Shown here: in pieces, positions 1 to 64,000 of the stretch
Numbering within the stretch: the first letter of the stretch is position 1
Layout: each line of letters opens with the position of its first letter
The notes under the pieces: model-generated
The model's database searches: none
What the model saw: only the letters and a program-made list of their open reading frames with translations
What the model was told of the DNA's origin: nothing
Made by a program: the position numbers and the translations under genes
From: an uncultured Bacteroidales bacterium
GTDB lineage: Bacteria > Bacteroidota > Bacteroidia > Bacteroidales > UBA7960
Direction: 5' to 3'
NCBI GenBank assembly: GCA_964477035.1
Contig: CAYZCW010000003.1
Location: 189,231-253,230, forward strand
DNA length: 64,000 nt

Positions 1-2
1 GC

Positions 3-2243
3 ACCCGGATGGGCACCACCACCAATCAATATGGGTTTTACTCCATCACCCTGCCGGCAGGAAGCCACACACTCATTTTCTCCTATGTCGGTTACCGGCC
101 GGTGGAAACAAGTCTGGAGCTGGCCGGGAACCAGCAACTGGACAGGGAGCTCACACCCGCCCTGGAGTTGTCCGGGGTGGAGGTCAGCGGGGAATTGGCA
201 GAACGCATCAGCCGGTCGCTGCAGATGTCGCGAATCGACCTGCCGGTGGCCCAGACCCTTGCCATTCCCGCCCTGCTCGGGGAAAAAGACCTGTTCAAGG
301 TGCTCCAGCTTTTGCCCGGGGTGCAGAAAGGACAGGAGGGCACCTCCGGGTTTTATGTGCGCGGGGGAGGGCCCGATCAGAACCTGGTCATCCTGGACGA
401 CGCCACCGTCTACAACGCAAGCCATTTGTTCGGTTTCTTTTCCATCTTCAACGGGGATGCCATCAAGAATGTGCAGCTTTACAAGGGGGGCTTCCCGGCC
501 AGGTTCGGGGGACGGCTTTCTTCTGTTTTGGATATCAGCATGAAAGACGGCAGCAGGGAAAAGATCCAGGGTGAAGCCGGGCTGGGGCTGGTCTCCAGCC
601 GCCTCACACTCGAAGGACCCATCCAGCGGGACCGGTCTTCCTTCCTGTTGTCCGGGAGGAGGACTTATATCGATGCCCTCATCATGCCTTTTATGGATCC
701 CGACGAAAGGGGCGGCTACTTTTTTTACGACCTGAACCCCAAGGCCAATTACGACATCGACCGCAACAACCGCTTGTATGCCAGCGGCTATTTCGGACGG
801 GACAAGTTTTTCTTTCGGTCGGCCGGGGACATGAACTACCGGGACGAAGGCGGCATGTTCTGGCAAAATGCCACCACCACCCTCCGCTGGAACCACCTGT
901 TCAACGACCGCCTGTTCGCCAACCTTTCTTTCGTTTACAGCGACTATACCCTGAAAATCTACATGGAGGAACGCCACAACGAGGACCGGTTTGACCTCTC
1001 GTATTCTTCCGGCATTGAAGACCTCGGGCTGAAATATGACCTGAGCTGGAGCCCCTCACCCAACCACCTTGTGCGGGCCGGCCTGCAGACCACTTACCAC
1101 CGGTTCACCCCCAGTGCCGTCGTCCTGCAGGATGATTATGCCGGGGAGAACATCCATGAGGTCGAAACGATCCGGGTGCTGGAATCGGGGCTCTACCTGG
1201 AGGATGAGATCAGGCTGGGGGACCGCGGCATGGTGCATCCCGGAGTCCGGATCAGCCACTTCCTCCACGGGGCAAAAAGTTACTTCAAGGCCGAGCCAAG
1301 GCTCTCGCTCCTGTATTTTTTGCGGCCGGATTTTTCCTGGAAGGGATCCTTCGCGTCCATGAACCAGTACGTACACCTTCTGAGTTCTACCGGCATCGGG
1401 CTGCCCACGGACCTGTGGATTCCCTCTACCCGCAACATCCCCCCGCAATCGACCTGGCAGGTGGCCACGGGCCTTGCCAAAGACTTTCCGGAGCCCGGCC
1501 TGGAGTTGTCCCTGGAAGCCTATTACAAGGAGTCGCGCAATACCGTTGGGTACCGGCCGGGGGCCTCCTTCCTGCTGATCGGGGACCCTTCGGGAGCTGA
1601 GCAGTTCAGCTGGGAGGACAACATCACGGCCGGTGAGGGATGGTCTTACGGCCTGGAACTGTTCCTTCAGAAAAAAACGGGACGGTTCAGCGGCTGGGCC
1701 GGCTATACTCTTTCGTGGACCCGGTTGCGGTTCGATGACCTCAACCAGGGGGACCCCTTTTTCGCCCGCTACGACCGGCGACACGATCTTTCGCTGGTCG
1801 GCATCTGGGAAGTCAGGCAGGGAACCACCCTCTCGGCCACCTGGGTCTATGCCACGGGCAATGCCATGAACCTCCCGGTGGCGGAATACGAATGGGTCAC
1901 CCACGATCCCTGGGGAAGCGGGGAGGCCGGCAGCCTGTTGCCCGGGGCGGTGAGCGGAACCCCTTTTGCCATTTATCCCTGGAGTTATGTCAACGATTAC
2001 GGCGACATGAATGCCTTCCGGGCCGCCTCCTACCACCGCCTGGATGTGGGGGTACAGTTCCACCGGCAGGCCACTTTGTTCGGACATCCCGTGGAACGGA
2101 CCATCGAGGTGAGTGTATACAACCTGTACAACCGCAAGAATCCCTTTTTCTACTTCATGGAAGGGGGCCCCAACAGGCGGCAGCTGAAACAGGTCACCCT
2201 CTTCCCCATCATCCCTTCAGCCTCCATCAGCATCAAATTCTGA
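3..2243 (+). CDS. TonB-dependent outer-membrane receptor, N-terminus truncated by window start
   Basis: The frame is open from the window edge. It has a CarboxypepD_reg-like start (GTTTNQYGFYSITL), plug motifs (LPGVQ, VRGGGPDQNL), barrel motifs (YDRRHD, NLYNRKN) and a C-terminal Phe. Confidence 0.9.
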   Translation, partial: TRMGTTTNQYGFYSITLPAGSHTLIFSYVGYRPVETSLELAGNQQLDRELTPALELSGVEVSGELAERISRSLQMSRIDLPVAQTLAIPALLGEKDLFKVLQLLPGVQKGQEGTSGFYVRGGGPDQNLVILDDATVYNASHLFGFFSIFNGDAIKNVQLYKGGFPARFGGRLSSVLDISMKDGSREKIQGEAGLGLVSSRLTLEGPIQRDRSSFLLSGRRTYIDALIMPFMDPDERGGYFFYDLNPKANYDIDRNNRLYASGYFGRDKFFFRSAGDMNYRDEGGMFWQNATTTLRWNHLFNDRLFANLSFVYSDYTLKIYMEERHNEDRFDLSYSSGIEDLGLKYDLSWSPSPNHLVRAGLQTTYHRFTPSAVVLQDDYAGENIHEVETIRVLESGLYLEDEIRLGDRGMVHPGVRISHFLHGAKSYFKAEPRLSLLYFLRPDFSWKGSFASMNQYVHLLSSTGIGLPTDLWIPSTRNIPPQSTWQVATGLAKDFPEPGLELSLEAYYKESRNTVGYRPGASFLLIGDPSGAEQFSWEDNITAGEGWSYGLELFLQKKTGRFSGWAGYTLSWTRLRFDDLNQGDPFFARYDRRHDLSLVGIWEVRQGTTLSATWVYATGNAMNLPVAEYEWVTHDPWGSGEAGSLLPGAVSGTPFAIYPWSYVNDYGDMNAFRAASYHRLDVGVQFHRQATLFGHPVERTIEVSVYNLYNRKNPFFYFMEGGPNRRQLKQVTLFPIIPSASISIKF

Positions 2244-2247
2244 TTCC

Positions 2248-3207
2248 ATGAGACTTCATAACCATCCGACGAAAATTAAAAGAAGGCAGGTCCCGGGCAG
2301 CGCCCTTCTGCTCTGGCTGTTTCTGGGCTGGCTTTGCGTGCCGGCAGGCTGCGTGGATGTGGTCACCGGGATCGACTTCCCGGAACAGGATCCCAGGGTG
2401 GTGGTGCATGGATTTATTTCTCCGGCAGACACCGCCGTGCAGGTCAGGCTGACCTGGTCGAACCCCACCGGGGCCGGAACCCGAAGCGACAGCATCCGGA
2501 CCATCCCCGGCGCCACCGTGCGCATTGCAGGGGAAGGGCAGGCCCCTGTAAACCTGGTCTATCACCCGGAAAAACAGGTCTATGCCGTCCCGGCATCCGC
2601 CTTTCCGATCAGGGAGGGACAGCAATACTCTCTGGAGGTGCTGGTCCCCGGGCAGGAACCGATCCACGCCAGCTGCAGCATTCCCCCTTCCAACCGGAGC
2701 CTGGAGCTTACCGGCTTCATGGCGGAAGAAGTGGAACCGGGCCTCCTCTGGCGCTATGAACTGGAATACCGTTTCACAGACGGCCCCGGGGAAGGGGAGC
2801 GCTTCTATGCCCCTTCGGCCTGGCTGGGTGAAACCTGGTTTGTGTTCGGAGAGGATACCATGAGTATGGGCATGCAACGCTTCCGCCCATTGTCGGGAGA
2901 ATCTTTCCTTTCCAATGGCGGACGCGGGGGACGGCATTTTGTGCAACGGGCAGAGAACTATGTTCACCGGTGGGAGTGGCAGGAAACCTGGCAGGCCGAT
3001 ACGCTGTACCTCCTGCTGTTGTCCACGGATGAACATTATTACCGCTACCACAGGGACCTGGAGTATTACTCCCCGGATAATCCCTTCGCGGAGCCCGCGC
3101 ACATCCATTCGAATATCAGGGGCGGGCTGGGCGTGTTTGCCGGATTCAGCCGGCACGAACTCCGCCTGCCCGTCCCTGCCCCGGAAGTTTCCGGGGAAAC
3201 GCCCTGA
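2248..3207 (+). CDS. DUF4249-family lipoprotein partner of the TonB receptor
   Basis: Signal peptide with Cys (PAGC-VDVV), VVHGFIS near the N-terminus and C-terminal SNIRGGLGVFAG; starts 4 nt after the receptor stop. Confidence 0.8.
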   Translation: MRLHNHPTKIKRRQVPGSALLLWLFLGWLCVPAGCVDVVTGIDFPEQDPRVVVHGFISPADTAVQVRLTWSNPTGAGTRSDSIRTIPGATVRIAGEGQAPVNLVYHPEKQVYAVPASAFPIREGQQYSLEVLVPGQEPIHASCSIPPSNRSLELTGFMAEEVEPGLLWRYELEYRFTDGPGEGERFYAPSAWLGETWFVFGEDTMSMGMQRFRPLSGESFLSNGGRGGRHFVQRAENYVHRWEWQETWQADTLYLLLLSTDEHYYRYHRDLEYYSPDNPFAEPAHIHSNIRGGLGVFAGFSRHELRLPVPAPEVSGETP

Positions 3208-3223
3208 TACGTGACCTGCCGTC

Positions 3224-4609
3224 TTAGGACTGGATCTGTTCCAGCTCCTCGATCGTTTTGGGAATGGGCCGGCCGATCAGTCGCTGACCCGTGCCGGTCA
3301 CCAGGATGTCATCCTCCAGGCGCACCCCGCCGAAACCAAGGTACTCACGAACCTTCCCGTAATTGATGAATTCGGTAAACTTTCCTTCCTTTTCCCACTG
3401 GTCGACCAGGGCGGGGATGAAATAGATGCCCGGCTCCACCGTCAGCACGAAGCCTTCCTGCAGCCTGCGGCCCAGACGGAGGAAAGCCGTGCCGAATATG
3501 TCGGAACGTTTGAATTCCTCGTCATACCCCACGTAGTTCTCTCCCAGGTCCTCCATGTCGTGCACATCCAGGCCCATCATGTGACCGAGCCCGTGGGGCA
3601 TGAACAGGGCGTGGGCACCACGGGCCACGGCCTCGCCGATGTCGCCTTTCATCAGGCCCAGGTCCTTCAGCCCGTTGCCGATGATGCCGGCCGCCAGGAA
3701 GTGAATGTCGCGAAAGGGCACCCCGGGCTTGACGGCTTCAATGGCCCTGACCTCGGCGTCCAGTACGATCTGGTAAATTTCCTTCTGCCGTTGGCTGAAC
3801 TTGCCCCCGACCGGCATGGTCCGGGTGTTGTCGGTGGCATAGTGCATGGCGTTTTCACAGCCGGCATCCACCAGGAGCAGGTCTCCCTGCTTGAGCTGGT
3901 GGCCGTGGTAATGGTTGTGCAGGGTTTCCCCGTGCACGGTCAGGATGATGGGGAAGGAATGCATGCCGCCCCCGGCGCTGGCGATCCCTTCCATGGTCCC
4001 GGAGATCTGGTACTCATAGACCCCGGGTCTGGCCATCTTCATCGCGGTGGTGTGCATCAGCCAGGCGGTTTCCATGGCCTTTTCGAGTTCGGCCACTTCC
4101 TGGGCTTCCTTGACCGAACGCAGGGCCACCACCCCCCGGATCAATTCTGCCGATGCCTTGCCTGCCTGCTCCGCCGGGGGAATTCCCAGCATCTGGTCCA
4201 GCAGGATCTTGGTCTCGGCCCTGTAAGGGGGTAAAAAGTGGATGGTCCGTCCGGCCTTGCGGGCCTGGTCCAGCACCTCCTGAAGCCGGGAAAAGGGTTC
4301 CGAACGGCCCACCCCGACCCGTTCGGCCTTTTCACGGACCAGGGGCTGGGGGCCCATCCAGATGATATCCTCCAGGGTCACGTCGTCCCCGAACAGGATC
4401 TCTTCGCCGCTTTCCACATCCAGCACACCCGCCATGCCCTGGTGGTCGATCCCGAAAAAGTACAAAAAGCTGCTGTCCTGACGGAAGCGGTAGGTGTTGC
4501 CACGGTAGTTCATCGGCACATCCACGTTGCCGAGCAACAGGACAAGGCCTTCTTTCACGGATTTTTTCAGTTGTTCTCTGCGCTTTTGATAGGTTTCCTT
4601 GCTAAACAT
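3224..4609 (-). CDS. pepP: Xaa-Pro aminopeptidase (M24B, aminopeptidase P family)
   Basis: FRQDSSFLYF N-domain motif; metal-site motifs DAG, HGLGHMMGLDVHD, EPGIY and GGVRLEDD. Confidence 0.9.
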   Translation of the reverse strand: MFSKETYQKRREQLKKSVKEGLVLLLGNVDVPMNYRGNTYRFRQDSSFLYFFGIDHQGMAGVLDVESGEEILFGDDVTLEDIIWMGPQPLVREKAERVGVGRSEPFSRLQEVLDQARKAGRTIHFLPPYRAETKILLDQMLGIPPAEQAGKASAELIRGVVALRSVKEAQEVAELEKAMETAWLMHTTAMKMARPGVYEYQISGTMEGIASAGGGMHSFPIILTVHGETLHNHYHGHQLKQGDLLLVDAGCENAMHYATDNTRTMPVGGKFSQRQKEIYQIVLDAEVRAIEAVKPGVPFRDIHFLAAGIIGNGLKDLGLMKGDIGEAVARGAHALFMPHGLGHMMGLDVHDMEDLGENYVGYDEEFKRSDIFGTAFLRLGRRLQEGFVLTVEPGIYFIPALVDQWEKEGKFTEFINYGKVREYLGFGGVRLEDDILVTGTGQRLIGRPIPKTIEELEQIQS

Positions 4610-4632
4610 AATGGTATGGATATTTAATGGTT

Positions 4633-4681
4633 GTACTTGGTATTGGGTGATGGCTGTTGGCTGTTGGCTGATGGCTATTGG
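4633..4681 (-). repeat. Seven degenerate heptamer units (minus strand CCAAYAG-like)
   Basis: Plus strand reads gtacttg gtattgg gtgatgg ctgttgg ctgttgg ctgatgg ctattgg. The array includes the TAG stop of the upstream peptidase. Confidence 0.8.
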
Positions 4682-5970
4682 CCGGAAGCCAGGAACTCTT
4701 CAATTTCCTCCACTTCCACGGGGACTCCGGCCGTGAGGTCGACCGGGCCTTCCGAAGTGATCAGGATGTCGTTCTCTATGCGCACCCCAATGCCTTCATC
4801 CCGGATATAGATCCCGGGCTCGCAGGAAAGCACCATGCCGGGGCGGAACGTCTCGAAGCGGTGGCCCTCGTCATGCACATCCAGGCCCATGAAATGGGAG
4901 ATGCCGTGCGGAAGGTATTTCTTGTAGGCCGGGTTGGCCGGATCCTGGTGTTCGATGTCGGAGCGTTTGAGCAGTTTCAATCCGATGAGCTCCTTTTCCA
5001 TGATCTTGCACACCTCCTTGTTGTAGGCGTCGATGTGGGTGCCGGTCACCAGCATGGCACGGGCCTCCTTCATCACCCTCAGACAGGCATTGTAAATGTC
5101 TTTCTGCCGGGGGGTGAACCGGCCGTTGACCGGGAAGGTGCGGGTGATGTCGCCGGCATAGTTGGCATATTCCGCTCCCGTGTCAATCAGCAGGAGGTCC
5201 CCGTCCCGGCACACCCTGTTGTTCTCGATGTAATGCAGCACGCAGGCGGCGGCACCGGAAGCCACGATGGGATAAAAGGAATGGCCCGTGGCCCTTTTCC
5301 TGAGGTATTCGTGGGTGATCTCGGCCTCGATCTCGTATTCGGGAACACCCGGTGCGGCATAACGCATGGCCCGCATCATGCCGGAGGCGGTGATGTCGAT
5401 GGCCTGCTTCATCAATTCCAGCTCCAGGTCAGACTTGGTCAGTCGCAGGCTGGTGATCAGGGGGGTGGTCCTCATGTATTGGTGAAGGGGGTAGTGCGCC
5501 TGCAGATCCTGCACGAAACGCAGGTTGCGGTAGCTCATCTCCCCCCCGTAGCGTGGATTCTCCAGGGTGCTGAGGTAGACATTTTCGGCATAGGCCATGG
5601 CTTCCTTCATCATGCCCCCGAAGGAAGACAGCCAGTGAACGGTCTCGATGCCGGAGGTGGCGGTGGCTTCTTCTTTCGTGTATTTATGCCCTTCGTACAC
5701 GGCGATGTGGTCGTTGGTCTCCAGCAAAAACAACACCTCCCGGAGGGCCGGGTTCGGGCTGTCGGGAAACAGCATCAGGATGCTCTTTTCCTGGTCGATC
5801 CCGGTCAGGTAGAAGAAGTCGGGATGCTGCCTGTACGGGAAAAACTGGTCGCTGCTGTAAGGCATCTGGTCATTGCTGTGAATAAACGCCACGGAGCCGG
5901 GTTTCAGCAGTTTACGGAACCGTTCCCGGTTGTACAGGAAGAGGCTTTGATCAATGGGCAAATACTTCAT
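4675..5970 (-). CDS. Second Xaa-Pro aminopeptidase (M24B)
   Basis: FYLTGIDQE, DTGAEYANYAGDITRT, HGISHFMGLDVHD, EPGIY and GVRIENDIL motifs. Confidence 0.9.
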   Translation of the reverse strand: MKYLPIDQSLFLYNRERFRKLLKPGSVAFIHSNDQMPYSSDQFFPYRQHPDFFYLTGIDQEKSILMLFPDSPNPALREVLFLLETNDHIAVYEGHKYTKEEATATSGIETVHWLSSFGGMMKEAMAYAENVYLSTLENPRYGGEMSYRNLRFVQDLQAHYPLHQYMRTTPLITSLRLTKSDLELELMKQAIDITASGMMRAMRYAAPGVPEYEIEAEITHEYLRKRATGHSFYPIVASGAAACVLHYIENNRVCRDGDLLLIDTGAEYANYAGDITRTFPVNGRFTPRQKDIYNACLRVMKEARAMLVTGTHIDAYNKEVCKIMEKELIGLKLLKRSDIEHQDPANPAYKKYLPHGISHFMGLDVHDEGHRFETFRPGMVLSCEPGIYIRDEGIGVRIENDILITSEGPVDLTAGVPVEVEEIEEFLASGQ

Positions 5971-6244
5971 AAGGATTCAATGGGTTATCGATGGAACAAG
6001 TTGATTCGTATTTATTTAAAAAGAATTCAAATAATCGGAAGGCTTGCTTATCAGACCGGGAAGGCATACATTTGTTTGCCCTGGTCCTCCAAATCACCCT
6101 GTTCCGGAGGTTTCCCACCGGCAAATTGCGGTATTTCCCCGCGCACGGATCAGGCGGGCGGGCATTCTTTGACAAGCGTGATCCGGTGATGCAAAGTAAC
6201 TATTTTTTTCACAATTTATCAGGTTTATCAAAAGCTATCCGAGT

Positions 6245-6913
6245 ATGAAGAAGTCTGTTTTCAGCCTATCCTCCCTGGGACACAAATATGTGATGGCGCT
6301 TGCGGGGATGTTCCTGATGTTGTTTCTGCTGTTTCACCTGGCCACCAACCTGCTGATGCTCATTGGCAAGGACGCCTTTGACGGCGCGGTGGCCTTTCTT
6401 ACCGACAACCCCGGGGTCAAGATAATGGAGTACGTCCTGTTTGCCGGCTTTCTGATCCACATCCTCCTGGGGGTGATCATCTGGTGGCATAACCGCCGGT
6501 CCCGGCCCGTGAAATACCATGTGGCCCTGAAAACCGAGACGGCCGCTTTTTCCCGGTTCATGATCCATACGGGGGTGGTCATTTTTATCTTCCTGGTCAT
6601 CCACCTGATCAACTTTTATTTCGTCAAACTGGGGCTGGTTCCCCTGCCCGCGGCAGCGGCAGACCGGCACGACTTTTTTCCCATGGCGGTGGCCCTGTTT
6701 CAGAACCCGTGGTATTCGGCCCTGTACATCCTGTGCTTCGTGTTCCTGGGCTTCCACCTGAACCACGCCTTCCAGTCCGCTTTTCAGTCGCTTGGACTCA
6801 ACCACAACAGGTACTTCCCGGCCATCAAGGTGATCGGGACCATTTATGCACTGGTCATATTCGCCGGATTTTCCATGATCCCCCTGTATTTTCTGTTTGT
6901 TTACCAGGGCTGA
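6245..6913 (+). CDS. sdhC: Succinate dehydrogenase/fumarate reductase cytochrome b558 subunit
   Basis: Five hydrophobic helices with heme-ligand His residues (FHLATN, LIHIL, VIHL, FHLNH); precedes the flavoprotein gene. Confidence 0.9.
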   Translation: MKKSVFSLSSLGHKYVMALAGMFLMLFLLFHLATNLLMLIGKDAFDGAVAFLTDNPGVKIMEYVLFAGFLIHILLGVIIWWHNRRSRPVKYHVALKTETAAFSRFMIHTGVVIFIFLVIHLINFYFVKLGLVPLPAAAADRHDFFPMAVALFQNPWYSALYILCFVFLGFHLNHAFQSAFQSLGLNHNRYFPAIKVIGTIYALVIFAGFSMIPLYFLFVYQG

Positions 6914-6976
6914 TGTGGACCGCGCCATACCCATTCCTTATCCGACAACCCATTCAGACATCCAAACCCCTGAGCT

Positions 6977-8896
6977 ATGATGCAGCTTGATTCAAAAATA
7001 CCCGCCGGGCCGCTGGCCGACAAGTGGAGCAACCACAAAAACAGCCTGCGCCTGGTAAATCCTGCCAACAAAAAGAAACTGGAGATCATTGTGGTGGGCA
7101 CGGGCCTTGCCGGGGCCGGGGCCGCCAGCGCCCTTGGGGAGCTGGGCTATCAGGTCAAGGTGTTTTGCTTCCAGGATTCGCCCCGCCGGGCCCATTCCGT
7201 GGCGGCCCAGGGAGGCATCAATGCCGCCAAGAACTACCGCAACGACGGAGATTCCATATACCGCCTGTTCCATGACATGATCAAGGGGGGAGACTACCGG
7301 GCCCGGGAAGCCAATGTCTACCGCGCAGCAGAGGTGAGCAACGAGGTGATCGACCATTTTGCGGCCATGGGCGTGCCTTTCGCGCGCGACTATGGCGGGG
7401 CCCTGGACACCCGGTCATTCGGGGGCGTTCAGGTATCGAGGACCTTCTATGCCAAAGGCCAGACCGGTCAGCAGTGCCTCCTGGGGACCTACTCCTCCCT
7501 GACCCGGCAGGTTGCCAAAGGCACCGTGACGATGTACCCCCGGCGCGACATGCTCGACCTGGTGGTGGTCGACGGCAAGGCCAGGGGCATCATCACCCGG
7601 AACCTCGTCACCGGGGAGCTGGAAAGGCATGCGGCCCATGCCGTGGTCCTGGCCACAGGGGGGTACGGGACTGTCTACTACCTGTCGACCCTCGCTTTGG
7701 GAAGCAACGCTTCTGCCGCCTGGAACTCCCACAAGAAAGGGGCGCTCTTCGCCAATCCCAGTTTCATCCAGATACACCCCACCAGCATCCCGGTACTCAA
7801 CGATTACCAGTGCAAGCTGACCCTGATGTCGGAGTCGCTTCGCAACGACGGCCGGGTATGGGTGCCCAAAGAAATGGGTGACAAACGAAAGGCGGGCGAC
7901 ATTCCCGAAGAGGAACGCGATTATTACCTGGAGCGCAGGTATCCTGCCTTCGGCAACCTGGTGCCGCGCGATGTCGCTTCCCGGGCAGCCAAGGAACGCT
8001 GCGACGCCGGCTACGGGGTGGGCGATACCGGCCTGTCGGTCTACCTGGACTTCAAGGATGCCATTGCCAAACAGGGCAAAAAGGCCATCGAGAACAAATA
8101 CGGCAACCTGTTTGAGATGTACGAAAAAATCACCGGCTCGAATCCCTATGAGGAGCCCATGCGCATTTATCCTGCGGGGCATTACACCATGGGCGGATTG
8201 TGGGTCGACTACAACCTGATGACGACCATCCCGGGCCTGTTTGCCATCGGCGAAAGCAATTTTTCGGATCATGGAGCAAACCGCCTGGGGGCCAGCTCCC
8301 TCATGCAGTGTTCGGGGGACGGCTATTTCATCCTGCCCTACACCATCAGCGATTACCTGGCCGATGAGATCCGCACTCCTAAGATCAAAACAGATGTACC
8401 CGCATTCGGACAGGCCGAAAACGAGGTCAGGCAACGCATCGACCGCATCATGGCGGTCGGAGGCAGGCAGACGGCCGCCTCCTTTCACAAGAGACTCGGC
8501 AAGATCCTGTGGGACTACTGCGGCATGATCCGCAATGAAGCAGGCCTGAAGAAAGGCATGCAACTGATCAATGAGCTGGAGGAGGAATTCTGGAAGGAGG
8601 TCGGCGTGCCGGGAGGGGACAAGGACCTGAACCAGGAACTGGAGAAGGCGCTGAAAGTGGCCGACTACTTTGAGGTGGGCCGGCTCATGTGCCAGGATGC
8701 GCTCGAGCGGAACGAGAGCTGCGGAGCCCATTTCCGGGAGGAGCACCAGACGGAGACCGGGGAAGCCATGCGCGACGATGCCCGTTATGCCTATGTGGCG
8801 GCCTGGGAGTATGCAGGCAAGGGCCAGCCGTCCAGGCTGCATAAGGAGCCCCTGAATTTTGAATTTGTTGAGCTGAAAGAACGGAGTTACAAATAA
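6977..8896 (+). CDS. sdhA: Succinate dehydrogenase/fumarate reductase flavoprotein
   Basis: GTGLAG FAD motif, [36 protein letters not shown] and ESCGAHFR. Confidence 0.95.
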
Positions 8897-8913
8897 GCCC
8901 AATCACTGCGGAT

Positions 8914-9669
8914 ATGGACATCAAACTGAAGATCTGGCGGCAAAAGAACGCCCATGCCAAAGGCCAATTCGAGACCCATGAGCTGAAAGGGGTCTCCCCC
9001 GAAATGTCATTTCTCGAAATGCTCGATTTTCTCAATGCAGAACTCATTGCCCGGGGGGAAGAGCCCGTGGCGTTCGAACACGACTGCCGGGAAGGAATCT
9101 GTGGCAGTTGCGGCCTGTTCATCAACGGGAGGCCGCACGGCCCGCAGAAAAAGACCACGACCTGTGAACTCCATATGAGGGAGTTCGCAGATGGGGAAAC
9201 GATCGTGGTCGAACCCTGGAGGGCACGCGCCTTTCCGGTCATCAAGGACCTGATCGTGGACCGCAGCGCTTTCGAAAAAGTCATGCAGGCGGGCGGGTTC
9301 ATCAGCATCAATACCGGATCCGCCCCGGAAGCCAACGGCCTGCCCATTGGAAAGATCATCGCGGACAAGGCCTTCGATGCAGCCGTTTGCATCGGATGCG
9401 GCGCCTGTGTGGCCGCCTGCAAGAACTCCTCCGCCATGCTGTATGTGGCCGCCAAAGTGGCCCAGTATGCCATGCTGCCCCAGGGCAGGGTGGAAGGACC
9501 CGGCCGCGTGCGCAATATGGTGAAGGCGATGGATGACATGAATTTTGGTTTCTGCTCCAATACCTATGGCTGTGAGTTTGATTGCCCCAAGGGCATCAGC
9601 GTGGAGTTCATCGCAAAGATGAACCGGGAGTTCATGGCCGCCCGGGTCTGCAGCCCGAAGCCGGAATGA
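8914..9669 (+). CDS. sdhB: Succinate dehydrogenase/fumarate reductase Fe-S subunit
   Basis: [20 protein letters not shown] and [12 protein letters not shown] cluster motifs. Confidence 0.95.
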
Positions 9670-9710
9670 TCCAGGCTGCCAGGGATTTCTGAGGTTTGAT
9701 CTTTTTTTTG

Positions 9711-9740
9711 AAAAAACCGCCGGCTTTCCGGCGGTTTTTT
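9711..9740. terminator. Intrinsic terminator after sdhB
   Basis: aaaaaaccgccgg-cttt-ccggcggtttttt is a perfect hairpin with A and T tracts. Confidence 0.85.
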
Positions 9741-9799
9741 TGTGCCAATAAATTCATTATAAAAGACTACGTGACCGCAAAACATATTTATATATTTCT

Positions 9800-9807
9800 T
9801 ACATTTG
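9800..9807 (+). promoter_or_regulatory. Bacteroidetes housekeeping -7 element upstream of the ArsR gene
   Basis: TACATTTG matches TAnnTTTG, in an AT-rich context about 60 nt before the ATG. Confidence 0.55.
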
Positions 9808-9870
9808 ACAAAATGTATTGACCCGTTATACCAAGTAACACTTCCAGCCATCCATAATTCTTTTACCATC

Positions 9871-10164
9871 ATGCCCAACCAGAAACTCGACCCCAAGCGG
9901 CTTGAGGAAGCCGCCAGCAAACTAAGGGCAATCGCTCATCCCATGCGCATTGCCATCATCGGGCTGCTCGAAAACAAGGAGCAAATGAATGTCACCGAAA
10001 TCTACGAGACCCTGAAGATTGAGCAAGCCTCGGCATCGCACCACCTGAACATTTTAAAAACGAAAGGGGTGCTGGACTCCCGCCGGAGCGGTAAAAACAC
10101 ATTCTATTTTCTCAAGCATGAGGCCCTGAGCCAGATGATCGACTGCCTGAACCGCTGTTACTGA
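9871..10164 (+). CDS. ArsR/SmtB-family winged-helix regulator
   Basis: LRAIAHPMRIAII, MNVTEI, QASASHHLNILK and SRRSGK...FYFL pattern; ATG at 9871 preferred over the upstream TTG. Confidence 0.9.
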   Translation: MPNQKLDPKRLEEAASKLRAIAHPMRIAIIGLLENKEQMNVTEIYETLKIEQASASHHLNILKTKGVLDSRRSGKNTFYFLKHEALSQMIDCLNRCY

Positions 10165-10240
10165 CACACACCCGGCCTGGCAAATGGCTGAAGGCCCTGC
10201 TTTTGGCCGGCTTCCAGGGCTGCTAATGCCCCGTGGCTAT

Positions 10241-10282
10241 GCACCCATCCGAGAAAAATTCCGGATGGGTGCGTCTTTTTTT
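10241..10282 (+). terminator. Intrinsic terminator after the ArsR gene
   Basis: gcacccatccg ... cggatgggtgc stem followed by gtcttttttt. Confidence 0.7.
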
Positions 10283-10386
10283 AAGACAATTTTTCATTGC
10301 GTACAATAATTCATTACTTTCGTATGTCTTTTTACAAGTTACACGAGACACGAATTCACTGATTGGTTAAGCAAAAAGAATACGCA

Positions 10387-10788
10387 ATGAAAAGGTTATC
10401 TATTCTCTTTTGCATTCTGGTGCTTGGCACCACCATGCTGTTCGGCCAGACCGGCCCCAAACTGACCTACGATGTGGAACGGGTGGACGTGGGAACCCAT
10501 TACATGGAAGAACTGGGCACGATCAAGGTGGAGGTCTCTTTCACCAATACGGGCGATCAGCCCCTGATCCTCTCTGCAGCAAGAGGCTGCTGCGGCACAC
10601 GCGTCACCAGCTGGTCTGCCGAACCGGTCACTCCCGGCGAAAAGGGGGTTGTCACCATCGAGTTCCGGCCTGCCGCCAGGCCCCACAACATCAGCCGGAC
10701 CCTCACTTTGACCTCCAACGATCCGGACGGAACATCCATCATCCGGATTACCGGCAAGGTGGTGGAAGGGAAAAGCGAGGACCTGTAA
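10387..10788 (+). CDS. DUF1573 Ig-like exported protein, copy 1
   Basis: Signal peptide, FTNTGDQPLIL, GCCGT, PGEKG and TLTSND. Confidence 0.8.
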   Translation: MKRLSILFCILVLGTTMLFGQTGPKLTYDVERVDVGTHYMEELGTIKVEVSFTNTGDQPLILSAARGCCGTRVTSWSAEPVTPGEKGVVTIEFRPAARPHNISRTLTLTSNDPDGTSIIRITGKVVEGKSEDL

Positions 10789-10871
10789 TTGCCGCTTCCT
10801 GCCTGCCTGCACCAGGGGACACTTCGGAAACATTTTTTAACTTTTTACGTTAAATCAAATAACGTATATTT

Positions 10872-10897
10872 ACGGTACGATTGAACGATCGTACCGT
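10872..10897. promoter_or_regulatory. Perfect 10-bp inverted repeat (operator or 5' stem-loop)
   Basis: acggtacgat-tgaacg-atcgtaccgt, directly after a TATATTTA promoter-like element. Confidence 0.5.
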
Positions 10898-10937
10898 TAT
10901 CGACGCATTGTACCAACCCCAATACAAATTTGTCACG

Positions 10938-11363
10938 ATGATTAAAAAACTGTATTCCTTAGCCACCCTGGCCCTGTTTATTCTGACACTCTCACACCCA
11001 GCCGCCGGGCAGGAGCAAGCCCAGGGCAATCAAGAGGGTCCTGTCCTGACGTGGGACCAGGAACGGATTGACTACGGGACCGTGAATGTGGACGACTTGC
11101 CCGAAACCAAACATGACATCGGCTTTACCAACACAGGCACCCAGCCGCTGGTCCTGAGCAATGTGAGGGCATGCTGCGGCACCCGCGTCACGGCCTGGCC
11201 GCGCGATCCGGTCATGCCGGGCGAAAAGGGAACCATCAGCGTGGAGTTCCGACTGAGCCCCAGGCCCCAGAACATCAGCAGGACGGTGACCGTGACCTCC
11301 AATGATGCCGCGGCTCCGACCAAAATTTTCCGGATTGTCGGACGGGTTGTCGAGAAAGAGTAG
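10938..11363 (+). CDS. DUF1573 Ig-like exported protein, copy 2
   Basis: Signal peptide, FTNTGTQPLVL, ACCGT, PGEKG and TVTSND; clear paralog of 10387-10788. Confidence 0.8.
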   Translation: MIKKLYSLATLALFILTLSHPAAGQEQAQGNQEGPVLTWDQERIDYGTVNVDDLPETKHDIGFTNTGTQPLVLSNVRACCGTRVTAWPRDPVMPGEKGTISVEFRLSPRPQNISRTVTVTSNDAAAPTKIFRIVGRVVEKE

Positions 11364-11366
11364 CCA

Positions 11367-12509
11367 ATGACCCGGTTGCTGCTCTGGCTGTCCCGCATCC
11401 TCTTCGGGGCCGTATTCATTTTTTCCGGATTTGTCAAAGCCATCGACCCCCTGGGATCGGCCTACAAGTTCCAGGATTACTTCATGGCATTTGATGTGGA
11501 GTGGCTGTCCTTCACAGCCCTCCCCCTCTCCATCCTGCTCAGCGCCCTGGAGTTCACCATCGGGGTGGCCGTGCTGCTGGGCATCAGGATGCGCTATTCG
11601 GCCTGGGGAGCCCTGCTGTTCATGGCCTTTTTCACCCCCCTGACCCTCTACATTGCCATCACCGACCCGGTACCTGACTGCGGTTGCTTCGGGGATGCCC
11701 TGATCATCAGCAACTGGGACACCTTTTACAAGAACCTGGTGATCCTGGCCGCGGCATTGCTTATCTTCTTCCGGCGTCACAATGTCAAGCCCCTGTGGTC
11801 TGCATCGCGCGACTGGACCCTGGCGGGAATGACTGCGCTGGCGAGCGTCCTGCTGTCTGTCTACTGCCTGATGTACCTGCCGGTGATCGATTTCAGGCCC
11901 TGGAAGGTGGGCAACGACATGCGGGAGCAAAGCACACCCATCCCGGAAATGGCCGACATCTTCCTGATCTACGAAAACCAGCAGACGGGGGAGACCCGGG
12001 AATACCCGTCCCACGATTTTCCGTGGGATGACCCCGAGTGGACGGCCGTCTGGAAATACAAAGACCAACGCAGGGAAGTCATTCAGCCATACGTGGAAGC
12101 ACCCATCAGCAACTTTTACATACAGGACGAATTCGGACAGGACCTGACGGAAGTCTACCTGTTCAATCCGGAATACCAGCTGATCGTGGTGGCCTATGAC
12201 CTGGGTGGCACCAACCGCAACGCCTTCCGCAAGCGGATCACCCCCCTGGCCTGGGAGGCCCAGCGCAACGACCTGTCGCTGATCGTCCTGACAGGCTCCA
12301 CCTACGAACAAACCGAAGCCTTCCGGCACGAGTTGCAGACGCCCTACCCTTTTTACCAGAGCGATGAGATCAGCCTCAAGACCATCATCCGGTCCAACCC
12401 GGGGCTCCTCCTGATGAAGGACGGGGTGGTTGCCGGGAAGTGGTCCCATCGGAAGATCCCTGGCATGGGTGAGCTGCAAAGGCAGTTCAGCGATCTCGTT
12501 TCCGATTGA
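11367..12509 (+). CDS. BT_3928-family DoxX/MauE membrane protein with periplasmic thioredoxin-like domain
   Basis: SGFVKAIDPLG, DCGCFGDA and TIIRSNPGLLLMKDG motifs. Confidence 0.85.
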   Translation: MTRLLLWLSRILFGAVFIFSGFVKAIDPLGSAYKFQDYFMAFDVEWLSFTALPLSILLSALEFTIGVAVLLGIRMRYSAWGALLFMAFFTPLTLYIAITDPVPDCGCFGDALIISNWDTFYKNLVILAAALLIFFRRHNVKPLWSASRDWTLAGMTALASVLLSVYCLMYLPVIDFRPWKVGNDMREQSTPIPEMADIFLIYENQQTGETREYPSHDFPWDDPEWTAVWKYKDQRREVIQPYVEAPISNFYIQDEFGQDLTEVYLFNPEYQLIVVAYDLGGTNRNAFRKRITPLAWEAQRNDLSLIVLTGSTYEQTEAFRHELQTPYPFYQSDEISLKTIIRSNPGLLLMKDGVVAGKWSHRKIPGMGELQRQFSDLVSD

Positions 12510-12939
12510 AAAAACCGAGCAGCAGGCGGGAAGCCTCTTCGGCACGCACCCCACGAATCACTTCCGTCCGCGGGTGCAGCAGTCTGTCCGAGTAAAGGCT
12601 GTATCCCTTTTTATCGTCGGATGCCCCATACACCAGGCGCGGCAGCTGGGCCCACTGCAAGGCCCCGGCGCACATGGCACAAGGTTCCAGGGTGACATAC
12701 AGGGTGCAGTCTGCCAGGTATTTGCCCCCCAGGTGGTTGGCTGCCGCCGTGACGGCCTGCATTTCAGCATGGGCCGTGACATCCCGGAGCCGCTCCGTCA
12801 GGTTGTGACCACGGCCAATGATGCGGCCCTTGCATACCACCACGGCCCCCACGGGCACCTCCCCTGCCTCAAAGGCCTTCCGGGCCTCCTTCAGGGCTTC
12901 TTCCATATAGTCATCATCAGATCGGGGTGCAAGGCTCAT
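12487..12939 (-). CDS. tadA: tRNA adenosine deaminase / nucleoside deaminase
   Basis: EVPVGAVVV, HAE and EPCAMC zinc motifs. Confidence 0.85.
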   Translation of the reverse strand: MSLAPRSDDDYMEEALKEARKAFEAGEVPVGAVVVCKGRIIGRGHNLTERLRDVTAHAEMQAVTAAANHLGGKYLADCTLYVTLEPCAMCAGALQWAQLPRLVYGASDDKKGYSLYSDRLLHPRTEVIRGVRAEEASRLLLGFFNRKRDR

Positions 12940-12945
12940 GTTCCA

Positions 12946-13848
12946 TCATTTGGTGTTACGACCGGCCGTTTTTCGTGCGCGGACTGCCGGCCGGTCAGGC
13001 AGTGTCTCCAGGGCGGCAGCCACCTTCCTGAGCAGCCAAAGCGGGGTGCTGGCCGAACCGCTGACGCCCACCTTCTGCCCCTGCGAAAACCAGCCTGCCG
13101 ACAGGTTCCCCGGCCCAGTCACAAAATGGCTGTCGGGGTTGGCCTCCAGGCAGGATTTGAAGAGGGCACGGGCATTCGAGGACTGCCGCCCCCCGACAAA
13201 CACCACGACATCGTGCCCTGCCGCGAAGGCTTTCAGCCGCGGAACGCGGCCGGACACACAGGCACAAATCGTGTCGTGCACCTTCAGGCGGACGCCGGCC
13301 CCCTGCAGGAAGGCGGTCATTCTTTGCAGGTTTTCGACCGGCAGGGTGGTCTGACAGAACACACTCAGCCCATCCGGGAGGGTCTCCGGCAGGAGCCCGT
13401 CCGGATCTTCTGCCACCAGGGCGCAGCCACCGGCCCTGCCCAGCAGACCCTCGACCTCCGGATGTCCCGGCTTGCCACAGATCAGGACCGTTTCCCCGTT
13501 CTCCGCAGCACGCTGTACCCGCTGCTGCAGCTGACGCACCACGGGACAGGTCGCATCCAGGATCCTCAGGCCGTTTAGCCGGGCCGTTTCATAACTTTCG
13601 GGGGGTTCTCCATGGGCACGGAACAAAACCGTTTTGTTTCTCAGCCGGCGATAGCCTTCACGGTCGACCACCTTCAGGCCCCGGGCGGCCAGCCGCGCGA
13701 CCTCTTCCTCATTGTGGACCACATCCCCCAGGCAAAACAGCTCCTGCCCTGCGTCCAGGGCCTCTTCGGCCAGCCGGATGGCCTTTCCGACCCCGGGACA
13801 AAATCCGGAGCGGGGATCGATCCTTACATCCAGCCAGGGAGCGGTCAT
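12946..13848 (-). CDS. ispH: 4-hydroxy-3-methylbut-2-enyl diphosphate reductase (HMBPP reductase)
   Basis: GFCPGV, VHN, RAHG, DATCP, HPEV, QTT, DTIC and SSN motifs; the likely start is ATG at 13848 and the longer track ORF overlaps crtB. Confidence 0.88.
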   Translation of the reverse strand: MTAPWLDVRIDPRSGFCPGVGKAIRLAEEALDAGQELFCLGDVVHNEEEVARLAARGLKVVDREGYRRLRNKTVLFRAHGEPPESYETARLNGLRILDATCPVVRQLQQRVQRAAENGETVLICGKPGHPEVEGLLGRAGGCALVAEDPDGLLPETLPDGLSVFCQTTLPVENLQRMTAFLQGAGVRLKVHDTICACVSGRVPRLKAFAAGHDVVVFVGGRQSSNARALFKSCLEANPDSHFVTGPGNLSAGWFSQGQKVGVSGSASTPLWLLRKVAAALETLPDRPAVRARKTAGRNTK

Positions 13849-13936
13849 TCGGGTCGGGATTGGGTCCTGGCGCCGCCCGTGAAAAGCGGCCACGCCCGGA
13901 GGGCACAAAATTACATAATCGACGGGAAAGGCCGGT

Positions 13937-14770
13937 TCACAACCAGCCGAACTTGTTCCGGACGTAGGCCTTGACAAGCAGGATCAGCTTGGTGTTGGTC
14001 CCCACCCGGAAGCGTGTTTCCTTCAGGTTCTCCGGTGATTCGGCACGGATCTTCCGGAGCAGCTCCAGGTAATACCGGTAGGCAAGGTACACCCCCATCC
14101 GGACCTCCCTGTTCAGGGTCTGTATGCCCGTAAAGGCCCCCTGGAAGTCATCCCATATCTCCTGCTCAATCCGGTTCTTGCTCTGCAGGTCAAAGTGGTC
14201 AAAATCCACATCGGGGAAATAGACCCTGCCGCGGTCCATGCGGTCAGAGCGCATGTCCCTGAGGAAGTTCACCTTCTGAAAAGCCTCCCCCAGCTTGCGT
14301 GCGGCCGGCAGCAGGCGACGGTACTCCTCGTCCTGGCCGGCATAGAACACCCGGAGGCACATCAGGCCAACGACCTCGGCCGAGCCATAGATGTACTCCT
14401 TGTATTCCTCGAGCGAAAAGGATTTCTTTTCCAGGTCCATCGCCATGCTCTTAAAGAAGGCATGGATCAGCGCGTGGTCGATGCCATACGTGTTCACCAC
14501 CCACTGGTAACTGTGAAGGATGGGATTGGTGCTCATGCCGGAACCGATGGCCTGGAAGGTCTGTTCCCGGAATTCGGACAGCAGCTGCTCCTTGTCCTGC
14601 TGGTGAAAGGTATCCACGATTTCGTCCGCGAAACGGACAAATCCGTAGATCGCGTATATGGCCGGCCGCAGCCTGGGATCGAGCAGGCGCACCCCCATGG
14701 AAAAGGAAGTGCTGTAGTTTTTCGTGGTGATCTCGCTGCACTCAAGTGCATTACGCGTGTACAGGTCCAT
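13937..14770 (-). CDS. crtB: Phytoene synthase
   Basis: YSTSFS, YGFVRFADEIVD, YIYGSAEVVGLMC and FQKVNFLRD, of the Bacteroidetes CrtB type. Confidence 0.92.
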   Translation of the reverse strand: MDLYTRNALECSEITTKNYSTSFSMGVRLLDPRLRPAIYAIYGFVRFADEIVDTFHQQDKEQLLSEFREQTFQAIGSGMSTNPILHSYQWVVNTYGIDHALIHAFFKSMAMDLEKKSFSLEEYKEYIYGSAEVVGLMCLRVFYAGQDEEYRRLLPAARKLGEAFQKVNFLRDMRSDRMDRGRVYFPDVDFDHFDLQSKNRIEQEIWDDFQGAFTGIQTLNREVRMGVYLAYRYYLELLRKIRAESPENLKETRFRVGTNTKLILLVKAYVRNKFGWL

Positions 14771-16238
14771 ATTTGCCCGTGATTCGTTCCACAACCAATT
14801 TTGAACTGATGACCGCCATGGGGAGCCCTGTTCCCGGCACCGTGCTGGCCCCCACGTAAAAGACATTGCCAAACTGTTCGTCCTCATTTTTCGGACGGAA
14901 CCCCCCGATCTGGTTCAGGTCATGCCCCAGTCCGAGGCCGCTTCCCTTGTAAAGATTGAATGCATCCCGCCACTCTACCGGAGTCAGGACCGTGCGGGAG
15001 ATGATGTGCTTTTTGACATCCACCCCGATGCGTTCACTCAGGTCGTTGATGATGTTGTCCGCGATCTCGTCCCGGTCGGACCAATCCGGTTTGAACCGCA
15101 TATCCGGCACCGGGCACAACACGAACAGGCTCTCGCAGCCTTCCGGAGCCGCTTCCGGATCGGATTTCGACACCACATTCACATAATAATAGGGCTGGTC
15201 CAGTTTGATGGAGTTCTTGAATATCTTGCCCGAGTACTCCTCGAAGTTGTTGCCCAGAAAATAGTTGTGCAGCGGGATGCCCTCCAGCTTGGTGTCCAGT
15301 CCGAGGTACATGGTAAACGGTGCCAGGGTCCACTGCATTTTATCCAGTTTCTCCTCCCGGAATTTTTTGCGTCCGAACACCTGGTGCCGGAAATAGGCGG
15401 CATCGGCATTCACCACAAACAGGTCTGCCTCCCACCTTTTGCCGTTTTGGTCCACAAAAGCCTTCAGCTCCTTGCCCTGGTATTCATAGCCGGTCACTTC
15501 GGTGTTGTAATGGACAACGATCCCGGCCTTGTCGATCTCTTTATTCAGCCCCTCCACGATCCGGTACATGCCCCCTTCCACATTGTGGTAGCCGTCATGC
15601 ACCAGCTCGGTATACGACAAAATGGTATAAATGGCCGGGGTATCGAAGGGCGTTGCTCCCAGAAAAAAGGCCACCAGGGAAAAGATCTCCTTGACCTCGC
15701 GCGACTCAAAATGCCGCTCCATTTCCCGCCAGACCGAACGGAACAATTTGGGCGAGTACTTCACAGGCACCCGCAGCAGGGTGAGCAGGTACTGCCAGAC
15801 GGAGTCATAGTTCCTTTTGAGCACCAGGTATTCGGTATCGTGGAAAAAAGCCCCCGCCGAGGCCAGAAAACGGTCCATCTTTTCCCGGAAGTTGGGCTCC
15901 ACCCCTTCAAATTCAAGGGCAAGCTTATCCAGGTCGCGGTGGATCATGAACCTCCGGTCCGACCCCCTGAAGTGCACTGCATACAGGGTCTCCAGCTCCC
16001 GGAAGGCAAAAGGCATCTCCTCCAGACGGGCGTCCTCGAAGAACTCCCTGAACTCATAGGTCATGCTGAAAAAGGTGGGTCCCAGATCGAAGGTAAACCC
16101 GTCTTTTTTCAATTGGTTGAGCCGGCCGCCCGGCTGGTGGTATTTTTCCACCATCTCCACCCGGTATCCCCTCCTGCTCAGGCGCAGCGCCGTGGTCAAA
16201 GCCCCCAGCCCCGTTCCGACGATCAGTACTTTTTTCAT
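14751..16238 (-). CDS. crtI: Phytoene desaturase
   Basis: IVGTGLGA FAD motif, GGRL, FDLGPTFF and C-terminal VGASTVPGTGLPM; overlaps the crtB start. Confidence 0.9.
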   Translation of the reverse strand: MKKVLIVGTGLGALTTALRLSRRGYRVEMVEKYHQPGGRLNQLKKDGFTFDLGPTFFSMTYEFREFFEDARLEEMPFAFRELETLYAVHFRGSDRRFMIHRDLDKLALEFEGVEPNFREKMDRFLASAGAFFHDTEYLVLKRNYDSVWQYLLTLLRVPVKYSPKLFRSVWREMERHFESREVKEIFSLVAFFLGATPFDTPAIYTILSYTELVHDGYHNVEGGMYRIVEGLNKEIDKAGIVVHYNTEVTGYEYQGKELKAFVDQNGKRWEADLFVVNADAAYFRHQVFGRKKFREEKLDKMQWTLAPFTMYLGLDTKLEGIPLHNYFLGNNFEEYSGKIFKNSIKLDQPYYYVNVVSKSDPEAAPEGCESLFVLCPVPDMRFKPDWSDRDEIADNIINDLSERIGVDVKKHIISRTVLTPVEWRDAFNLYKGSGLGLGHDLNQIGGFRPKNEDEQFGNVFYVGASTVPGTGLPMAVISSKLVVERITGKYGPVHA

Positions 16239-16387
16239 GTATACATCCTTTTCACTGGCAAAAAGAATTTTGCTTCTTAAACAAACCGTGGGTGCCGGAA
16301 TCTGCCGCCATGCCCTTTGGGACTGTCTGCCATTGATTTTATTTGTGTTCCCTTTGAACTCCCGGAAAAAATTGCCGTTATTTGAGT

Positions 16388-17887
16388 ATGGAACAATCAA
16401 GTGCCGTTATTGGTTCAGGCATAGGAGGAATTGCTTCGGCCATCCGGTTGGCCGTCAAGGGATACAAGGTAAGTGTTTTTGAGCAAAGCCACGCTCCCGG
16501 AGGCAAACTTTCTCAACTCCGCCTGGGCGGTTTTCGCTTCGACACCGGCCCCTCCCTGTTCACCCTGCCCCAGCTGGTCGATGAACTCTTCCTGCTTTGC
16601 GGGGAGGAGCCGCGTGAACATTTCCGGTATGCCGCCCTGGACACCTCCTGCATTTACTTCTGGGAAGACGGCACGCGCATCCGGGCATGGAAGGACACAG
16701 AGGCCTTCTCGAAAGAGGTGGAGGAGCGGACAGGGGTACCGGAAGAGAAGCTGCGGGGCCATCTTGACAAAAGCCGTGAGCTCTACCGGATCACCGCCGA
16801 TGTGTTCCTGTTCAATTCTTTTCACAAGCCTTCCCGGCTTCTGAGGCCTCCTGCATGGAAGGCCCTGACGGGCCTGCACCGGCTGGATGCGCTGACCACC
16901 ATGCACCGGCGCAACCAGAAGCGGTTCGGACACCCCAAAGTGGTGCAGCTGTTCGACCGTTATGCCACCTATAACGGCAGCAACCCTTACCGCACCCCGG
17001 CCACCCTGAATGTGATCGCCCACCTGGAGCACAACATGGGAGCCTGGTTCCCCGAGAAGGGCATGTATTCCATCGTGGAGTCCCTGGTGGCGCTTGCCCG
17101 CCGGCAGGGAGTGGCATTCATTTTCAACAGTCCGGTCGAAGAAGTGGTTCTTCGCCATGGAAGGGTGGCCGGCCTTCGTGAAGGGGGCAGATTCCATCCC
17201 TTCGACAGGGTGGTGAGCGACATCGACATCGTGCGCCTTTACCGGGACCTGCTGCCCGGAACGGTCCTGCCCAAAAAGCAGACCCGGGGGGAGCGGTCCA
17301 CTTCGGCACTGATCTTTTACTGGGGGGTGGACCGGGATTTCCGGGAACTGGGCCTGCACAACATCTTGTTTTCGAACGACTATGAAAGAGAGTTCCGGCA
17401 CCTTTTCGAAACGAAAACCCTTCCGGACGACCCGACCGTGTATGTGTTCATCAGCTCCAGGCAGGTTCCCGGCGATGCCCCGGCCGGGTGTTCGAACTGG
17501 TATGTCATGATCAATGCTCCGGAGAACGTGGGGCAGGACTGGGACGGACTCATTGACAGGACCCGTACGGATATTCTGGAGAAGATCCGCCGCTGCCTGA
17601 ACATCGACCTCGGACCCCATATTGTGCAGGAGGCGGTGGCCGACCCCAGGACCATCGAACGGGACACCGGCTCCTACCGCGGATCCCTTTACGGTTTGAG
17701 CTCCAACGACCGCTTTGCGGCATTCAACCGGCATGCCAATTTCAGCAGAAAGTTTAAGAACCTGTACTTTGCAGGCGGCAGCGTGCATCCCGGAGGCGGC
17801 ATCCCGCTCTGCCTGGCCTCCGCAAAAATCATCGACCAGGAAATCCCACCCGCCAACCACCAAAAGCCATTAACCAATAACCAATAA
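16388..17887 (+). CDS. crtD: 1-hydroxycarotenoid 3,4-desaturase
   Basis: VIGSGIGG, FDTGPSLFTLP, FDRYATYNGSNP, GSLYGLSSN and GGSVHPGGGIPLCL, characteristic of Bacteroidetes CrtD. Confidence 0.85.
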   Translation: MEQSSAVIGSGIGGIASAIRLAVKGYKVSVFEQSHAPGGKLSQLRLGGFRFDTGPSLFTLPQLVDELFLLCGEEPREHFRYAALDTSCIYFWEDGTRIRAWKDTEAFSKEVEERTGVPEEKLRGHLDKSRELYRITADVFLFNSFHKPSRLLRPPAWKALTGLHRLDALTTMHRRNQKRFGHPKVVQLFDRYATYNGSNPYRTPATLNVIAHLEHNMGAWFPEKGMYSIVESLVALARRQGVAFIFNSPVEEVVLRHGRVAGLREGGRFHPFDRVVSDIDIVRLYRDLLPGTVLPKKQTRGERSTSALIFYWGVDRDFRELGLHNILFSNDYEREFRHLFETKTLPDDPTVYVFISSRQVPGDAPAGCSNWYVMINAPENVGQDWDGLIDRTRTDILEKIRRCLNIDLGPHIVQEAVADPRTIERDTGSYRGSLYGLSSNDRFAAFNRHANFSRKFKNLYFAGGSVHPGGGIPLCLASAKIIDQEIPPANHQKPLTNNQ

Positions 17888-17901
17888 CCAACAGCCAACA
17901 A
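17860..17901 (+). repeat. Six degenerate heptamer units (CCAAYAR)
   Basis: ccaaaag ccattaa ccaataa ccaataa ccaacag ccaacaa; the array contains the crtD TAA stop and ends 3 nt before the cruF ATG. Confidence 0.8.
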
Positions 17902-17904
17902 CCC

Positions 17905-18567
17905 ATGCCCCCCAAAAAACCCATCCTCCCTTCCCCCACCGCCGGAAAGCTGCTGATGCTGTATTACGGAGTGGGCGTGGCCGGATTGACCCACCCGGCG
18001 ACCCGGGACCTGTTCACCGGCCTCATGCCCTGGTCGATCCTGGGCAGCACCCTCCTGCTCCTTTTCTACCACCGGGACTGGACCTGGCGGCAGGTGCTCA
18101 TCCTTTTGGGCACCGCCGTGGCCGGATTCCTGGTCGAAGTGGCCGGGGTGCTCACCGGCCAGGTTTTCGGGGAATATGCCTACGGACCGGCCCTGGGCTG
18201 GCAGGTGCTGGAGACCCCATTGCTCATCGGCGTGAACTGGGCCATGCTGATCTACTGCACCCACACTTTGTTCGAAGGAAGCGGACTTTCCTGGCCCATC
18301 CGGCTGTTTGGCGGCGCCCTGCTGATGGTTGGCTACGATTTCTATATGGAGCCTGTTGCCATCGGGCTGAACATGTGGCAATGGGGAGGCGGGGGCATCC
18401 CCCTGCAGAATTACCTGGCCTGGTTTGTCATTTCCCTGGTCTTTCTCGCCGCCATGCAACTGGGCGGGATCCGCACCGGCAACCGCCTCGCACCCTGGCT
18501 GTTCTGGGTACAGGCTGCCTTTTTCCTTCTCTTAAACTTTGGCCTTCAGGCCGTTGTTCCGAATTAA
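17905..18567 (+). CDS. cruF: Carotenoid 1,2-hydratase (CruF/DUF422 family)
   Basis: Multi-TM protein with EVAGVLTG..FGEYAYG..LG, PLLIGVNW, D..MEPVA and PLQNYLAWF. Confidence 0.85.
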   Translation: MPPKKPILPSPTAGKLLMLYYGVGVAGLTHPATRDLFTGLMPWSILGSTLLLLFYHRDWTWRQVLILLGTAVAGFLVEVAGVLTGQVFGEYAYGPALGWQVLETPLLIGVNWAMLIYCTHTLFEGSGLSWPIRLFGGALLMVGYDFYMEPVAIGLNMWQWGGGGIPLQNYLAWFVISLVFLAAMQLGGIRTGNRLAPWLFWVQAAFFLLLNFGLQAVVPN

Positions 18568-18602
18568 GCGCAAGAATCCGCTGCAGAAAACCCCATCCTT
18601 CC

Positions 18603-19223
18603 ATGATCGAAGCCCGGCACCACCCCCTGTATGAACGCTTCTTCGGCGCCTATACCGGCCTGAAGATGCGGCGCCATTTCAGCTCGTGGGACATTGAAGG
18701 CCGCTTCACGGACGGGGGGAAGGCGGTGTTGCTCGTGGGCAACCATTTCAGCTGGTGGGATGGTTTTATCGGCCAGAAGCTGGCCGACAGGGTGTTTCAC
18801 CGCAAAATCCACGTCATGATGCTGGAGGAGCAATTGTCCGGCCGCCGCTTTCTGAGCCGGTTGGGGGCCTTCTCTATCCGCCCCGGAAGCCGCGACGCCC
18901 TGAATTCCCTCCGTTATGCCACGGAGCTGCTGCAAAACCCCGGGAACCTGCTTCTGCTGTTTCCCCAGGGGCGTTTCGAATCACACCACCAGTTTCCCCT
19001 CCATTTCGAGCGGGGATGGTTTCGCATTGCGCTGGGCGCCCCCCCGGAAACCCACCTGGTTTTCGCCGCCAACCTGACAGATTGGTTCGCCTCTCCCAGA
19101 CCCCGGCTGTTTACCTATCTTCAGCAGCACGAACTCGGGGACTTTGACGATGCCGGCCGGCTGGAGAATGCCTACAATGACTTTTTAGGAAACGCCATCG
19201 GGCAGCAAAACCAACGGATATGA
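18603..19223 (+). CDS. PlsC-like acyltransferase, probable carotenoid glycoside acyltransferase
   Basis: NHFSWWDGF (NHxSxxD) and LFPQG motifs; sits between cruF and the glycosyltransferase gene. Confidence 0.8.
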   Translation: MIEARHHPLYERFFGAYTGLKMRRHFSSWDIEGRFTDGGKAVLLVGNHFSWWDGFIGQKLADRVFHRKIHVMMLEEQLSGRRFLSRLGAFSIRPGSRDALNSLRYATELLQNPGNLLLLFPQGRFESHHQFPLHFERGWFRIALGAPPETHLVFAANLTDWFASPRPRLFTYLQQHELGDFDDAGRLENAYNDFLGNAIGQQNQRI

Positions 19224-21082
19224 TCGTATTGGCCTGGTTCCTGGTTGGATTCCTGCTGCTGCGAATGATGGTGGCAGGGGTCAACCTGCTGTCCCCCACC
19301 CGCCTGCCGAAGGGCGATCCGGGCGACACCCCCCTCGTGTCGGTGCTGATTCCGGCCCGGAATGAACAAGACAGCATCGGCTCCCTGCTTGAAAGCCTGG
19401 CCTCTCATGATTATGAAAACCTGGAGGTTATTGTTTACGACGACCTCTCGGATGACAAAACCGCGGAGGTGGTGGCACAGCATGCCCGTCAGGACCCCCG
19501 CATCCGGCTGATCCGGGGCACGGGGCTGCCCCCGGGCTGGTTGGGAAAAAACCACGCCTGCCACCACCTGGCCATGGAAGCGCAGGGATCCTGGCTGCTG
19601 TTCCTTGATGCCGATGTCACAGCACAACAGGGGCTCATCCGGAATTTGCTTGCCCGTGCCGGCCGTTTCGGCCTTGGGCTGCTCTCCGTCTTCCCTGGTC
19701 AGCGCATGGAAACCCTGGGCGAAAAAGCCGTGGTTCCCCTGATGAACTGGATTTTGGTCAGCATGCTGCCGCTCCCGCTCACCCGCCTGTCCGCCCGCCC
19801 CTCCCTGTCGGCCGCAAACGGGCAGTGCATGCTTTTCCACTCCGGCACCTACCGGCAACATCGTTTTCACGAGCGGGTAAAGGACCAGAAGGTGGAAGAC
19901 ATCCGGATCTTCCGCATGGCAAAAAGGCTGGGCGTTCCTGCGGAAACCCTGCTGGACAACGGGCAAGTCAGTTGCCGCATGTACCGCAGTTTCAGAGAGG
20001 CCATCCAGGGGTTTTCCAAAAATGTATTCGAATTCTTCGGAGGCAGTGCCTGGCTGGCCTGGGGTTTCACCCTGGCGACCGTTCTGGGATTCGTGCCCGT
20101 CTGGCTCGCCATGGGGGCATGGCAGGCCGCTGCCTTCGTGGGCGGCGGGGTGCTGATTCGCCTGCTGTCGGCATGGGCCAGCCGTCAAGCGGCAGGCGGC
20201 GCCCTCCTGCTCGGTCCCCTGCAACAATTTTCCCTGCTGATGGTGGTCAGCGCAGGACTTCTTCAGAGGGTCCGTAAAAGCACGACCTGGAAAGGCAGGC
20301 GGGTCGACCTTCCGAGAAAGGTCGTTAAATCCGCTGTGGTCCTGTTTTTCCTCCTCGTCGGATGGGCAGGCAGCCTCCCCGCCGGGCAACAGGCAAGCCC
20401 GTCCCTGAAAACTTACCAGGACGCCATTTACGAAGCCTATGTGCTGAATCGTATGCCCCAGTGGGTCAGTACGCTGCAGGACATGGAAGCGGCTTACCGG
20501 CGGCAGCCAGGCACGGCCCTGCTTTACGACATCCTGCTGGCCCAGTACGGACTGATCGGGTATTACCTGGGAACGGAAGACAATGCAAGCGGAGGCTCCC
20601 TGCTGGACAAGGCAGAAAAAAACCTGGCAACCCTGGCCCGTGAGCCGGGCTACAAGGCAGCGACACGGGCGTTCGAGGGGGCTTTTCTGGCTTTCCGGAT
20701 CTCCCTTCGTCCCATCCGGGCGGTGCAGCTGGGGCCACGCAGTTACCGCCGCATCGATGAAGCCATCGAGGCGGACCCGGATTATGCCCGGGCCTGGATC
20801 GAAAAGGGCAACGCCGCCTTTTTCACCCCGCCCGTTTTCGGAGGTTCCAAAACCGAAGCGATCGACCATTATACCAAGGCCCTACAACTGCTCGAAGCCC
20901 GCATGCCCAACAACCACCGCTGGCTCTACCTCAGCACCCTGGTGTCCCTTGCCAACGCCTACGAAAAGACGGGAGACCTGCCCCGGGCCATCCGCACCCT
21001 GGAAAAGGCCCTGGCCTTTGAGCCCCGCTTTACCTGGGTAAGGGATGAGATGCTGCCCCGCCTGCGAACCATTCAGCAATAA
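19220..21082 (+). CDS. GT2 carotenoid glycosyltransferase (CruC/CrtQ-like) fused to a C-terminal TPR-like domain
   Basis: VSVLIPARNE, YDDLSDD, GWLGKNHAC, LDAD, ANGQC and EDI motifs ending at WKGR. A hydrophobic helix and helical TPR-like repeats follow in the same frame. Confidence 0.82.
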   Translation: MIVLAWFLVGFLLLRMMVAGVNLLSPTRLPKGDPGDTPLVSVLIPARNEQDSIGSLLESLASHDYENLEVIVYDDLSDDKTAEVVAQHARQDPRIRLIRGTGLPPGWLGKNHACHHLAMEAQGSWLLFLDADVTAQQGLIRNLLARAGRFGLGLLSVFPGQRMETLGEKAVVPLMNWILVSMLPLPLTRLSARPSLSAANGQCMLFHSGTYRQHRFHERVKDQKVEDIRIFRMAKRLGVPAETLLDNGQVSCRMYRSFREAIQGFSKNVFEFFGGSAWLAWGFTLATVLGFVPVWLAMGAWQAAAFVGGGVLIRLLSAWASRQAAGGALLLGPLQQFSLLMVVSAGLLQRVRKSTTWKGRRVDLPRKVVKSAVVLFFLLVGWAGSLPAGQQASPSLKTYQDAIYEAYVLNRMPQWVSTLQDMEAAYRRQPGTALLYDILLAQYGLIGYYLGTEDNASGGSLLDKAEKNLATLAREPGYKAATRAFEGAFLAFRISLRPIRAVQLGPRSYRRIDEAIEADPDYARAWIEKGNAAFFTPPVFGGSKTEAIDHYTKALQLLEARMPNNHRWLYLSTLVSLANAYEKTGDLPRAIRTLEKALAFEPRFTWVRDEMLPRLRTIQQ

Positions 21083-21206
21083 CGTCAGGGAAAACCCACA
21101 TGAGCAAGGCACTCCGCCATGGGCGACAGGCCCATCCGACGGATATTGGTTTTTTTTGTATATTTAAAAAGGAAAGGCAAACAAACCCGGTACAAACCAC
21201 CCTGCC

Positions 21207-22091
21207 ATGAAAAAAGCCATACTTGCCACAGACCTCTCCAAGGCATCCGACCTTTTGATGGAATGCCAGCACCAGTTCAGGGCCCTCGGCATCGAGGAGA
21301 TCATCCTGTTTCACGTGCCCACGATAAGCTTCAACTACATGGAATACAGCGGGTACTCCATGAGGGTGCACATAGAGTCACGCATGATCGCCATGAGCAA
21401 CAAGCTCCGCGAGGCCGGGTTCAGGTCGGACTTCGTATTCAGGGAGGGACTGCCTTCCCAGGAAATCGTGGACTTCGCCGGAGAGCATCCCGGTGCCCTG
21501 GTGATTCTGGGCAGCAAGGGTCAGGGTTTTTTCAAGCGCAACCTGATCGGCAGCACCACCCTGCGCGTGATCCAGCAGAGCGTCAACCCCGTCCTGATGA
21601 TCCGGATCAAAAGCCTGGGGGAAAATGAGCACGGGGAAGTGGTCTGCGGACTGGAGAACCGTGAAATAGCCAGGCACGGGCTGCTGCTCACCGACTTTTC
21701 TGCCAACGCCTCACAAGCCATGGAGTATGCCGGGGAGCACCTGGCAGCCAGGCTGCAGCAGATCACCCTGATGCATGTACAGGACCGGGTGGTGATGAAG
21801 CACCACGATCCGAAAACCATCGAACGTTTCAACGAGATCGACTCCGCCCGCATGCAGGAGCTGACCGTGCACCTGCGGCGCCAGACCCAGGCCCCGGTCC
21901 GTTGCGTGCTCGTGGGCGGGGCCGTGGTTCCGGAGATCATGCGGGAGGTGAAACAGCACGACATCAGCCTGATTGTGAGCGGCACCCATGGGAAAGGGTA
22001 TTTTTCCGATATGGTGCTGGGCAGCACGGTGTTCGCCATCATCCAGCTCGTGGAGTCCAACTGCCTGATCGTTCCCGGCCGGGGAGAATAA
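21207..22091 (+). CDS. Universal stress protein with two UspA domains
   Basis: ILATDLS...VILGSKGQG...GSTT and LLTDFS...IVSGTHGKG...GSTV. Confidence 0.88.
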   Translation: MKKAILATDLSKASDLLMECQHQFRALGIEEIILFHVPTISFNYMEYSGYSMRVHIESRMIAMSNKLREAGFRSDFVFREGLPSQEIVDFAGEHPGALVILGSKGQGFFKRNLIGSTTLRVIQQSVNPVLMIRIKSLGENEHGEVVCGLENREIARHGLLLTDFSANASQAMEYAGEHLAARLQQITLMHVQDRVVMKHHDPKTIERFNEIDSARMQELTVHLRRQTQAPVRCVLVGGAVVPEIMREVKQHDISLIVSGTHGKGYFSDMVLGSTVFAIIQLVESNCLIVPGRGE

Positions 22092-22188
22092 GGCCGGGGG
22101 GGCGGCATGTTTTAGATTATTTAACCAAACCCTTCCGGGAATTTCCGGCAGAATCCCCTAAGTTTGGAGAAGGACAATCCCACATCCC

Positions 22189-22965
22189 TTGAGACGATTT
22201 GGCTTCACCGGTATCCTCCTGTTCAGCAGCGCATTGCTTTTTGGGCAGCCGCCCTTGAAAACGAATGGCCAGCCCCGGCCCATCCTGCACGGGGTGGTCA
22301 TCGGCCAGTCCGACTCCCTGCCCATCCCCCATGCCCATATCATTAACCTGAGCCGGGCCAGGGGTACGGCAGCCGACGAACAGGGCCGGTTTGCCCTCCC
22401 CGTTTCGCCAGGAGACCATCTGCGGTTTCAGTCGGTGGGCTTCGATTCACTTTCCCTGGCAGTGACAAAGGACCTGTTGTCGGATAGCGACAGCCTCGTG
22501 GTGATCCTCCCGGAGAAGATCACCGAACTGCCTGGGGTGACGGTCTGGCCATACGCCACCTTTGCCGAGTTCAGGCATGCCTTCCTGAATTTCAAAGACC
22601 CGGAACCGGAACTTTCCCTGCATTTGCCCGAGCTGAGCTACCAGGTATCCCCGGAAGACCGCCCCCCCGGACTGGGGGTGGTCATCCCGGGCCCCATCAC
22701 CTTCCTGTATGAACAATTCAGCCGGCGGGGCCGGTCGGAAAGAAACTACCAGCGCGTGCTGGCAGAGGAGGCGTTTGCCCGCCGTGCGGCCCGTGTGGTG
22801 AACCCCGACGTGGTGCGGGAACTCACCGGCTTGCAGGACGAGGAGGAAATCCATGCCTTTCTGTTGTTCTGCGGGATGAGCCATGAGTACATTGCCAACG
22901 CCAGGGAATCCGAAGTCTACCAGCAAATCCTGCATTGCTACCGGCAATATTCGGCAGGAAATTAA
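22189..22965 (+). CDS. Exported CarboxypepD_reg-like domain protein
   Basis: Signal peptide, GTAADEQGRF, FQSVGF, ELPGVTV and GPITFLYEQFS; TTG start. Confidence 0.7.
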   Translation: MRRFGFTGILLFSSALLFGQPPLKTNGQPRPILHGVVIGQSDSLPIPHAHIINLSRARGTAADEQGRFALPVSPGDHLRFQSVGFDSLSLAVTKDLLSDSDSLVVILPEKITELPGVTVWPYATFAEFRHAFLNFKDPEPELSLHLPELSYQVSPEDRPPGLGVVIPGPITFLYEQFSRRGRSERNYQRVLAEEAFARRAARVVNPDVVRELTGLQDEEEIHAFLLFCGMSHEYIANARESEVYQQILHCYRQYSAGN

Positions 22966-22988
22966 GCCATCCGGAATTTATTTTTAAA

Positions 22989-23101
22989 AACAACTATTTT
23001 TTTAGTTGTTTAACTATTTATTTAGTTTATATTTGCAATCGGGATTTGCATCAGGCGTTCTCCTTAAAAAATAAATTTATCCGACAACTAAGATTTTAGA
23101 T
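22989..23101. promoter_or_regulatory. Three AACTA-N6-TAG(T/A)T palindromes overlapping a Bacteroidetes promoter
   Basis: AACAACTA-N6-TAGTTGTT (22989-23010), AACTA-N6-TAGTT (23012-23027) and AACTA-N6-TAGAT (23086-23101); the -7 element TATATTTG is at 23028-23035. Confidence 0.7.
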
Positions 23102-23148
23102 GGTTCTGGCAGGGTTTATGATGGGCTTGTAAGAAAAAACCAACCACT

Positions 23149-24453
23149 ATGGAAGCATTTGCCCTTTATGTGTTTCGCGCATCCGTCTACCTGCTGGTAT
23201 TTGCCCTGGGGTACCACCTGCTCTTCCGCAGGGATGACCGGCATGGCTTCGGACGCTTTTTCATCCTGGGCTCCTTTGCCTTGTCCCTGCTCCTGGCCGG
23301 CCTTCCCTGGCTGCCGTTTGTCCGTTCCCTGTCGCAGGCGGCCGCCACACAGGCCATCACCCTGCCCGAGTTTGTCATTCAGGCCTCGGAAGAAACCAAC
23401 AGCCTGTCCCACGACCTGGCGGAACGCCTGGCCGGCATGAGCCAGCTGACATTTCTTCTCAGCCTGACCAGCCTGCTGTTCCTGATGGGCACTTTCGCGG
23501 GACTCGCCCGCATCGGCTGGCTGATCCACCGCCACCCGGCCATGCCGAGGGACGGCATGCGGGTGGTGTTGTTCAACGACCCCGCCAGCACTTTTTCATT
23601 TTTCAGGTACGTTTTCGTTCCCCGGCAAATATTACACCATGACCATTTCCCGCGCATCCTGGCCCACGAAAAGGCCCATTGGGAACTCCGGCATTCGTAT
23701 GACATCCTCTTTCTGGAGGCCTTGCGCATGGTGTTCTGGTTCCATCCAGCCTATTATTACCTGAAACGGGAGCTGAAGGCCCGGCACGAATACCAGGCAG
23801 ACCGTATTGCCTGCCAAAGCATCCCGGCAGCCGATTACCAGCAGGCACTGCTGGAGTACAGCCTGGGCGGCATGCTGGTTCCGCTCACAAACCCCTTCAA
23901 TGTATCACCCATAAAAAAGCGAATCATGATGATGAACCAAAAAACCCATTTGAGAAGCAGCCGCATCCTGCTGAAAACATTGCTCTTTTTGCCATTCCTG
24001 CTCGCCGCGGTGGCCTTCCAATCCTGCCAGGAACAACCGTCGGCTGAAAGCGTCCTGCCGGAAGCCGCTCCCGAAGCGGAAGCAGCCCCCGTGAAAGTCA
24101 GCGGGGATGTGTTTATGGTCGTGGAAACCCCTCCGGCTTTCCCGGGCGGGGAAGAGGCCCGCATCCGTTACCTGCAGGAAACCCTCCGCTACCCGAAAGA
24201 AGCACGGGACGCGGGTGAACAGGGCACGGTTTTTGTTACTTTCGTGATCACGAATGACGGCCGGATCGCCGATGCCAGGGTACTTCGCGGGGTCAGTCCC
24301 GCCCTGGACGAGGAAGCCCTCCGGGTCGTCCGGATGATGCCCGCCTGGGAACCAGGCCAGCAGAGGGGCGAAAAGGTGAACGTGCAGTTCAATATGCCCA
24401 TCCGGTTTGTACTCCGCGACGACCCCAAGCAGACCGTCATCGTAGTGGAATAG
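23149..24453 (+). CDS. BlaR1/MecR1-like M56 peptidase fused to a TonB C-terminal domain
   Basis: N-terminal TM helices, HEKAH zinc motif, FWFHP, HEYQAD and a TonB-C domain (YPKEA, QGTVFVTFVI, LDEEALRVV, WEPG). Confidence 0.9.
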   Translation: MEAFALYVFRASVYLLVFALGYHLLFRRDDRHGFGRFFILGSFALSLLLAGLPWLPFVRSLSQAAATQAITLPEFVIQASEETNSLSHDLAERLAGMSQLTFLLSLTSLLFLMGTFAGLARIGWLIHRHPAMPRDGMRVVLFNDPASTFSFFRYVFVPRQILHHDHFPRILAHEKAHWELRHSYDILFLEALRMVFWFHPAYYYLKRELKARHEYQADRIACQSIPAADYQQALLEYSLGGMLVPLTNPFNVSPIKKRIMMMNQKTHLRSSRILLKTLLFLPFLLAAVAFQSCQEQPSAESVLPEAAPEAEAAPVKVSGDVFMVVETPPAFPGGEEARIRYLQETLRYPKEARDAGEQGTVFVTFVITNDGRIADARVLRGVSPALDEEALRVVRMMPAWEPGQQRGEKVNVQFNMPIRFVLRDDPKQTVIVVE

Positions 24454-24480
24454 GTTATACACACGCAAAGTACCCAAAGA

Positions 24481-24527
24481 AAGACCGCCCCCGATCCGGA
24501 CCCCCGGACCAGGGGCGGTCCTTTTTT
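24481..24527 (+). terminator. Intrinsic terminator after M56-TonB
   Basis: gaccgcccc ... ggggcggtc stem followed by a T tract. Confidence 0.65.
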
Positions 24528-24559
24528 ATGGGTCCCCTGCACTTTTACCCGATTCTTCC

Positions 24560-24567
24560 TACCTTTG
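24560..24567 (+). promoter_or_regulatory. -7 promoter element for aspS
   Basis: TACCTTTG, about 20 nt before the ATG. Confidence 0.6.
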
Positions 24568-24588
24568 CCCTCTGAAATACAGACCGAC

Positions 24589-26349
<1,761 letters not shown>

Positions 26350-26379
26350 CATCCTTCACCCAACCAATGATTCCGCAAG

Positions 26380-28326
26380 GTGATCTCCCTGAATAACCTG
26401 TCTGTCCAGTTCTCCGGAACCTACCTGTTCGAGAACGTGTCCTTCATCATCAACAAGAGGGACCGCATCGGACTGGTGGGCAAGAACGGGGCGGGCAAGA
26501 CCACCCTGATGCGCATCATCACCGGCCAGCTCCAGCCCGAAGGCGGGAGCGTGTCTTTGCCCTCTGGCGCCAGCATCGGCTACCTACCCCAGGAGATGCA
26601 GCTGCGAAGCAGGAAGCCCGTTCTGGAAGAGGCCCTGGAGGCCTTCACCGAGCTCCGCGGCCTGGAGAAAAAGATCCGGAAGCTGTCGGACGAGCTGGCC
26701 GCACGCACCGACTACCACAGCGAGGGGTACCACGAACTGGCCGCCAGGCTGGCCGAGGCCGCCGAGCGGCACGACCTGCTGGGAGGGGGGAGCGGGGAGG
26801 CCAGGGCGGAACGGGTGCTCGTGGGACTGGGTTTCATGCGACAGGACCTGCAGCGGCCGCTGTCGGAATTCAGCGGGGGCTGGCAGATGCGGGTGGAGCT
26901 GGCCAAGATCCTGCTGAAGCGCCCCGACCTGATCCTGCTGGATGAGCCCACCAACCACCTCGACATCGAATCCATCCAATGGCTGGAAGGCTTCCTGCAG
27001 GAATATCCCGGGGCGGTCATGCTGGTGTCGCACGACCGGGCCTTCCTGGACAACATCACCGAACGCACCATCGAGGTGTCGATGGGCAAGGTGTACGACT
27101 ACAAGGTGTGCTATTCGGATTATGAGATGCTGCGTGAGGAACGTCTCCAGCAGGAAATGGCGGCTTACAGCAACCAGCAGCGGCAGATCGCCCAGGTGGA
27201 ACGATTCATCACCCGCTTCCGGGCAAAGAACACCAAGGCCCGGCAGGTGCAATCCAAGATCCGGATGCTCGAAAAAATGGAGAAGGTGGAGGTGGAAGCC
27301 ATCGACACCTCAGCCATTCATTTCCGTTTTCCGGATCCCCCTCCCTGCGGCAAGGTCGCCCTGGAAGCGCAAGACATCCGCAAGAGCTATGGCAGCCATC
27401 TGGTGCTCGACGGACTGCATTTCATGGTCGCGCGGGGGGAGCGCATCGCCTTCGTGGGCCGGAACGGGGAGGGAAAAACCACCCTCTCCCGCATCATCAT
27501 CGGAGACCTGGAGCACCAGGGGAGCCTGAGGCTGGGGCATAATGTCCGCATCGGCTATTATGCCCAGAACCAATCAGAATACCTGGATCCGGAAAAGACG
27601 GTGTTCGAGACCATGGATGATGCCGCCCGGGGGGATGCGCGCAGGCAGGTACGCAACATCCTGGGAGGCTTTCTGTTCGGGGGAGAAGATATCGACAAGA
27701 AGGTGAAGGTTCTCTCGGGGGGCGAGAAGGCCCGGCTGGCCATTGCCCGACTCCTTCTGGAGCCGGTCAACCTGCTGGTGCTGGACGAACCCACCAACCA
27801 CCTGGACATGCGTTCCAAGGACATCCTGAAAAGCGCCCTCCTGCAATTCGGGGGCACCATCATCCTGGTGTCGCACGACAGGGACTTTTTGCAGGGGCTG
27901 ACCGGCAAGGTGTTTGAGTTCCGCGACAAGAAGGTCCGCGAGTTTATCGGCGATGTGTACGACTTCATTGAGACGCGGCAGATCGACACCCTCAGCCAGC
28001 TCGAATCCAGGGCCCGGCAAAATGACAGCAGCCCGTCAGCTCAGGAGGCCGGCAACAAGAGAGACTGGGAAGAGAAAAAGCAACAGGAAAGCCGGCTGCG
28101 CAAGCTGCAGAAAAAAGTGGCGGAGGCCGAGAAGGCGATCGAGGCCCTGGAGAAAAAAATCGCCTCCCTGGAAGAGGCACTGGCCGACCCCGGCCTGGAT
28201 CCGGAGCGGCTGCAAAGCGGAGAGCTGTTCTCCTCTTACGAAAAGGCCAGAAAGAAACTGCAGGAGCAGGAGCGGCTGTGGGAAGAGGCCGGTCAGGAGC
28301 TGGAATCCTTTACAAACAGGAAGTAG
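26380..28326 (+). CDS. ABC-F family ATP-binding protein
   Basis: Two ABC domains (GKNGAGKT, SGGWQMR, LDEPTNHLD; GRNGEGKT, SGGEKAR), no TM segments and a C-terminal coiled coil; GTG start. Confidence 0.93.
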   Translation: MISLNNLSVQFSGTYLFENVSFIINKRDRIGLVGKNGAGKTTLMRIITGQLQPEGGSVSLPSGASIGYLPQEMQLRSRKPVLEEALEAFTELRGLEKKIRKLSDELAARTDYHSEGYHELAARLAEAAERHDLLGGGSGEARAERVLVGLGFMRQDLQRPLSEFSGGWQMRVELAKILLKRPDLILLDEPTNHLDIESIQWLEGFLQEYPGAVMLVSHDRAFLDNITERTIEVSMGKVYDYKVCYSDYEMLREERLQQEMAAYSNQQRQIAQVERFITRFRAKNTKARQVQSKIRMLEKMEKVEVEAIDTSAIHFRFPDPPPCGKVALEAQDIRKSYGSHLVLDGLHFMVARGERIAFVGRNGEGKTTLSRIIIGDLEHQGSLRLGHNVRIGYYAQNQSEYLDPEKTVFETMDDAARGDARRQVRNILGGFLFGGEDIDKKVKVLSGGEKARLAIARLLLEPVNLLVLDEPTNHLDMRSKDILKSALLQFGGTIILVSHDRDFLQGLTGKVFEFRDKKVREFIGDVYDFIETRQIDTLSQLESRARQNDSSPSAQEAGNKRDWEEKKQQESRLRKLQKKVAEAEKAIEALEKKIASLEEALADPGLDPERLQSGELFSSYEKARKKLQEQERLWEEAGQELESFTNRK

Positions 28327-29870
28327 TTATAAAAGAACAAAAAGAAGGTGATCCCTGCCTGGGTCTCCAGGGTATCGTCCAGCAGCATGGAGGCGAGTAC
28401 GATGACCAGGAAGGCCACAAAAGGCGCATGGGCAAATCCCCCGAGCCGCCAGGCCGGGTAGAGCACCGCCCAAAGAAACCAAAGCAGTCCGACGGCCCCG
28501 AACAGCACCATCATGCTCAGGTACTGGTTGTGGGGCTTCATTTGGGGCTGGAACACCAGCCGGCTCTGTATCTGCTCAAAACCATACGCCATGGCCAGGA
28601 GGTAGTCGCCCGTGCCCCAGCCTGTCAGCGGATGCCTTTGAATGGCCTCCCGGGCCGCCTTCCAGTACTCCAGACGCTGCGAGAGGGTGTGCCCTTCCGG
28701 ATTCCCTTCCCGCCGGTACTCCCTTAATTCCCAAAATGTCTGGTGTACCCGGATCAAAAGGCCGGGCCAGCGGAGGTAGTTGTGGTTGGCAATCCCCTGT
28801 TCCACCGCCCGGATCTCTTCCTCATCCAGTTGTGCCAGGCCGGCAGCGTCCTTGCGCAGGCCGCGGGAAGTCATGAAACGGTAGAGGGTATAGCGCAACT
28901 CCTGCCCCCTTTCGTCCGGACCGTAATAATCCAGCTCGCTGCGTTGACCCCAGGCGTTTTCAAGTTCCTCATCGGCAATGTAGACATACACCAGGTGGCC
29001 GTTTTCCCGCAAGCCGATGTGCGGTTCATGCCGGTATGGGTTGCCCAGGGAGGTATGGGTCTCCGGGCTGTCCAAGGGTTCATCGTGGACCCGGTGCACT
29101 GCCAGCCATCCCCAGGCGAGCAGGGAGGCGGTGCCCGCAACCAGAAGGCTCAGCAGGACCAGGGACACGAGGCGTAGGCGGGGGCTGCCCGCCCACAGGG
29201 CCCTTGCCCCCAGCACAAACACGGCGGCCAGCAAGGCCAGAATCCCGGACAGCGATTGCAGCAGCAGCAGGTAGCCCAGATGCCAGGCAGCCGTGATCAG
29301 GCAGGCGTTCTTCCAGAACCGGGGCGACAGGCCCAGCGGCCGGCCCTCAAAAGACACCCTTAACCCGGTCCAGGCCAGGGCCAGCACCGAAAAGGCGGCC
29401 ATCAGGCCAACCCGTATATGCGACACGAAAGGGGAAAGCTCCCGAAAATCCTGCACGCCCCCGGCCGCCAGCAGGCCCAGGCTGATGAACGAGAGCACCG
29501 TGAGCGAGGCCGAGAAAACCAGCAGCAGCCATTTTTTGCTGCCCCGCGGCAAGGGCGGGGAGGCCGTGATGAAAAAGACCAGGGTGAGCAGGGGCAGCTT
29601 GTTGAGCCACATGCCGAAGGCAAAGGACTTGTCCGACGACCAAAAAAAACCCAGGAGGTACAACAGGTAGAGGCTGGAAAATGCCCATGCGGCCCGGTTG
29701 GAGGCAAAGGCTGCAAGGCCGCGGCGGTAACCGCCCCGCAGCAGCCAGTTGGCGGCGACCACCAGCTGGCCCACACTCATGAAATAGACGGACACCGGCA
29801 GGGAGGCGGCCATCAGGGCCAGTCCGCCGGCATGGATCAGGTCGTGCGTCCGTTCCCTGCTGCCCGGCAT
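28293..29870 (-). CDS. O-antigen ligase (Wzy_C) family membrane protein
   Basis: Multi-TM, SHIR, GWGTGD and PHNQYL; start 1 nt after the S41 stop. Confidence 0.8.
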   Translation of the reverse strand: MPGSRERTHDLIHAGGLALMAASLPVSVYFMSVGQLVVAANWLLRGGYRRGLAAFASNRAAWAFSSLYLLYLLGFFWSSDKSFAFGMWLNKLPLLTLVFFITASPPLPRGSKKWLLLVFSASLTVLSFISLGLLAAGGVQDFRELSPFVSHIRVGLMAAFSVLALAWTGLRVSFEGRPLGLSPRFWKNACLITAAWHLGYLLLLQSLSGILALLAAVFVLGARALWAGSPRLRLVSLVLLSLLVAGTASLLAWGWLAVHRVHDEPLDSPETHTSLGNPYRHEPHIGLRENGHLVYVYIADEELENAWGQRSELDYYGPDERGQELRYTLYRFMTSRGLRKDAAGLAQLDEEEIRAVEQGIANHNYLRWPGLLIRVHQTFWELREYRREGNPEGHTLSQRLEYWKAAREAIQRHPLTGWGTGDYLLAMAYGFEQIQSRLVFQPQMKPHNQYLSMMVLFGAVGLLWFLWAVLYPAWRLGGFAHAPFVAFLVIVLASMLLDDTLETQAGITFFLFFYNYFLFVKDSSS

Positions 29871-29871
29871 C

Positions 29872-31542
29872 TTACCTGCGGGCAAGGATGGTCTGGTAAC
29901 GCGCATTCTCGGCAAACAGCCGGAGGGCCTCCTCCACTTCGGGATCGGACGTCAGGGCGGCCTTTACGCGGCCCTTCTGGAAGTAATAGCGTGTGGCAAT
30001 CTCTTCTTTGAGGATCTGGCTGATCTCGGGACGGTAAGTGGCCAGGTCGGCATCCTTGTCATGCAACAGGCTTTGGTGCAGCTGTTGGAATTCCTTCTCG
30101 ATCGACTCGAAATACTGCTCCTGCCGGGCTGCTTCCTTCAGACGTTCCAGCCTTCGCTCGCTCTCGGTGGTGTATTCGAATCCCCTGCGGTCGAGGAAGG
30201 CCACGAAGTCGGCATAGATCTCATCGGTGATCTCAAACGCCTCCGGGGGAGGAATGGAAGGGTGCTTGCGGTGAAAGTAGTTGGCATAGTCGAAAATCTG
30301 GAACTGGGTCAGCAGGGCGATGGTCACCTGCCCGATCTGCCGGGGCGCCACCTGCACATCCGGTTCGATGCCCCCGCCATCATAAACGGTCCGGCCGTTG
30401 CGTGTCGTAAACGGCATTTTAAGGGAATCCGGGATCATGGCCACGCTGCCGTCCTCATTCCGCTGGGCATAGTCGATGGCCTGGATGCACCGCCCGCTGG
30501 GAATGTAGTATTTGGCGATGGTCACCTTCAGCTGGGTGTTGTAAGACAGGGGCACCACATTCTGCACCAGGCCTTTGCCGAAAGTACGCTCTCCGAGCAC
30601 GACACCCCTGTCCAGGTCCTGGATCGCCCCGGCCACGATCTCTGCGGCCGATGCGCTGCGCCGGTCGACCAGCACCACGAGGGGGATGTCCGGTACGAAG
30701 GGGTCATTCAGGGTCTGGTGGGTGGCGTTGCGGTCGGCAAGCCTTCCTTTGGTGCTGACGACCAGCTCGTTCTTGTCCACGAACAGGTTGGTGATATTGA
30801 CCGCCTCGTTGAGCAGGCCACCCCCGTTGCCCCTCAGGTCAAGGATCACTTGCTCCGTGGCATGGCTTTCCTTCAGCTTCCTGATCGCTTCCCGCACCTC
30901 GCGTCCTGCATGCTGGGTAAAGCCGGTCAGCTTGATGTAGGCGGTCTTCTCATCCACCATGCCGGCGTAGGGAATGTTGTCGATGGTGACCACCTGCCGC
31001 TGAAACTCCTTCCTGAGGGGCGCCTGCTCTCCCTCGCGTTCCACCAGAAGGGACACGGTGGTGCCAGGCTGTCCCTGCAACAGGTTGCGCACCTGCTCCT
31101 CATCCAGCCCATTGGTATCTTGTCCGTTGACCTCCAGGATCTTGTCGCCTGCCAGCAGGCCAGCCTTGTGGGCCGGAAAGTTTTCATAGGGCTCGCTGAT
31201 ATACACATGCTCCCCCCTTCGGTGGATCAGGGCCCCGATCCCGCCATACTGCCCGGTGGTCATAAACCGCACATCCTCGATCTGCGACTCGGGGATGAAG
31301 TTGGTATAGGGATCCAGTGAATACAGCATCTCATCAATGCCTGTCTGGATCAGCTCTGCCGGATTCACATCATCCACATAGTTTATCACCAGCTCCCGGA
31401 ACAGGGAAGAAAAAATATCCAGGTGACGGGCAATTTCAAAGTTTCGGCTCGTGGAGCTGCTGAGTGTGATGGCCAGGGAGGCCATGACGAGAACCAGCAG
31501 GACCATTTTGAGGGATTTCGGGATTCGTCGGATCGTGTTCAT
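29872..31542 (-). CDS. S41 carboxy-terminal processing protease with PDZ domain
   Basis: LDPYT, GGIGA, DLRGNGGGLL, SASAAEIVAG, TFGKGLVQ and YYIPSGRCIQ. Confidence 0.93.
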   Translation of the reverse strand: MNTIRRIPKSLKMVLLVLVMASLAITLSSSTSRNFEIARHLDIFSSLFRELVINYVDDVNPAELIQTGIDEMLYSLDPYTNFIPESQIEDVRFMTTGQYGGIGALIHRRGEHVYISEPYENFPAHKAGLLAGDKILEVNGQDTNGLDEEQVRNLLQGQPGTTVSLLVEREGEQAPLRKEFQRQVVTIDNIPYAGMVDEKTAYIKLTGFTQHAGREVREAIRKLKESHATEQVILDLRGNGGGLLNEAVNITNLFVDKNELVVSTKGRLADRNATHQTLNDPFVPDIPLVVLVDRRSASAAEIVAGAIQDLDRGVVLGERTFGKGLVQNVVPLSYNTQLKVTIAKYYIPSGRCIQAIDYAQRNEDGSVAMIPDSLKMPFTTRNGRTVYDGGGIEPDVQVAPRQIGQVTIALLTQFQIFDYANYFHRKHPSIPPPEAFEITDEIYADFVAFLDRRGFEYTTESERRLERLKEAARQEQYFESIEKEFQQLHQSLLHDKDADLATYRPEISQILKEEIATRYYFQKGRVKAALTSDPEVEEALRLFAENARYQTILARR

Positions 31543-31638
31543 GCTTTTTGATTATTAACACATCTTATGATTGGGTTTCCGGGAAAAAGGCGGTGGTGTA
31601 CACCCCAATGCCCCGGCAGGCTTCAGCCTGTTGCCGGT

Positions 31639-31881
31639 TCAGGGAACGGGGTCGTATCCGCTCCCGCCCCAGGGGTTGCAGGAAGCAAACCGCTTCAGCG
31701 TCAGCCACCCGCCCCTGAAGGGGCCGTGTTTACGAATGGCCTCCAGGCCATATTGTGAGCAGGTCGGGCTATACCGGCAGGAAGGGGGCAGGTAAGGAGA
31801 AATCGCCCCCTGGTAAAACCGGATCAGCCCGATCATCAGCAGGGCCAGAGCCCGCTTCAGAATATCAACCACCTTTTTCAT
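31639..31881 (-). CDS. yidD: Membrane protein insertion efficiency factor
   Basis: [21 protein letters not shown] and [13 protein letters not shown]; ATG at 31881. Confidence 0.92.
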
Positions 31882-32377
31882 CCCGTTCGGGTTTTGGTCC
31901 CCCGGTGGCCGTTTCTCCGGCCGCAACCGTTCCGCCGGAGACGCCCCCGGGAGGGGACTGGGTGAGCCGTTGCAGCGAGCGAATGATCCCCTTCTCGACC
32001 TCCTGGCCGGGCAACACCTCCCTGGCGGCATAGACAAAGGCAATCAGGCAAATTTCATGCCTTCCATTCAAAAACGAATAAAAACCGGATTTGTTTTTCC
32101 GGTAGGCCTCTTTCACCAGGCGCTTCACACGGTTTCTGTCGACCGCCCTCCGGAGCTTCCGGGCCGGAACCGACACCATCATGCGGGCAGGGGATGGGAA
32201 ACGGGCGGAGCCAGGCAGAGGGAGGCGGCGGGAGGCCGGGATGACCTCAGGATCATTACGGTGGGCAAGCAGGAAAACCACCCGGAAAGGGTGGGAAAAA
32301 AAAGCCGACCCCTTCCTGAAAAGCAATTGCTGCAAGCGGTAATTGCCCAGGCGTTCACTTTTCGAAAAGGATTGCAT
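31865..32377 (-). CDS. rnpA: Ribonuclease P protein component
   Basis: FSKSERL and [17 protein letters not shown] (RNR motif); it also has an insertion and a C-terminal tail. Confidence 0.88.
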
Positions 32378-32408
32378 GGCAGAGCCTGTATTTTAAAGGA
32401 GGGAAGGG

Positions 32409-33158
32409 TTATTTCCTTCCCAGCTTCTGGAGGAACTCCTGGATGGCCATCGTCATGGAGGGGGCTGTCTGGGTCGGCGCCGGGATTTGCACGGCCAGCC
32501 CGGCTTTTTTGGCAGCCTTGGCCGTGGCGTCCCCAAAGGTGGCCAGCAGCTTTTCGCCCTGTACGAAATCAGGAAAATTCGTCCTGAGGGATTCAATACC
32601 GAACGGGCTGAAGAACACGAACAGGTCGAAACCGTTTATATCGAGATCCGACAGGTCTGCGGGCACGGTCCGGTAAATGGGGGCCGCGTGAAAGTGAACC
32701 TTGTTCTGTTTAAGCAGCTGGGGGATGTCCTTCTTATGGTTCTCCCCGCAAGGGAACAGGAACTTCTCGTCCTTTTGCTTTTTGATCACATCGAGCAGGT
32801 CGATGAAATGGTTCTTTCCGAAAAATATTTTCCGCTTGCGGTACTGCACGTATTTTTGAAGGTACAGGGCGATGGCTTCCGAGGTGCAGAAATATTTGGT
32901 CTGGTCCGAAACCTGGGCCCGCAGCTCTTCGCAAAGGCTGAAAAAATGGTCTACCGCATGCTTGGAGGTAAAAATGATGGCCGTGAACTCGGGGATCTGG
33001 ATGCGGTTCTTGCGAAATTCCTTGGCACCGATGCTTTCAATGAGAAAAAACTTCCGGTAAGTAATGTCCAGGCCAAATTGCCTGACAAGGTCAGCATAAG
33101 GCGACTTCTCGCTGTTCTCCGGGGGCGGTTGTGAGATGAGTACGCGTTTTACTTTCAA
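32409..33158 (-). CDS. hemD: Uroporphyrinogen-III synthase-like protein (Bacteroidetes type)
   Basis: MKVKRVLISQP, IIFTS, YLQKYVQYRKRKIFFG and FFSPFGI; conserved position before rnpA. Confidence 0.85.
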   Translation of the reverse strand: MKVKRVLISQPPPENSEKSPYADLVRQFGLDITYRKFFLIESIGAKEFRKNRIQIPEFTAIIFTSKHAVDHFFSLCEELRAQVSDQTKYFCTSEAIALYLQKYVQYRKRKIFFGKNHFIDLLDVIKKQKDEKFLFPCGENHKKDIPQLLKQNKVHFHAAPIYRTVPADLSDLDINGFDLFVFFSPFGIESLRTNFPDFVQGEKLLATFGDATAKAAKKAGLAVQIPAPTQTAPSMTMAIQEFLQKLGRK

Positions 33159-33209
33159 GGTCCTTCTCCTTTATTTGTTTTGGTTGGGTGGTTGCCGGCC
33201 TCCTTCTTT

Positions 33210-33986
33210 TCAGCCCTGTAAGATATACTTATCCGCCGCTTTGAGCATCACAAGCAAGGGGGCCAGTTCGATGCTGCAAAGGTACAAAATTAAATAATAT
33301 CCGGACAGGCCCGAAATGCGGTGGCCCAGCAGCGCACCCCGCGCCACCTTGATCAATCCGGCCACGGCGAACAGCATCCATGCGGTCAACAAACCCGTTT
33401 TCGTCGGATGGTACACCAGCACAGAGACGACAGGCAGCAAAACCAAACCCTTCAACTGGTTGAACAGGAAGAGGTTCTTCAGGTATCCCTGGGTGGCCTT
33501 GCGGGTATTGAAGACCCAGGAAAGGAAACCCAGAAACAGGCTTTTCAATAAAAAAAACAGGGTGGCCCCCAGCAACAGGAGCAAATACAACACAGGGGGC
33601 GGGATCAGGTCTTCAGCAGGGACCCATCCAAAAAGCTGCATGGTGACCCAAAGCATCAGGGAGAACACCAGGAGGTAATTCAAAAACATCAGGTAGGTGA
33701 CCGTTTCATTGAACAAGCCTCCCTCCCGTTCCATCTGATTGAAATAATGAACCGCAAAAGACGCCTTGAAGAACTGAGCCACCCGTTCCGCAAAGAAATA
33801 ACGCGACAGGCCGATGCACAAACCTGCGATCAGGATCACGACAAGAATCCAGCCGGCGGCCATCCCGTCCTGATGAAGCAACCCATCATGAACAGACACC
33901 AGCAGGTGGGGGGAGCCGTAAAATGCCTCGCTGCCCGCAACAAGTGTATCCTGCAGGTGCAGCAGGGAGTCTTCCGCCCATATCAT
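33210..33986 (-). CDS. DUF4271 membrane protein
   Basis: Multi-TM protein with C-terminal YLILYLCSIELAP; ATG at 33986 follows a minus-strand TAACTTTG element at 34010-34017. Confidence 0.78.
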   Translation of the reverse strand: MIWAEDSLLHLQDTLVAGSEAFYGSPHLLVSVHDGLLHQDGMAAGWILVVILIAGLCIGLSRYFFAERVAQFFKASFAVHYFNQMEREGGLFNETVTYLMFLNYLLVFSLMLWVTMQLFGWVPAEDLIPPPVLYLLLLLGATLFFLLKSLFLGFLSWVFNTRKATQGYLKNLFLFNQLKGLVLLPVVSVLVYHPTKTGLLTAWMLFAVAGLIKVARGALLGHRISGLSGYYLILYLCSIELAPLLVMLKAADKYILQG

Positions 33987-34075
33987 TCCTGTCAAGGCTT
34001 TCTTTTTCGCAAAGTTAAGGGATTTTCCAAAGGCCCGTACAGCCCAGGGACAAGGCACAGGGATAAGGCAGTAAA

Positions 34076-34093
34076 TTGTTAATAAGTTAACAG
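34076..34093. promoter_or_regulatory. Rex-like palindrome between divergent promoters
   Basis: TTGTTAA-TAAG-TTAACAG. Confidence 0.45.
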
Positions 34094-34141
34094 TTGTTGA
34101 ATGAAAACCGGACTTGAGTCAAAAAAAAATAACAATTTCAT

Positions 34142-34172
34142 TTTGCCTGAAGGCAAATTAAAGGTAATTTTG
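34142..34172 (+). promoter_or_regulatory. Full Bacteroidetes promoter for pta-ackA
   Basis: TTTG (34142-34145), a 19-nt spacer and TAATTTTG (34165-34172). Confidence 0.7.
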
Positions 34173-34218
34173 CTGGCCTTTGACATTCAACACTTTTCTA
34201 ATCCATCCCAGATAAAAA

Positions 34219-35220
34219 ATGCAGCTGATCGAATCCATTAAATCCAAAGCACGCAAAGAAAACAAAACCATCGTCCTGCCTGAGGGTATGGAAGAGCGCA
34301 CCCTGAGGGCGGCCGACATCCTCCTGAATGAAGGCATTGCCGGCATCATCCTGCTGGGCCCCCCCGGAGAAATCAAAGACCTGGCAGCCCGTTACGGGCT
34401 GAAATCGATCGGCAAGGCCAGGATCATCGACCCGGTGAACCATGACCGCAAGGAATTTTACGCGCAAATGCTCCATGACCTCCGCAAAAACAAGGGGATG
34501 ACCCTGGAAGAGGCCGGAAAACTCGTGGAAGACCCGCTTTACCTGGCCACCCTGCTGATCAAGAACGGGGATGCAGACGGGGAGGTGGCCGGCGCTGCCA
34601 ATTCCACGGGCAATGTGTTGCGCCCCGCCTTCCAGATTGTCAAAACCCTGCCCGGTATCAGCGTCGTTTCCGGGGCCTTCCTCATGATCCTGGAAGACAA
34701 GAAATGGGGCGAGGACGGCATCCTGGTCTTTGCCGACTGTGCCGTACACCCGGATCCCGATGCCCGGCAACTGGCCGAAATTGCCGTCATGACCGGACGC
34801 ACCACCCGGGCCATTGTCGGAGCCGAGCCACGCATTGCCATGCTCAGCTTCTCCACCAAGGGCAGCGCCAGCCATCCCATGTGCGACAAGGTCATCGAAG
34901 CCACCCGCCTGGCCAGGGAAATGGATCCCTCGCTGATGATCGACGGGGAACTGCAGGCAGACGCCGCCATCGTGGAAAACATCGGAAAAAGCAAGGCCCC
35001 CGGCAGCCCCATTGCCGGGAAAGCCAATGTGCTGGTATTCCCCTCCCTGGAAGTCGGAAACATTGCCTACAAACTGGTACAGCGTCTTGCCGGCGCCGAG
35101 GCCGTGGGCCCGGTCCTGCAGGGTATGGCGGCGCCCATCAACGACCTGTCGCGGGGTTGTTCAGTCGACGACATTGTCAACCTGGTGGCCATCACTGTCA
35201 ACCAGGCAGCAGGCAAATAA
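34219..35220 (+). CDS. pta: Phosphate acetyltransferase
   Basis: [39 protein letters not shown] and NDLSRGC. Confidence 0.96.
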
Positions 35221-35263
35221 GGCAACATCCATCCATTCATTCATCATAACACCCATAGGAATA

Positions 35264-36490
35264 ATGAAGATTCTTGTATTGAACTGCGGAAGTTCTTCCA
35301 TCAAGTACCAGCTGATCAATATGGCCAACAATGCCGAGCTGCTGGCCAAGGGACTGCTGGAGAGGGTCGGGCTCAAGGACAGCGAGCTCAAACACCAGCC
35401 CAAAGGGAAGGAACCCTTCATGCTCATCCAGGACGTGGCCGACCATGAGCTGGGTATTGATCTGATCCTTAAAGCATTACTAGACCCGAAGCATGGGGTG
35501 GTTGATAGCGTGAACGACATTTTTGCCGTCGGTCACCGCGTCGCCCATGGGGGTGAGAACTTCAGCGCCAGCGCCCTGATCACCGCAGAAGTCAAAAAGA
35601 ACATCGAAGAGGTGATTGAGCTGGCTCCCCTGCACAACCCGGCCAACCTCAAGGGCATTGTGTCCATGGAAAAGCTCCTTCCCAGCGTGCCCCAGGTGGC
35701 CGTATTCGACACCGCATTTCACCAGACCATCCCCCCCCAGGCCTATATGTACGGGCTTCCCTATTCCCTGTACGAAGAAGACAAAATCCGCCGGTATGGT
35801 TTCCACGGCACGAGCCACAAATACGTCTTCGAAAAGGCCTGTGACGCGTTATTCATGCGTCAAAACAACGTCCGGGCCATTACCTGCCACCTGGGCAACG
35901 GGGCCTCCATTGCGGCCATCAAGAACGGGAAGTCGGTAGATACTTCCATGGGACTGACTCCGGTGGAAGGATTGATCATGGGGACCCGCAGCGGAGACCT
36001 CGACCTGGGGGCCCTGCTGTACATCATGAAGAAAAAAGGCCTGGACGTGGAGGATGCCAACAACCTGATCAACAAGAAAAGCGGCATGCTGGGGGTCAGC
36101 GGGGTCTCATCCGATATGCGCGACATCGAAAACGCCGCATGGAACGAAGGCAACAAGCGCGCGCAACTGGCCCTCGACATGTACATGTACCGGATCAAGA
36201 AATACATCGGAGCCTATGCTGCCGCCATGGGCGGGGTGGACCTGATCATCTTCACCGGGGGCGTGGGGGAAAATGGCCCGGAAACCAGGGAGGTCATCTG
36301 CAAGGGCCTGGAGTTCCTGGGTGTCAGCTTCGATGCCGAAAAGAACACGGGGCTGAGGGGCAAGCTGGAACTCATTTCCAAACACGACTCCCAGGTGAAG
36401 GTCATGGTGGTGCCCACCAACGAGGAACTGGTCATCGCCCACGACACCCTGAAGATCGTATCCGGCCTGACAAAAAACGAAGAAATCTAG
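35264..36490 (+). CDS. ackA: Acetate kinase
   Basis: MKILVLNCGSSSIKYQL, GHRVAHGG, APLHNP, YGFHGTSH, FTGGVGEN and PTNEEL; ATG at 35264. Confidence 0.96.
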   Translation: MKILVLNCGSSSIKYQLINMANNAELLAKGLLERVGLKDSELKHQPKGKEPFMLIQDVADHELGIDLILKALLDPKHGVVDSVNDIFAVGHRVAHGGENFSASALITAEVKKNIEEVIELAPLHNPANLKGIVSMEKLLPSVPQVAVFDTAFHQTIPPQAYMYGLPYSLYEEDKIRRYGFHGTSHKYVFEKACDALFMRQNNVRAITCHLGNGASIAAIKNGKSVDTSMGLTPVEGLIMGTRSGDLDLGALLYIMKKKGLDVEDANNLINKKSGMLGVSGVSSDMRDIENAAWNEGNKRAQLALDMYMYRIKKYIGAYAAAMGGVDLIIFTGGVGENGPETREVICKGLEFLGVSFDAEKNTGLRGKLELISKHDSQVKVMVVPTNEELVIAHDTLKIVSGLTKNEEI

Positions 36491-36494
36491 ACAG

Positions 36495-36534
36495 GCCATT
36501 CTCCGGTGCCGGGTTGCCGGCACCGGAGAATGGC
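36495..36534. terminator. 18-bp perfect hairpin between convergent ackA and DHOD-like genes
   Basis: gccattctccggtgccgg-gttg-ccggcaccggagaatggc, with no U-tract. Confidence 0.6.
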
Positions 36535-36576
36535 ACCCATCCTGAAGGTTTTCCTGCAAAAGGCAGCCGGCACGAC

Positions 36577-37596
36577 CTATACCTGCGGGTATTTCTTCAT
36601 GAGCTCGAAGGGCTTCATCAGCAGGTCCACATACTGGGCACGCTGGTAAGCATAGGGGTCTTTGGCACTTGCGCGTGAGAGCATTCCGCGAAAGTCCCCG
36701 ATGGAAGCAAACCCGTGGGCATCCATCCACTGGGTGATCTCCTCAAGCATCTCACCAATGTAAGGCACCTTGTTCTTATAAACTGTACTGACCACCTGAA
36801 CAGCATCTGCTCCGGCGAGCAACATGCGTACCACATCCTTTCCGGTAAATATGCCTGTGTTGCTGATGATGCTTCCCTTCACCTGACCAAACAGCAGCCC
36901 GGCATAGCGCAGGGGCAGGCGATAATCACCCGGCTGGCTGAGGTTGAACGGGAAATAGTGTTCGGGTTTCTCCACGTCGATGTCTGGCTGAAACAAGCGG
37001 TTGAACAACACATACCCATCAACTCCTGCTTTGTCCATCTCATGGACCAGGTGAAGCGGGTTGGAATAGAACGGGCTGATTTTCACGCTGACAGGAACTT
37101 TAACCTGCGCCCTGACCTCCCTGAGGATGGCCAGCTGCTCCTCCTCGATCTGGGCGGAGGAAGCCCCGGCCGCCACCGGGGTGGCATAAAAGTTCAGCTC
37201 CAGCGCATCCACACCGGTTTTTTCCATTTCCACGGCATACTCCGCCCAGGTGTCTCCATTCACACAATTCAGGCTGCCGATCACAGGGATGCCAACGGCC
37301 TTTTTGAGCTTGGCGAGTTTGTCCAGGTGTTCCTCCGGGCCGGCATGCTGCAGGTTGGGGAACAAATTGATCATCTCTGCATTGCGCTCTGCATATTCAG
37401 TAAGCTCCTCCTCCATCTGCAGGCTCTCCAGGTTGATCTGCTCCTCGAACAGGGACTTGAACACGATGGCCGACGCACCGGCATCCTCTATCCGCCGGGC
37501 GGTGTCCAGGTCGAGCGTCAGGTTGCACGCCCCCATAACCACCGGGTTCTTCAGCTCCAAACCAAGATACTTCGTTTTTAAATGTGCCATTTCCAT
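36577..37596 (-). CDS. Dihydroorotate dehydrogenase-like FMN protein (non-canonical)
   Basis: YLGLELKNPVV, KSLFEEQI, PVSVKISP, LFNR and AGADAVQVVS; the NxSCPN catalytic loop is absent. Confidence 0.85.
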   Translation of the reverse strand: MEMAHLKTKYLGLELKNPVVMGACNLTLDLDTARRIEDAGASAIVFKSLFEEQINLESLQMEEELTEYAERNAEMINLFPNLQHAGPEEHLDKLAKLKKAVGIPVIGSLNCVNGDTWAEYAVEMEKTGVDALELNFYATPVAAGASSAQIEEEQLAILREVRAQVKVPVSVKISPFYSNPLHLVHEMDKAGVDGYVLFNRLFQPDIDVEKPEHYFPFNLSQPGDYRLPLRYAGLLFGQVKGSIISNTGIFTGKDVVRMLLAGADAVQVVSTVYKNKVPYIGEMLEEITQWMDAHGFASIGDFRGMLSRASAKDPYAYQRAQYVDLLMKPFELMKKYPQV

Positions 37597-37751
37597 CCTC
37601 CAATATTTGTTTATACAGGTAAAAATAAAGAAATTATTTTCCGTTACGGCCCGGTAGATGATAAAAACGGAAAAATTAAGCCCGCACGGTGTTATTCCTA
37701 TCTATATTAATCAATTCATGGGCAGGATTGTTTAACCCGGCCTGAAAAAAG

Positions 37752-37783
37752 GCATGGGCGTGCCAGGCATGGCACGCCCATGC
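37752..37783. repeat. REP-like 14-bp inverted repeat
   Basis: gcatgggcgtgcca-ggca-tggcacgcccatgc in the divergent intergenic region. Confidence 0.55.
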
Positions 37784-37836
37784 AGGCCGCCGGCCGCGTT
37801 CCTTGTGAAAACCCCGGCATTTTTGTATTTTTGAGA

Positions 37837-38925
37837 ATGGTCCGATATACCCGCCGGCATGTCCTCCGCAGTCTCTGCTGCCTGCCTGCCCTGGCCCTGT
37901 CGGGGGGGATTTTGGGTGCGTTCGGAATGGCTTCCGGCCATAAAAACAGGCACATGAACACACCGCATGACAGCGGGGGCCCGGCCAGCACACAGGTGAG
38001 CGGCTCCTATGAACCGCCCTACCTTGCCCTGCACCGCAAGGGGGAGCTCGCCGCGCGCGGGCAAATTCTTCACGACATGATGCGGCATTGCACCCTTTGT
38101 CCGAGGGAATGCGGTACCGATCGCCTGTCGGGGCGGCGCGGAGAGTGCAAGGCCAATGCCACCCTGGAAGTATCCTCCTTCCATGCCCATTTCGGTGAGG
38201 AAAGGGAGCTGGTGGGAGCCAACGGCTCAGGGACCATCTTCTTTACCAACTGCTCCCTGCTCTGCGTTTTCTGCATCAACTACGACGTCAGCCACCTCGG
38301 GCGCGGAAGCCGCTCCGGCATCAGGGCCCTGGCGGATATGATGCTGCGGTTGCAGGACCAGGGTTGTCACAACATCAACCTGGTGACCCCCACCCATTAC
38401 GCCCCCCATATTCTGCTGGCCATCGACCGGGCAGCCGGCAGGGGCCTTCGGCTGCCCATCGTTTACAACACCTGCGGCTGGGAAAAGACGGACATCCTGG
38501 AACTGCTGGACGGGGTTGTCGACGTCTATCTCGCGGACTTCAAATACGGGGAAAGCGGGGCGGGAGACAAATACTCGGCCGGGGCGGGAAATTATACGGA
38601 GCTTACCCGCCGGGCCCTTAAAGAAATGCACCGGCAGGTCGGAACAGCCCATCCCGACCCGGAGACGGGTCTCGTGCACCGGGGATTGATGATCCGCCAC
38701 CTGGTCATGCCGGAAAATGTGGCACGGACCGACCTGGTGGTGCGCTGGATCGCGGACAGGCTGCCCCGGGATACTTACCTGAACATCCTGTCGCAGTACA
38801 CCCCCATGTACAAGGCCTTTGATTATCCGGAAATATCCCGCAGGATCAGCCGGAGCGAATACAGCAACGCCGTGCATTTTGCCCGCACCGCCGGCCTCAC
38901 AAACCTGAGGCTGCAGATGCAGTAA
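37837..38925 (+). CDS. PflX-family radical SAM protein with an N-terminal Tat-like extension
   Basis: CTLCPREC, GSGTIFF, CSLLCVFC (CxxxCxxC), INLVTPTHY, DFKYG and GLMIRHLVMP; leader begins MVRYTRRHVLRSL. Confidence 0.85.
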   Translation: MVRYTRRHVLRSLCCLPALALSGGILGAFGMASGHKNRHMNTPHDSGGPASTQVSGSYEPPYLALHRKGELAARGQILHDMMRHCTLCPRECGTDRLSGRRGECKANATLEVSSFHAHFGEERELVGANGSGTIFFTNCSLLCVFCINYDVSHLGRGSRSGIRALADMMLRLQDQGCHNINLVTPTHYAPHILLAIDRAAGRGLRLPIVYNTCGWEKTDILELLDGVVDVYLADFKYGESGAGDKYSAGAGNYTELTRRALKEMHRQVGTAHPDPETGLVHRGLMIRHLVMPENVARTDLVVRWIADRLPRDTYLNILSQYTPMYKAFDYPEISRRISRSEYSNAVHFARTAGLTNLRLQMQ

Positions 38926-38955
38926 CCAACCGGTTTGTCCATGCCGGAAGCAAAC

Positions 38956-38983
38956 AAAAAAAGGGGCCTGAAGGCCCCTTTTT
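38956..38983. terminator. Bidirectional terminator
   Basis: aaaaaggggcc-tgaa-ggccccttttt. Confidence 0.85.
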
Positions 38984-39175
38984 AAGGTATTTCTGTGGCA
39001 AAAGAACAGGAAACGGTACGGTAGAGAGCGCTTCCCGCAGCATTTACCACCAAAACAAAAACAACATTAACCAATAAAACAACGAAAGATCTGCAAAACG
39101 CTGACAGCTAATCTTGTCTCAAACAGTAGCCCAATATACGAATTGTTTCGCATAAAAACAAGCCGGGGCCTAAAA

Positions 39176-40597
39176 TCAGCGCACTTTCTTCACAAGAATT
39201 CTTGGTTCCATCATATCATGCATGGCATACCGGACCCCTTCCCGCCCCAGGCCGCTGTCCTTGATGCCTCCATAGGGCATGTGGTCGGAACGGAAAATCG
39301 GCGCGTCGTTGTGGATCACACCCCCGACCTCAAGCCGTTCGAAGGCCAGTTCCAGCTCATCCACCTCGTTGGTAAAAACCCCCGCCTGCAGCCCGTACCG
39401 GCTGTTGTTCACGGCGTCTATGGCATCCTGGAGTGAATCGTAGGGATGCAGGGTCACCACGGGACCAAACACCTCGTTGTCGACCACCTTCATGCCCGGG
39501 CGGGCATCCAGCAGCACGGAGGGCTCCAGGAAGGCGCCCCTTCTCCTGCCACCGCAAACCAGCCTGGCCCCCTGGGAAACCGCCTCCCCGATCCAGGATT
39601 CGACCCGGCGGGCATTGTCTTCATCGATCATGGCAGAAATGTCCGTATCCGGGTCTGCCGGATGCCCCTGTTTGAGTGAACCCACCCCTTCCAGGAAGGC
39701 ATCCCGGAATGGCCCGAACACCTCGTGGTGGACAAATAAGCGCTGGGCATGGATGCATACCTGTCCCTGGTAGGCGTACCCGCCCACCAGGCAGCGTTTC
39801 ACCGCATGGTCGAGGCGGGCAGAGGGGGCAACGATGGTTCCTGCGTTCCCTCCCAGCTCCAGCACCACCTTCTTCTTCCCGGCATCCTGCTTCATTTTCC
39901 AGCCCACCTCCGGAGAGCCGGTAAAGCTCAACAGGCGGAGGCGCTCATCCGTTACCAAAAGGGAACCCGTTTGCCGGTCCATCGGAAGTACCGACAAGGT
40001 ACCGGGTGGCAGGCTGGTTTCGGCCACGAGACGGGCCAGGGCAAGGGTCGACAAGGGGGTGGACGAAGCGGGCTTCAGCAGGATGGGGCAGGCCGCAGCG
40101 ATGGCCGGGGCAATCTTGTGCACGGCGAGGTTCAGGGGGAAGTTGAACGGGCTGATGCCTGCCACCACCCCGATGGGGAAATGCTTGACCAGGCCTTCCC
40201 GGCCGGTACCTTCCGGACTCCAGTCCATGCGCATGTATTCCATGGGCGGGCGGCGGGCCTCTTCAGAGGCCACCATAAAGGTCTGGGCAGCCCGCCTTAC
40301 CTCGGCAAGTGCGTAGCGCCACGGCTTGGCCGCCTCCCTTGCCAGCAGGGAGGCAAACCACTCCTCCTGCTCCAGCAGTTTGGCGGATAACTGCGACAGG
40401 GCCTTCGCCCGTTCCCATGCCGGCATTTCCCAGAGGCGGGGAAGGGCCTCCATGGCCCGCGTCAGGGAGCGTTCCAGCAACTCCTCCCCTGCCAGCCAGG
40501 TGCGGCCCACCGCTTCGCCGTCATGGGGGTTGGTAACAAGGAGCTCCTTGCCGGAGGAAACGAACTCCCCTCCGGCAAACACGAAGAAAGATTCCAT
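39176..40597 (-). CDS. NAD(P)-dependent aldehyde dehydrogenase
   Basis: ISPFNFPLNL, FTGS, ELGGNA, catalytic GQVCI, EVFGP and MPYGGIKDSG. Confidence 0.93.
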   Translation of the reverse strand: MESFFVFAGGEFVSSGKELLVTNPHDGEAVGRTWLAGEELLERSLTRAMEALPRLWEMPAWERAKALSQLSAKLLEQEEWFASLLAREAAKPWRYALAEVRRAAQTFMVASEEARRPPMEYMRMDWSPEGTGREGLVKHFPIGVVAGISPFNFPLNLAVHKIAPAIAAACPILLKPASSTPLSTLALARLVAETSLPPGTLSVLPMDRQTGSLLVTDERLRLLSFTGSPEVGWKMKQDAGKKKVVLELGGNAGTIVAPSARLDHAVKRCLVGGYAYQGQVCIHAQRLFVHHEVFGPFRDAFLEGVGSLKQGHPADPDTDISAMIDEDNARRVESWIGEAVSQGARLVCGGRRRGAFLEPSVLLDARPGMKVVDNEVFGPVVTLHPYDSLQDAIDAVNNSRYGLQAGVFTNEVDELELAFERLEVGGVIHNDAPIFRSDHMPYGGIKDSGLGREGVRYAMHDMMEPRILVKKVR

Positions 40598-40631
40598 TTG
40601 AAAGCATTTTTAAACAGCCTGCCGGCATGGC

Positions 40632-41312
40632 CTACCACCGGGGAGACCGGTGAAAAGGTGCCGGGCTCGCGAACATGGAATGCGGCCCGCCCATGAAAGG
40701 ACCGTAACCGTAAGGACTATAAGGGTTAAAAGGGTTGTTGCCACGGGACACATTCACCTCTGCCCCGAAGCGGAAGCTGTCGCTGACCCGGTAATCGAAC
40801 CCGAAGACCATTCCCCCCGGATTGGTGTCAAACGCCCGGGCATTCATTTGCACGACCGGAGGCTCCATGTTGTTGCGTCCGGTCCATGCCCCCCCGACAA
40901 GGGTCAGCCGGGGGTTCACCTGGTAGGCCCCGCGGACATACACGGTGGTGCCCAGAAAGTGGCCATGGTCCTGCAGGGAAGCAGCTTCACCGCCGGCCAT
41001 GTGGGGAGTGTAAGGGAAAAAGGGGTTGGGGCCATTCATAGAGGCGGTGGAAAAGATGGTTCCTGCCGTGAGGCTGAACCGCCGGCCAACATCCCAATTG
41101 AAGGCCGGGGCCAAAGAGTGCGAAAACACAGGCCCGTAAACCCCTCCCGGCTGGAAGGCGGTTCCGTATTGCAGGTTCAACTGCGGGGCATGCCAGTAAA
41201 CCGGCTGCCGCCCGGTCAGTCCCCGGTCTGCAGTCTCCTGCCCGCTCAGCGGGTTTGCCGTGACCAGCAACACGGTCAGAAAGGCACTTATGATGGCTAT
41301 CCTAGGGTTCAT
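40632..41312 (-). CDS. Exported hypothetical protein, possibly outer-membrane beta-strand type
   Basis: Signal peptide from ATG 41312 and alternating hydrophobic strands (GMVFGFDYRV, FRFGAEVNVS). Confidence 0.6.
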   Translation of the reverse strand: MNPRIAIISAFLTVLLVTANPLSGQETADRGLTGRQPVYWHAPQLNLQYGTAFQPGGVYGPVFSHSLAPAFNWDVGRRFSLTAGTIFSTASMNGPNPFFPYTPHMAGGEAASLQDHGHFLGTTVYVRGAYQVNPRLTLVGGAWTGRNNMEPPVVQMNARAFDTNPGGMVFGFDYRVSDSFRFGAEVNVSRGNNPFNPYSPYGYGPFMGGPHSMFASPAPFHRSPRW

Positions 41313-41523
41313 GGTCGACCAATTTGATGTCCGGATCACCTCCCTCTCGCCCGCGCCAGGCGGAACACCGGGCAAGGGCTGTCCGACGAACAAATATAAG
41401 AAAAAATCGACAGCCGGTCAAGCCGGCCGGAAAAGGACGGGACCGCCAACCTGCAGGGGGGAATAAAAATTTCACTAACTTGTGGTGCAGTAAAAAATCA
41501 TTTACCAATCAATTCCTGAAGCG

Positions 41524-41727
41524 ATGAAAAAAAACGTGGGCGCCCTCGACAAGGGCATGCGGGTGCTGGTGGCCCTGGTGGTCGCCATCCTGATCTATGC
41601 GGACGTGCTCACCGGCACCCTGGCGCTGGTGCTGGGCATCGTGTCCCTGGTGCTGGTGGTGACCAGCCTGGTGAACTTCTGTCCCCTCTACGCCCTGTTT
41701 GGCATCAACACCTGCCGCAAACAATAG
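41524..41727 (+). CDS. DUF2892 / YgaP-like small membrane protein
   Basis: MKKNVG..D...R, two TM helices and FCPLYALFGINTC. Confidence 0.88.
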   Translation: MKKNVGALDKGMRVLVALVVAILIYADVLTGTLALVLGIVSLVLVVTSLVNFCPLYALFGINTCRKQ

Positions 41728-41775
41728 GGCCTGCCGCGCCGGCCCGCCATGCGGCAGATTAAACCGCCTAACCTT

Positions 41776-42552
41776 ATGGCTTTATTCAAAAAGAAATTCG
41801 GTACCGGGCTGGTCTTGAGCGGGGGAGGCACCAGGGGCTTTGCCCACCTGGGGGTCTGCAAGGCCCTGAAAGAGGCCGGGGTGGAACCCGACATCATTGC
41901 GGGCGTCAGTGCCGGAAGCATTGCCGGGTCGCTGATCGCCGACGGAAAGGATCCTGAGGAGGCCCTGCATCTGCTCGCCGGCCACCGGCTTCTCGACTAC
42001 CTGGAGTTCACCATCCCCAAAAAAGGCCTGGTGAGCATGGGGGGCTTCGAAAAGACCCTGAAAACCTGTCTCACGGCACGCCGGTTCGAGGATCTTCGGA
42101 TCCCTCTGCTGGTATTCGCGGTGAACATGAACAAGGCGGAACTGACCCTCTTCGACAAGGGCGAGCTGATTCCCGCCATCAAGGCCTCATCCTCCATTCC
42201 GGTGGTATTCCAGCCTGTCAGGATCGGAGACCAGGATTACCTGGACGGCGGCATCATCGATAATTTCCCGACCCAGTCCCTCAAGGGGAAGTGCAAGACC
42301 CTGATCGGGGTCAACGTCAACCCCATAGGCCCTGTGGACAAGCTGGGCAATCTGAAGAATATCGCCGAAAGGACCTTCCACATTTCCGTCCGGTTCCAGG
42401 CCACCAACAAGGAGGATGACTGCGACATCTACATTGAACCGGCCGGCCTGGACCGCTACGGGCTGCTGGATGTGTCCCGGGCTGCCGAAATATTCGAACT
42501 GGGCTACATAGAAACCCGGGAGGTGTTGAAAAAATCCGGTTTTGGAGGCTGA
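41776..42552 (+). CDS. Patatin-like phospholipase
   Basis: GGGTRG, GVSAG nucleophile and DGG motifs. Confidence 0.9.
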
Positions 42553-42648
42553 GCTCCGGGGCGGTACGGATTGGTAAGGTGTTGCCGGCTTTTGCCGGAG
42601 GATTCCTCATTTGGCCTGCAAGCCCTGGATGTTTTGGCGCCGTTTTTT

Positions 42649-42656
42649 TATCTTTG
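42649..42656 (+). promoter_or_regulatory. -7 promoter element for cysS
   Basis: TATCTTTG, about 33 nt before the ATG. Confidence 0.6.
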
Positions 42657-42689
42657 CAGCGCTGCCTCCCACCAGACCAGGTAAATCAC

Positions 42690-44183
42690 ATGAAAACTCC
42701 TTCCGATACCCCGCTTTATGTTTACAACACCCTGAGCCGCCGTAAGGAGGTGTTTGAGCCACTGACCCCGCCCTTTGTGGGCATGTATGTCTGCGGTCCG
42801 ACGGTCTACGGGGACGCCCACCTGGGCCATGCACGCCCGGCAGTCACCTTCGACATGGTCTTCCGCTACCTGAGGCATTTGGGTTACAAGGTCCGCTATG
42901 TGCGTAACATCACGGACGTGGGTCACCTGGAGAACGACGCCAGCGAAGGGGAGGACAAGATCCAGAAGAAGGCCAGGCTGGAGCAGCTGGAGCCCATGGA
43001 GGTGGTCCAGTTTTACACCGACCGCTACCATGAGGACATGGCCAGCCTCAATGTTCTCAAACCCAGCATCGAACCCCGGGCCTCGGGACACATCACCGAA
43101 CAGATCGAGATGGTCCGGGCCATCCTGAAGTCGGGCTATGCCTATGAAACGGATGGCTCGGTTTATTTTGACGTGGCAGGGTACCACCGCAACCACCACT
43201 ACGGCAAGCTCAGTGGCCGGCAGATCGAAGACCTCATGGCCAGCACCCGCGAGCTGGAGGGACAGGAACAGAAACGCAATCCGGTGGATTTCGCCCTGTG
43301 GAAAAAGGCCGGCCCGGAGCACATCATGCAGTGGCCGTCCCCCTGGGGAAACGGTTTCCCGGGCTGGCACCTGGAATGTTCGGCCATGAGTACCAAATAC
43401 CTGGGCGAGGTGTTCGACATCCACGGGGGAGGGCTCGACCTGCTGTTTCCCCACCACGAATGCGAGATCGCCCAGTCGAACGCCGCCACCGGGAAAGAGG
43501 CTGTCCGTTACTGGCTGCACAACAACATGATCACCATCAACGGCAAAAAAATGGGGCGGTCCCTGGGCAACTTCATCAACCTTCGGGAGTTTTTCGCCGG
43601 CAGCCATAAGGCCCTGGACAAGGCCTATTCCCCCATGAACCTCAGGTTTTTCATCCTGCAGGCCCATTACCGCAGCACGCTGGACTTCAGCAACGAGGCG
43701 CTGCAGGCAGCCGAGCGTGGCCTCAGGCGGCTGCTGCAGGCCCACGACACACTGCAACGGCTCCGGCCCGCCGAAGTGTCGACTGCCGACATTTCAGGCA
43801 TCGGACCGGCCTGCTACGAGGCCATGAACGATGATTTCAACAGCCCGGTAGCCATCGCCCAGCTTTTCGAAGCCGTGCGCTTCATCAATTCCGTGGCCGA
43901 CGGCAAGGACCGGCTGAACAAGGCAGACCTGGATTCACTCAGGGATACCTTCAGGGTATTCCTGGTGGATGTGTTTGGCTTGCTTCCAGAGTCCGGTCCC
44001 GAATCCCTTCAGAGCCAGGAAAAAATCATCGAGGGACTCGTGCAGGTGGTCCTCGGCATCCGGCAACAGGCCCGAGCCGGCAAGGACTGGGAAACTTCCG
44101 ACCGCTTGCGTGATGCCCTGAAGGAACTTCACATCATCATCAAGGACGGCAAGGAGGGCACCAGCTGGTCCTTCGGGGAATGA
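42690..44183 (+). CDS. cysS: Cysteine--tRNA ligase
   Basis: [38 protein letters not shown] and KMGRS. Confidence 0.97.
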
Positions 44184-47100
44184 CCCCCCGGCAAATACAT
44201 CCCGTCATGACGACCCATACTCCAGGAATGCACCCCCCCCGGTGGGAACTCCATGTGTCCCGCAGCGCGCGTGAACGGTACCATTTCGGGGAAGAACTGT
44301 TTTCAAACGACGGACATTTGGTGTGCAGCGACTTTCATGCCGCAAGAGAGCTGGCCTACCGGATCAACCGGGAGCGCCCCCCCGTTGCGCAGGTAGCTCC
44401 CGGGACACTGTTTGCCGCCGGCCTGATGGACGAGGCTTTTCATCTGGTCATCAGGGCCTGGGAAACACACCATGGCATCCGCCCCTTCGAATTGGCCCTT
44501 CCCCGTCTGGAAGCGCGGTTGGGAAAGCAAGGGCTGCATCAACTCCTCCTCGATTTCATTCAGTGCTTCCCCCCGACTCCGGTCTTTCGGGGAGAGCTGG
44601 CAGCGAAACAGTACCTTGGCCGCCGGTCGGGAGAACGCACCCACAGGGCCCTGGCAGCCGAAGAAGCCCTCATGCTGGAATTGTCCGACTTCAACCCTGC
44701 CAATGAAAGGCTCAGGGAATTGTTCGACCGGCGTTGCCTGCCGGACGGGGCCCTCTTCGGGCGGCTGATGGACGAACTGGAGGCATTTTTCCGGGAACAG
44801 CCCGGCATGGGACCGGACAATGTGGACGTGATCCGCTTCCTGAAAACCCCGGTCCTGCTGTTTCCGGACGACATCGGGGCGCAACTCCGGCACGTCCTTG
44901 AGCACTGGAAGGAATACCTGCCCGAATCCATGCGCACCCTGTTGTTGCGGGGCACGGACCTGATCCGGGAGGATGCCCGCCGGGGTGGTGGCGGACCCGG
45001 TCCGGCCCTGGTGCCGCAATACGGGCCAACGGGTGGCAGGACGAGGGAAGGGCATGGGGGACAAGCAGGTTCAGACACCGGTCCCGCAGGCGACGAGGAA
45101 TACGAACACTTCACCCCCGACACCCACTGGATGCCCCGCGTGGTCATGATGGCCAGGAACACCTATGTATGGCTTGACCAGCTTTCAAAGAAATATGAAC
45201 GGCCCATCAGGAGGCTGAACGAGATCCCCTCCCAGGAGCTGGACACCCTGGCGGCAAGTGGGTTCAATGGTCTTTGGCTGATCGGGATCTGGGAAAGAAG
45301 CAGCGCCTCCCGCCGCATAAAGCACCTGACGGGAAATCCCGACGCCGCATCTTCCGCCTACTCCCTGTACGATTATGAGATTGCCAGGGACCTGGGAGGG
45401 GAAGAGGCATTCCGTGACCTGGACCACCGCAGCCGGGAGCGGGGCATCCGCCTTGCCAGCGACATGGTGCCGAACCATACAGGCCTGTATTCGCGCTGGA
45501 TGGTGGAACACCCTGAGTATTTCATCCAGACCCGGGTGCCTCCCTTTCCCGCCTATCGCTTCACGGGGGAAAACCTTTCGGACCACCCGGACATAGACAT
45601 CCGGATCGAAGATGGTTATTACAACCGGTCGGATGCCGCGGTGGTGTTCCGGCGCCATGACCTGCGCCTGGATGACATCCGGTATATTTATCACGGGAAT
45701 GACGGCACCCACATGCCCTGGAACGACACCGCCCAGCTGGACATGCTCCGGCAGGAGGTACGGCAGGCCGTCATCGGAAAGATCATGGAGGTGGCAGGCC
45801 GCTTCTCCATCATCCGGTTCGATGCGGCCATGACCCTGGCCAAAAAACATTTTGCCCGGCTGTGGTATCCCCGGCCCGGCAGCGGCGGGGACATTCCCTC
45901 ACGCGCAGACCATGCCATGAGCCGGGAGGCATTCGACCAGTGGTTCCCAAAAGAGTTCTGGAGGGAGGTCGTCGACCGCATCAACCAGGAGATGCCTGAC
46001 ACCCTCCTGCTGGCGGAGGCCTTCTGGCTGATGGAAGGTTTTTTTGTCCGGACCCTCGGCATGCACAGGGTGTACAACTCGGCCTTCATGCATATGCTAC
46101 GGGACGAGGAAAATGGAAAATACCGCGAGCTGATCACCAACACCCTGGAGTTCGAACCGGAAATCCTCAAACGGTACGTGAACTTCATGAGCAACCCGGA
46201 CGAGGAAACGGCCATCCGGCAGTTCGGCACCGGAGACAAGTATTTCGGGGTCTGCACCCTGATGGCGACCCTGCCCGGGCTGCCCATGTTTGCCCACGGG
46301 CAGCTGGAGGGCTACACCGAAAAATACGGGATGGAATACCAACGGGCTTATTACAACGAAAGCCCCGACAGCGGGTTGATGGAACGGCATCAGAGGGACA
46401 TTTTTCCCTTGCTCCGGCGCCGCCACCTGTTCAGCGACGTGGCCCATTTCTGGCTGTTCGATTATGTGACGGCCCAGGGAACCGTCAATGAGAACGTGTT
46501 CGCCTATACGAACCGCTCGGGAAGCGAGTCCGCCCTGGTCCTTTTCAACAACCGCTATGAGACCGCCGGCGGGCGGATCCACCATGCCAGGCCCAAGCGG
46601 ACAAAACAGGATGACGACGGGCCGGCCACAAGCCTTTCCCTGGGGGAGGCATTGGATTTGCAGGCGGGACAGGGCCATTATTATTCCTGCCGGGAACAGG
46701 TATCCGGACTGGAGTTCCTGCGCCGGGGGGAAGACATCTGCCGACAGGGGTTTCACTGGGACCTGCAGGGGTTTGAATACCGGGTATTTCTTGATTTCAA
46801 GAGGATGGAAGAAGACCCGGGGCTCCTGGAAGAGCTCTGCCGGAGCCTGGAAGGGCACGGCACCGGCTCGCTTTCCAGGGAGCTGGACCGGCTTCGTTAC
46901 CGGGAGGTGTTCGATGCCTTCCTGGCCCTGTTCCATGCCACTGAACCATCCCGGAATGAGTTAGCCGGCCTCAGGGAACGGATGAAGGCGTTCGCCCTGA
47001 AGGCCACTGTGGCACTGGCTCCGGACACCAGGGCAGAGGAAGCCGCAGTCCATTTTGAGGACTACCTGCTGGCCTGCCTGGAAGCCAAGGCGTGGTTCCG

Positions 47101-47773
47101 GGCCCACGTCCCGGGATCACCCCCGGAGGTTCCTTCATCCGGCAGCGAATCTCCGGCCGGGGATGGATCCTGGCATGCTCCGGAGCCCATCCGCGGTCCC
47201 GAAGACCATCTGATCCTGCGGGCATGGATGGCCCTTCGCTCCCTGCATCAGCCCCCGGCACAATCGCCCTCCCCGGCATCCAGGCAGGCGGCCCGGCGGC
47301 TGAAATGGCCACTGCAGCAAGTGCTGGAGCAGACAGGCAAGGGACAACAACTGGCTGCACGGCAGGCATTGCTGATCCAGCTCCTTGTCCATTACGGGGG
47401 CATGGCCCCGGACGCCCCGCTCATCCTGACCCTGCTCGAAGACCCCGATGCCAGGGTGCTGTGCGGGGTAAACCAGTACAAGGGGGTCTGGTATTTCAGC
47501 AAGGAAGGTTTCGGGGAACTGGCACGCTGGTTGTTCACCCTGCATGCCTTCAGCCATTTCGCCAGGCAGGCGGAATCCGGCCCGTCAACAACCCACGGCC
47601 CACCGCCCTCCGGCGAAAAACAAGGCCAGGCAGGCGGACAGGACCTTCTCAAAGAGAAGATCGGCGAGGCCAGCAGCAGCCTGGAACGGCTGCTGGAGCT
47701 GTCCGGACAGTCGGAATACAGGCTGGACCGCTTCCGGAAGGCCCTCGGGGATTTACGGCCATCTTATTCCTGA
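44180..47773 (+). CDS. Very large GH13 alpha-amylase-family protein
   Basis: DMVPNH, RFDAAM (nucleophile), AEAFW (acid/base) and NPDE; long N- and C-terminal helical extensions; start overlaps the cysS stop (ATGA). Confidence 0.85.
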
Positions 47774-47863
47774 TTTCATGTACATAGGTCGTTGTGGTCG
47801 TTACTTTTTTCGCGAAAGTTTCCGGGATTTCGTACCTTGCAGGCTGCACGCATTTCATTCCCC

Positions 47864-48520
47864 ATGCATCCGCCCATCACCCAGGAGGTAACAAACGAAT
47901 TCATGCAATCCCTGCTTTCGGGTGATCGCCGGGAGGGGGCACGCATCATTCAGGACCTGTTGTTTTCGGGTGTCCCGGTCCAGAGAGCCTATGAAGAAGT
48001 GATCAAAAAAGCCCTTTACCATGTCGGGGAATTGTGGGAGCACAACCAGATCACGGTCGCCGAGGAACACCTGGCCACCTCCGTTTCGGAAGCCATCATG
48101 AATGAATTGTTCCCCGCGCTGGTATCCCGTGCCCGGACCAACAGGAAGGTGCTGCTTGGCTGCGTGGAGAACGAATTGCACCAGGTGGGGGTGAAAATGG
48201 TGGCCGATGTGTTTGAAATGAAGGGATGGGACACATTCTTCCTGGGAACCGGCATCCCGGTCCACGAAATGATCCGGTATGCAAAATCCCTCCGGCCCGA
48301 TCTGTTCGCCCTGTCGATTAGCATTTACTTTCATCTGCCCGTGCTGGAAGCCATGATTGGCCAAATCCGGCAAGAATTTCCCGAAACCAACATCCTGGTG
48401 GGCGGGCAGGGCTTCCGGCACGGAGGACGGGAGGTCCTGCAAAACCTGCCCGGGGTCCTGCTTATTGACGACCTCTATTCCCTGGAGCAATATATTGACG
48501 GGCTGGCTGAAACAGGCTGA
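47864..48520 (+). CDS. Stand-alone cobalamin-binding protein with CarH-type motifs and no DNA-binding domain
   Basis: W-x9-EH (WEHNQITVAEEH), E-x-H-x2-G-x41-S-x-S-x26-GG; four-helix cap plus Rossmann domain only. Confidence 0.9.
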   Translation: MHPPITQEVTNEFMQSLLSGDRREGARIIQDLLFSGVPVQRAYEEVIKKALYHVGELWEHNQITVAEEHLATSVSEAIMNELFPALVSRARTNRKVLLGCVENELHQVGVKMVADVFEMKGWDTFFLGTGIPVHEMIRYAKSLRPDLFALSISIYFHLPVLEAMIGQIRQEFPETNILVGGQGFRHGGREVLQNLPGVLLIDDLYSLEQYIDGLAETG

Positions 48521-48546
48521 GCCCTTTGCCCGCAAACTTTAAATCT

Positions 48547-49020
48547 ATGGATAAAAAAACACTGATTGAATCCGCCACCCGGCTGGGGCCGTTTTCCCCC
48601 ACCACGGCAACTGGCTATGCGGACAAAAGCGACCGGCTGATCGCCCGCATCAATGAGGCCCTGCTGTCGCGTGCCGATACAAAATCCATCGTCGGGGACA
48701 TCAACCTGGCCATGATGAAGGACAACCATGCCAACCACGTGCGTTTCATCGCCTCCATCCTGAAGCATTTCGATGCAGAGGTGCTGACCGAAACCGTTTT
48801 ATGGGTTTTCAGGGCCTACCGCAACCGGGGATTTGCTTCCACCTACTGGGCCGCCCAGCTCAGCGCCTGGTTCCCCATCCTGCGGGAGGAGCTGCCCCGG
48901 GAAATTTATGAGGAAGTACGCCCCCTGTACGAATGGATGCAGGTAAACATCCCCCTGTTTGAGAAACTGTCTCACGAACAATCAGAGAACGGAGAATCCC
49001 CATACCAAAACGGTCACTAA
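48547..49020 (+). CDS. 157-aa all-helical globin/phycobiliprotein-like protein
   Basis: Amphipathic helix pattern; by-eye alignment to recalled allophycocyanin helices E-H; no Cys; stop overlaps the next ATG (TAATG). Confidence 0.7.
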   Translation: MDKKTLIESATRLGPFSPTTATGYADKSDRLIARINEALLSRADTKSIVGDINLAMMKDNHANHVRFIASILKHFDAEVLTETVLWVFRAYRNRGFASTYWAAQLSAWFPILREELPREIYEEVRPLYEWMQVNIPLFEKLSHEQSENGESPYQNGH

Positions 49021-50192
49021 TGGAGGACTTGCCCCAAAGGCTGATTCCCTGGATCGGGGAGATCCGGCAGGCGGCCGCAGACAGCAAGGCCCTGTGCATC
49101 GCCCTGTTTTCGACCGGAGACCGCAAGCTGGTCCGGGCGAATGCTGCTGCCGTCCACCTGCTTCGGGGCGGAGGTCCCGAACGGCTGGTCAATCCGACTT
49201 TCGACAAGCTGCTGGAATGCCGGGGAAATGAGCCTGCCTATGAAGGGCTCCTCACCCTGGGCGACAACGAAAGCATGAACACCACCATCCAGGCCAAGGT
49301 ATTTGTCCGCGATGGGGAAATGCTCATCACGGGAGAGGTCGACCTGCCGCGCATCACGGACCTGAATACAAAGATGGCCCGGATCAACCAGGAAAACAAC
49401 AACCTGCAGCGACAGCTCCTGAAGGAGAAAATCCAGGTGGAGCGCATGATGGAGGAGCTCAGGGAGACCAACCGACAACTCGGGTTGCTGAACCTGGAAA
49501 AGAACCGCTTCCTGAGCATGGCGGCCCACGACCTGCGCAACCCCATATCCACGGCCATTTCCTATGTGGACATCCTGCTCAACAGCGGGGGGCTGTTCCC
49601 GGAAGACAAACGAACAGGCTTTCTGCACACCATCGATGAGCGGCTGAAGTTCTCCCTGAAGCTGATGAACGAACTGCTGGACGTCTCCCGGATCGAGACC
49701 CGGAGCATCCGCCTGGAGGTCCGCGAACACAGTTACCGGGACCTGCTCGAACAGACCATCCGGTTCAACCAGCTGGTGGGGCGGTGGAAGGAGATTTCCG
49801 TCGGATTGGCATGCCCGGGTGATCCGCTGGTATTTGCCTTCGACCGGAATAAAATGGAGCAGGTCCTCAACAACCTGATAAGCAACGCCATCAAATATTC
49901 TCCGAAAGGGTCGAAGGTCCGCATTCAGGTGGACAGGGAAAAGGAAGCGGTCCATACCGCCGTCTGCGACCAGGGCGTGGGGATCCGCGAAGATGAACTG
50001 GAAGGCATCTTCGAACCGTTCCGCAAATCCAGTTCCAGGCCGACCGCCGGAGAGAGCAGCACCGGACTCGGCCTGGCCATCACCAAAAAGATCATTGAAG
50101 AACACGGGGGAGGCATCACGGTGGAAAGCAGCCCGGGCAAGGGATCCTGTTTCCGCTTCACCCTTCCTGTTTCAAGGCCTCCGTCCGGCTGA
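49020..50192 (+). CDS. Soluble sensor histidine kinase with an unassigned N-terminal domain and coiled coil
   Basis: H-box AAHDLRNP, N-box NNLISNAIKYS, DQGVGI, and G2 box STGLGLAI; no TM segment. Confidence 0.9.
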   Translation: MEDLPQRLIPWIGEIRQAAADSKALCIALFSTGDRKLVRANAAAVHLLRGGGPERLVNPTFDKLLECRGNEPAYEGLLTLGDNESMNTTIQAKVFVRDGEMLITGEVDLPRITDLNTKMARINQENNNLQRQLLKEKIQVERMMEELRETNRQLGLLNLEKNRFLSMAAHDLRNPISTAISYVDILLNSGGLFPEDKRTGFLHTIDERLKFSLKLMNELLDVSRIETRSIRLEVREHSYRDLLEQTIRFNQLVGRWKEISVGLACPGDPLVFAFDRNKMEQVLNNLISNAIKYSPKGSKVRIQVDREKEAVHTAVCDQGVGIREDELEGIFEPFRKSSSRPTAGESSTGLGLAITKKIIEEHGGGITVESSPGKGSCFRFTLPVSRPPSG

Positions 50193-50219
50193 CCCGAAAG
50201 GGCGTTACGTCTTTTTAAC

Positions 50220-50227
50220 TATATTTG
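50220..50227 (+). promoter_or_regulatory. -7 promoter element before the PAS-PAS-GAF kinase
   Basis: TATATTTG. Confidence 0.55.
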
Positions 50228-50307
50228 CCTCAGGCCTTGCCAGCCCGGGACACGGGACCGCCAAGGCATACGATCTGCCAGAATCCCGAACCGATAGTTT
50301 GTTGCCC

Positions 50308-52737
50308 ATGGCTGCCACTTTTTCGAACGACCCGAACGACAATGCCGCAGAGGAGCAGATCCTGCGTGACAACGAAGCCCTCTACCGCAACCTCTTCGAA
50401 CACGCCAACGATGCCATCACCATCATGGAAGGGGAGCGTTTTATCAACTGCAACAAGAAGGCCGAGGCCCTGTTCGGAGCCCCCAGGGAGCAGATCATCG
50501 GGAAAACGCCCGGGGATTTCTCCCCCCGCCATCAGGCCGACGGAAGCCTTTCCGAAGCGGCCGCCAGGGAAAAGATTGAAGCCGTGCACCAGGGAAAACC
50601 CCAATTCTTCGAGTGGGTGCATCAGACACTGGACGGACAGCCGTTCAATGCGGAGGTCAGCCTGAACCTCAGTCCGGTCAGGGACCGCAAAATCGTGCAG
50701 GCCATCGTCCGGGATGTGAGTTCGCGAAAGGAACACGAAAAGGCACTCAGGGAGTCCCGGCAGATGCTGCGCACGGTGATCGACACGGTACCGGTCCGGG
50801 TTTTCTGGAAGGACCTGGACCTGAAGTACCTGGGGTGCAACAGGCCGTTTGCCGCCGATGCCGGGCTGGGCCATCCCGATGAGGTGGTGGGCCGAACGGA
50901 TTTTGATATGGGCTGGTCCGATCAGGCGGAGCTGTACCGGCAGGACGACCGGGAGGTCATCCAAAGCAGGCAGCCAAAGCTAGACTATGAAGAGGCCCGG
51001 AGCACCCCTGAGGGTAAAAAAATCTGGCTGAAAACCAGCAAGGTTCCCCTGATGGACTCCGGCGGAAAACCCATCGGGGTCTTGGGAACCTATGAGGACA
51101 TCACGGAAAAGAAGCGTGCGGAACAGGTTCAGCGGGTTTTCTACGGGATAGGTAACACCATGATGCACAGCGAAAACATGGAGTCGCTGATCCAAAAGAT
51201 CCGGGAGTTGCTGGAGGGCCTCATAGACGCCCCCAATTTCTACATCGCCCTGTACGACGAGTCGTCGGGCATGCTCTCCATCCCTTACGAAAAAGACGAA
51301 AAAGACTCCATCGACACCTGGCCTGCCCACCGTTCGGCCACGGGGCTGGTGGTGGAGCAAAAGAAATCCCTCTTGCTGAAGAAAGCAGATGTGGAGCGCT
51401 TGCTGAAAGAAGACGTGATCGACCTGATCGGCACCCCCAGCGAGGTATGGCTTGGCGTGCCCCTTTTCAGCAAGGACAAGGTGATCGGGGCCATCGCCCT
51501 GCAAAGCTACACCGACCCCCACGCCTTCGATGAAAACACCATCCAGATCCTGGAGTTTGTCTCCCACCAGATCAGCCTGGCCATCCAGCGCAAGCAGGCA
51601 GAAAAAGACCTGGTTGGCGCCAAGGAACAGGCCGAGCAGAACGACCGGCTGAAGACCGCTTTCCTTAACAACCTGTCCCACGAGATCCGCACTCCCCTGA
51701 ATGCCATCATCGGTTTTTCCGAGTTCCTGAATGAACCCGGGCTCGACCCCGGACGCATTGCCCACCTGACCGACATCATCTGCAAGAGCAGCAACCAGTT
51801 GCTCGGTATCATTGAGGACATTGTGAACATTTCCAAGATCGAAGCCGGGATCATGGAGGCCTGGGAGAAGGAAACGAACCTGAAAGACTTGTTTGCCAGC
51901 GTTTACAACCAACTTCAGATCAGTGCTTCCGAAAAGGGCCTGCGGTTCAGGCACCATCTCGACCTCAATGAAAGCCAGGCCATGGTACGCACCGACGAAA
52001 CCAAGCTGACGCAGGTAATCAGCAACCTGGTCGACAACGCCATCAAATTCACGGACCAGGGCCATGTGGAGTTTGGCTGCACCCTGAAGGACGGGGAGCT
52101 GCGGTTTTATGTGGCGGATACCGGGCCAGGTATCGACCCTTCGTTACATGATAAAATATTCGAGCGCTTTCACCAGGCAGAGACCGGACACGCCCATACG
52201 AAGGGGGGGATGGGACTGGGTCTGCCCATTTCAAAATCGTTCGTCGACCTGCTGGGAGGGAGGATCTGGCTGGAGTCGAAACCAGGTTCCGGTACGGTGT
52301 TCTTTTTCACCTTGCCATGGAAGCCGGCTGCAGGCAAACGGAACGAAGAAACCGGCACGGAAGCCGCCAGTCTGAAGGTAAGGAAAACCATCCTGGTGGC
52401 CGAAGACGAGGAGAACAACTTCGAGCTCGCCCGGGTGATCCTTTCCATACAGGATGTCGCTCTGCTGCATGCCTGGAATGGTCAGGAAGCGGTGGATCTC
52501 TGCCGCGACCACCCGGAGATCGACCTCGTGCTGATGGACATCAAGATGCCGGGGATGAACGGGTACGACGCCACGCGCATCATCAGGGAAATCAGGCCGG
52601 CCCTGCCGGTCATCGCCATGACGGCCTATGCGCTGCCGGGCGACCGGGAGAAGGCACTGCAGGCCGGATGCAATGATTACCTTGCGAAGCCGGTATCGCT
52701 GAAGGAATTCATGACCATGGTAAAGAAACACCTCTAA
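50308..52737 (+). CDS. PAS-PAS-GAF hybrid histidine kinase with C-terminal receiver
   Basis: Two PAS/PAC domains, GAF (WLGVPL, IGAIALQSY), SHEIRTPLNAI, HATPase and REC (VAEDE, MDIKMP, KP). Confidence 0.92.
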   Translation: MAATFSNDPNDNAAEEQILRDNEALYRNLFEHANDAITIMEGERFINCNKKAEALFGAPREQIIGKTPGDFSPRHQADGSLSEAAAREKIEAVHQGKPQFFEWVHQTLDGQPFNAEVSLNLSPVRDRKIVQAIVRDVSSRKEHEKALRESRQMLRTVIDTVPVRVFWKDLDLKYLGCNRPFAADAGLGHPDEVVGRTDFDMGWSDQAELYRQDDREVIQSRQPKLDYEEARSTPEGKKIWLKTSKVPLMDSGGKPIGVLGTYEDITEKKRAEQVQRVFYGIGNTMMHSENMESLIQKIRELLEGLIDAPNFYIALYDESSGMLSIPYEKDEKDSIDTWPAHRSATGLVVEQKKSLLLKKADVERLLKEDVIDLIGTPSEVWLGVPLFSKDKVIGAIALQSYTDPHAFDENTIQILEFVSHQISLAIQRKQAEKDLVGAKEQAEQNDRLKTAFLNNLSHEIRTPLNAIIGFSEFLNEPGLDPGRIAHLTDIICKSSNQLLGIIEDIVNISKIEAGIMEAWEKETNLKDLFASVYNQLQISASEKGLRFRHHLDLNESQAMVRTDETKLTQVISNLVDNAIKFTDQGHVEFGCTLKDGELRFYVADTGPGIDPSLHDKIFERFHQAETGHAHTKGGMGLGLPISKSFVDLLGGRIWLESKPGSGTVFFFTLPWKPAAGKRNEETGTEAASLKVRKTILVAEDEENNFELARVILSIQDVALLHAWNGQEAVDLCRDHPEIDLVLMDIKMPGMNGYDATRIIREIRPALPVIAMTAYALPGDREKALQAGCNDYLAKPVSLKEFMTMVKKHL

Positions 52738-52748
52738 GCCCCCAGCTC

Positions 52749-55250
52749 ATGGCCCGGATCCGTCTGATCATGTTTCTGCTGGCTGCCATTTCCCTGGCCC
52801 CGGAGTGGGTAGCCGCCCGGCAGCCGGGCTACCGTCCCGACATCCCTGACACCATCCTGGTCAAGGGGGACCACTACTACCCTCCCTATGAGTTCATCAA
52901 CGAACAGGGGGCGCCGGATGGTTTCAACGTGGAACTGTTTGAGGCCCTGGCCAGGGACCTGGGGCTCACCTATAAGCTGGAGCTCGGCCCCTGGAGCCAG
53001 GTCCGGGAGGAGCTGGAGGCAGGCCGGATCCATGTCATCATGGGACTGATGTCCTCTCCGGGGCGGGCGGAGAAAATGGATTTCGGCATCCCGCACAGCG
53101 TGATGACCCAGGGCATTTTTGCCCGCAAGGGAGACCATTACGCTTCGCTCGACGACCTCCGGGGCAGGGAGGTGGTGGTTCAGGACAAGGACCTGATGCA
53201 TGACATCCTGCTGGAAACCGGACTGGCAGGCGAGATCATCCCCGTCACGGACCAGCTGGAGGCCCTGATGCTGCTGGAGCAGGGACAGCACGATGCGGCC
53301 ATCCTGGGCAACTTCCAGGGAGCCTACCTGATCCGCCGGCACGGGCTGCGAAACGTGGTACTTCAAACCTCCAACCTCGAACCCCGGAAATACGGCATGG
53401 CCGTGCGCAAGGGGGATGCAGAGCTGCTGGCCCTGCTCAACCTGGGGATTTACCAGCTCAAGGTCAGCGGAGAGTACGACCGCCTCTATACCAAATGGTT
53501 CTCGGTGTATGAAGAAAGGGACTTCTGGAAGGAATATGGCCCCTACCTGTTGATCCTGGGGGTCGTTGTCGCCGGACTGGCCCTGTTTAACCTGCTGCTG
53601 CGCCGGCAGGCGAAACGCATTACAGCAAAACTCCGTGAAAGCGAAAGCCGTTACAGCAATGTGTTTAAGAACAACCATGCGGTGATGCTGCTGGTCGACC
53701 CGGACGACGGGCGCATCGTCGATGCGAACCCCGCCGCGGAAAAGTTCTACGGCTGGCCGCGGGAAGAACTGTTGGAGATGTTCATGCACCAGATCAACAC
53801 CCTGCCCCCCGAGGCAGTCCAGGCCGAAATCAGGAAAGCCAGGGACCAGCAAAAAGACCGCTTCAGGTTCCGGCACCGCCTGGCCGGCGGGGAGGTCCGG
53901 GACGTGGAGGTGTTCAGCGGCAGGATCCCCTTCGGGGGCAAGGCCCTGCTGTACTCCATCGTCAACGATGTGACGGACCAGATCAAGGCGGAGCAAACCA
54001 TCCGGAAACGAACAGAGGAGTTATCCACCCTGCTGTCTGTCAGCCAGGCCCTGGCTGTCACCAACGACCTGGGCCGGGTTTTCCAGACCATCGTGGAGCA
54101 GGCTGTCGGCCTCCTTAAGCTCGAAACCGCGGCGATCTACCTTCTGGAAGAAGACATGCTTTACCTGGGCGCCACCACCCCGGCCCTGCCGCCGGATTTT
54201 CCGGAAAAACTGCGCAAGGCGCCACTGAGAGACCACCCCATGATCGAAAAGACCCTCTCTTCGAAGCAGCCACTCAGGATCTTTGAAATGGTTGATGAGG
54301 TCCTGACAGAAGCCGAGCGGCAGATCCAGCAGGTGCGTGGGATCCGCTCCATGCTCATGGTGCCCCTGGCGGTCGAAAGCCGGGTGGCCGGGGTACTGGT
54401 CGTCGGAACGCAAAAGTCGACAAGGCATTTCTCCGACCATGAAATCACCCTATACCAGACCATTGCGCCCCAGGCGGCCCTGGTGATCGAAAATGCCAGG
54501 CTTTACAAAAAAAGCCTGCTTTATGCCTCTGAACTGGAGGAGCGCGTCAGTCAGCGCACGGCCCAGCTGGAAGCCTCCAACAAGGAGCTGGAAGCCTTCG
54601 CCTATTCGGTATCGCACGACCTGCGTGCACCGCTTCGGGCCATCGACGGGTTTACCCGCATCCTGCTGGAGGACTACCGGGAGGATATGGACCAGGAAGG
54701 ACAAAGGGTCTGCCGGGTCATCACGGAAAACGCACAAAAAATGGGGCAACTGATCGACGACCTCCTGTCGTTTTCCCGCCTGGGCCGGTCCGAACTGCAA
54801 TGGTACGAGATCGACATGGCCAAAATGGCCCACATGGTATTCCACGAGCTGTCGCAGGGGATGGATAAGGGCAGGATCGAATTCCTTACAGACCCCCTCC
54901 CGGTGGTTCAGGGGGACCCCACCATGATGAAACAAGTCTGGAGCAACCTGATCGGCAATGCCCTGAAGTTCACCGCCAGGGAAGCGAAGGCGCGCATCCG
55001 CATCCATGCTCAGGAAAATGACGGTCAGCCTGTTTTTGTCGTAGAGGACAATGGGGTGGGCTTCGACGGGCAGTATGCTGAAAGGATATTCGGTGTCTTC
55101 CAGCGGCTGCACCCGGAGAGGGAGTTCCCGGGAACGGGTGTCGGGCTGGCCATTGTGCAGCGGATCATCCACCGCCACGGGGGAGCAGTCCGCGCGGAAG
55201 GGGAGCCCGGGAAAGGGGCGAAATTCTTTTTCTCCGTCCCGGTCCGATAA
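52749..55250 (+). CDS. SBP_bac_3 periplasmic-PAS-GAF histidine kinase (Cph1-like kinase core)
   Basis: Signal peptide, YYPPYEF, TM helix, PAS, GAF, AYSVSHDLRAPLR, NLIGNALKF and GTGVGLAIV. Confidence 0.92.
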   Translation: MARIRLIMFLLAAISLAPEWVAARQPGYRPDIPDTILVKGDHYYPPYEFINEQGAPDGFNVELFEALARDLGLTYKLELGPWSQVREELEAGRIHVIMGLMSSPGRAEKMDFGIPHSVMTQGIFARKGDHYASLDDLRGREVVVQDKDLMHDILLETGLAGEIIPVTDQLEALMLLEQGQHDAAILGNFQGAYLIRRHGLRNVVLQTSNLEPRKYGMAVRKGDAELLALLNLGIYQLKVSGEYDRLYTKWFSVYEERDFWKEYGPYLLILGVVVAGLALFNLLLRRQAKRITAKLRESESRYSNVFKNNHAVMLLVDPDDGRIVDANPAAEKFYGWPREELLEMFMHQINTLPPEAVQAEIRKARDQQKDRFRFRHRLAGGEVRDVEVFSGRIPFGGKALLYSIVNDVTDQIKAEQTIRKRTEELSTLLSVSQALAVTNDLGRVFQTIVEQAVGLLKLETAAIYLLEEDMLYLGATTPALPPDFPEKLRKAPLRDHPMIEKTLSSKQPLRIFEMVDEVLTEAERQIQQVRGIRSMLMVPLAVESRVAGVLVVGTQKSTRHFSDHEITLYQTIAPQAALVIENARLYKKSLLYASELEERVSQRTAQLEASNKELEAFAYSVSHDLRAPLRAIDGFTRILLEDYREDMDQEGQRVCRVITENAQKMGQLIDDLLSFSRLGRSELQWYEIDMAKMAHMVFHELSQGMDKGRIEFLTDPLPVVQGDPTMMKQVWSNLIGNALKFTAREAKARIRIHAQENDGQPVFVVEDNGVGFDGQYAERIFGVFQRLHPEREFPGTGVGLAIVQRIIHRHGGAVRAEGEPGKGAKFFFSVPVR

Positions 55251-55335
55251 ATATGGTGGTTCAACCACAAATTTTATGTAATTTTCGAACAAATCCGTGA
55301 CCGTGGGTCCCGGAGCGCCCTAATAAACCGATCTC

Positions 55336-55782
55336 ATGGAACAATTCAACCCAGTAGACATCCTGATCGTGGAAGACAACCCGGCCGACTCGGAACTGAT
55401 GATCCGGGCACTTAAAAAGGACCATCTGGCCAATAACATTTTCCTGGCAGAAGACGGGGAGGAGGCCCTCGATTTCATCTTCTGCCGTGGCATTTACCAG
55501 GGGCGGCAAATGACCGCACCCCCCAAGGTGGTGTTCCTGGACCTGAAGCTGCCCAAGAAAAACGGGCTGGAGGTCCTGGAACAGATCAGGGCCCAGGAGT
55601 CCACCCGGAGGATCCCGGTGGTGGTGGTTTCCTCTTCCCGGGAGGATCCCGACATCGAAAAAGCCTATGCCCTGGGAGCCAATGCCTATGTCGTCAAACC
55701 GGTCAATTTCGATGACTTCCTGACCGCCATGCGGCAAACCGGTTTTTTCTGGATGGTCGTGAACGAAGCCCCTTCGCCATGA
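55336..55782 (+). CDS. Single-domain Rcp1-type response regulator
   Basis: ILIVEDNPAD, LDLKLPKKNGLEVL, SSSRE..DIEKAY.LGAN.YVVKP. Confidence 0.92.
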   Translation: MEQFNPVDILIVEDNPADSELMIRALKKDHLANNIFLAEDGEEALDFIFCRGIYQGRQMTAPPKVVFLDLKLPKKNGLEVLEQIRAQESTRRIPVVVVSSSREDPDIEKAYALGANAYVVKPVNFDDFLTAMRQTGFFWMVVNEAPSP

Positions 55783-57698
55783 GTGACATCATAAAGATTC
55801 TGATCGCGGAAGACGTGCCCAGCGATGCCGACCTGGCAAAAAGGGAGATTTCAAAGGCGGTTTCCGCCCCGGTGGAATTCCTGCGCGTGGAGGACCGGGA
55901 AGCCTTCAAGAGGGCGGTCACGGAGTTCACCCCCGATGTCATCGTATCGGACTACCAGATGCCGGCCTTCAATGGCATGGAAGCCTTGAATATCACCCTG
56001 AAACTGGCGCCCCACATCCCGTTCATCATGCATACCGGCTCCATGAACGAAGACTTCGCCGTGGAGTGCATGAAGGCAGGGGCCACCGACTACGTGATCA
56101 AGGAGCACATGAAGAGGCTGGGGCCGGCTGTGTTAAGAGCACTGGATATCAAAACGATACGCGCAGACAGCCAGCAGGCGCAAAGGAAGCTGGCCGAGAG
56201 TGAACAACGATTCAGGAGGCTGGCCGACAATGCCGATGACCTTATCTACCGCATCGAACTCTTTCCCGAAAGACGGTTTTCTTATGTGAGCCCTTCCTCG
56301 GTAAGGGTCACCGGATACACCCCGGAGGAGCACTATCTGGATCCGGACCTGAGCCTCAAGCTGGTGCACCCGGACGACCGGGATCTCCTGAAGCCCGGAC
56401 CCACGGAAGAGGCCATACGCCGGCCGGTCATCCTTCGCTGGATCAGGAAAAATGGGACGGTGGTATGGACCGAGCAAAGGAATGTGCCGGTCTACGATGC
56501 CGATGGCCGGCTGGTTGCCCTGGAAGGCATCGCCCGCGACATCACCGAGCGCAAACAGGCCGAGGAGGAGCTCAAGGCCGCCAAGGAAAAAGCCGAGGAA
56601 AGCGACCGCCTCAAAACCGCCTTTCTGAACAACCTGTCGCACGAGATACGGACCCCCCTGAACGCCATCGTGGGGTTTTCCGAGTTCCTGAACGAACCGG
56701 GCCTGGACCAGGACCAGATCCGACGGTTCACGGCCACCATCCGGAGCAGCAGCGACCAATTGCTGTCCATCATCGACGACATTGTCAACATCTCCAAAAT
56801 TGAAGCCGGGCTGCTGGACCGTTTCGAAAATGAATGCCACATCAACAAGTTGCTGGAAAAGGTCTACGGAAAGCTGCAGGTCAAGGCCGCCGAAAAGCTC
56901 ATCAAGTTCCGTTACCATTCCGCCCTCAGCGAAAAGGAAAGCCGGGTCATCACCGACCAGAACAAGCTGGAAACGATCCTTATGCATCTGATCGGCAATG
57001 CCATCAAATTCACCCGTGAGGGACATGTGGAATTTGGCTGCTCCCTGAAGGACAATGCCCTGCGTTTCTATGTCGCCGATACCGGGAGCGGGATCGACCC
57101 GGCCCTGCAGGACACCGTGTTCCAGCGGTTTCAACAGGTCCATACAGACCGGACCTCGGTCAGCAGCGGCATGGGCCTGGGCCTGCCGATCGCCAAATCG
57201 TTCGTGGAATTGCTGGGGGGACGGATCTGGCTGGAGTCCAATCCGGGAACCGGTACAGTGGCTTTCTTCACCATCGAATGGAGCCCGTTGGAGCAATCCG
57301 GCCAGCCGGTTGCAAAACCCGGGCAGGATAATGGAAACGGCAAGCACACCATCCTGGTGGCCGAGGATGAGGAGAACAATTTTGAACTGCTGAAGGTGAT
57401 CCTGGAATCGGTCGACATGGAGATCCTCCATGCCTGGGACGGCAAACAAGCCCTGGAATTGCTGGGGAAACACCCGGAAGTGGATCTGGTGCTGATGGAC
57501 ATCAAGATGCCCGTCATGGGCGGGTACGAAGCCACGCAACGCATCAAGGAGGAGCGGCCGGAGCTGCCGGTGGTGGCCCTGACGGCCTATGCGCTGCCGG
57601 GCGACCGGGAGAAGGCACTCTCGGCAGGCTGTGACGACTACATGGCCAAGCCGGTTTCCCTGAAGGAGTTCCTGAGCATCGTCAAGAAGCACCTCTGA
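55779..57698 (+). CDS. REC-PAS-histidine kinase-REC hybrid
   Basis: N-terminal REC (SDYQMP), PAS (YVSPS, HPDD), SHEIRTPLNAI, HATPase and C-terminal REC. Confidence 0.92.
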   Translation: MSDIIKILIAEDVPSDADLAKREISKAVSAPVEFLRVEDREAFKRAVTEFTPDVIVSDYQMPAFNGMEALNITLKLAPHIPFIMHTGSMNEDFAVECMKAGATDYVIKEHMKRLGPAVLRALDIKTIRADSQQAQRKLAESEQRFRRLADNADDLIYRIELFPERRFSYVSPSSVRVTGYTPEEHYLDPDLSLKLVHPDDRDLLKPGPTEEAIRRPVILRWIRKNGTVVWTEQRNVPVYDADGRLVALEGIARDITERKQAEEELKAAKEKAEESDRLKTAFLNNLSHEIRTPLNAIVGFSEFLNEPGLDQDQIRRFTATIRSSSDQLLSIIDDIVNISKIEAGLLDRFENECHINKLLEKVYGKLQVKAAEKLIKFRYHSALSEKESRVITDQNKLETILMHLIGNAIKFTREGHVEFGCSLKDNALRFYVADTGSGIDPALQDTVFQRFQQVHTDRTSVSSGMGLGLPIAKSFVELLGGRIWLESNPGTGTVAFFTIEWSPLEQSGQPVAKPGQDNGNGKHTILVAEDEENNFELLKVILESVDMEILHAWDGKQALELLGKHPEVDLVLMDIKMPVMGGYEATQRIKEERPELPVVALTAYALPGDREKALSAGCDDYMAKPVSLKEFLSIVKKHL

Positions 57699-57711
57699 CC
57701 CCCTGGGGTGA

Positions 57712-59031
57712 TCAGATGTATTCGAGGATCTTTCCGGAGATCTGCATCAGCGACAGTTCCGCCACCTTGACCTGGTACTGGATCGACAAGAGCCGCTCCT
57801 CCGCATCCAGCAGGCTTTTCTGGGCCTCCCTCAATTCCAGCCCCGCCAGGGCGCCCAGGCGGTATCTTTCCAGGGCAATATCGAGTGTTTCGTTGGCCAC
57901 TTCCAGGTTCTGGCTTTCCAGCTCCAGCAGCCTCAGGTTGTTTATGTAGGCATTGTAAATGGTCAGCAGGTCGGCCATGACGCCCCTTTCCACATCCTCA
58001 TACTGCAATCGGCGGTTCTCCAGCTCGATGGCGGCATTGGCCAGCCTCCGCCTCTGGTTGAATCCGTCAAATACATTGATTCCCAAGGTGAGACCGTAGT
58101 TCATGCCCATCGTTCGCTGGTTGTTGAGCGAGCCCGACTGGTAGGTATTGTAATTCACCCCATAACCCGAAGACAGCGTGGCATAAGGATAGCTCCGCGA
58201 GGCAATGATCCTGTGGTCGTATTCGGAGATCACCTCGTTCTGGGCGGCGATGAGCAGGGAAGTGTTTTCCTTCAGGGCATTGGTCCGCAGGGTCTGGTAC
58301 ATCAGGATGGGATTCAGGGTGATGGTGGTGTCGGCCAGCTCCAGTTGCCCATGGAGGTTTTCCCTTGCCATCAGCTCGTTGAGCCGGATGCGCGAGGCCC
58401 GTACCACCTCGTATTGCCTGCCCAGGCGGGAACTGTCGGCATTGAGGAACACCTGGGACTGCAGCAGCTGCAGTTTCGACCCGGAACCCAGCAGGTAACG
58501 CTCCTCATCGATTCGGGTGCGCTCGCGCGAAAGATCCACGGCATATTTGAGGTTGTCCAGCAGGCGTTGCTGCTGGATATAGTTGAAATATTCCGCAGCG
58601 ATCCGGGCCGCCAGGTCTTCCACCGCCATGCGGGTGTTCAGCGCCCCCATTTCCTGCAGGGCCTCCAGCCGGTCGTAGGTGGTTTGCACCCGGAAACCGT
58701 CGAACACGGTCCAGCCGAGGGACACGCTGGCACTGCTGCCGGTATTGTGAATGCCCCGCAACTCGTTCCGCCCCCCGCCCGCCAGGTTCTGGTCCGTGTT
58801 GTTGACGGACCCCGACTGCTGTCCCCTCAGGTCGATCGTCGGCAGGAAACCGGCATTGCCCAGGCTGTGATTGTTTTCGGCAATCGCCTCATTGTTGCGG
58901 GCAAGCCGCACGGAAAAATTCTGTTCCAGTCCGATCTCAATGCACTCCTGCAGGCTCAGCGCCCGCTGGGCCGACAGGAACTGGAACGGGAATACAAGCA
59001 TCAGGCCCAGGGCCAGAAATTTTTTATTCAT
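57712..59031 (-). CDS. TolC-family outer-membrane efflux protein
   Basis: Signal peptide, LSLQECI, FLPTIDL, WTVFDGF, RYRLG and ELREAQ helical repeats. Confidence 0.9.
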   Translation of the reverse strand: MNKKFLALGLMLVFPFQFLSAQRALSLQECIEIGLEQNFSVRLARNNEAIAENNHSLGNAGFLPTIDLRGQQSGSVNNTDQNLAGGGRNELRGIHNTGSSASVSLGWTVFDGFRVQTTYDRLEALQEMGALNTRMAVEDLAARIAAEYFNYIQQQRLLDNLKYAVDLSRERTRIDEERYLLGSGSKLQLLQSQVFLNADSSRLGRQYEVVRASRIRLNELMARENLHGQLELADTTITLNPILMYQTLRTNALKENTSLLIAAQNEVISEYDHRIIASRSYPYATLSSGYGVNYNTYQSGSLNNQRTMGMNYGLTLGINVFDGFNQRRRLANAAIELENRRLQYEDVERGVMADLLTIYNAYINNLRLLELESQNLEVANETLDIALERYRLGALAGLELREAQKSLLDAEERLLSIQYQVKVAELSLMQISGKILEYI

Positions 59032-59083
59032 CGTCGGATTGTTTTTCAGTTCATGTTCAACTGATGCGGACTGCGCCGCCTCA

Positions 59084-62000
59084 TCAGGAGGACGGCCCCG
59101 TCTCCCCGGGGATGGTTTTGGTTTCGCTGGATATGTAGGAATACACGGCAGGCACCACGAAAAGGGTCAGAAAGGTCGACAGGACCAGTCCGCCGATCAC
59201 AGACACCCCCATGGCAATGCGGCTCTGGGCGCCCTCCCCGAAACCCATCGTCAGGGGAAGCACCCCCAGGATGGTCGACAGGCTGGTCATCAGGATCGGA
59301 CGGAAGCGCGCGGCGGCGGCGTATTTGATCGCCTCCAGCTTGCGCATGCCGTCCAGCTTGCGCTGGTTGGCAAACTCCACCATGAGGATGCCGTTCTTGG
59401 ACACCAGTCCGATGAGCATGATGATGCCGATCTGGCTGAAAATGTTCATGGTGATGCCGAAGTACCACATAAAGACCAGGGCCCCGGTAATGGCCAGGGG
59501 CACGGTCATCATCACAATGAAGGGGTCTTTGAAACTCTCAAACTGGGCCGACAACACGAGAAAGATCAGCACCAGGGCCAGCAGGAAGGCGAACATGAGG
59601 CTGGAAGAACTCTCCTGGAAGTCTTTGGAGTCGCCCGCCAGGGCCGTCCGGAAGGTCTCGTCCAGCACCTCATCGGCGATGCGGTTCATCTCCCCGATGC
59701 CCTCCCCGATCGTCCTGCCGGGGGCCAGGCCGGAGGATACGGTGGCGGCCACGAACCGGTTATAGCGGTACAACTGGGGCGGGGCGGTGAGTTCTTCCAT
59801 GGTCACCAGGTTGTCGAGCTGCACCATGTCCCCGTTGTTGTTCCTCACATAGAGTGATTTCAGGTCGAGCGGCTTGTTGCGGTTTTCCCGCTGCATCTCC
59901 CCCAGGATCTGGTACTGCTTGCCATGCATGAAGAAATACCCGAACCGCTGGCCGCTCAGCGCCAGCTGCAGGGTCTGGCCCACGTTCTGGGCCGACACCC
60001 CCAGGGAGTTGGCCTTGTCGCGGTTGATGCGGATCTGCAGTTCGGGCTTGGTAAACTTCAGGTTCACATCGGCCATCTGCAGCACCTCGCTGTCATTGAC
60101 CCGGTCCATGAATTCGGGCAGCACCTCCCGAAGCTTGTCGATGCTTTGTGCCTGCAGCACATACTGCACCGGCATGCCGGAGCGGCGCCCGCCGAAAGTC
60201 GACTGTTGCTGCACGAAGGCACGGGCCTTGGTCATCGGGCGCAGGGCGGCCGACAGGCGGTCTGCGATGTCCTGCTGACTGGCCTCCCGCTGGTTGGGCT
60301 TGACCAGTTCCACGCGCACATTGTTGCGGGCGCCAAAAACCATGGCGGTCACATCGGAACGCTCCGGCACGATGCGTTCCACCAGGTCGGTGATCTCTTC
60401 CAGGTAGTCGCGCATGTATTCATACGTCACCCCTTCGGGTCCGGTGGCGCTGATGGTCACCTGGGAGCGGTCCTCCATGGGAGCCATCTCGGCCGGAATG
60501 TTTATGTACAGCAACAGGACGAACCCGGCCGCGCCCAGAAGGATCACGATGGCCAGCCAGCGCCTTTGCAGGAAACGCTCCAGTCCGTTTCTGTAGGCAT
60601 TGTTCAGGGCCTGGAAAAAGCCTTCGGTACGGTGGTAGAACCAGCCCCGTGTTTTACGCTGCTTCAGGATCTTGGTCGACACCATGGGGGTGAAAGACAG
60701 GGCCACGAAGGAAGAGATGGCCACCGCCCCGGCGATCACGATGCTGAACTCCCGGAACAGCCTTCCGGTCATCCCCTCCAGGAATACGATGGGGAAGAAC
60801 ACCGCCACCAGGGTGATGGTGGTGGCCAGGATGGCAAAAAAGATTTCCTTAGCCCCCGCAAGGCCGGCTTCGACCGGGCTCATGCCCTGCTCGATCTTCA
60901 CGTAGATGTTCTCCATCATCACGATGGCGTCGTCCACCACCAGACCGATGGCCAGCACCACGGCCAGCAGGGTCAGCACGTTGATGGAAAAGCCGGCGGC
61001 ATACATGATGAAGAAAGACCCCACCAGGGACACCGGGATTACGAGGATGGGGATCAGGGTTGTCCGCCAGTCGCGCAAAAACAAAAAGATGATGACCACC
61101 ACCAGGGTGAAGGCGATGAAGATGGTGTTGCGCACCTCCCGGATGGAAGAGCGGATGTATTCGGTGTTGTCGAATCCGATCTCCAGGGAAACGTCGTCCG
61201 GCAGGTCCCGCTTGATGAACTCCAGGCGGTTGTACACCTCGTCCACGATGTCGATGTGGTTGGAACCCGGCTGGGGCACGATGGCGTTGCCCACCATGGG
61301 GATGCCGTTGCGTCGCAGTCCGCCCCGTTCATCCTCCGGGCCCAGTTCGGCCCGTCCGACATCCATGAAACGGACGACCTGCCCCCCTTCTTCCCGGATG
61401 ATCAGGTTGTTGAACTCCTCCGGGGTGGTCATCAGGCCGAGGGTCCGGATGGTCAGCTCCATGGCCGTCCCTTCGATGCGCCCGGAGGGCAGCTCCACGT
61501 TCTCCCGGTTGATGGCGTTGCGCACATCGAGGGGGGTGAGCCCGTAGCCGGCCAGCTTGATGGGGTCGAGCCAAAGCCTCATGGCATAGCGCTTCGACCC
61601 CCAGACATGGATGCCGCTCACCCCGGGGATGGTCTGCAGGCGCTCCCTGAGGGTCAGCTCGGCGATCTCGGTAAGCTCCAGCAGGGAACGTTGGGGGGAT
61701 CCCACGGTAACGAACATGATGGGACTGGCGTCGGCATCGGCCTTGGACACGGTGGGGGGGTCCACATCACGCGGAAGCATCCGCTGGGCCTGGGACACCT
61801 TGTCCCGCACATCGTTGGCAGCCGTTTCCATGTCGACACTCAGTTCGAACTCCACGGTGATGTTGCTGCTGCCGTGCCGCGACACGCTGGTCAGGGTGCG
61901 GATGCCCGGAATGCCGTTGATGCTCTGTTCCAGCGGCTCGGTCACCTGGGTTTCGATCACGTCCGAATTGGCCCCGGGATAGGAGGTGCGGACCGAAATG

Positions 62001-62131
62001 ATGGGGGGATCGACGCTGGGAAACTCCCGCACGCCCAGGTTCGTCATCCCGATGGCCCCGAACAGCAGGATCAGGATGGTGAAAACCGATGCGAGGACCG
62101 GTCTTTGGATGCTTATGGAAGATAAACTCAT
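59084..62131 (-). CDS. RND efflux permease (AcrB/HAE1 family)
   Basis: RPVLA, VDDAIVMMENI, KNGILMVEFA and RFRPILMTS proton-relay motifs. Confidence 0.95.
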   Translation of the reverse strand: MSLSSISIQRPVLASVFTILILLFGAIGMTNLGVREFPSVDPPIISVRTSYPGANSDVIETQVTEPLEQSINGIPGIRTLTSVSRHGSSNITVEFELSVDMETAANDVRDKVSQAQRMLPRDVDPPTVSKADADASPIMFVTVGSPQRSLLELTEIAELTLRERLQTIPGVSGIHVWGSKRYAMRLWLDPIKLAGYGLTPLDVRNAINRENVELPSGRIEGTAMELTIRTLGLMTTPEEFNNLIIREEGGQVVRFMDVGRAELGPEDERGGLRRNGIPMVGNAIVPQPGSNHIDIVDEVYNRLEFIKRDLPDDVSLEIGFDNTEYIRSSIREVRNTIFIAFTLVVVIIFLFLRDWRTTLIPILVIPVSLVGSFFIMYAAGFSINVLTLLAVVLAIGLVVDDAIVMMENIYVKIEQGMSPVEAGLAGAKEIFFAILATTITLVAVFFPIVFLEGMTGRLFREFSIVIAGAVAISSFVALSFTPMVSTKILKQRKTRGWFYHRTEGFFQALNNAYRNGLERFLQRRWLAIVILLGAAGFVLLLYINIPAEMAPMEDRSQVTISATGPEGVTYEYMRDYLEEITDLVERIVPERSDVTAMVFGARNNVRVELVKPNQREASQQDIADRLSAALRPMTKARAFVQQQSTFGGRRSGMPVQYVLQAQSIDKLREVLPEFMDRVNDSEVLQMADVNLKFTKPELQIRINRDKANSLGVSAQNVGQTLQLALSGQRFGYFFMHGKQYQILGEMQRENRNKPLDLKSLYVRNNNGDMVQLDNLVTMEELTAPPQLYRYNRFVAATVSSGLAPGRTIGEGIGEMNRIADEVLDETFRTALAGDSKDFQESSSSLMFAFLLALVLIFLVLSAQFESFKDPFIVMMTVPLAITGALVFMWYFGITMNIFSQIGIIMLIGLVSKNGILMVEFANQRKLDGMRKLEAIKYAAAARFRPILMTSLSTILGVLPLTMGFGEGAQSRIAMGVSVIGGLVLSTFLTLFVVPAVYSYISSETKTIPGETGPSS

Positions 62132-62160
62132 CGGTTGAATTTTTGCGAAGTGGAAGGGGC

Positions 62161-63252
62161 TTACCGGATGACCGTGTCGAGAACAACCGGCATGCCCTGC
62201 CTGAGTTGCATGACGCCGGTCACCAGCAGCGTGTCCCCGAAGGAAAGGCCATCGGTCACCTGGATGTGCGATTCGGTACGCAGGCCGGTCCGCACATAAA
62301 TGGACTCAGCCTGGCCTCCCCGGTAGACAAAAACCCGGTCCCCATCCATCTCGGCGATGAGGGCCTGGGTAGGGATGGCGATGGCGTCCGGGGTTTCTGA
62401 AAGTTGCAGGCTGATGGCCGCAAAACGGCCGGGCTTGAGCTCCTCATCCCGGTTCGGATAAAGGGCGCGGGCAATGATGGTGCGGGTGCGCACATCCACC
62501 TTTGGATCCACGGCATAGACCTCGGCAGGAAGGTGTCCGTCCAGGCCGTCCACGGAGAATTCGATCGGAAAACCCGGAGACACCTCTCCCGAATAACGCT
62601 CCGGAATGGAAAATTCTATTTTGATGGGACTGATCCGGATGAGGCGTGCGATGCGTGCATTGGGGTTGGCGTAGCTCCCTTCGCTGACATAGCGGAGGCC
62701 GATGATCCCATCGAAAGGCGCCCGCAGCTCGGTTTCGGCAATGCGGGCCTCCACGAGCTGGATATCGGCATCCAGTGTCTGCAGCTCGGTCACCACCTGG
62801 TCGTAGCTCTCCTGGCTGATGGCATCGCGCGAGAGCAGGGTCCGCTGACGGAACTCACGGTCCTCCGCCAGACGCCGCTGTGCCTGCAGGCGCAGGAGCT
62901 GGGCCTGCAGGTGGCGGTCGTTCACCTTGGCCAGAAGGTCGCCCTTCTTTACCCGGGAGCCTTCCTGGAAGTTGATGGAAACGATCTTGCCCGAGGTTTC
63001 GAACGACAATTCCACCTCCTCATCGGGCAGGAGGGTGCCTGAGCTGTTGATCAGCTCGACCATTCTTTCCGGCTGGACCACCTTCCCGTGGGCATGCACC
63101 CCCCGTTGCTGAAACCCCTGGGCACGGGAAACCCCTTCGGGGAAAGAACCGGCGGGGTCCTGGAACAAGGGACGGATTTTCGGATAGACGATCACCCCGA
63201 CCAGGATGGCCAGCAGGATGTAAATGGTCAGGGACCGGGCCATTTTCTTCAT
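62161..63252 (-). CDS. RND membrane fusion protein
   Basis: N-terminal anchor, SGKIVSI, LRAPFDGIIG, VDVRTRT and LKPGRFA. Confidence 0.93.
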   Translation of the reverse strand: MKKMARSLTIYILLAILVGVIVYPKIRPLFQDPAGSFPEGVSRAQGFQQRGVHAHGKVVQPERMVELINSSGTLLPDEEVELSFETSGKIVSINFQEGSRVKKGDLLAKVNDRHLQAQLLRLQAQRRLAEDREFRQRTLLSRDAISQESYDQVVTELQTLDADIQLVEARIAETELRAPFDGIIGLRYVSEGSYANPNARIARLIRISPIKIEFSIPERYSGEVSPGFPIEFSVDGLDGHLPAEVYAVDPKVDVRTRTIIARALYPNRDEELKPGRFAAISLQLSETPDAIAIPTQALIAEMDGDRVFVYRGGQAESIYVRTGLRTESHIQVTDGLSFGDTLLVTGVMQLRQGMPVVLDTVIR

Positions 63253-63512
63253 TGTTCAACGATTTGAAAACGAAATACAGTATTGAATTTGACAAGGCAA
63301 AGGAACCAAAGGTTTAAGCGGGTTATTCACAAAAAATGTTAAGGAAAAAATCTTTCAGGCATTATCTTTTTATAAAACAGCCCCTTAGTCCCATTTGTTT
63401 TCAGGCACACAAAAAAAGTGCTCGCTGACAGGCTTTTATGAGTTGGTTTTTTCATAATTTTAGCCGGACGAAATTCTTGTTTTCCATCCGACGAACCTAC
63501 AAAGCATTCAAC

Positions 63513-64000
63513 ATGAAACAAACACGCATTTTGCGGCCGCTGCTGGCCGCTGCCGTATTGCTGGCCTTATATGTAAACAGCCATGCGCAATCCGCCCGGG
63601 AGTATGAAAGCTTCCCCGGCGACCCACTCAATGCCCGGATCTATACCCTGGACAACGGCCTGAAGGTGTATCTCTCGGTCTACGAGGAGGAACCCCGCAT
63701 CCAGACCTATGTGGCCGTCAGGGTGGGCAGCAAGAACGATCCGGCCGAAACCACGGGCCTGGCGCATTATTTCGAACACCTGATGTTCAAGGGCACCAGC
63801 ACCTTCGGCACGACCGACTATGACAGGGAGAAACCGCTGCTCGACGAGATCGAGGCCCTGTTCGAGGTGTACCGCCTGGAAACCGACGAGGCCAGGCGCA
63901 GGGAACTCTACCGCCGGATCGACAGCATCTCCTACGTGGCCTCCACCATTGCCATCCCCAACGAGTACGACCGGCTGATGACCGCCATCGGGTCGACCGG
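63513..64000 (+). CDS. M16 (pitrilysin/insulinase) zinc peptidase, truncated by window end
   Basis: Not in the ORF track because no stop occurs in the window. Reads MKQTRILRPLLAAAVLLAL..., YTLDNGLKVYL, GSKNDP and GLAHYFEHLMFKGT (HxxEH). Confidence 0.9.
   Translation, partial: MKQTRILRPLLAAAVLLALYVNSHAQSAREYESFPGDPLNARIYTLDNGLKVYLSVYEEEPRIQTYVAVRVGSKNDPAETTGLAHYFEHLMFKGTSTFGTTDYDREKPLLDEIEALFEVYRLETDEARRRELYRRIDSISYVASTIAIPNEYDRLMTAIGST

Follow-up and report, generated by a model that had tools for sequence, protein, structure and literature searches.

Standalone photoglobins, which have a non-haem, phycocyanin-related globin fold, almost always adjoin B12-binding_2/B12-binding genes and two-component genes, according to the computational study of Schneider et al. 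2021 on 5975 sequences (PMC8717448). Fusions of the globin and the B12 part are known in either domain order, and the photoglobin signature combines Cys/Ser/Thr-x-x-Asp on helix 3 with a hydrophobic position on helix 4. The text of that paper names actinobacteria, firmicutes, proteobacteria, chloroflexi and archaea, but not Bacteroidota. In the photocobilins SasPcob and AbDPcob/AbPcob (8J2W, 8J2X and 8J2Y; Zhang et al. 2024, PMC10979010), a phycobiliprotein-like globin and a CarH-type adenosylcobalamin (AdoCbl) module are joined in one chain, which binds both AdoCbl and biliverdin and alters its quaternary state in response to light, and standalone photocobilins are able to regulate a partner enzyme in trans. 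Rockwell et al. 2023 partly characterised standalone biliverdin-binding globins (BBAG-2) whose genes cluster with those of B12-binding proteins (PMC10151467). These carry an RGMC Cys motif, with a pre-PcyA bilin reductase as a neighbour and/or a haem oxygenase in the genome, and are the only split form with bench data: biliverdin is bound, and the protein is photoinert.

Here we describe a cassette of three tightly packed genes, A, B and C in this order, in an uncultured sludge Bacteroidota bacterium (Table 1). The window, that is, the whole stretch of DNA analysed, is 64,000 nucleotides long. The spacer between A and B is 26 nt (positions 48521-48546), and the last base of the B stop codon TAA (49018-49020) doubles as the first base of the C start codon ATG, in the junction cacTAATGgag. 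An earlier note on this DNA had described three co-oriented genes with this gap and overlap, and the ORF coordinates and junction letters agree with it; likewise, its identification of A as a CarH-type protein with no output domain, of B as globin/allophycocyanin-like and of C as a soluble histidine kinase is upheld by Pfam, AlphaFold2 (AF2), Foldseek and hydropathy. The two halves of the putative sensor do lie on separate polypeptides, as had been proposed, since A and B are distinct ORFs.

Table 1. Positions of the cassette genes and of features downstream of them in the window
Feature	Position	Strand	Description	Evidence
Gene A	47864..48520	+	standalone CarH-type cobalamin-binding protein, 218 aa	ORF and Pfam
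Gene B	48547..49020	+	standalone globin, 157 aa, Cys-free	ORF and AlphaFold2/Foldseek
Gene C	49020..50192	+	soluble PAS-like HisKA kinase, 390 aa	ORF, Pfam and AF2
Terminator-like hairpin	50196..50216	+	directly 3' of the stop codon of kinase C	consensus scan
TATATTTG	50220..50227	+	putative -7 box TAnnTTTG, 80 nt 5' of the next gene	pattern search
Hybrid kinase	50308..52737	+	PAS-PAS-GAF-HisKA-HATPase_c-REC; opens a run of four more signalling genes in the same orientation	Pfam
Kinase	52749-55250	co-oriented with cassette	SBP_bac_3-PAS-GAF-kinase	Pfam
Lone REC	55336-55782	co-oriented with cassette	REC only	Pfam
Kinase	55779-57698	co-oriented with cassette	REC-PAS-kinase-REC	Pfam

The hairpin after C weakly suggests that the three genes form a transcription unit of their own, the region containing five terminator-like sites compared with 3.5 expected in the consensus scan. 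The motif TAnnTTTG is the consensus of the -7 promoter box in Bacteroidota. Its pattern was matched 18 times in the window, compared with 13 expected, and thus the match upstream of the next gene is not significant by itself, while its position is suggestive. Pfam identifies the neighbours of the cassette in the window as a kinase and an amylase-like gene. No cognate response regulator of C was identifiable; the four downstream signalling genes (50308-57698) may be relay partners of the cassette. A large PAS/GAF hybrid kinase is similarly placed 3' of the cassette in two other loci (L005 and L100) and is absent from most other contexts, and therefore it is no fixed component of the cassette.

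The A protein is composed of a four-helix B12-binding_2 cap (PF02607, E 1.2e-13) and a Rossmann B12-binding domain (PF02310, E 1.6e-17), and Pfam found nothing else in it. Among the NCBIfam models CarH scores best, yet below its cut-off, and the best match among PDB sequences is photocobilin (8j2w/8j2x, E 3e-24), with CarH far behind (4e-10). In 36 members of the A family, G55xxW58, E68-H69 (completing Wx9EH), E104xH106xxG109 and G128 are invariant, and P132 is nearly so. Three of the four SignatureFinder motifs for light-responsive cobalamin-binding domains (CBDs) are present in A; the fourth, GxxH, reads NxxH and is variable across the family (PMC11796333). Judged from these residues, the site is a CarH/photocobilin-type AdoCbl pocket, with Trp and Glu-His predicted to cover the adenosyl group, while the lower cobalt ligand would be a His. 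This set is shared with the photocobilins, and the pocket motifs Wx9EH and ExHxxG, together with the two-domain fold, are also those of the CarH/LitR repressors (TtCarH, PDB 5C8A-5C8F). Unlike these repressors, A has no MerR DNA-binding domain detectable by Pfam. In A the Trp is followed by Glu, whereas in CarH the corresponding residue is His132, the upper ligand in the light state.

B matched nothing in Pfam or NCBIfam, and 76 members of its family showed no consistent Pfam family. In particular, the Phycobilisome family (PF00502), to which the light-harvesting phycobiliproteins belong, was not matched by B and was weakly matched by only one of the 76 (E 0.012), and B differs from those proteins also in having no cysteine, in its entire translation, for covalent attachment of bilin. 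The AF2 model of B is all-helical (pLDDT 89.5). For this model, Foldseek ranks allophycocyanin subunits first among PDB structures (6kgx_AH, E 0.013, TM 0.62), with smURFP and the globins of globin-coupled sensors next. Photocobilin 8j2w is not among the 50 Foldseek matches listed, and hence we claim no direct structural match between it and B; against PDB sequences, phmmer with B and hmmsearch with the B-family profile gave nothing meaningful.

The homologues of B form 828 clusters at 90% identity. B has a conserved M-x-D-N-H-x-N-H helix as well as an aromatic core of W86, Y91, Y100 and W101, and N60, N63, W86 and Y91 are near-invariant in 76 diverse members of the family. A haem-globin identity was considered and rejected, because the would-be proximal helix (residues 77-94), as read from the sequence, has no His and only about 70-74% of the family retain H61/H64. 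On the basis of its predicted structure, B is a phycobiliprotein-like globin of a photoglobin-type clade. In place of the photoglobin signature, however, it has Met-x-x-Asp within the D-N-H-x-N-H helix; the position three residues before the Asp is Met or Leu in the family, and the Asp itself (D59), which is the candidate anchor for bilin, is kept in 40 of the 76 members (about 53%).

The kinase C starts with an N-cap helix and a PAS-like domain (about residues 1-108), which lead through a long signalling helix (109-188) to HisKA (PF00512, E 2.7e-11), with H170, and HATPase_c (PF02518, E 2.9e-29). Its first 160 residues have no Pfam match; in the AF2 model the beta/alpha topology resembles that of PAS domains, and residues 10-110 have pLDDT 80-90. 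A word-indexed search with the N-terminal 150 residues returned only two proteins; this domain is too divergent for such a search, and the kinase orthologues were therefore collected from the loci. In 10 cassette kinases, H170, N289, D317xGxG and G349xG351 (the H, N, G1 and G2 boxes) are invariant, and W11, N58-P59, G76, T79, G81, N87 and G105 are kept among cassette kinases in the N-terminal domain. From these residues and the model, we conclude that C is a catalytically complete HisKA kinase whose sole input module is predicted to be the family-specific PAS-like domain. The maximum 19-residue Kyte-Doolittle mean is 1.05; C thus has no hydrophobic or transmembrane segment and is soluble. H-NOX/HnoK and NosP/NahK are pairs of a standalone cofactor-binding sensor and a neighbouring cytoplasmic kinase whose autophosphorylation is set by protein contact. 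The proposed working principle here is like theirs, while neither the folds nor the cofactors are related (those systems use haem and NO, this one cobalamin and a globin partner).

Conserved synteny of the three genes had been put forward in the earlier note as a check on its proposal, and each of the 10 B homologues looked up belongs to an A-B-kinase cassette. Since many genomes carry the cassette in differing surroundings, the linkage is not due to chance. All 15 loci examined have a B-type globin gene beside a gene for B12-binding_2 plus B12-binding, one of them in fused form, and a HisKA kinase adjoins the pair in 14 of the 15; the exception (G298) indicates that the kinase is a frequent but not an obligatory partner. 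The order is A-B-kinase in one relative (G173) and A-kinase-B in two others (G138 and G238), a fused globin-B12 gene adjoins a kinase in G320, and in relatives the A and B genes share 8 nt. Moreover, the B domain is fused to a CarH-type B12 domain in about 22 listed representative proteins, and comparison of the B family with the N-terminal domain of the 22 fusion proteins by hhalign (probability 100%, E 2e-54) identifies the two, at the level of sequence profiles, as the same domain. These natural fusions argue that A and B act as one unit. Contact between A and B, and between A-B and the kinase, is what we infer from fusion and synteny only.

With a standalone globin gene next to a B12-binding_2 plus B12-binding gene and an associated two-component kinase, the locus is filed here in the photoglobin/B12 'light-sensing regulatory bundle' class (PMC8717448). 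It shares with the photocobilins the pairing of a B12 module with a phycobiliprotein-like globin, but the globin is a separate gene product, and the output is a dedicated PAS-HisKA kinase instead of a fused diguanylate cyclase. With BBAG-2 it shares two adjacent standalone genes, one for a globin and one for a B12-binding protein. In contrast to BBAG-2, B has no reductase neighbour, and a kinase is present in the cassette, a coupling that is not described in PMC10151467.

We favour the reading, with a probability of about one half, that A and B constitute a two-protein cobalamin sensor, a split photoglobin/B12 'bundle', that controls the autophosphorylation of C. Photocobilin being the bundle in a single chain, A-B would be its split form, and most likely the AdoCbl-loaded A-B pair gates the kinase. 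A would bind AdoCbl supplied by the PduO-type adenosyltransferase of the cell (PF01923, present in all six carrier genomes), and B would dock on the Rossmann and cap domains of A, as in photocobilin. If the adenosyl ligand were lost, most likely because UV-to-green light cleaves the Co-C bond as in any CarH-type site, the four-helix cap would be reshaped, along with the oligomeric state. The A-B complex would then bind or release the PAS domain of C, and the resulting switch in phosphorylation would pass to a response regulator encoded elsewhere. In the Bacteroidota lineage, globin B is most likely a structural or allosteric partner, not a biliverdin antenna.

The same pair might instead work independently of light, informing the kinase in the dark about cobalamin availability, upper-ligand identity or redox state, in a manner comparable to AerR/PpaA, with photosensitivity as a chemical side effect. 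We consider this doubtful, although several observations are in keeping with it. The genome uses B12, having a cobalamin riboswitch as well as the adenosyltransferase, and the cassette is widespread in anaerobic Bacteroidales of mostly dark habitats, including sludge and groundwater metagenome-assembled genomes. The metagenome runs that hold the locus are all from sludge, and the named homologues are from Bacteroidales of groundwater, sediment and digesters; such habitats argue against light as the signal. Carrier genomes also appear to have no source of bilin: haem oxygenase (PF01126) was found in none of six, whereas control genomes gave matches, and a search for HutW, the anaerobic haem-cleaving enzyme that is an alternative source of linear tetrapyrrole, gave only HemN-like matches far below the cut-off. 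However, the Wx9EH adenosyl pocket, invariant in the A family, is what sets light-responsive CBDs apart from generic B12 binders (PMC11796333), and a CarH-type site loaded with AdoCbl is inevitably photolabile. In addition, a complete MerR-B12 regulator of the CarH/LitR type adjoins an ECF-sigma-like gene on another contig of the same genome, and a carotenoid cluster lies 27 kb upstream of the cassette. The organism thus seems equipped for light responses. A test for association of the cassette with carotenoid synthesis by way of the SQS_PSY family was uninformative, because 385 of 401 genomes of the phylum have this family.

It is unlikely that the locus encodes a two-chromophore photoreceptor, in which A with AdoCbl would absorb from UV to green, B with a bilin such as biliverdin would absorb red and far-red light and, like that of SasPcob, be coupled optically to the corrin, and the kinase would integrate the visible spectrum. 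The proximity of the B fold to the bilin-binding allophycocyanins and smURFP would suit such a receptor, as does the binding of biliverdin by the standalone BBAG-2 globins beside B12 proteins (PMC10151467). For a comparison with the SasPcob-type globin, 80 actinobacterial relatives were gathered via the B12 part, and the C-terminal domains were used for hhalign. Against 74 SasPcob-type C-terminal domains, the B family gave a weak match (probability 17%, P 0.0015), in an alignment that places W86 on SasPcob Trp296, which touches both biliverdin and corrin (PMC10979010), and N60 on Asp270, with D59 one residue off. At 17%, and with no PDB sequence matched by the family profile, the B clade is at most a remote relative of the SasPcob globin. 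Haem oxygenase is found in all genomes with myxobacterial globin-B12 pairs (PMC10151467), and the Bacteroidota lineage differs in this respect, just as it does from the photocobilin and BBAG-2 carriers. The distal position in B is Met, and AbPcob is an instance of a globin that persists despite poor biliverdin binding (PMC10979010). Taken with the missing cysteine and the incompletely kept Asp, these results do not bear out the bilin-dependent, red-light half of the sensor that the earlier note had envisaged. We rejected as highly improbable a third reading, that A is a corrinoid methyl-carrier of the MtbC/MtaC type and its adjacency to the kinase incidental: JGI annotation names such as 'methanogenic corrinoid protein MtbC1' and weak NCBIfam matches to MtgC, MtbC and MtaC point that way, but the matches are far below the cut-offs and inferior to CarH, no methyltransferase gene is adjacent in any context examined, and both the linkage to globin and kinase and the photoreceptor-type Wx9EH are conserved.

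The class of split sensor to which we assign A-B was already predicted computationally in 2021-2023, and its discovery is not new. The arrangement had been presented in the earlier note as having no characterised counterpart known to its author, but the split, kinase-associated form was foreseen in PMC8717448, and split globins were described in PMC10151467. In a literature search of limited extent, we found no experimentally characterised B12-dependent histidine kinase or split photocobilin. Being compact, with three soluble proteins and no membrane parts, and very common, the cassette is a convenient test system, suited to testing how a cobalamin photoreceptor module signals to a kinase. If the favoured reading is true, it would provide a green-light or B12-gated kinase for the optogenetic toolbox. 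It also poses more sharply than the fused actinobacterial proteins the question of what a phycobiliprotein-like globin does where biliverdin apparently cannot be made. As a tentative and rather improbable extension, the Bacteroidota-type globin may represent a bilin-free branch of the photoglobins that clamps the corrin edge or provides in trans either a histidine or another site for a tetrapyrrole; A-B would then feed a naturally occurring two-component system of anaerobes that is gated by cobalamin, and would report corrinoid status or adenosyl ligand state with or without light.

The cassette formed by gene A (a CarH-type B12-binding protein), gene B (a small globin) and gene C (a soluble histidine kinase) was found around 10 of 10 B homologues looked up (55–100% identity to B), with differing flanks and with genes that usually overlap or nearly abut. 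The three-gene synteny that the earlier note proposed as a check is thus conserved, and its description of the ORFs and junctions agrees exactly with the ORF map and junction sequences. One base is common to the TAA stop of B and the ATG of C, and the starts of all three genes are identical in the gene calls of public assemblies of the same organism. A terminator-like hairpin and a match, TATATTTG, to the Bacteroidota -7 box consensus TAnnTTTG weakly suggest that A-B-C forms its own transcription unit; matches to either consensus turn up about as often as chance would predict.

Positions of the cassette, its surroundings and related loci (window coordinates unless a contig or locus is named)
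Feature	Position	Strand	Size	Remarks
Gene A	47864-48520	+	218 aa	ORF map
A-B spacer			26 nt	junction sequence
Gene B	48547-49020	+	157 aa	ORF map
Gene C	49020-50192	+	390 aa	ORF map
Terminator-like hairpin	50196-50216			after gene C stop
-7 box match	50220-50227			ahead of next gene
Four co-oriented signalling genes	50308-57698	+		after cassette; Pfam
Lone REC	55336-55782	+	148 aa	third gene of the four
Carotenoid cluster	12946-21082			27 kb upstream of cassette; Pfam
CarH/LitR-type regulator	C12:55235-56185	-		own genome, outside window; MerR HTH, B12-binding_2
ECF-sigma-like gene	C12:54320-54850	-	177 aa	outside window; after CarH/LitR-type gene, same strand
Variant cassette of G298	L093:807-2752	-		membrane-protein gene in place of kinase
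Split kinase ORF	L099:5466-6643			metagenome contig
Split B12-protein ORF	L101:4126-4790			metagenome contig
PF03060-family and cold-shock-domain genes	L001:8045-9127			1-2 kb from cassette
PF03060-family and cold-shock-domain genes	L003:4029-5114			1-2 kb from cassette

That A and B probably act as one unit is best supported by a Rosetta-stone fusion. Searched exhaustively, a set of 1.84 billion representative proteins yielded 462 B relatives. The best 150 of these include 22 proteins of ~360–400 aa with the B domain at the N-terminus, and all seven of the 22 that were scanned with Pfam carry B12-binding_2 and B12-binding C-terminal to it. In profile–profile comparison, the standalone B family matches the N-terminal domains of the fusions with a probability of 100% (E 2e-54, 153 columns). 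A six-frame scan detected the B domain in only six of 401 genomes of the phylum, and its distribution is therefore patchy. The gene order is A-B-kinase in genome G173, and the same three families are permuted to A, kinase, B in G138 and G238 (L094/L095). In G320 a fused globin-B12 gene adjoins the kinase, and in G298 the place of the kinase after the A-B pair is taken by a 194-aa multi-pass membrane protein. Because of these variants in order, fusion and kinase content, A-B is the invariant core, and the kinase is the usual partner, not an obligatory one. The B12 protein of G298 also bears a zinc-ribbon-like N-terminal CxxC...CxxC extension. Two metagenome contigs each have one cassette gene broken into two ORFs, which may reflect frameshifts, decay or assembly errors. 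A nitronate-monooxygenase-family gene (PF03060) and genes with cold-shock domains lie no more than 1-2 kb from the cassette in two contexts unrelated to each other, a likeness that may be coincidence.

Gene A has B12-binding_2 and B12-binding as its only Pfam domains. CarH is its top NCBIfam model, but for want of the DNA-binding half the score lies far under the cut-off. Among PDB sequences it matches photocobilins best, 8j2w/8j2x (E 3e-24) as well as 8j2y, with CarH (about 4e-10) and methyl-carrier corrinoid proteins well behind. In an alignment of 36 family members (43–62% identity to gene A), G55xxW58, E68-H69, E104xH106xxG109 and G128 are invariant and P132 nearly so; gene A is predicted to have a CarH-like Wx9EH adenosyl pocket with a histidine lower ligand. 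Three of the four 'light-responsive CBD' motifs (PMC11796333) are present (GxxW, EH and GxxxP), and the fourth, GxxH, is NxxH in gene A and variable across the family. Sequence and modelling together point firmly to a putative AdoCbl pocket of the CarH/photocobilin type.

Gene B has no match in Pfam or NCBIfam, and its 828 homologue clusters are nearly all 'hypothetical proteins' of 144–165 aa from Bacteroidales-type MAGs. Its AlphaFold2 model is confident and all-helical (pLDDT 89.5). Foldseek against the PDB placed allophycocyanin alpha/beta subunits first (E 0.013–0.1, TM about 0.62, probability 1.00), with smURFP and globin-coupled-sensor globins next; calling B 'globin/allophycocyanin-like', as the earlier note did, was correct at the level of fold. 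B is free of cysteine, and of histidine on the helix where a proximal haem ligand would sit. Residues N53, M57, N60, N63, W86, Y91, G95, F96, Y100 and W101 are kept in ~80% or more of the clade, H61 and H64 in about 70–74%, and D59 in 53%. When the family was compared with the C-terminal globin domains excised from 80 actinobacterial relatives of the fused photocobilin SasPcob, the match was weak (probability 17%, P 0.0015), and that of the fused globin-B12 subgroup was even weaker; the B-family HMM found no chain in the PDB. The weak alignment has a sensible register, with W86 (conserved in 73 of 76 members) on SasPcob Trp296, which touches both biliverdin and corrin, and N60 (69 of 76) on Asp270, the key biliverdin ligand (PMC10979010); D59 falls one residue earlier. 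By predicted fold and by architecture we assign B to the broad photoglobin-type class, within which its family is a distinct clade; the profile tests do not establish that the clade is homologous to the biliverdin-binding domain.

Gene C has HisKA and HATPase_c (Pfam) with every catalytic box, no membrane segment, and no Pfam match in residues 1–160. In the AlphaFold2 model an N-cap helix precedes a PAS-like five-strand/helix domain at residues ~22–108 (pLDDT 80–90), and a continuous helix (109–188) leads into the DHp. W11, N58-P59, G76, T79, G81, N87 and G105 are kept in the cassette kinases of different genomes; a word-indexed search, for which this domain is too divergent, did not find it elsewhere. 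From sequence and model, gene C is accordingly predicted to be a soluble, competent kinase whose PAS-like input domain is family-specific.

The host is an uncultured Bacteroidota bacterium, and the names of homologues fit Bacteroidales. The public runs that hold the locus are all sludge metagenomes. The host is nevertheless plausibly light-responsive, because its genome contains a complete CarH/LitR-type regulator and a carotenoid cluster. The regulator has all four light-CBD motifs (including VLWQIGTINPAQEH, GELH and GQSLP), and with the ECF-sigma-like gene it makes a pair that resembles LitR-LitS by analogy. LitR and LitS regulate light-induced carotenoid synthesis. The carotenoid cluster comprises ispH (LYTB), crtB phytoene synthase, two phytoene-desaturase-type oxidases (crtI and a crtD-like gene), a CruF-type Caroten_synth gene, an acyltransferase and a GT2-TPR protein. 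SQS_PSY (phytoene/squalene synthase) was more general than expected (385 of 401 sampled genomes of the phylum) and is therefore useless as a pigmentation marker.

B-type globins are fused to CarH/photocobilin-type modules in other proteins, and at a probability of roughly 0.5 we read A-B as a cobalamin sensor whose loss of the adenosyl ligand, most probably caused by light, is read by kinase C. A and B would assemble as a photocobilin-like heteromer, and loss of the ligand would reshape the four-helix cap and alter oligomerisation. AdoCbl could be made, since a PduO-type adenosyltransferase is encoded in all six carrier genomes examined; the window's own genome also has a cobalamin riboswitch. 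Light would be the most probable trigger because the Co-C bond is photolabile in such a site; a non-photic sensor of cobalamin or redox status is a less likely reading. Slightly less likely still is the two-chromophore sensor of the earlier note, with bilin beside B12. Haem oxygenase was absent from all six carrier genomes in a search that detected it in control genomes, and a HutW search there gave only sub-threshold HemN-like proteins, whereas myxobacteria with globin/B12 pairs all encode haem oxygenase (PMC10151467); this argues against endogenous biliverdin as the ligand of B. A methyl-carrier role for gene A is very improbable, given the poorer scores of such corrinoid proteins.

In the cobalamin-sensor reading, the PAS domain of the kinase would read the A-B change and alter phosphorylation of a partner response regulator, for which the lone REC and the other REC domains encoded in the four-gene array are candidates. 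The array, which may be a multi-kinase relay, consists of a PAS-PAS-GAF-kinase-REC hybrid, an SBP_bac_3-PAS-GAF-kinase, the lone REC and a REC-PAS-kinase-REC protein, and includes no DNA-binding response regulator. It is a speculative target, because it is not conserved with the cassette.

Standalone photoglobins almost always adjoin B12-binding_2/B12-binding genes, and such loci, linked with two-component kinases, have been described with none studied experimentally (Schneider et al. 2021, PMC8717448); the present cassette likewise joins a standalone globin, a B12 gene and a two-component kinase. Also known are clusters of three genes, in which the standalone globin BBAG-2, which binds biliverdin, is accompanied by a bilin reductase and a B12-binding protein (Rockwell et al. 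2023, PMC10151467), and fused photocobilins have been solved and regulation in trans demonstrated (Zhang et al. 2024, PMC10979010). The running text of these three papers, sequence lists aside, does not name Bacteroidota. The novelty claimed earlier is not supported, since the type itself had been predicted computationally (PMC8717448); the literature searched contained no experimental study of a split version coupled to a kinase. The locus, with its strong synteny, belongs to this computationally predicted kind; the one feature that sets it apart is that its globin, of the D-N-H-x-N-H type, lacks Cys and occurs in genomes that encode no haem oxygenase.

Follow-up and report, generated by a model that had tools for sequence, protein, structure and literature searches.

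A stand-alone B12-binding protein as the probable photosensor subunit of a split, kinase-coupled photoglobin/B12 module in an uncultured Bacteroidales bacterium

An uncultured Bacteroidales bacterium carries a compact cassette of three genes, encoding a stand-alone B12-binding protein, a small globin and a soluble histidine kinase, within the 64,000-nt stretch of DNA analyzed here (GCA_964477035.1, CAYZCW010000003.1:189231-253230; hereafter the window). The cassette is probably a split, kinase-coupled photoglobin/B12 light-sensing module, an arrangement that was already described computationally in 2021. Its first product, a protein of 218 residues, is probably the subunit that senses light by means of bound cobalamin, within a split module of the photocobilin type coupled to the histidine kinase. 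We infer the identity of the cofactor, the response to light, the physical complex and the control of the kinase. The locus reveals no new kind of system, and is of note as a tractable test case and for its unusual globin pocket. To our knowledge, B12-based photoreception is experimentally established only for CarH/LitR, AerR and two fused photocobilins. The present locus is a clean example of the split form, which is much more widespread, and consists of three separate small soluble proteins. It therefore offers a tractable system to ask how cleavage of the Co–C bond reaches a kinase, which ligand the globin may hold without haem oxygenase, and why light sensors would be retained in largely anaerobic sediment and sludge bacteria. 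In optogenetics, its components might find use as a two-component module switched by green light.

The gene for the B12 protein lies on the + strand at positions 47864–48520 of the window and translates into 218 residues followed by a stop codon. The ATG at 47864 is the start codon best backed by the alignment of homologues; a gene caller instead took a TTG that precedes it by nine codons (P0002, 227 aa). Database searches found one 100% identical cluster and 182 homologues, most of them about 218 aa long. The protein starts with a B12-binding_2 four-helix-bundle cap (residues 11–82, positions 47894–48109; PF02607, E 1.2e-13), followed by a Rossmann-type B12-binding domain (residues 95–197, positions 48146–48454; PF02310, E 1.6e-17), both encoded on the + strand. 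The Pfam search gives no domain beyond these two, and the MerR helix-turn-helix, already described as missing in the initial annotation, is indeed absent.

The same annotation had assigned a complete CarH signature to this protein. Translation and a regular-expression script confirm all of its motif positions: W58 (codon 48035–48037) is followed by nine residues and then by E68-H69 (48065–48070), E104-L-H106-Q-V-G places His106 at codon 48179–48181, and exactly 41 residues separate this ExHxxG motif from S151-I-S153, with 26 more before G180-G181. All elements and both spacings (41 and 26) are thus in place. Within S-x-T/V, the last position is taken by Ser (S-I-S), as in at least 90% of the family. 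A separately published four-part SignatureFinder signature of light-responsive domains consists of GxxW, EH, GxxH and GxxxP (PMC11796333). Of these, G55-E-L-W58, E68-H69 and G128-T-G-I-P132 are present; GxxH reads N103-E-L-H106, with its His retained but its Gly replaced, a deviation that counts against the light-sensor reading.

Across 30 aligned homologues with 43–65% identity to the query, W58, E68, H69, E104, H106, G109, S151, G180 and G181 are invariant. Since these residues do not vary at such levels of identity, the W-x9-EH/ExHxxG pattern is not a chance occurrence. Glu59, directly after W58, is likewise invariant across the family alignment. W58 and E68-H69 are predicted, by analogy, to be adenosyl-pocket residues; their counterparts with known roles in the photocobilin SasPcob are Trp61 and Glu71-His72 (PMC10979010). 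H106 is the predicted lower axial ligand. The B12 domain of MetH from the same genome reads DVHDIG and is without W-x9-EH.

Sequence similarity places the B12 protein closest to photocobilins. Its best matches in the PDB are SasPcob (8J2W/8J2X, E 3e-24), followed by a B12-binding domain from a MerR-family protein of Chloracidobacterium (8JBS, E 1.5e-20), and by AbPcob in third rank (8J2Y, E 7.5e-16). TtCarH (E 4e-10) as well as methyltransferase corrinoid proteins and MetH (1e-8 or weaker, in the range of 1e-8 to 1e-6) match more weakly, and AerR (7TE2) is absent from the PDB sequence matches at E ≤ 0.01. Its nearest known relatives are photocobilins and photoglobin-B12 modules rather than CarH or AerR. 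The broader reading of a light-sensing cobalamin binder is supported, as the domains present, the signature residues and the order of the similarity matches agree with it. Among NCBIfam models, CarH/LitR (NF052513) scores best, yet its 56.3 bits are far below the cut-off of 400. Together with the PDB ranking, this classifies the protein, as judged from its sequence, as a light-sensor-type cobalamin module and not a CarH orthologue.

An alternative function would be that of a corrinoid methyl-carrier in a methyltransferase system (MtbC/MtgC/MtaC-like). In NCBIfam, MtgC (38 bits) and pyl_corrinoid (35 bits) match weakly, which points this way, and JGI labels some homologues 'methanogenic corrinoid protein MtbC1'. 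However, with MtbC at 26 bits and the lowest models (including MtaC) at 23–24 bits, all corrinoid-protein scores are far below their cut-offs of 215–450, and also below that of CarH. Compared with the corrinoid proteins of TIGR02370, MtbC, MtgC and MtaC, the present protein has ExHxxG instead of DxHxxG, and the genes around it encode a globin and kinases but no methyltransferase. With W-x9-EH invariant and a histidine kinase linked in about 74 of 80 loci, the methyl-carrier reading is effectively excluded. A maximum-likelihood tree of B12 modules (quick method) recovers the split family as its own clade with a support of 99; its deep nodes are not separated, and since MtbC-type sequences are not among the tree sequences, the tree alone cannot settle the placement relative to corrinoid proteins.

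The light-sensor-type B12 protein is followed by two tightly spaced genes on the same strand. The globin ORF (48547–49020, 157 aa) begins 26 bases downstream of the B12 gene, and its stop codon overlaps the ATG of the kinase gene (TAATG). The kinase (49020–50192, + strand, 390 aa) is soluble; an N-terminal domain of about 150 aa that is particular to the cassette precedes the HisKA and HATPase_c domains identified by Pfam. Four bases past its stop codon, a consensus scan found a terminator-like hairpin with a T-run (50196–50216, + strand), a pattern match only, which probably marks the end of a three-gene operon. Gene spacing suggests that the B12 protein, globin and kinase may be co-transcribed; a search of RNA-seq runs gave no run that contains the locus. 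A sigma-70 promoter scan, which is uninformative for Bacteroidota, found no promoter.

The N-terminal domain of the kinase (window 49020–49470) is conserved, with invariant E14, N58-P59, F61, G76 and T79. It has no match in Pfam or NCBIfam, and a profile search against the PDB returned only noise (designed TIM barrels and coiled coils). By eye, the domain looks PAS-like. It is found almost only in cassettes of B12 protein, globin and kinase, and is likely where the sensor proteins dock. Beyond the cassette, two more large sensor kinases are encoded, at 50308–52737 (PAS-PAS-GAF-HisKA-HATPase-REC) and 52749–55250 (periplasmic-binding-like-PAS-GAF-HisKA-HATPase). On the other side, positions 44180–47773 encode a 1197-aa protein with a weak match to an alpha-amylase catalytic domain (E 2e-8) and long match-free regions, whose position upstream of the cassette is kept in two syntenic loci (L001/L002).

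At least 196 species genomes from several phyla keep the cassette as a unit. A globin-profile scan of one genome per species gave 196 relatives, and linkage was counted in 80 of these loci. A B12 protein precedes the globin on the same strand in 78 of the 80, nearly always within about 25 bases, and one of the two remaining loci ends at a contig edge. In about 74, the gene immediately after the globin encodes a homologue of the kinase N-domain. The initial annotation held that a protein lacking a DNA-binding domain must act through a partner; the adjacent globin and histidine kinase accompany it in different phyla and can now be named as its predicted partners. Carriers are mostly Bacteroidales and Marinilabiliales, and also include Lutibacter, Spirochaetota, Desulfobacterota, Ignavibacteria and Oligosphaera. 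Cultured examples include Marinifilum breve, Lutibacter oricola, Geofilum rubicundum and Alkaliflexus imshenetskii. Distribution within the order of the source organism is patchy: among 151 sampled genomes, a cassette-type B12 protein is encoded in 13, the globin in 12 and the two together in 11, each of them in a different family.

Gene order and content vary to some extent. A permuted order of B12 protein, kinase and globin occurs at L052:452-2902 and L079:3079-5453, and also in genomes G026, G034, G041, G055 and G117. Since B12 proteins without a globin are found as well (L001, G019 and G147), the globin is not strictly required, which is a point against a photocobilin-type module. The closest syntenic relative (L001:6001-7893, a JGI metagenome contig) carries genes for a patatin, CysS, an amylase-like protein and the B12 protein (61% identity), with no globin. 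Its kinase is called as two overlapping ORFs of 199 and 224 aa, which reflects either a decaying cassette or a frameshift error; a PAS/GAF hybrid kinase is also encoded near this cassette. A linked response regulator is not conserved, with a receiver domain downstream in 9 of 59 loci, and this rarity counts against a photocobilin-type module that signals through a kinase.

The second protein of the cassette is a Cys-free globin with a phycobiliprotein-like fold that resembles photoglobins. Single-sequence and profile searches against Pfam, NCBIfam and the PDB returned no match, so the protein could be identified only via its fold and its fusions. An AlphaFold2 (AF2) model (pLDDT 90) was compared with known structures using Foldseek, with allophycocyanins, smURFP (which is derived from allophycocyanin) and sensor globins as the top matches (probability 1.0, TM ~0.6). 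[quoted passage not shown] One such fusion is modelled as a single compact unit (pLDDT 89, pTM 0.83), and its B12 half superposes on SasPcob (~2 Å), 8JBS and CarH at 2–3 Å. The globin therefore shows the combination by which the photoglobin family is recognized (Schneider et al. [quoted passage not shown] We predict that it docks onto the B12 protein. Three other Bacteroidales genomes also contain longer open frames of 354–368 aa (G018:C29:9572-10123, G126:C51:88384-88932 and G072:C441:3227-3769), in which the B12 module forms the first ~190 residues and is followed by an extension of ~170 aa; these may be B12-first fusions of SasPcob-like order.

Similarity to the globin of SasPcob at the sequence level is weak, which speaks against a photocobilin-type module. 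Two HMMER profiles of the globin (A1 and A3) gave no match to the globin of 8J2W, and hhalign yielded a weak alignment (E 0.002, probability 14%) that pairs W86 with Trp296, Asn60 with Asp270 and Met57 with the Cys/Thr position. In SasPcob, Asp270 anchors the bilin, and Trp296 contacts the corrin (by a hydrogen bond) and the bilin (PMC10979010). The residues in question belong to a conserved motif, M57-K-D59-N60-H61-A-N63-H64, of which N60, H61 and H64 are kept even in distant B12-fused globin relatives. A register with Asp59 opposite Asp270 was considered and dropped, as Asn60 takes that position both in hhalign and in an ungapped register fixed by W86/Trp296 and by the D/N-P-E-L/V-F/L loop.

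A bilin would also need a source. Canonical haem oxygenase (PF01126) is encoded in none of 12 carrier genomes of the order, i.e. the source genome, which is 97% complete, and 11 others. A search of the source genome for HutW/ChuW, the anaerobic haem-degrading radical SAM enzymes, gave only HemN-like matches below the cut-off. With Asn60 opposite Asp270 and no haem oxygenase in the 12 carriers, the second chromophore may be absent or different. The B12 protein could then gate the kinase directly, as a single-pigment sensor whose globin would serve as an adaptor without a chromophore or would bind something other than a bilin. Met57 at the Cys/Thr position, the retention of N60, H61 and H64 in fused relatives, the missing HutW and the existence of cassettes with only B12 protein and kinase are all consistent with this. 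Yet the strong conservation of the pocket residues suggests a bound ligand, W86 aligns, albeit weakly, with a tryptophan that contacts both corrin and bilin, and bilins might come from non-canonical sources or by uptake. Furthermore, AbPcob has a His in place of the bilin-anchoring Asp and is nevertheless biliverdin-responsive (PMC10979010). A sensor with cobalamin as its only pigment thus seems possible, though we would not favour it. 

We can likewise propose, only tentatively, what became of the pocket in this branch of globins, which is found mainly in Bacteroidota and also in Spirochaetota and Desulfobacterota. The Cys/Asp pair might have been replaced by a Met-x-Asp-Asn-His-x-Asn-His face that holds either no ligand at all or one other than biliverdin (a different tetrapyrrole, a metal or some small molecule). 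If true, the cassette would be a mechanistically distinct, B12-gated two-component sensor for light and a second input, and the first natural cobalamin photoreceptor to control a histidine kinase through separate subunits.

The genome provides a setting in which a response to light is plausible, since it encodes an adenosyltransferase, a CarH/LitR homologue and carotenoid genes. The adenosyltransferase is of the PduO type and is also present in 10 of the 11 other carriers. The CarH/LitR homologue is a separate protein with a MerR helix-turn-helix and a B12-binding part that contains W-x9-EH and ExHxxG (contig C12:55235-56116, − strand; locus L007:1099-2019, − strand); TtCarH/LitR matches both of its domains (E 2e-19). 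This protein brings the number of B12 photoreceptor-type systems in the organism to two. Its gene is directly followed by one for an ECF sigma factor, which makes a LitR-LitS-like pair. A carotenoid-type cluster at 12949–21079 of the window encodes LytB/IspH, phytoene synthase (PF00494), two phytoene-desaturase-type amine oxidases, an acyltransferase and a GT2-TPR protein; the phytoene synthase and the two oxidases lie at 13940–17884, 30 kb upstream of the cassette. This cluster is a plausible output of light sensing in the organism.

The habitat points in another direction. The window sequence is found in sludge metagenomes, and many carriers are anaerobes of sediments and digesters, where light is scarce; this counts against light sensing. 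Carriers include the strict anaerobes Oligosphaera ethanolica and Alkaliflexus imshenetskii, and the lack of a canonical haem oxygenase in the 12 carriers removes the usual origin of a second light pigment. These observations would fit a light-independent sensor of cobalamin status or redox, which reports to the kinase either the form of the corrinoid, as AerR does with hydroxocobalamin, or the oxidation state of the cobalt. Such a dark sensor is less likely, because the adenosyl-pocket residues W58 and E68-H69, which hold a photolabile adenosyl group in CarH and SasPcob, are invariant. The lack of AerR among the PDB matches, the CarH/LitR-type regulator and carotenoid genes that the same genome keeps, and the fact that the closest characterized relatives are light-switched all argue against it as well. 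We therefore consider a purely dark function unlikely.

For the photocobilin-type module that we favour, the following mechanism can be envisaged. Judging from the invariant residues, adenosylcobalamin (AdoCbl) would be bound base-off/His-on via H106, with W58 and E68-H69 holding its adenosyl group beneath the four-helix bundle. In the dark, the B12 protein may form a head-to-tail dimer, by analogy with CarH and SasPcob. Linkage, fusions and the weak alignment of W86 with Trp296 suggest that the globin would dock at the corrin edge. Green or near-UV light would then break the Co–C bond, upon which the adenosyl pocket would rearrange and the assembly change, as in the analogous systems. Gene linkage further suggests that the kinase N-domain would read this change, resulting in a shift in autophosphorylation, and that the kinase would subsequently signal to a response regulator encoded elsewhere.

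Several characterized or described systems can be compared with this cassette. AerR, a short antirepressor that binds hydroxocobalamin, targets the CrtJ repressor. Like AerR (7TE2), the present protein is a stand-alone B12-binding protein whose action would be mediated by a partner rather than by DNA binding; in contrast to AerR, with which it has no significant sequence match, it has the adenosyl-pocket residues and the linkage to a kinase.

With CarH/LitR (TtCarH, 5C8A/5C8D) it shares the two-domain cobalamin module, ExHxxG and the same W-x9-EH spacing (W131...E141-H142 in TtCarH), including a stretch, (I/G)VAEEHLA(S/T), that is common to both almost letter for letter. Unlike CarH/LitR, it is without a MerR DNA-binding domain and reaches 56 bits against the 400-bit cut-off of NF052513, and the genome has a separate CarH/LitR homologue on another contig. 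A further difference concerns the residue after the tryptophan. In TtCarH this is His132, which forms the bis-His light adduct. As Glu59 replaces it in the B12 protein, a CarH-type bis-His adduct is not expected, and the search for such an adduct that was proposed with the initial annotation would, by this analogy, likely come out negative without refuting photosensing. SasPcob, which is also without a CarH-type His after the Trp, has a water- or hydroxide-ligated light state (PMC10979010).

BBAG-2 globins (Rockwell et al. 2023, PMC10151467) resemble the present globin in that a globin of the photoglobin/phycobiliprotein clade adjoins a stand-alone B12-binding protein. They differ in clustering with a pre-PcyA bilin reductase, in having a genomic haem oxygenase and in their RGMC Cys motif, none of which is present here.

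Photocobilins are fused B12-globin proteins that bind AdoCbl and biliverdin, and in which light switches the oligomeric state and the enzyme output (Zhang et al. 2024, PMC10979010). SasPcob and AbDPcob (8J2W, 8J2X and 8J2Y) provide the best sequence match to the B12 module, and SasPcob shares with it the Trp and Glu-His adenosyl pocket, the lower axial His, the phycobiliprotein-like globin partner and the lack of a His after the Trp. Control of an enzyme output through protein contacts, as proposed here for the kinase, is another common trait. In contrast to photocobilins, the B12 module and the globin (48547–49020) are separate polypeptides, the position of Asp270 is, by the weak hhalign alignment (E 0.002), an Asn within a D-N-H-x-N-H motif, the 12 carriers examined are without a canonical haem oxygenase, and the output is a separate histidine kinase instead of a fused diguanylate cyclase or STAS/SpoIIE partners.

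The closest description of the locus as a whole comes from the work that defined photoglobins and reported that stand-alone members almost always adjoin genes for B12-binding_2/B12-binding proteins and two-component systems, none of these loci having been studied experimentally (Schneider et al. 2021, PMC8717448). That study is purely computational and names Actinobacteria, Firmicutes, Proteobacteria, Chloroflexi and Archaea, never Bacteroidetes, and its family consensus has an Asp at the pocket position that is Asn in the present branch. The hub operons it describes are otherwise matched by the present cassette: a globin beside a gene for a B12-binding_2 and B12-binding protein and a two-component kinase is the very arrangement that was called typical (PMC8717448).
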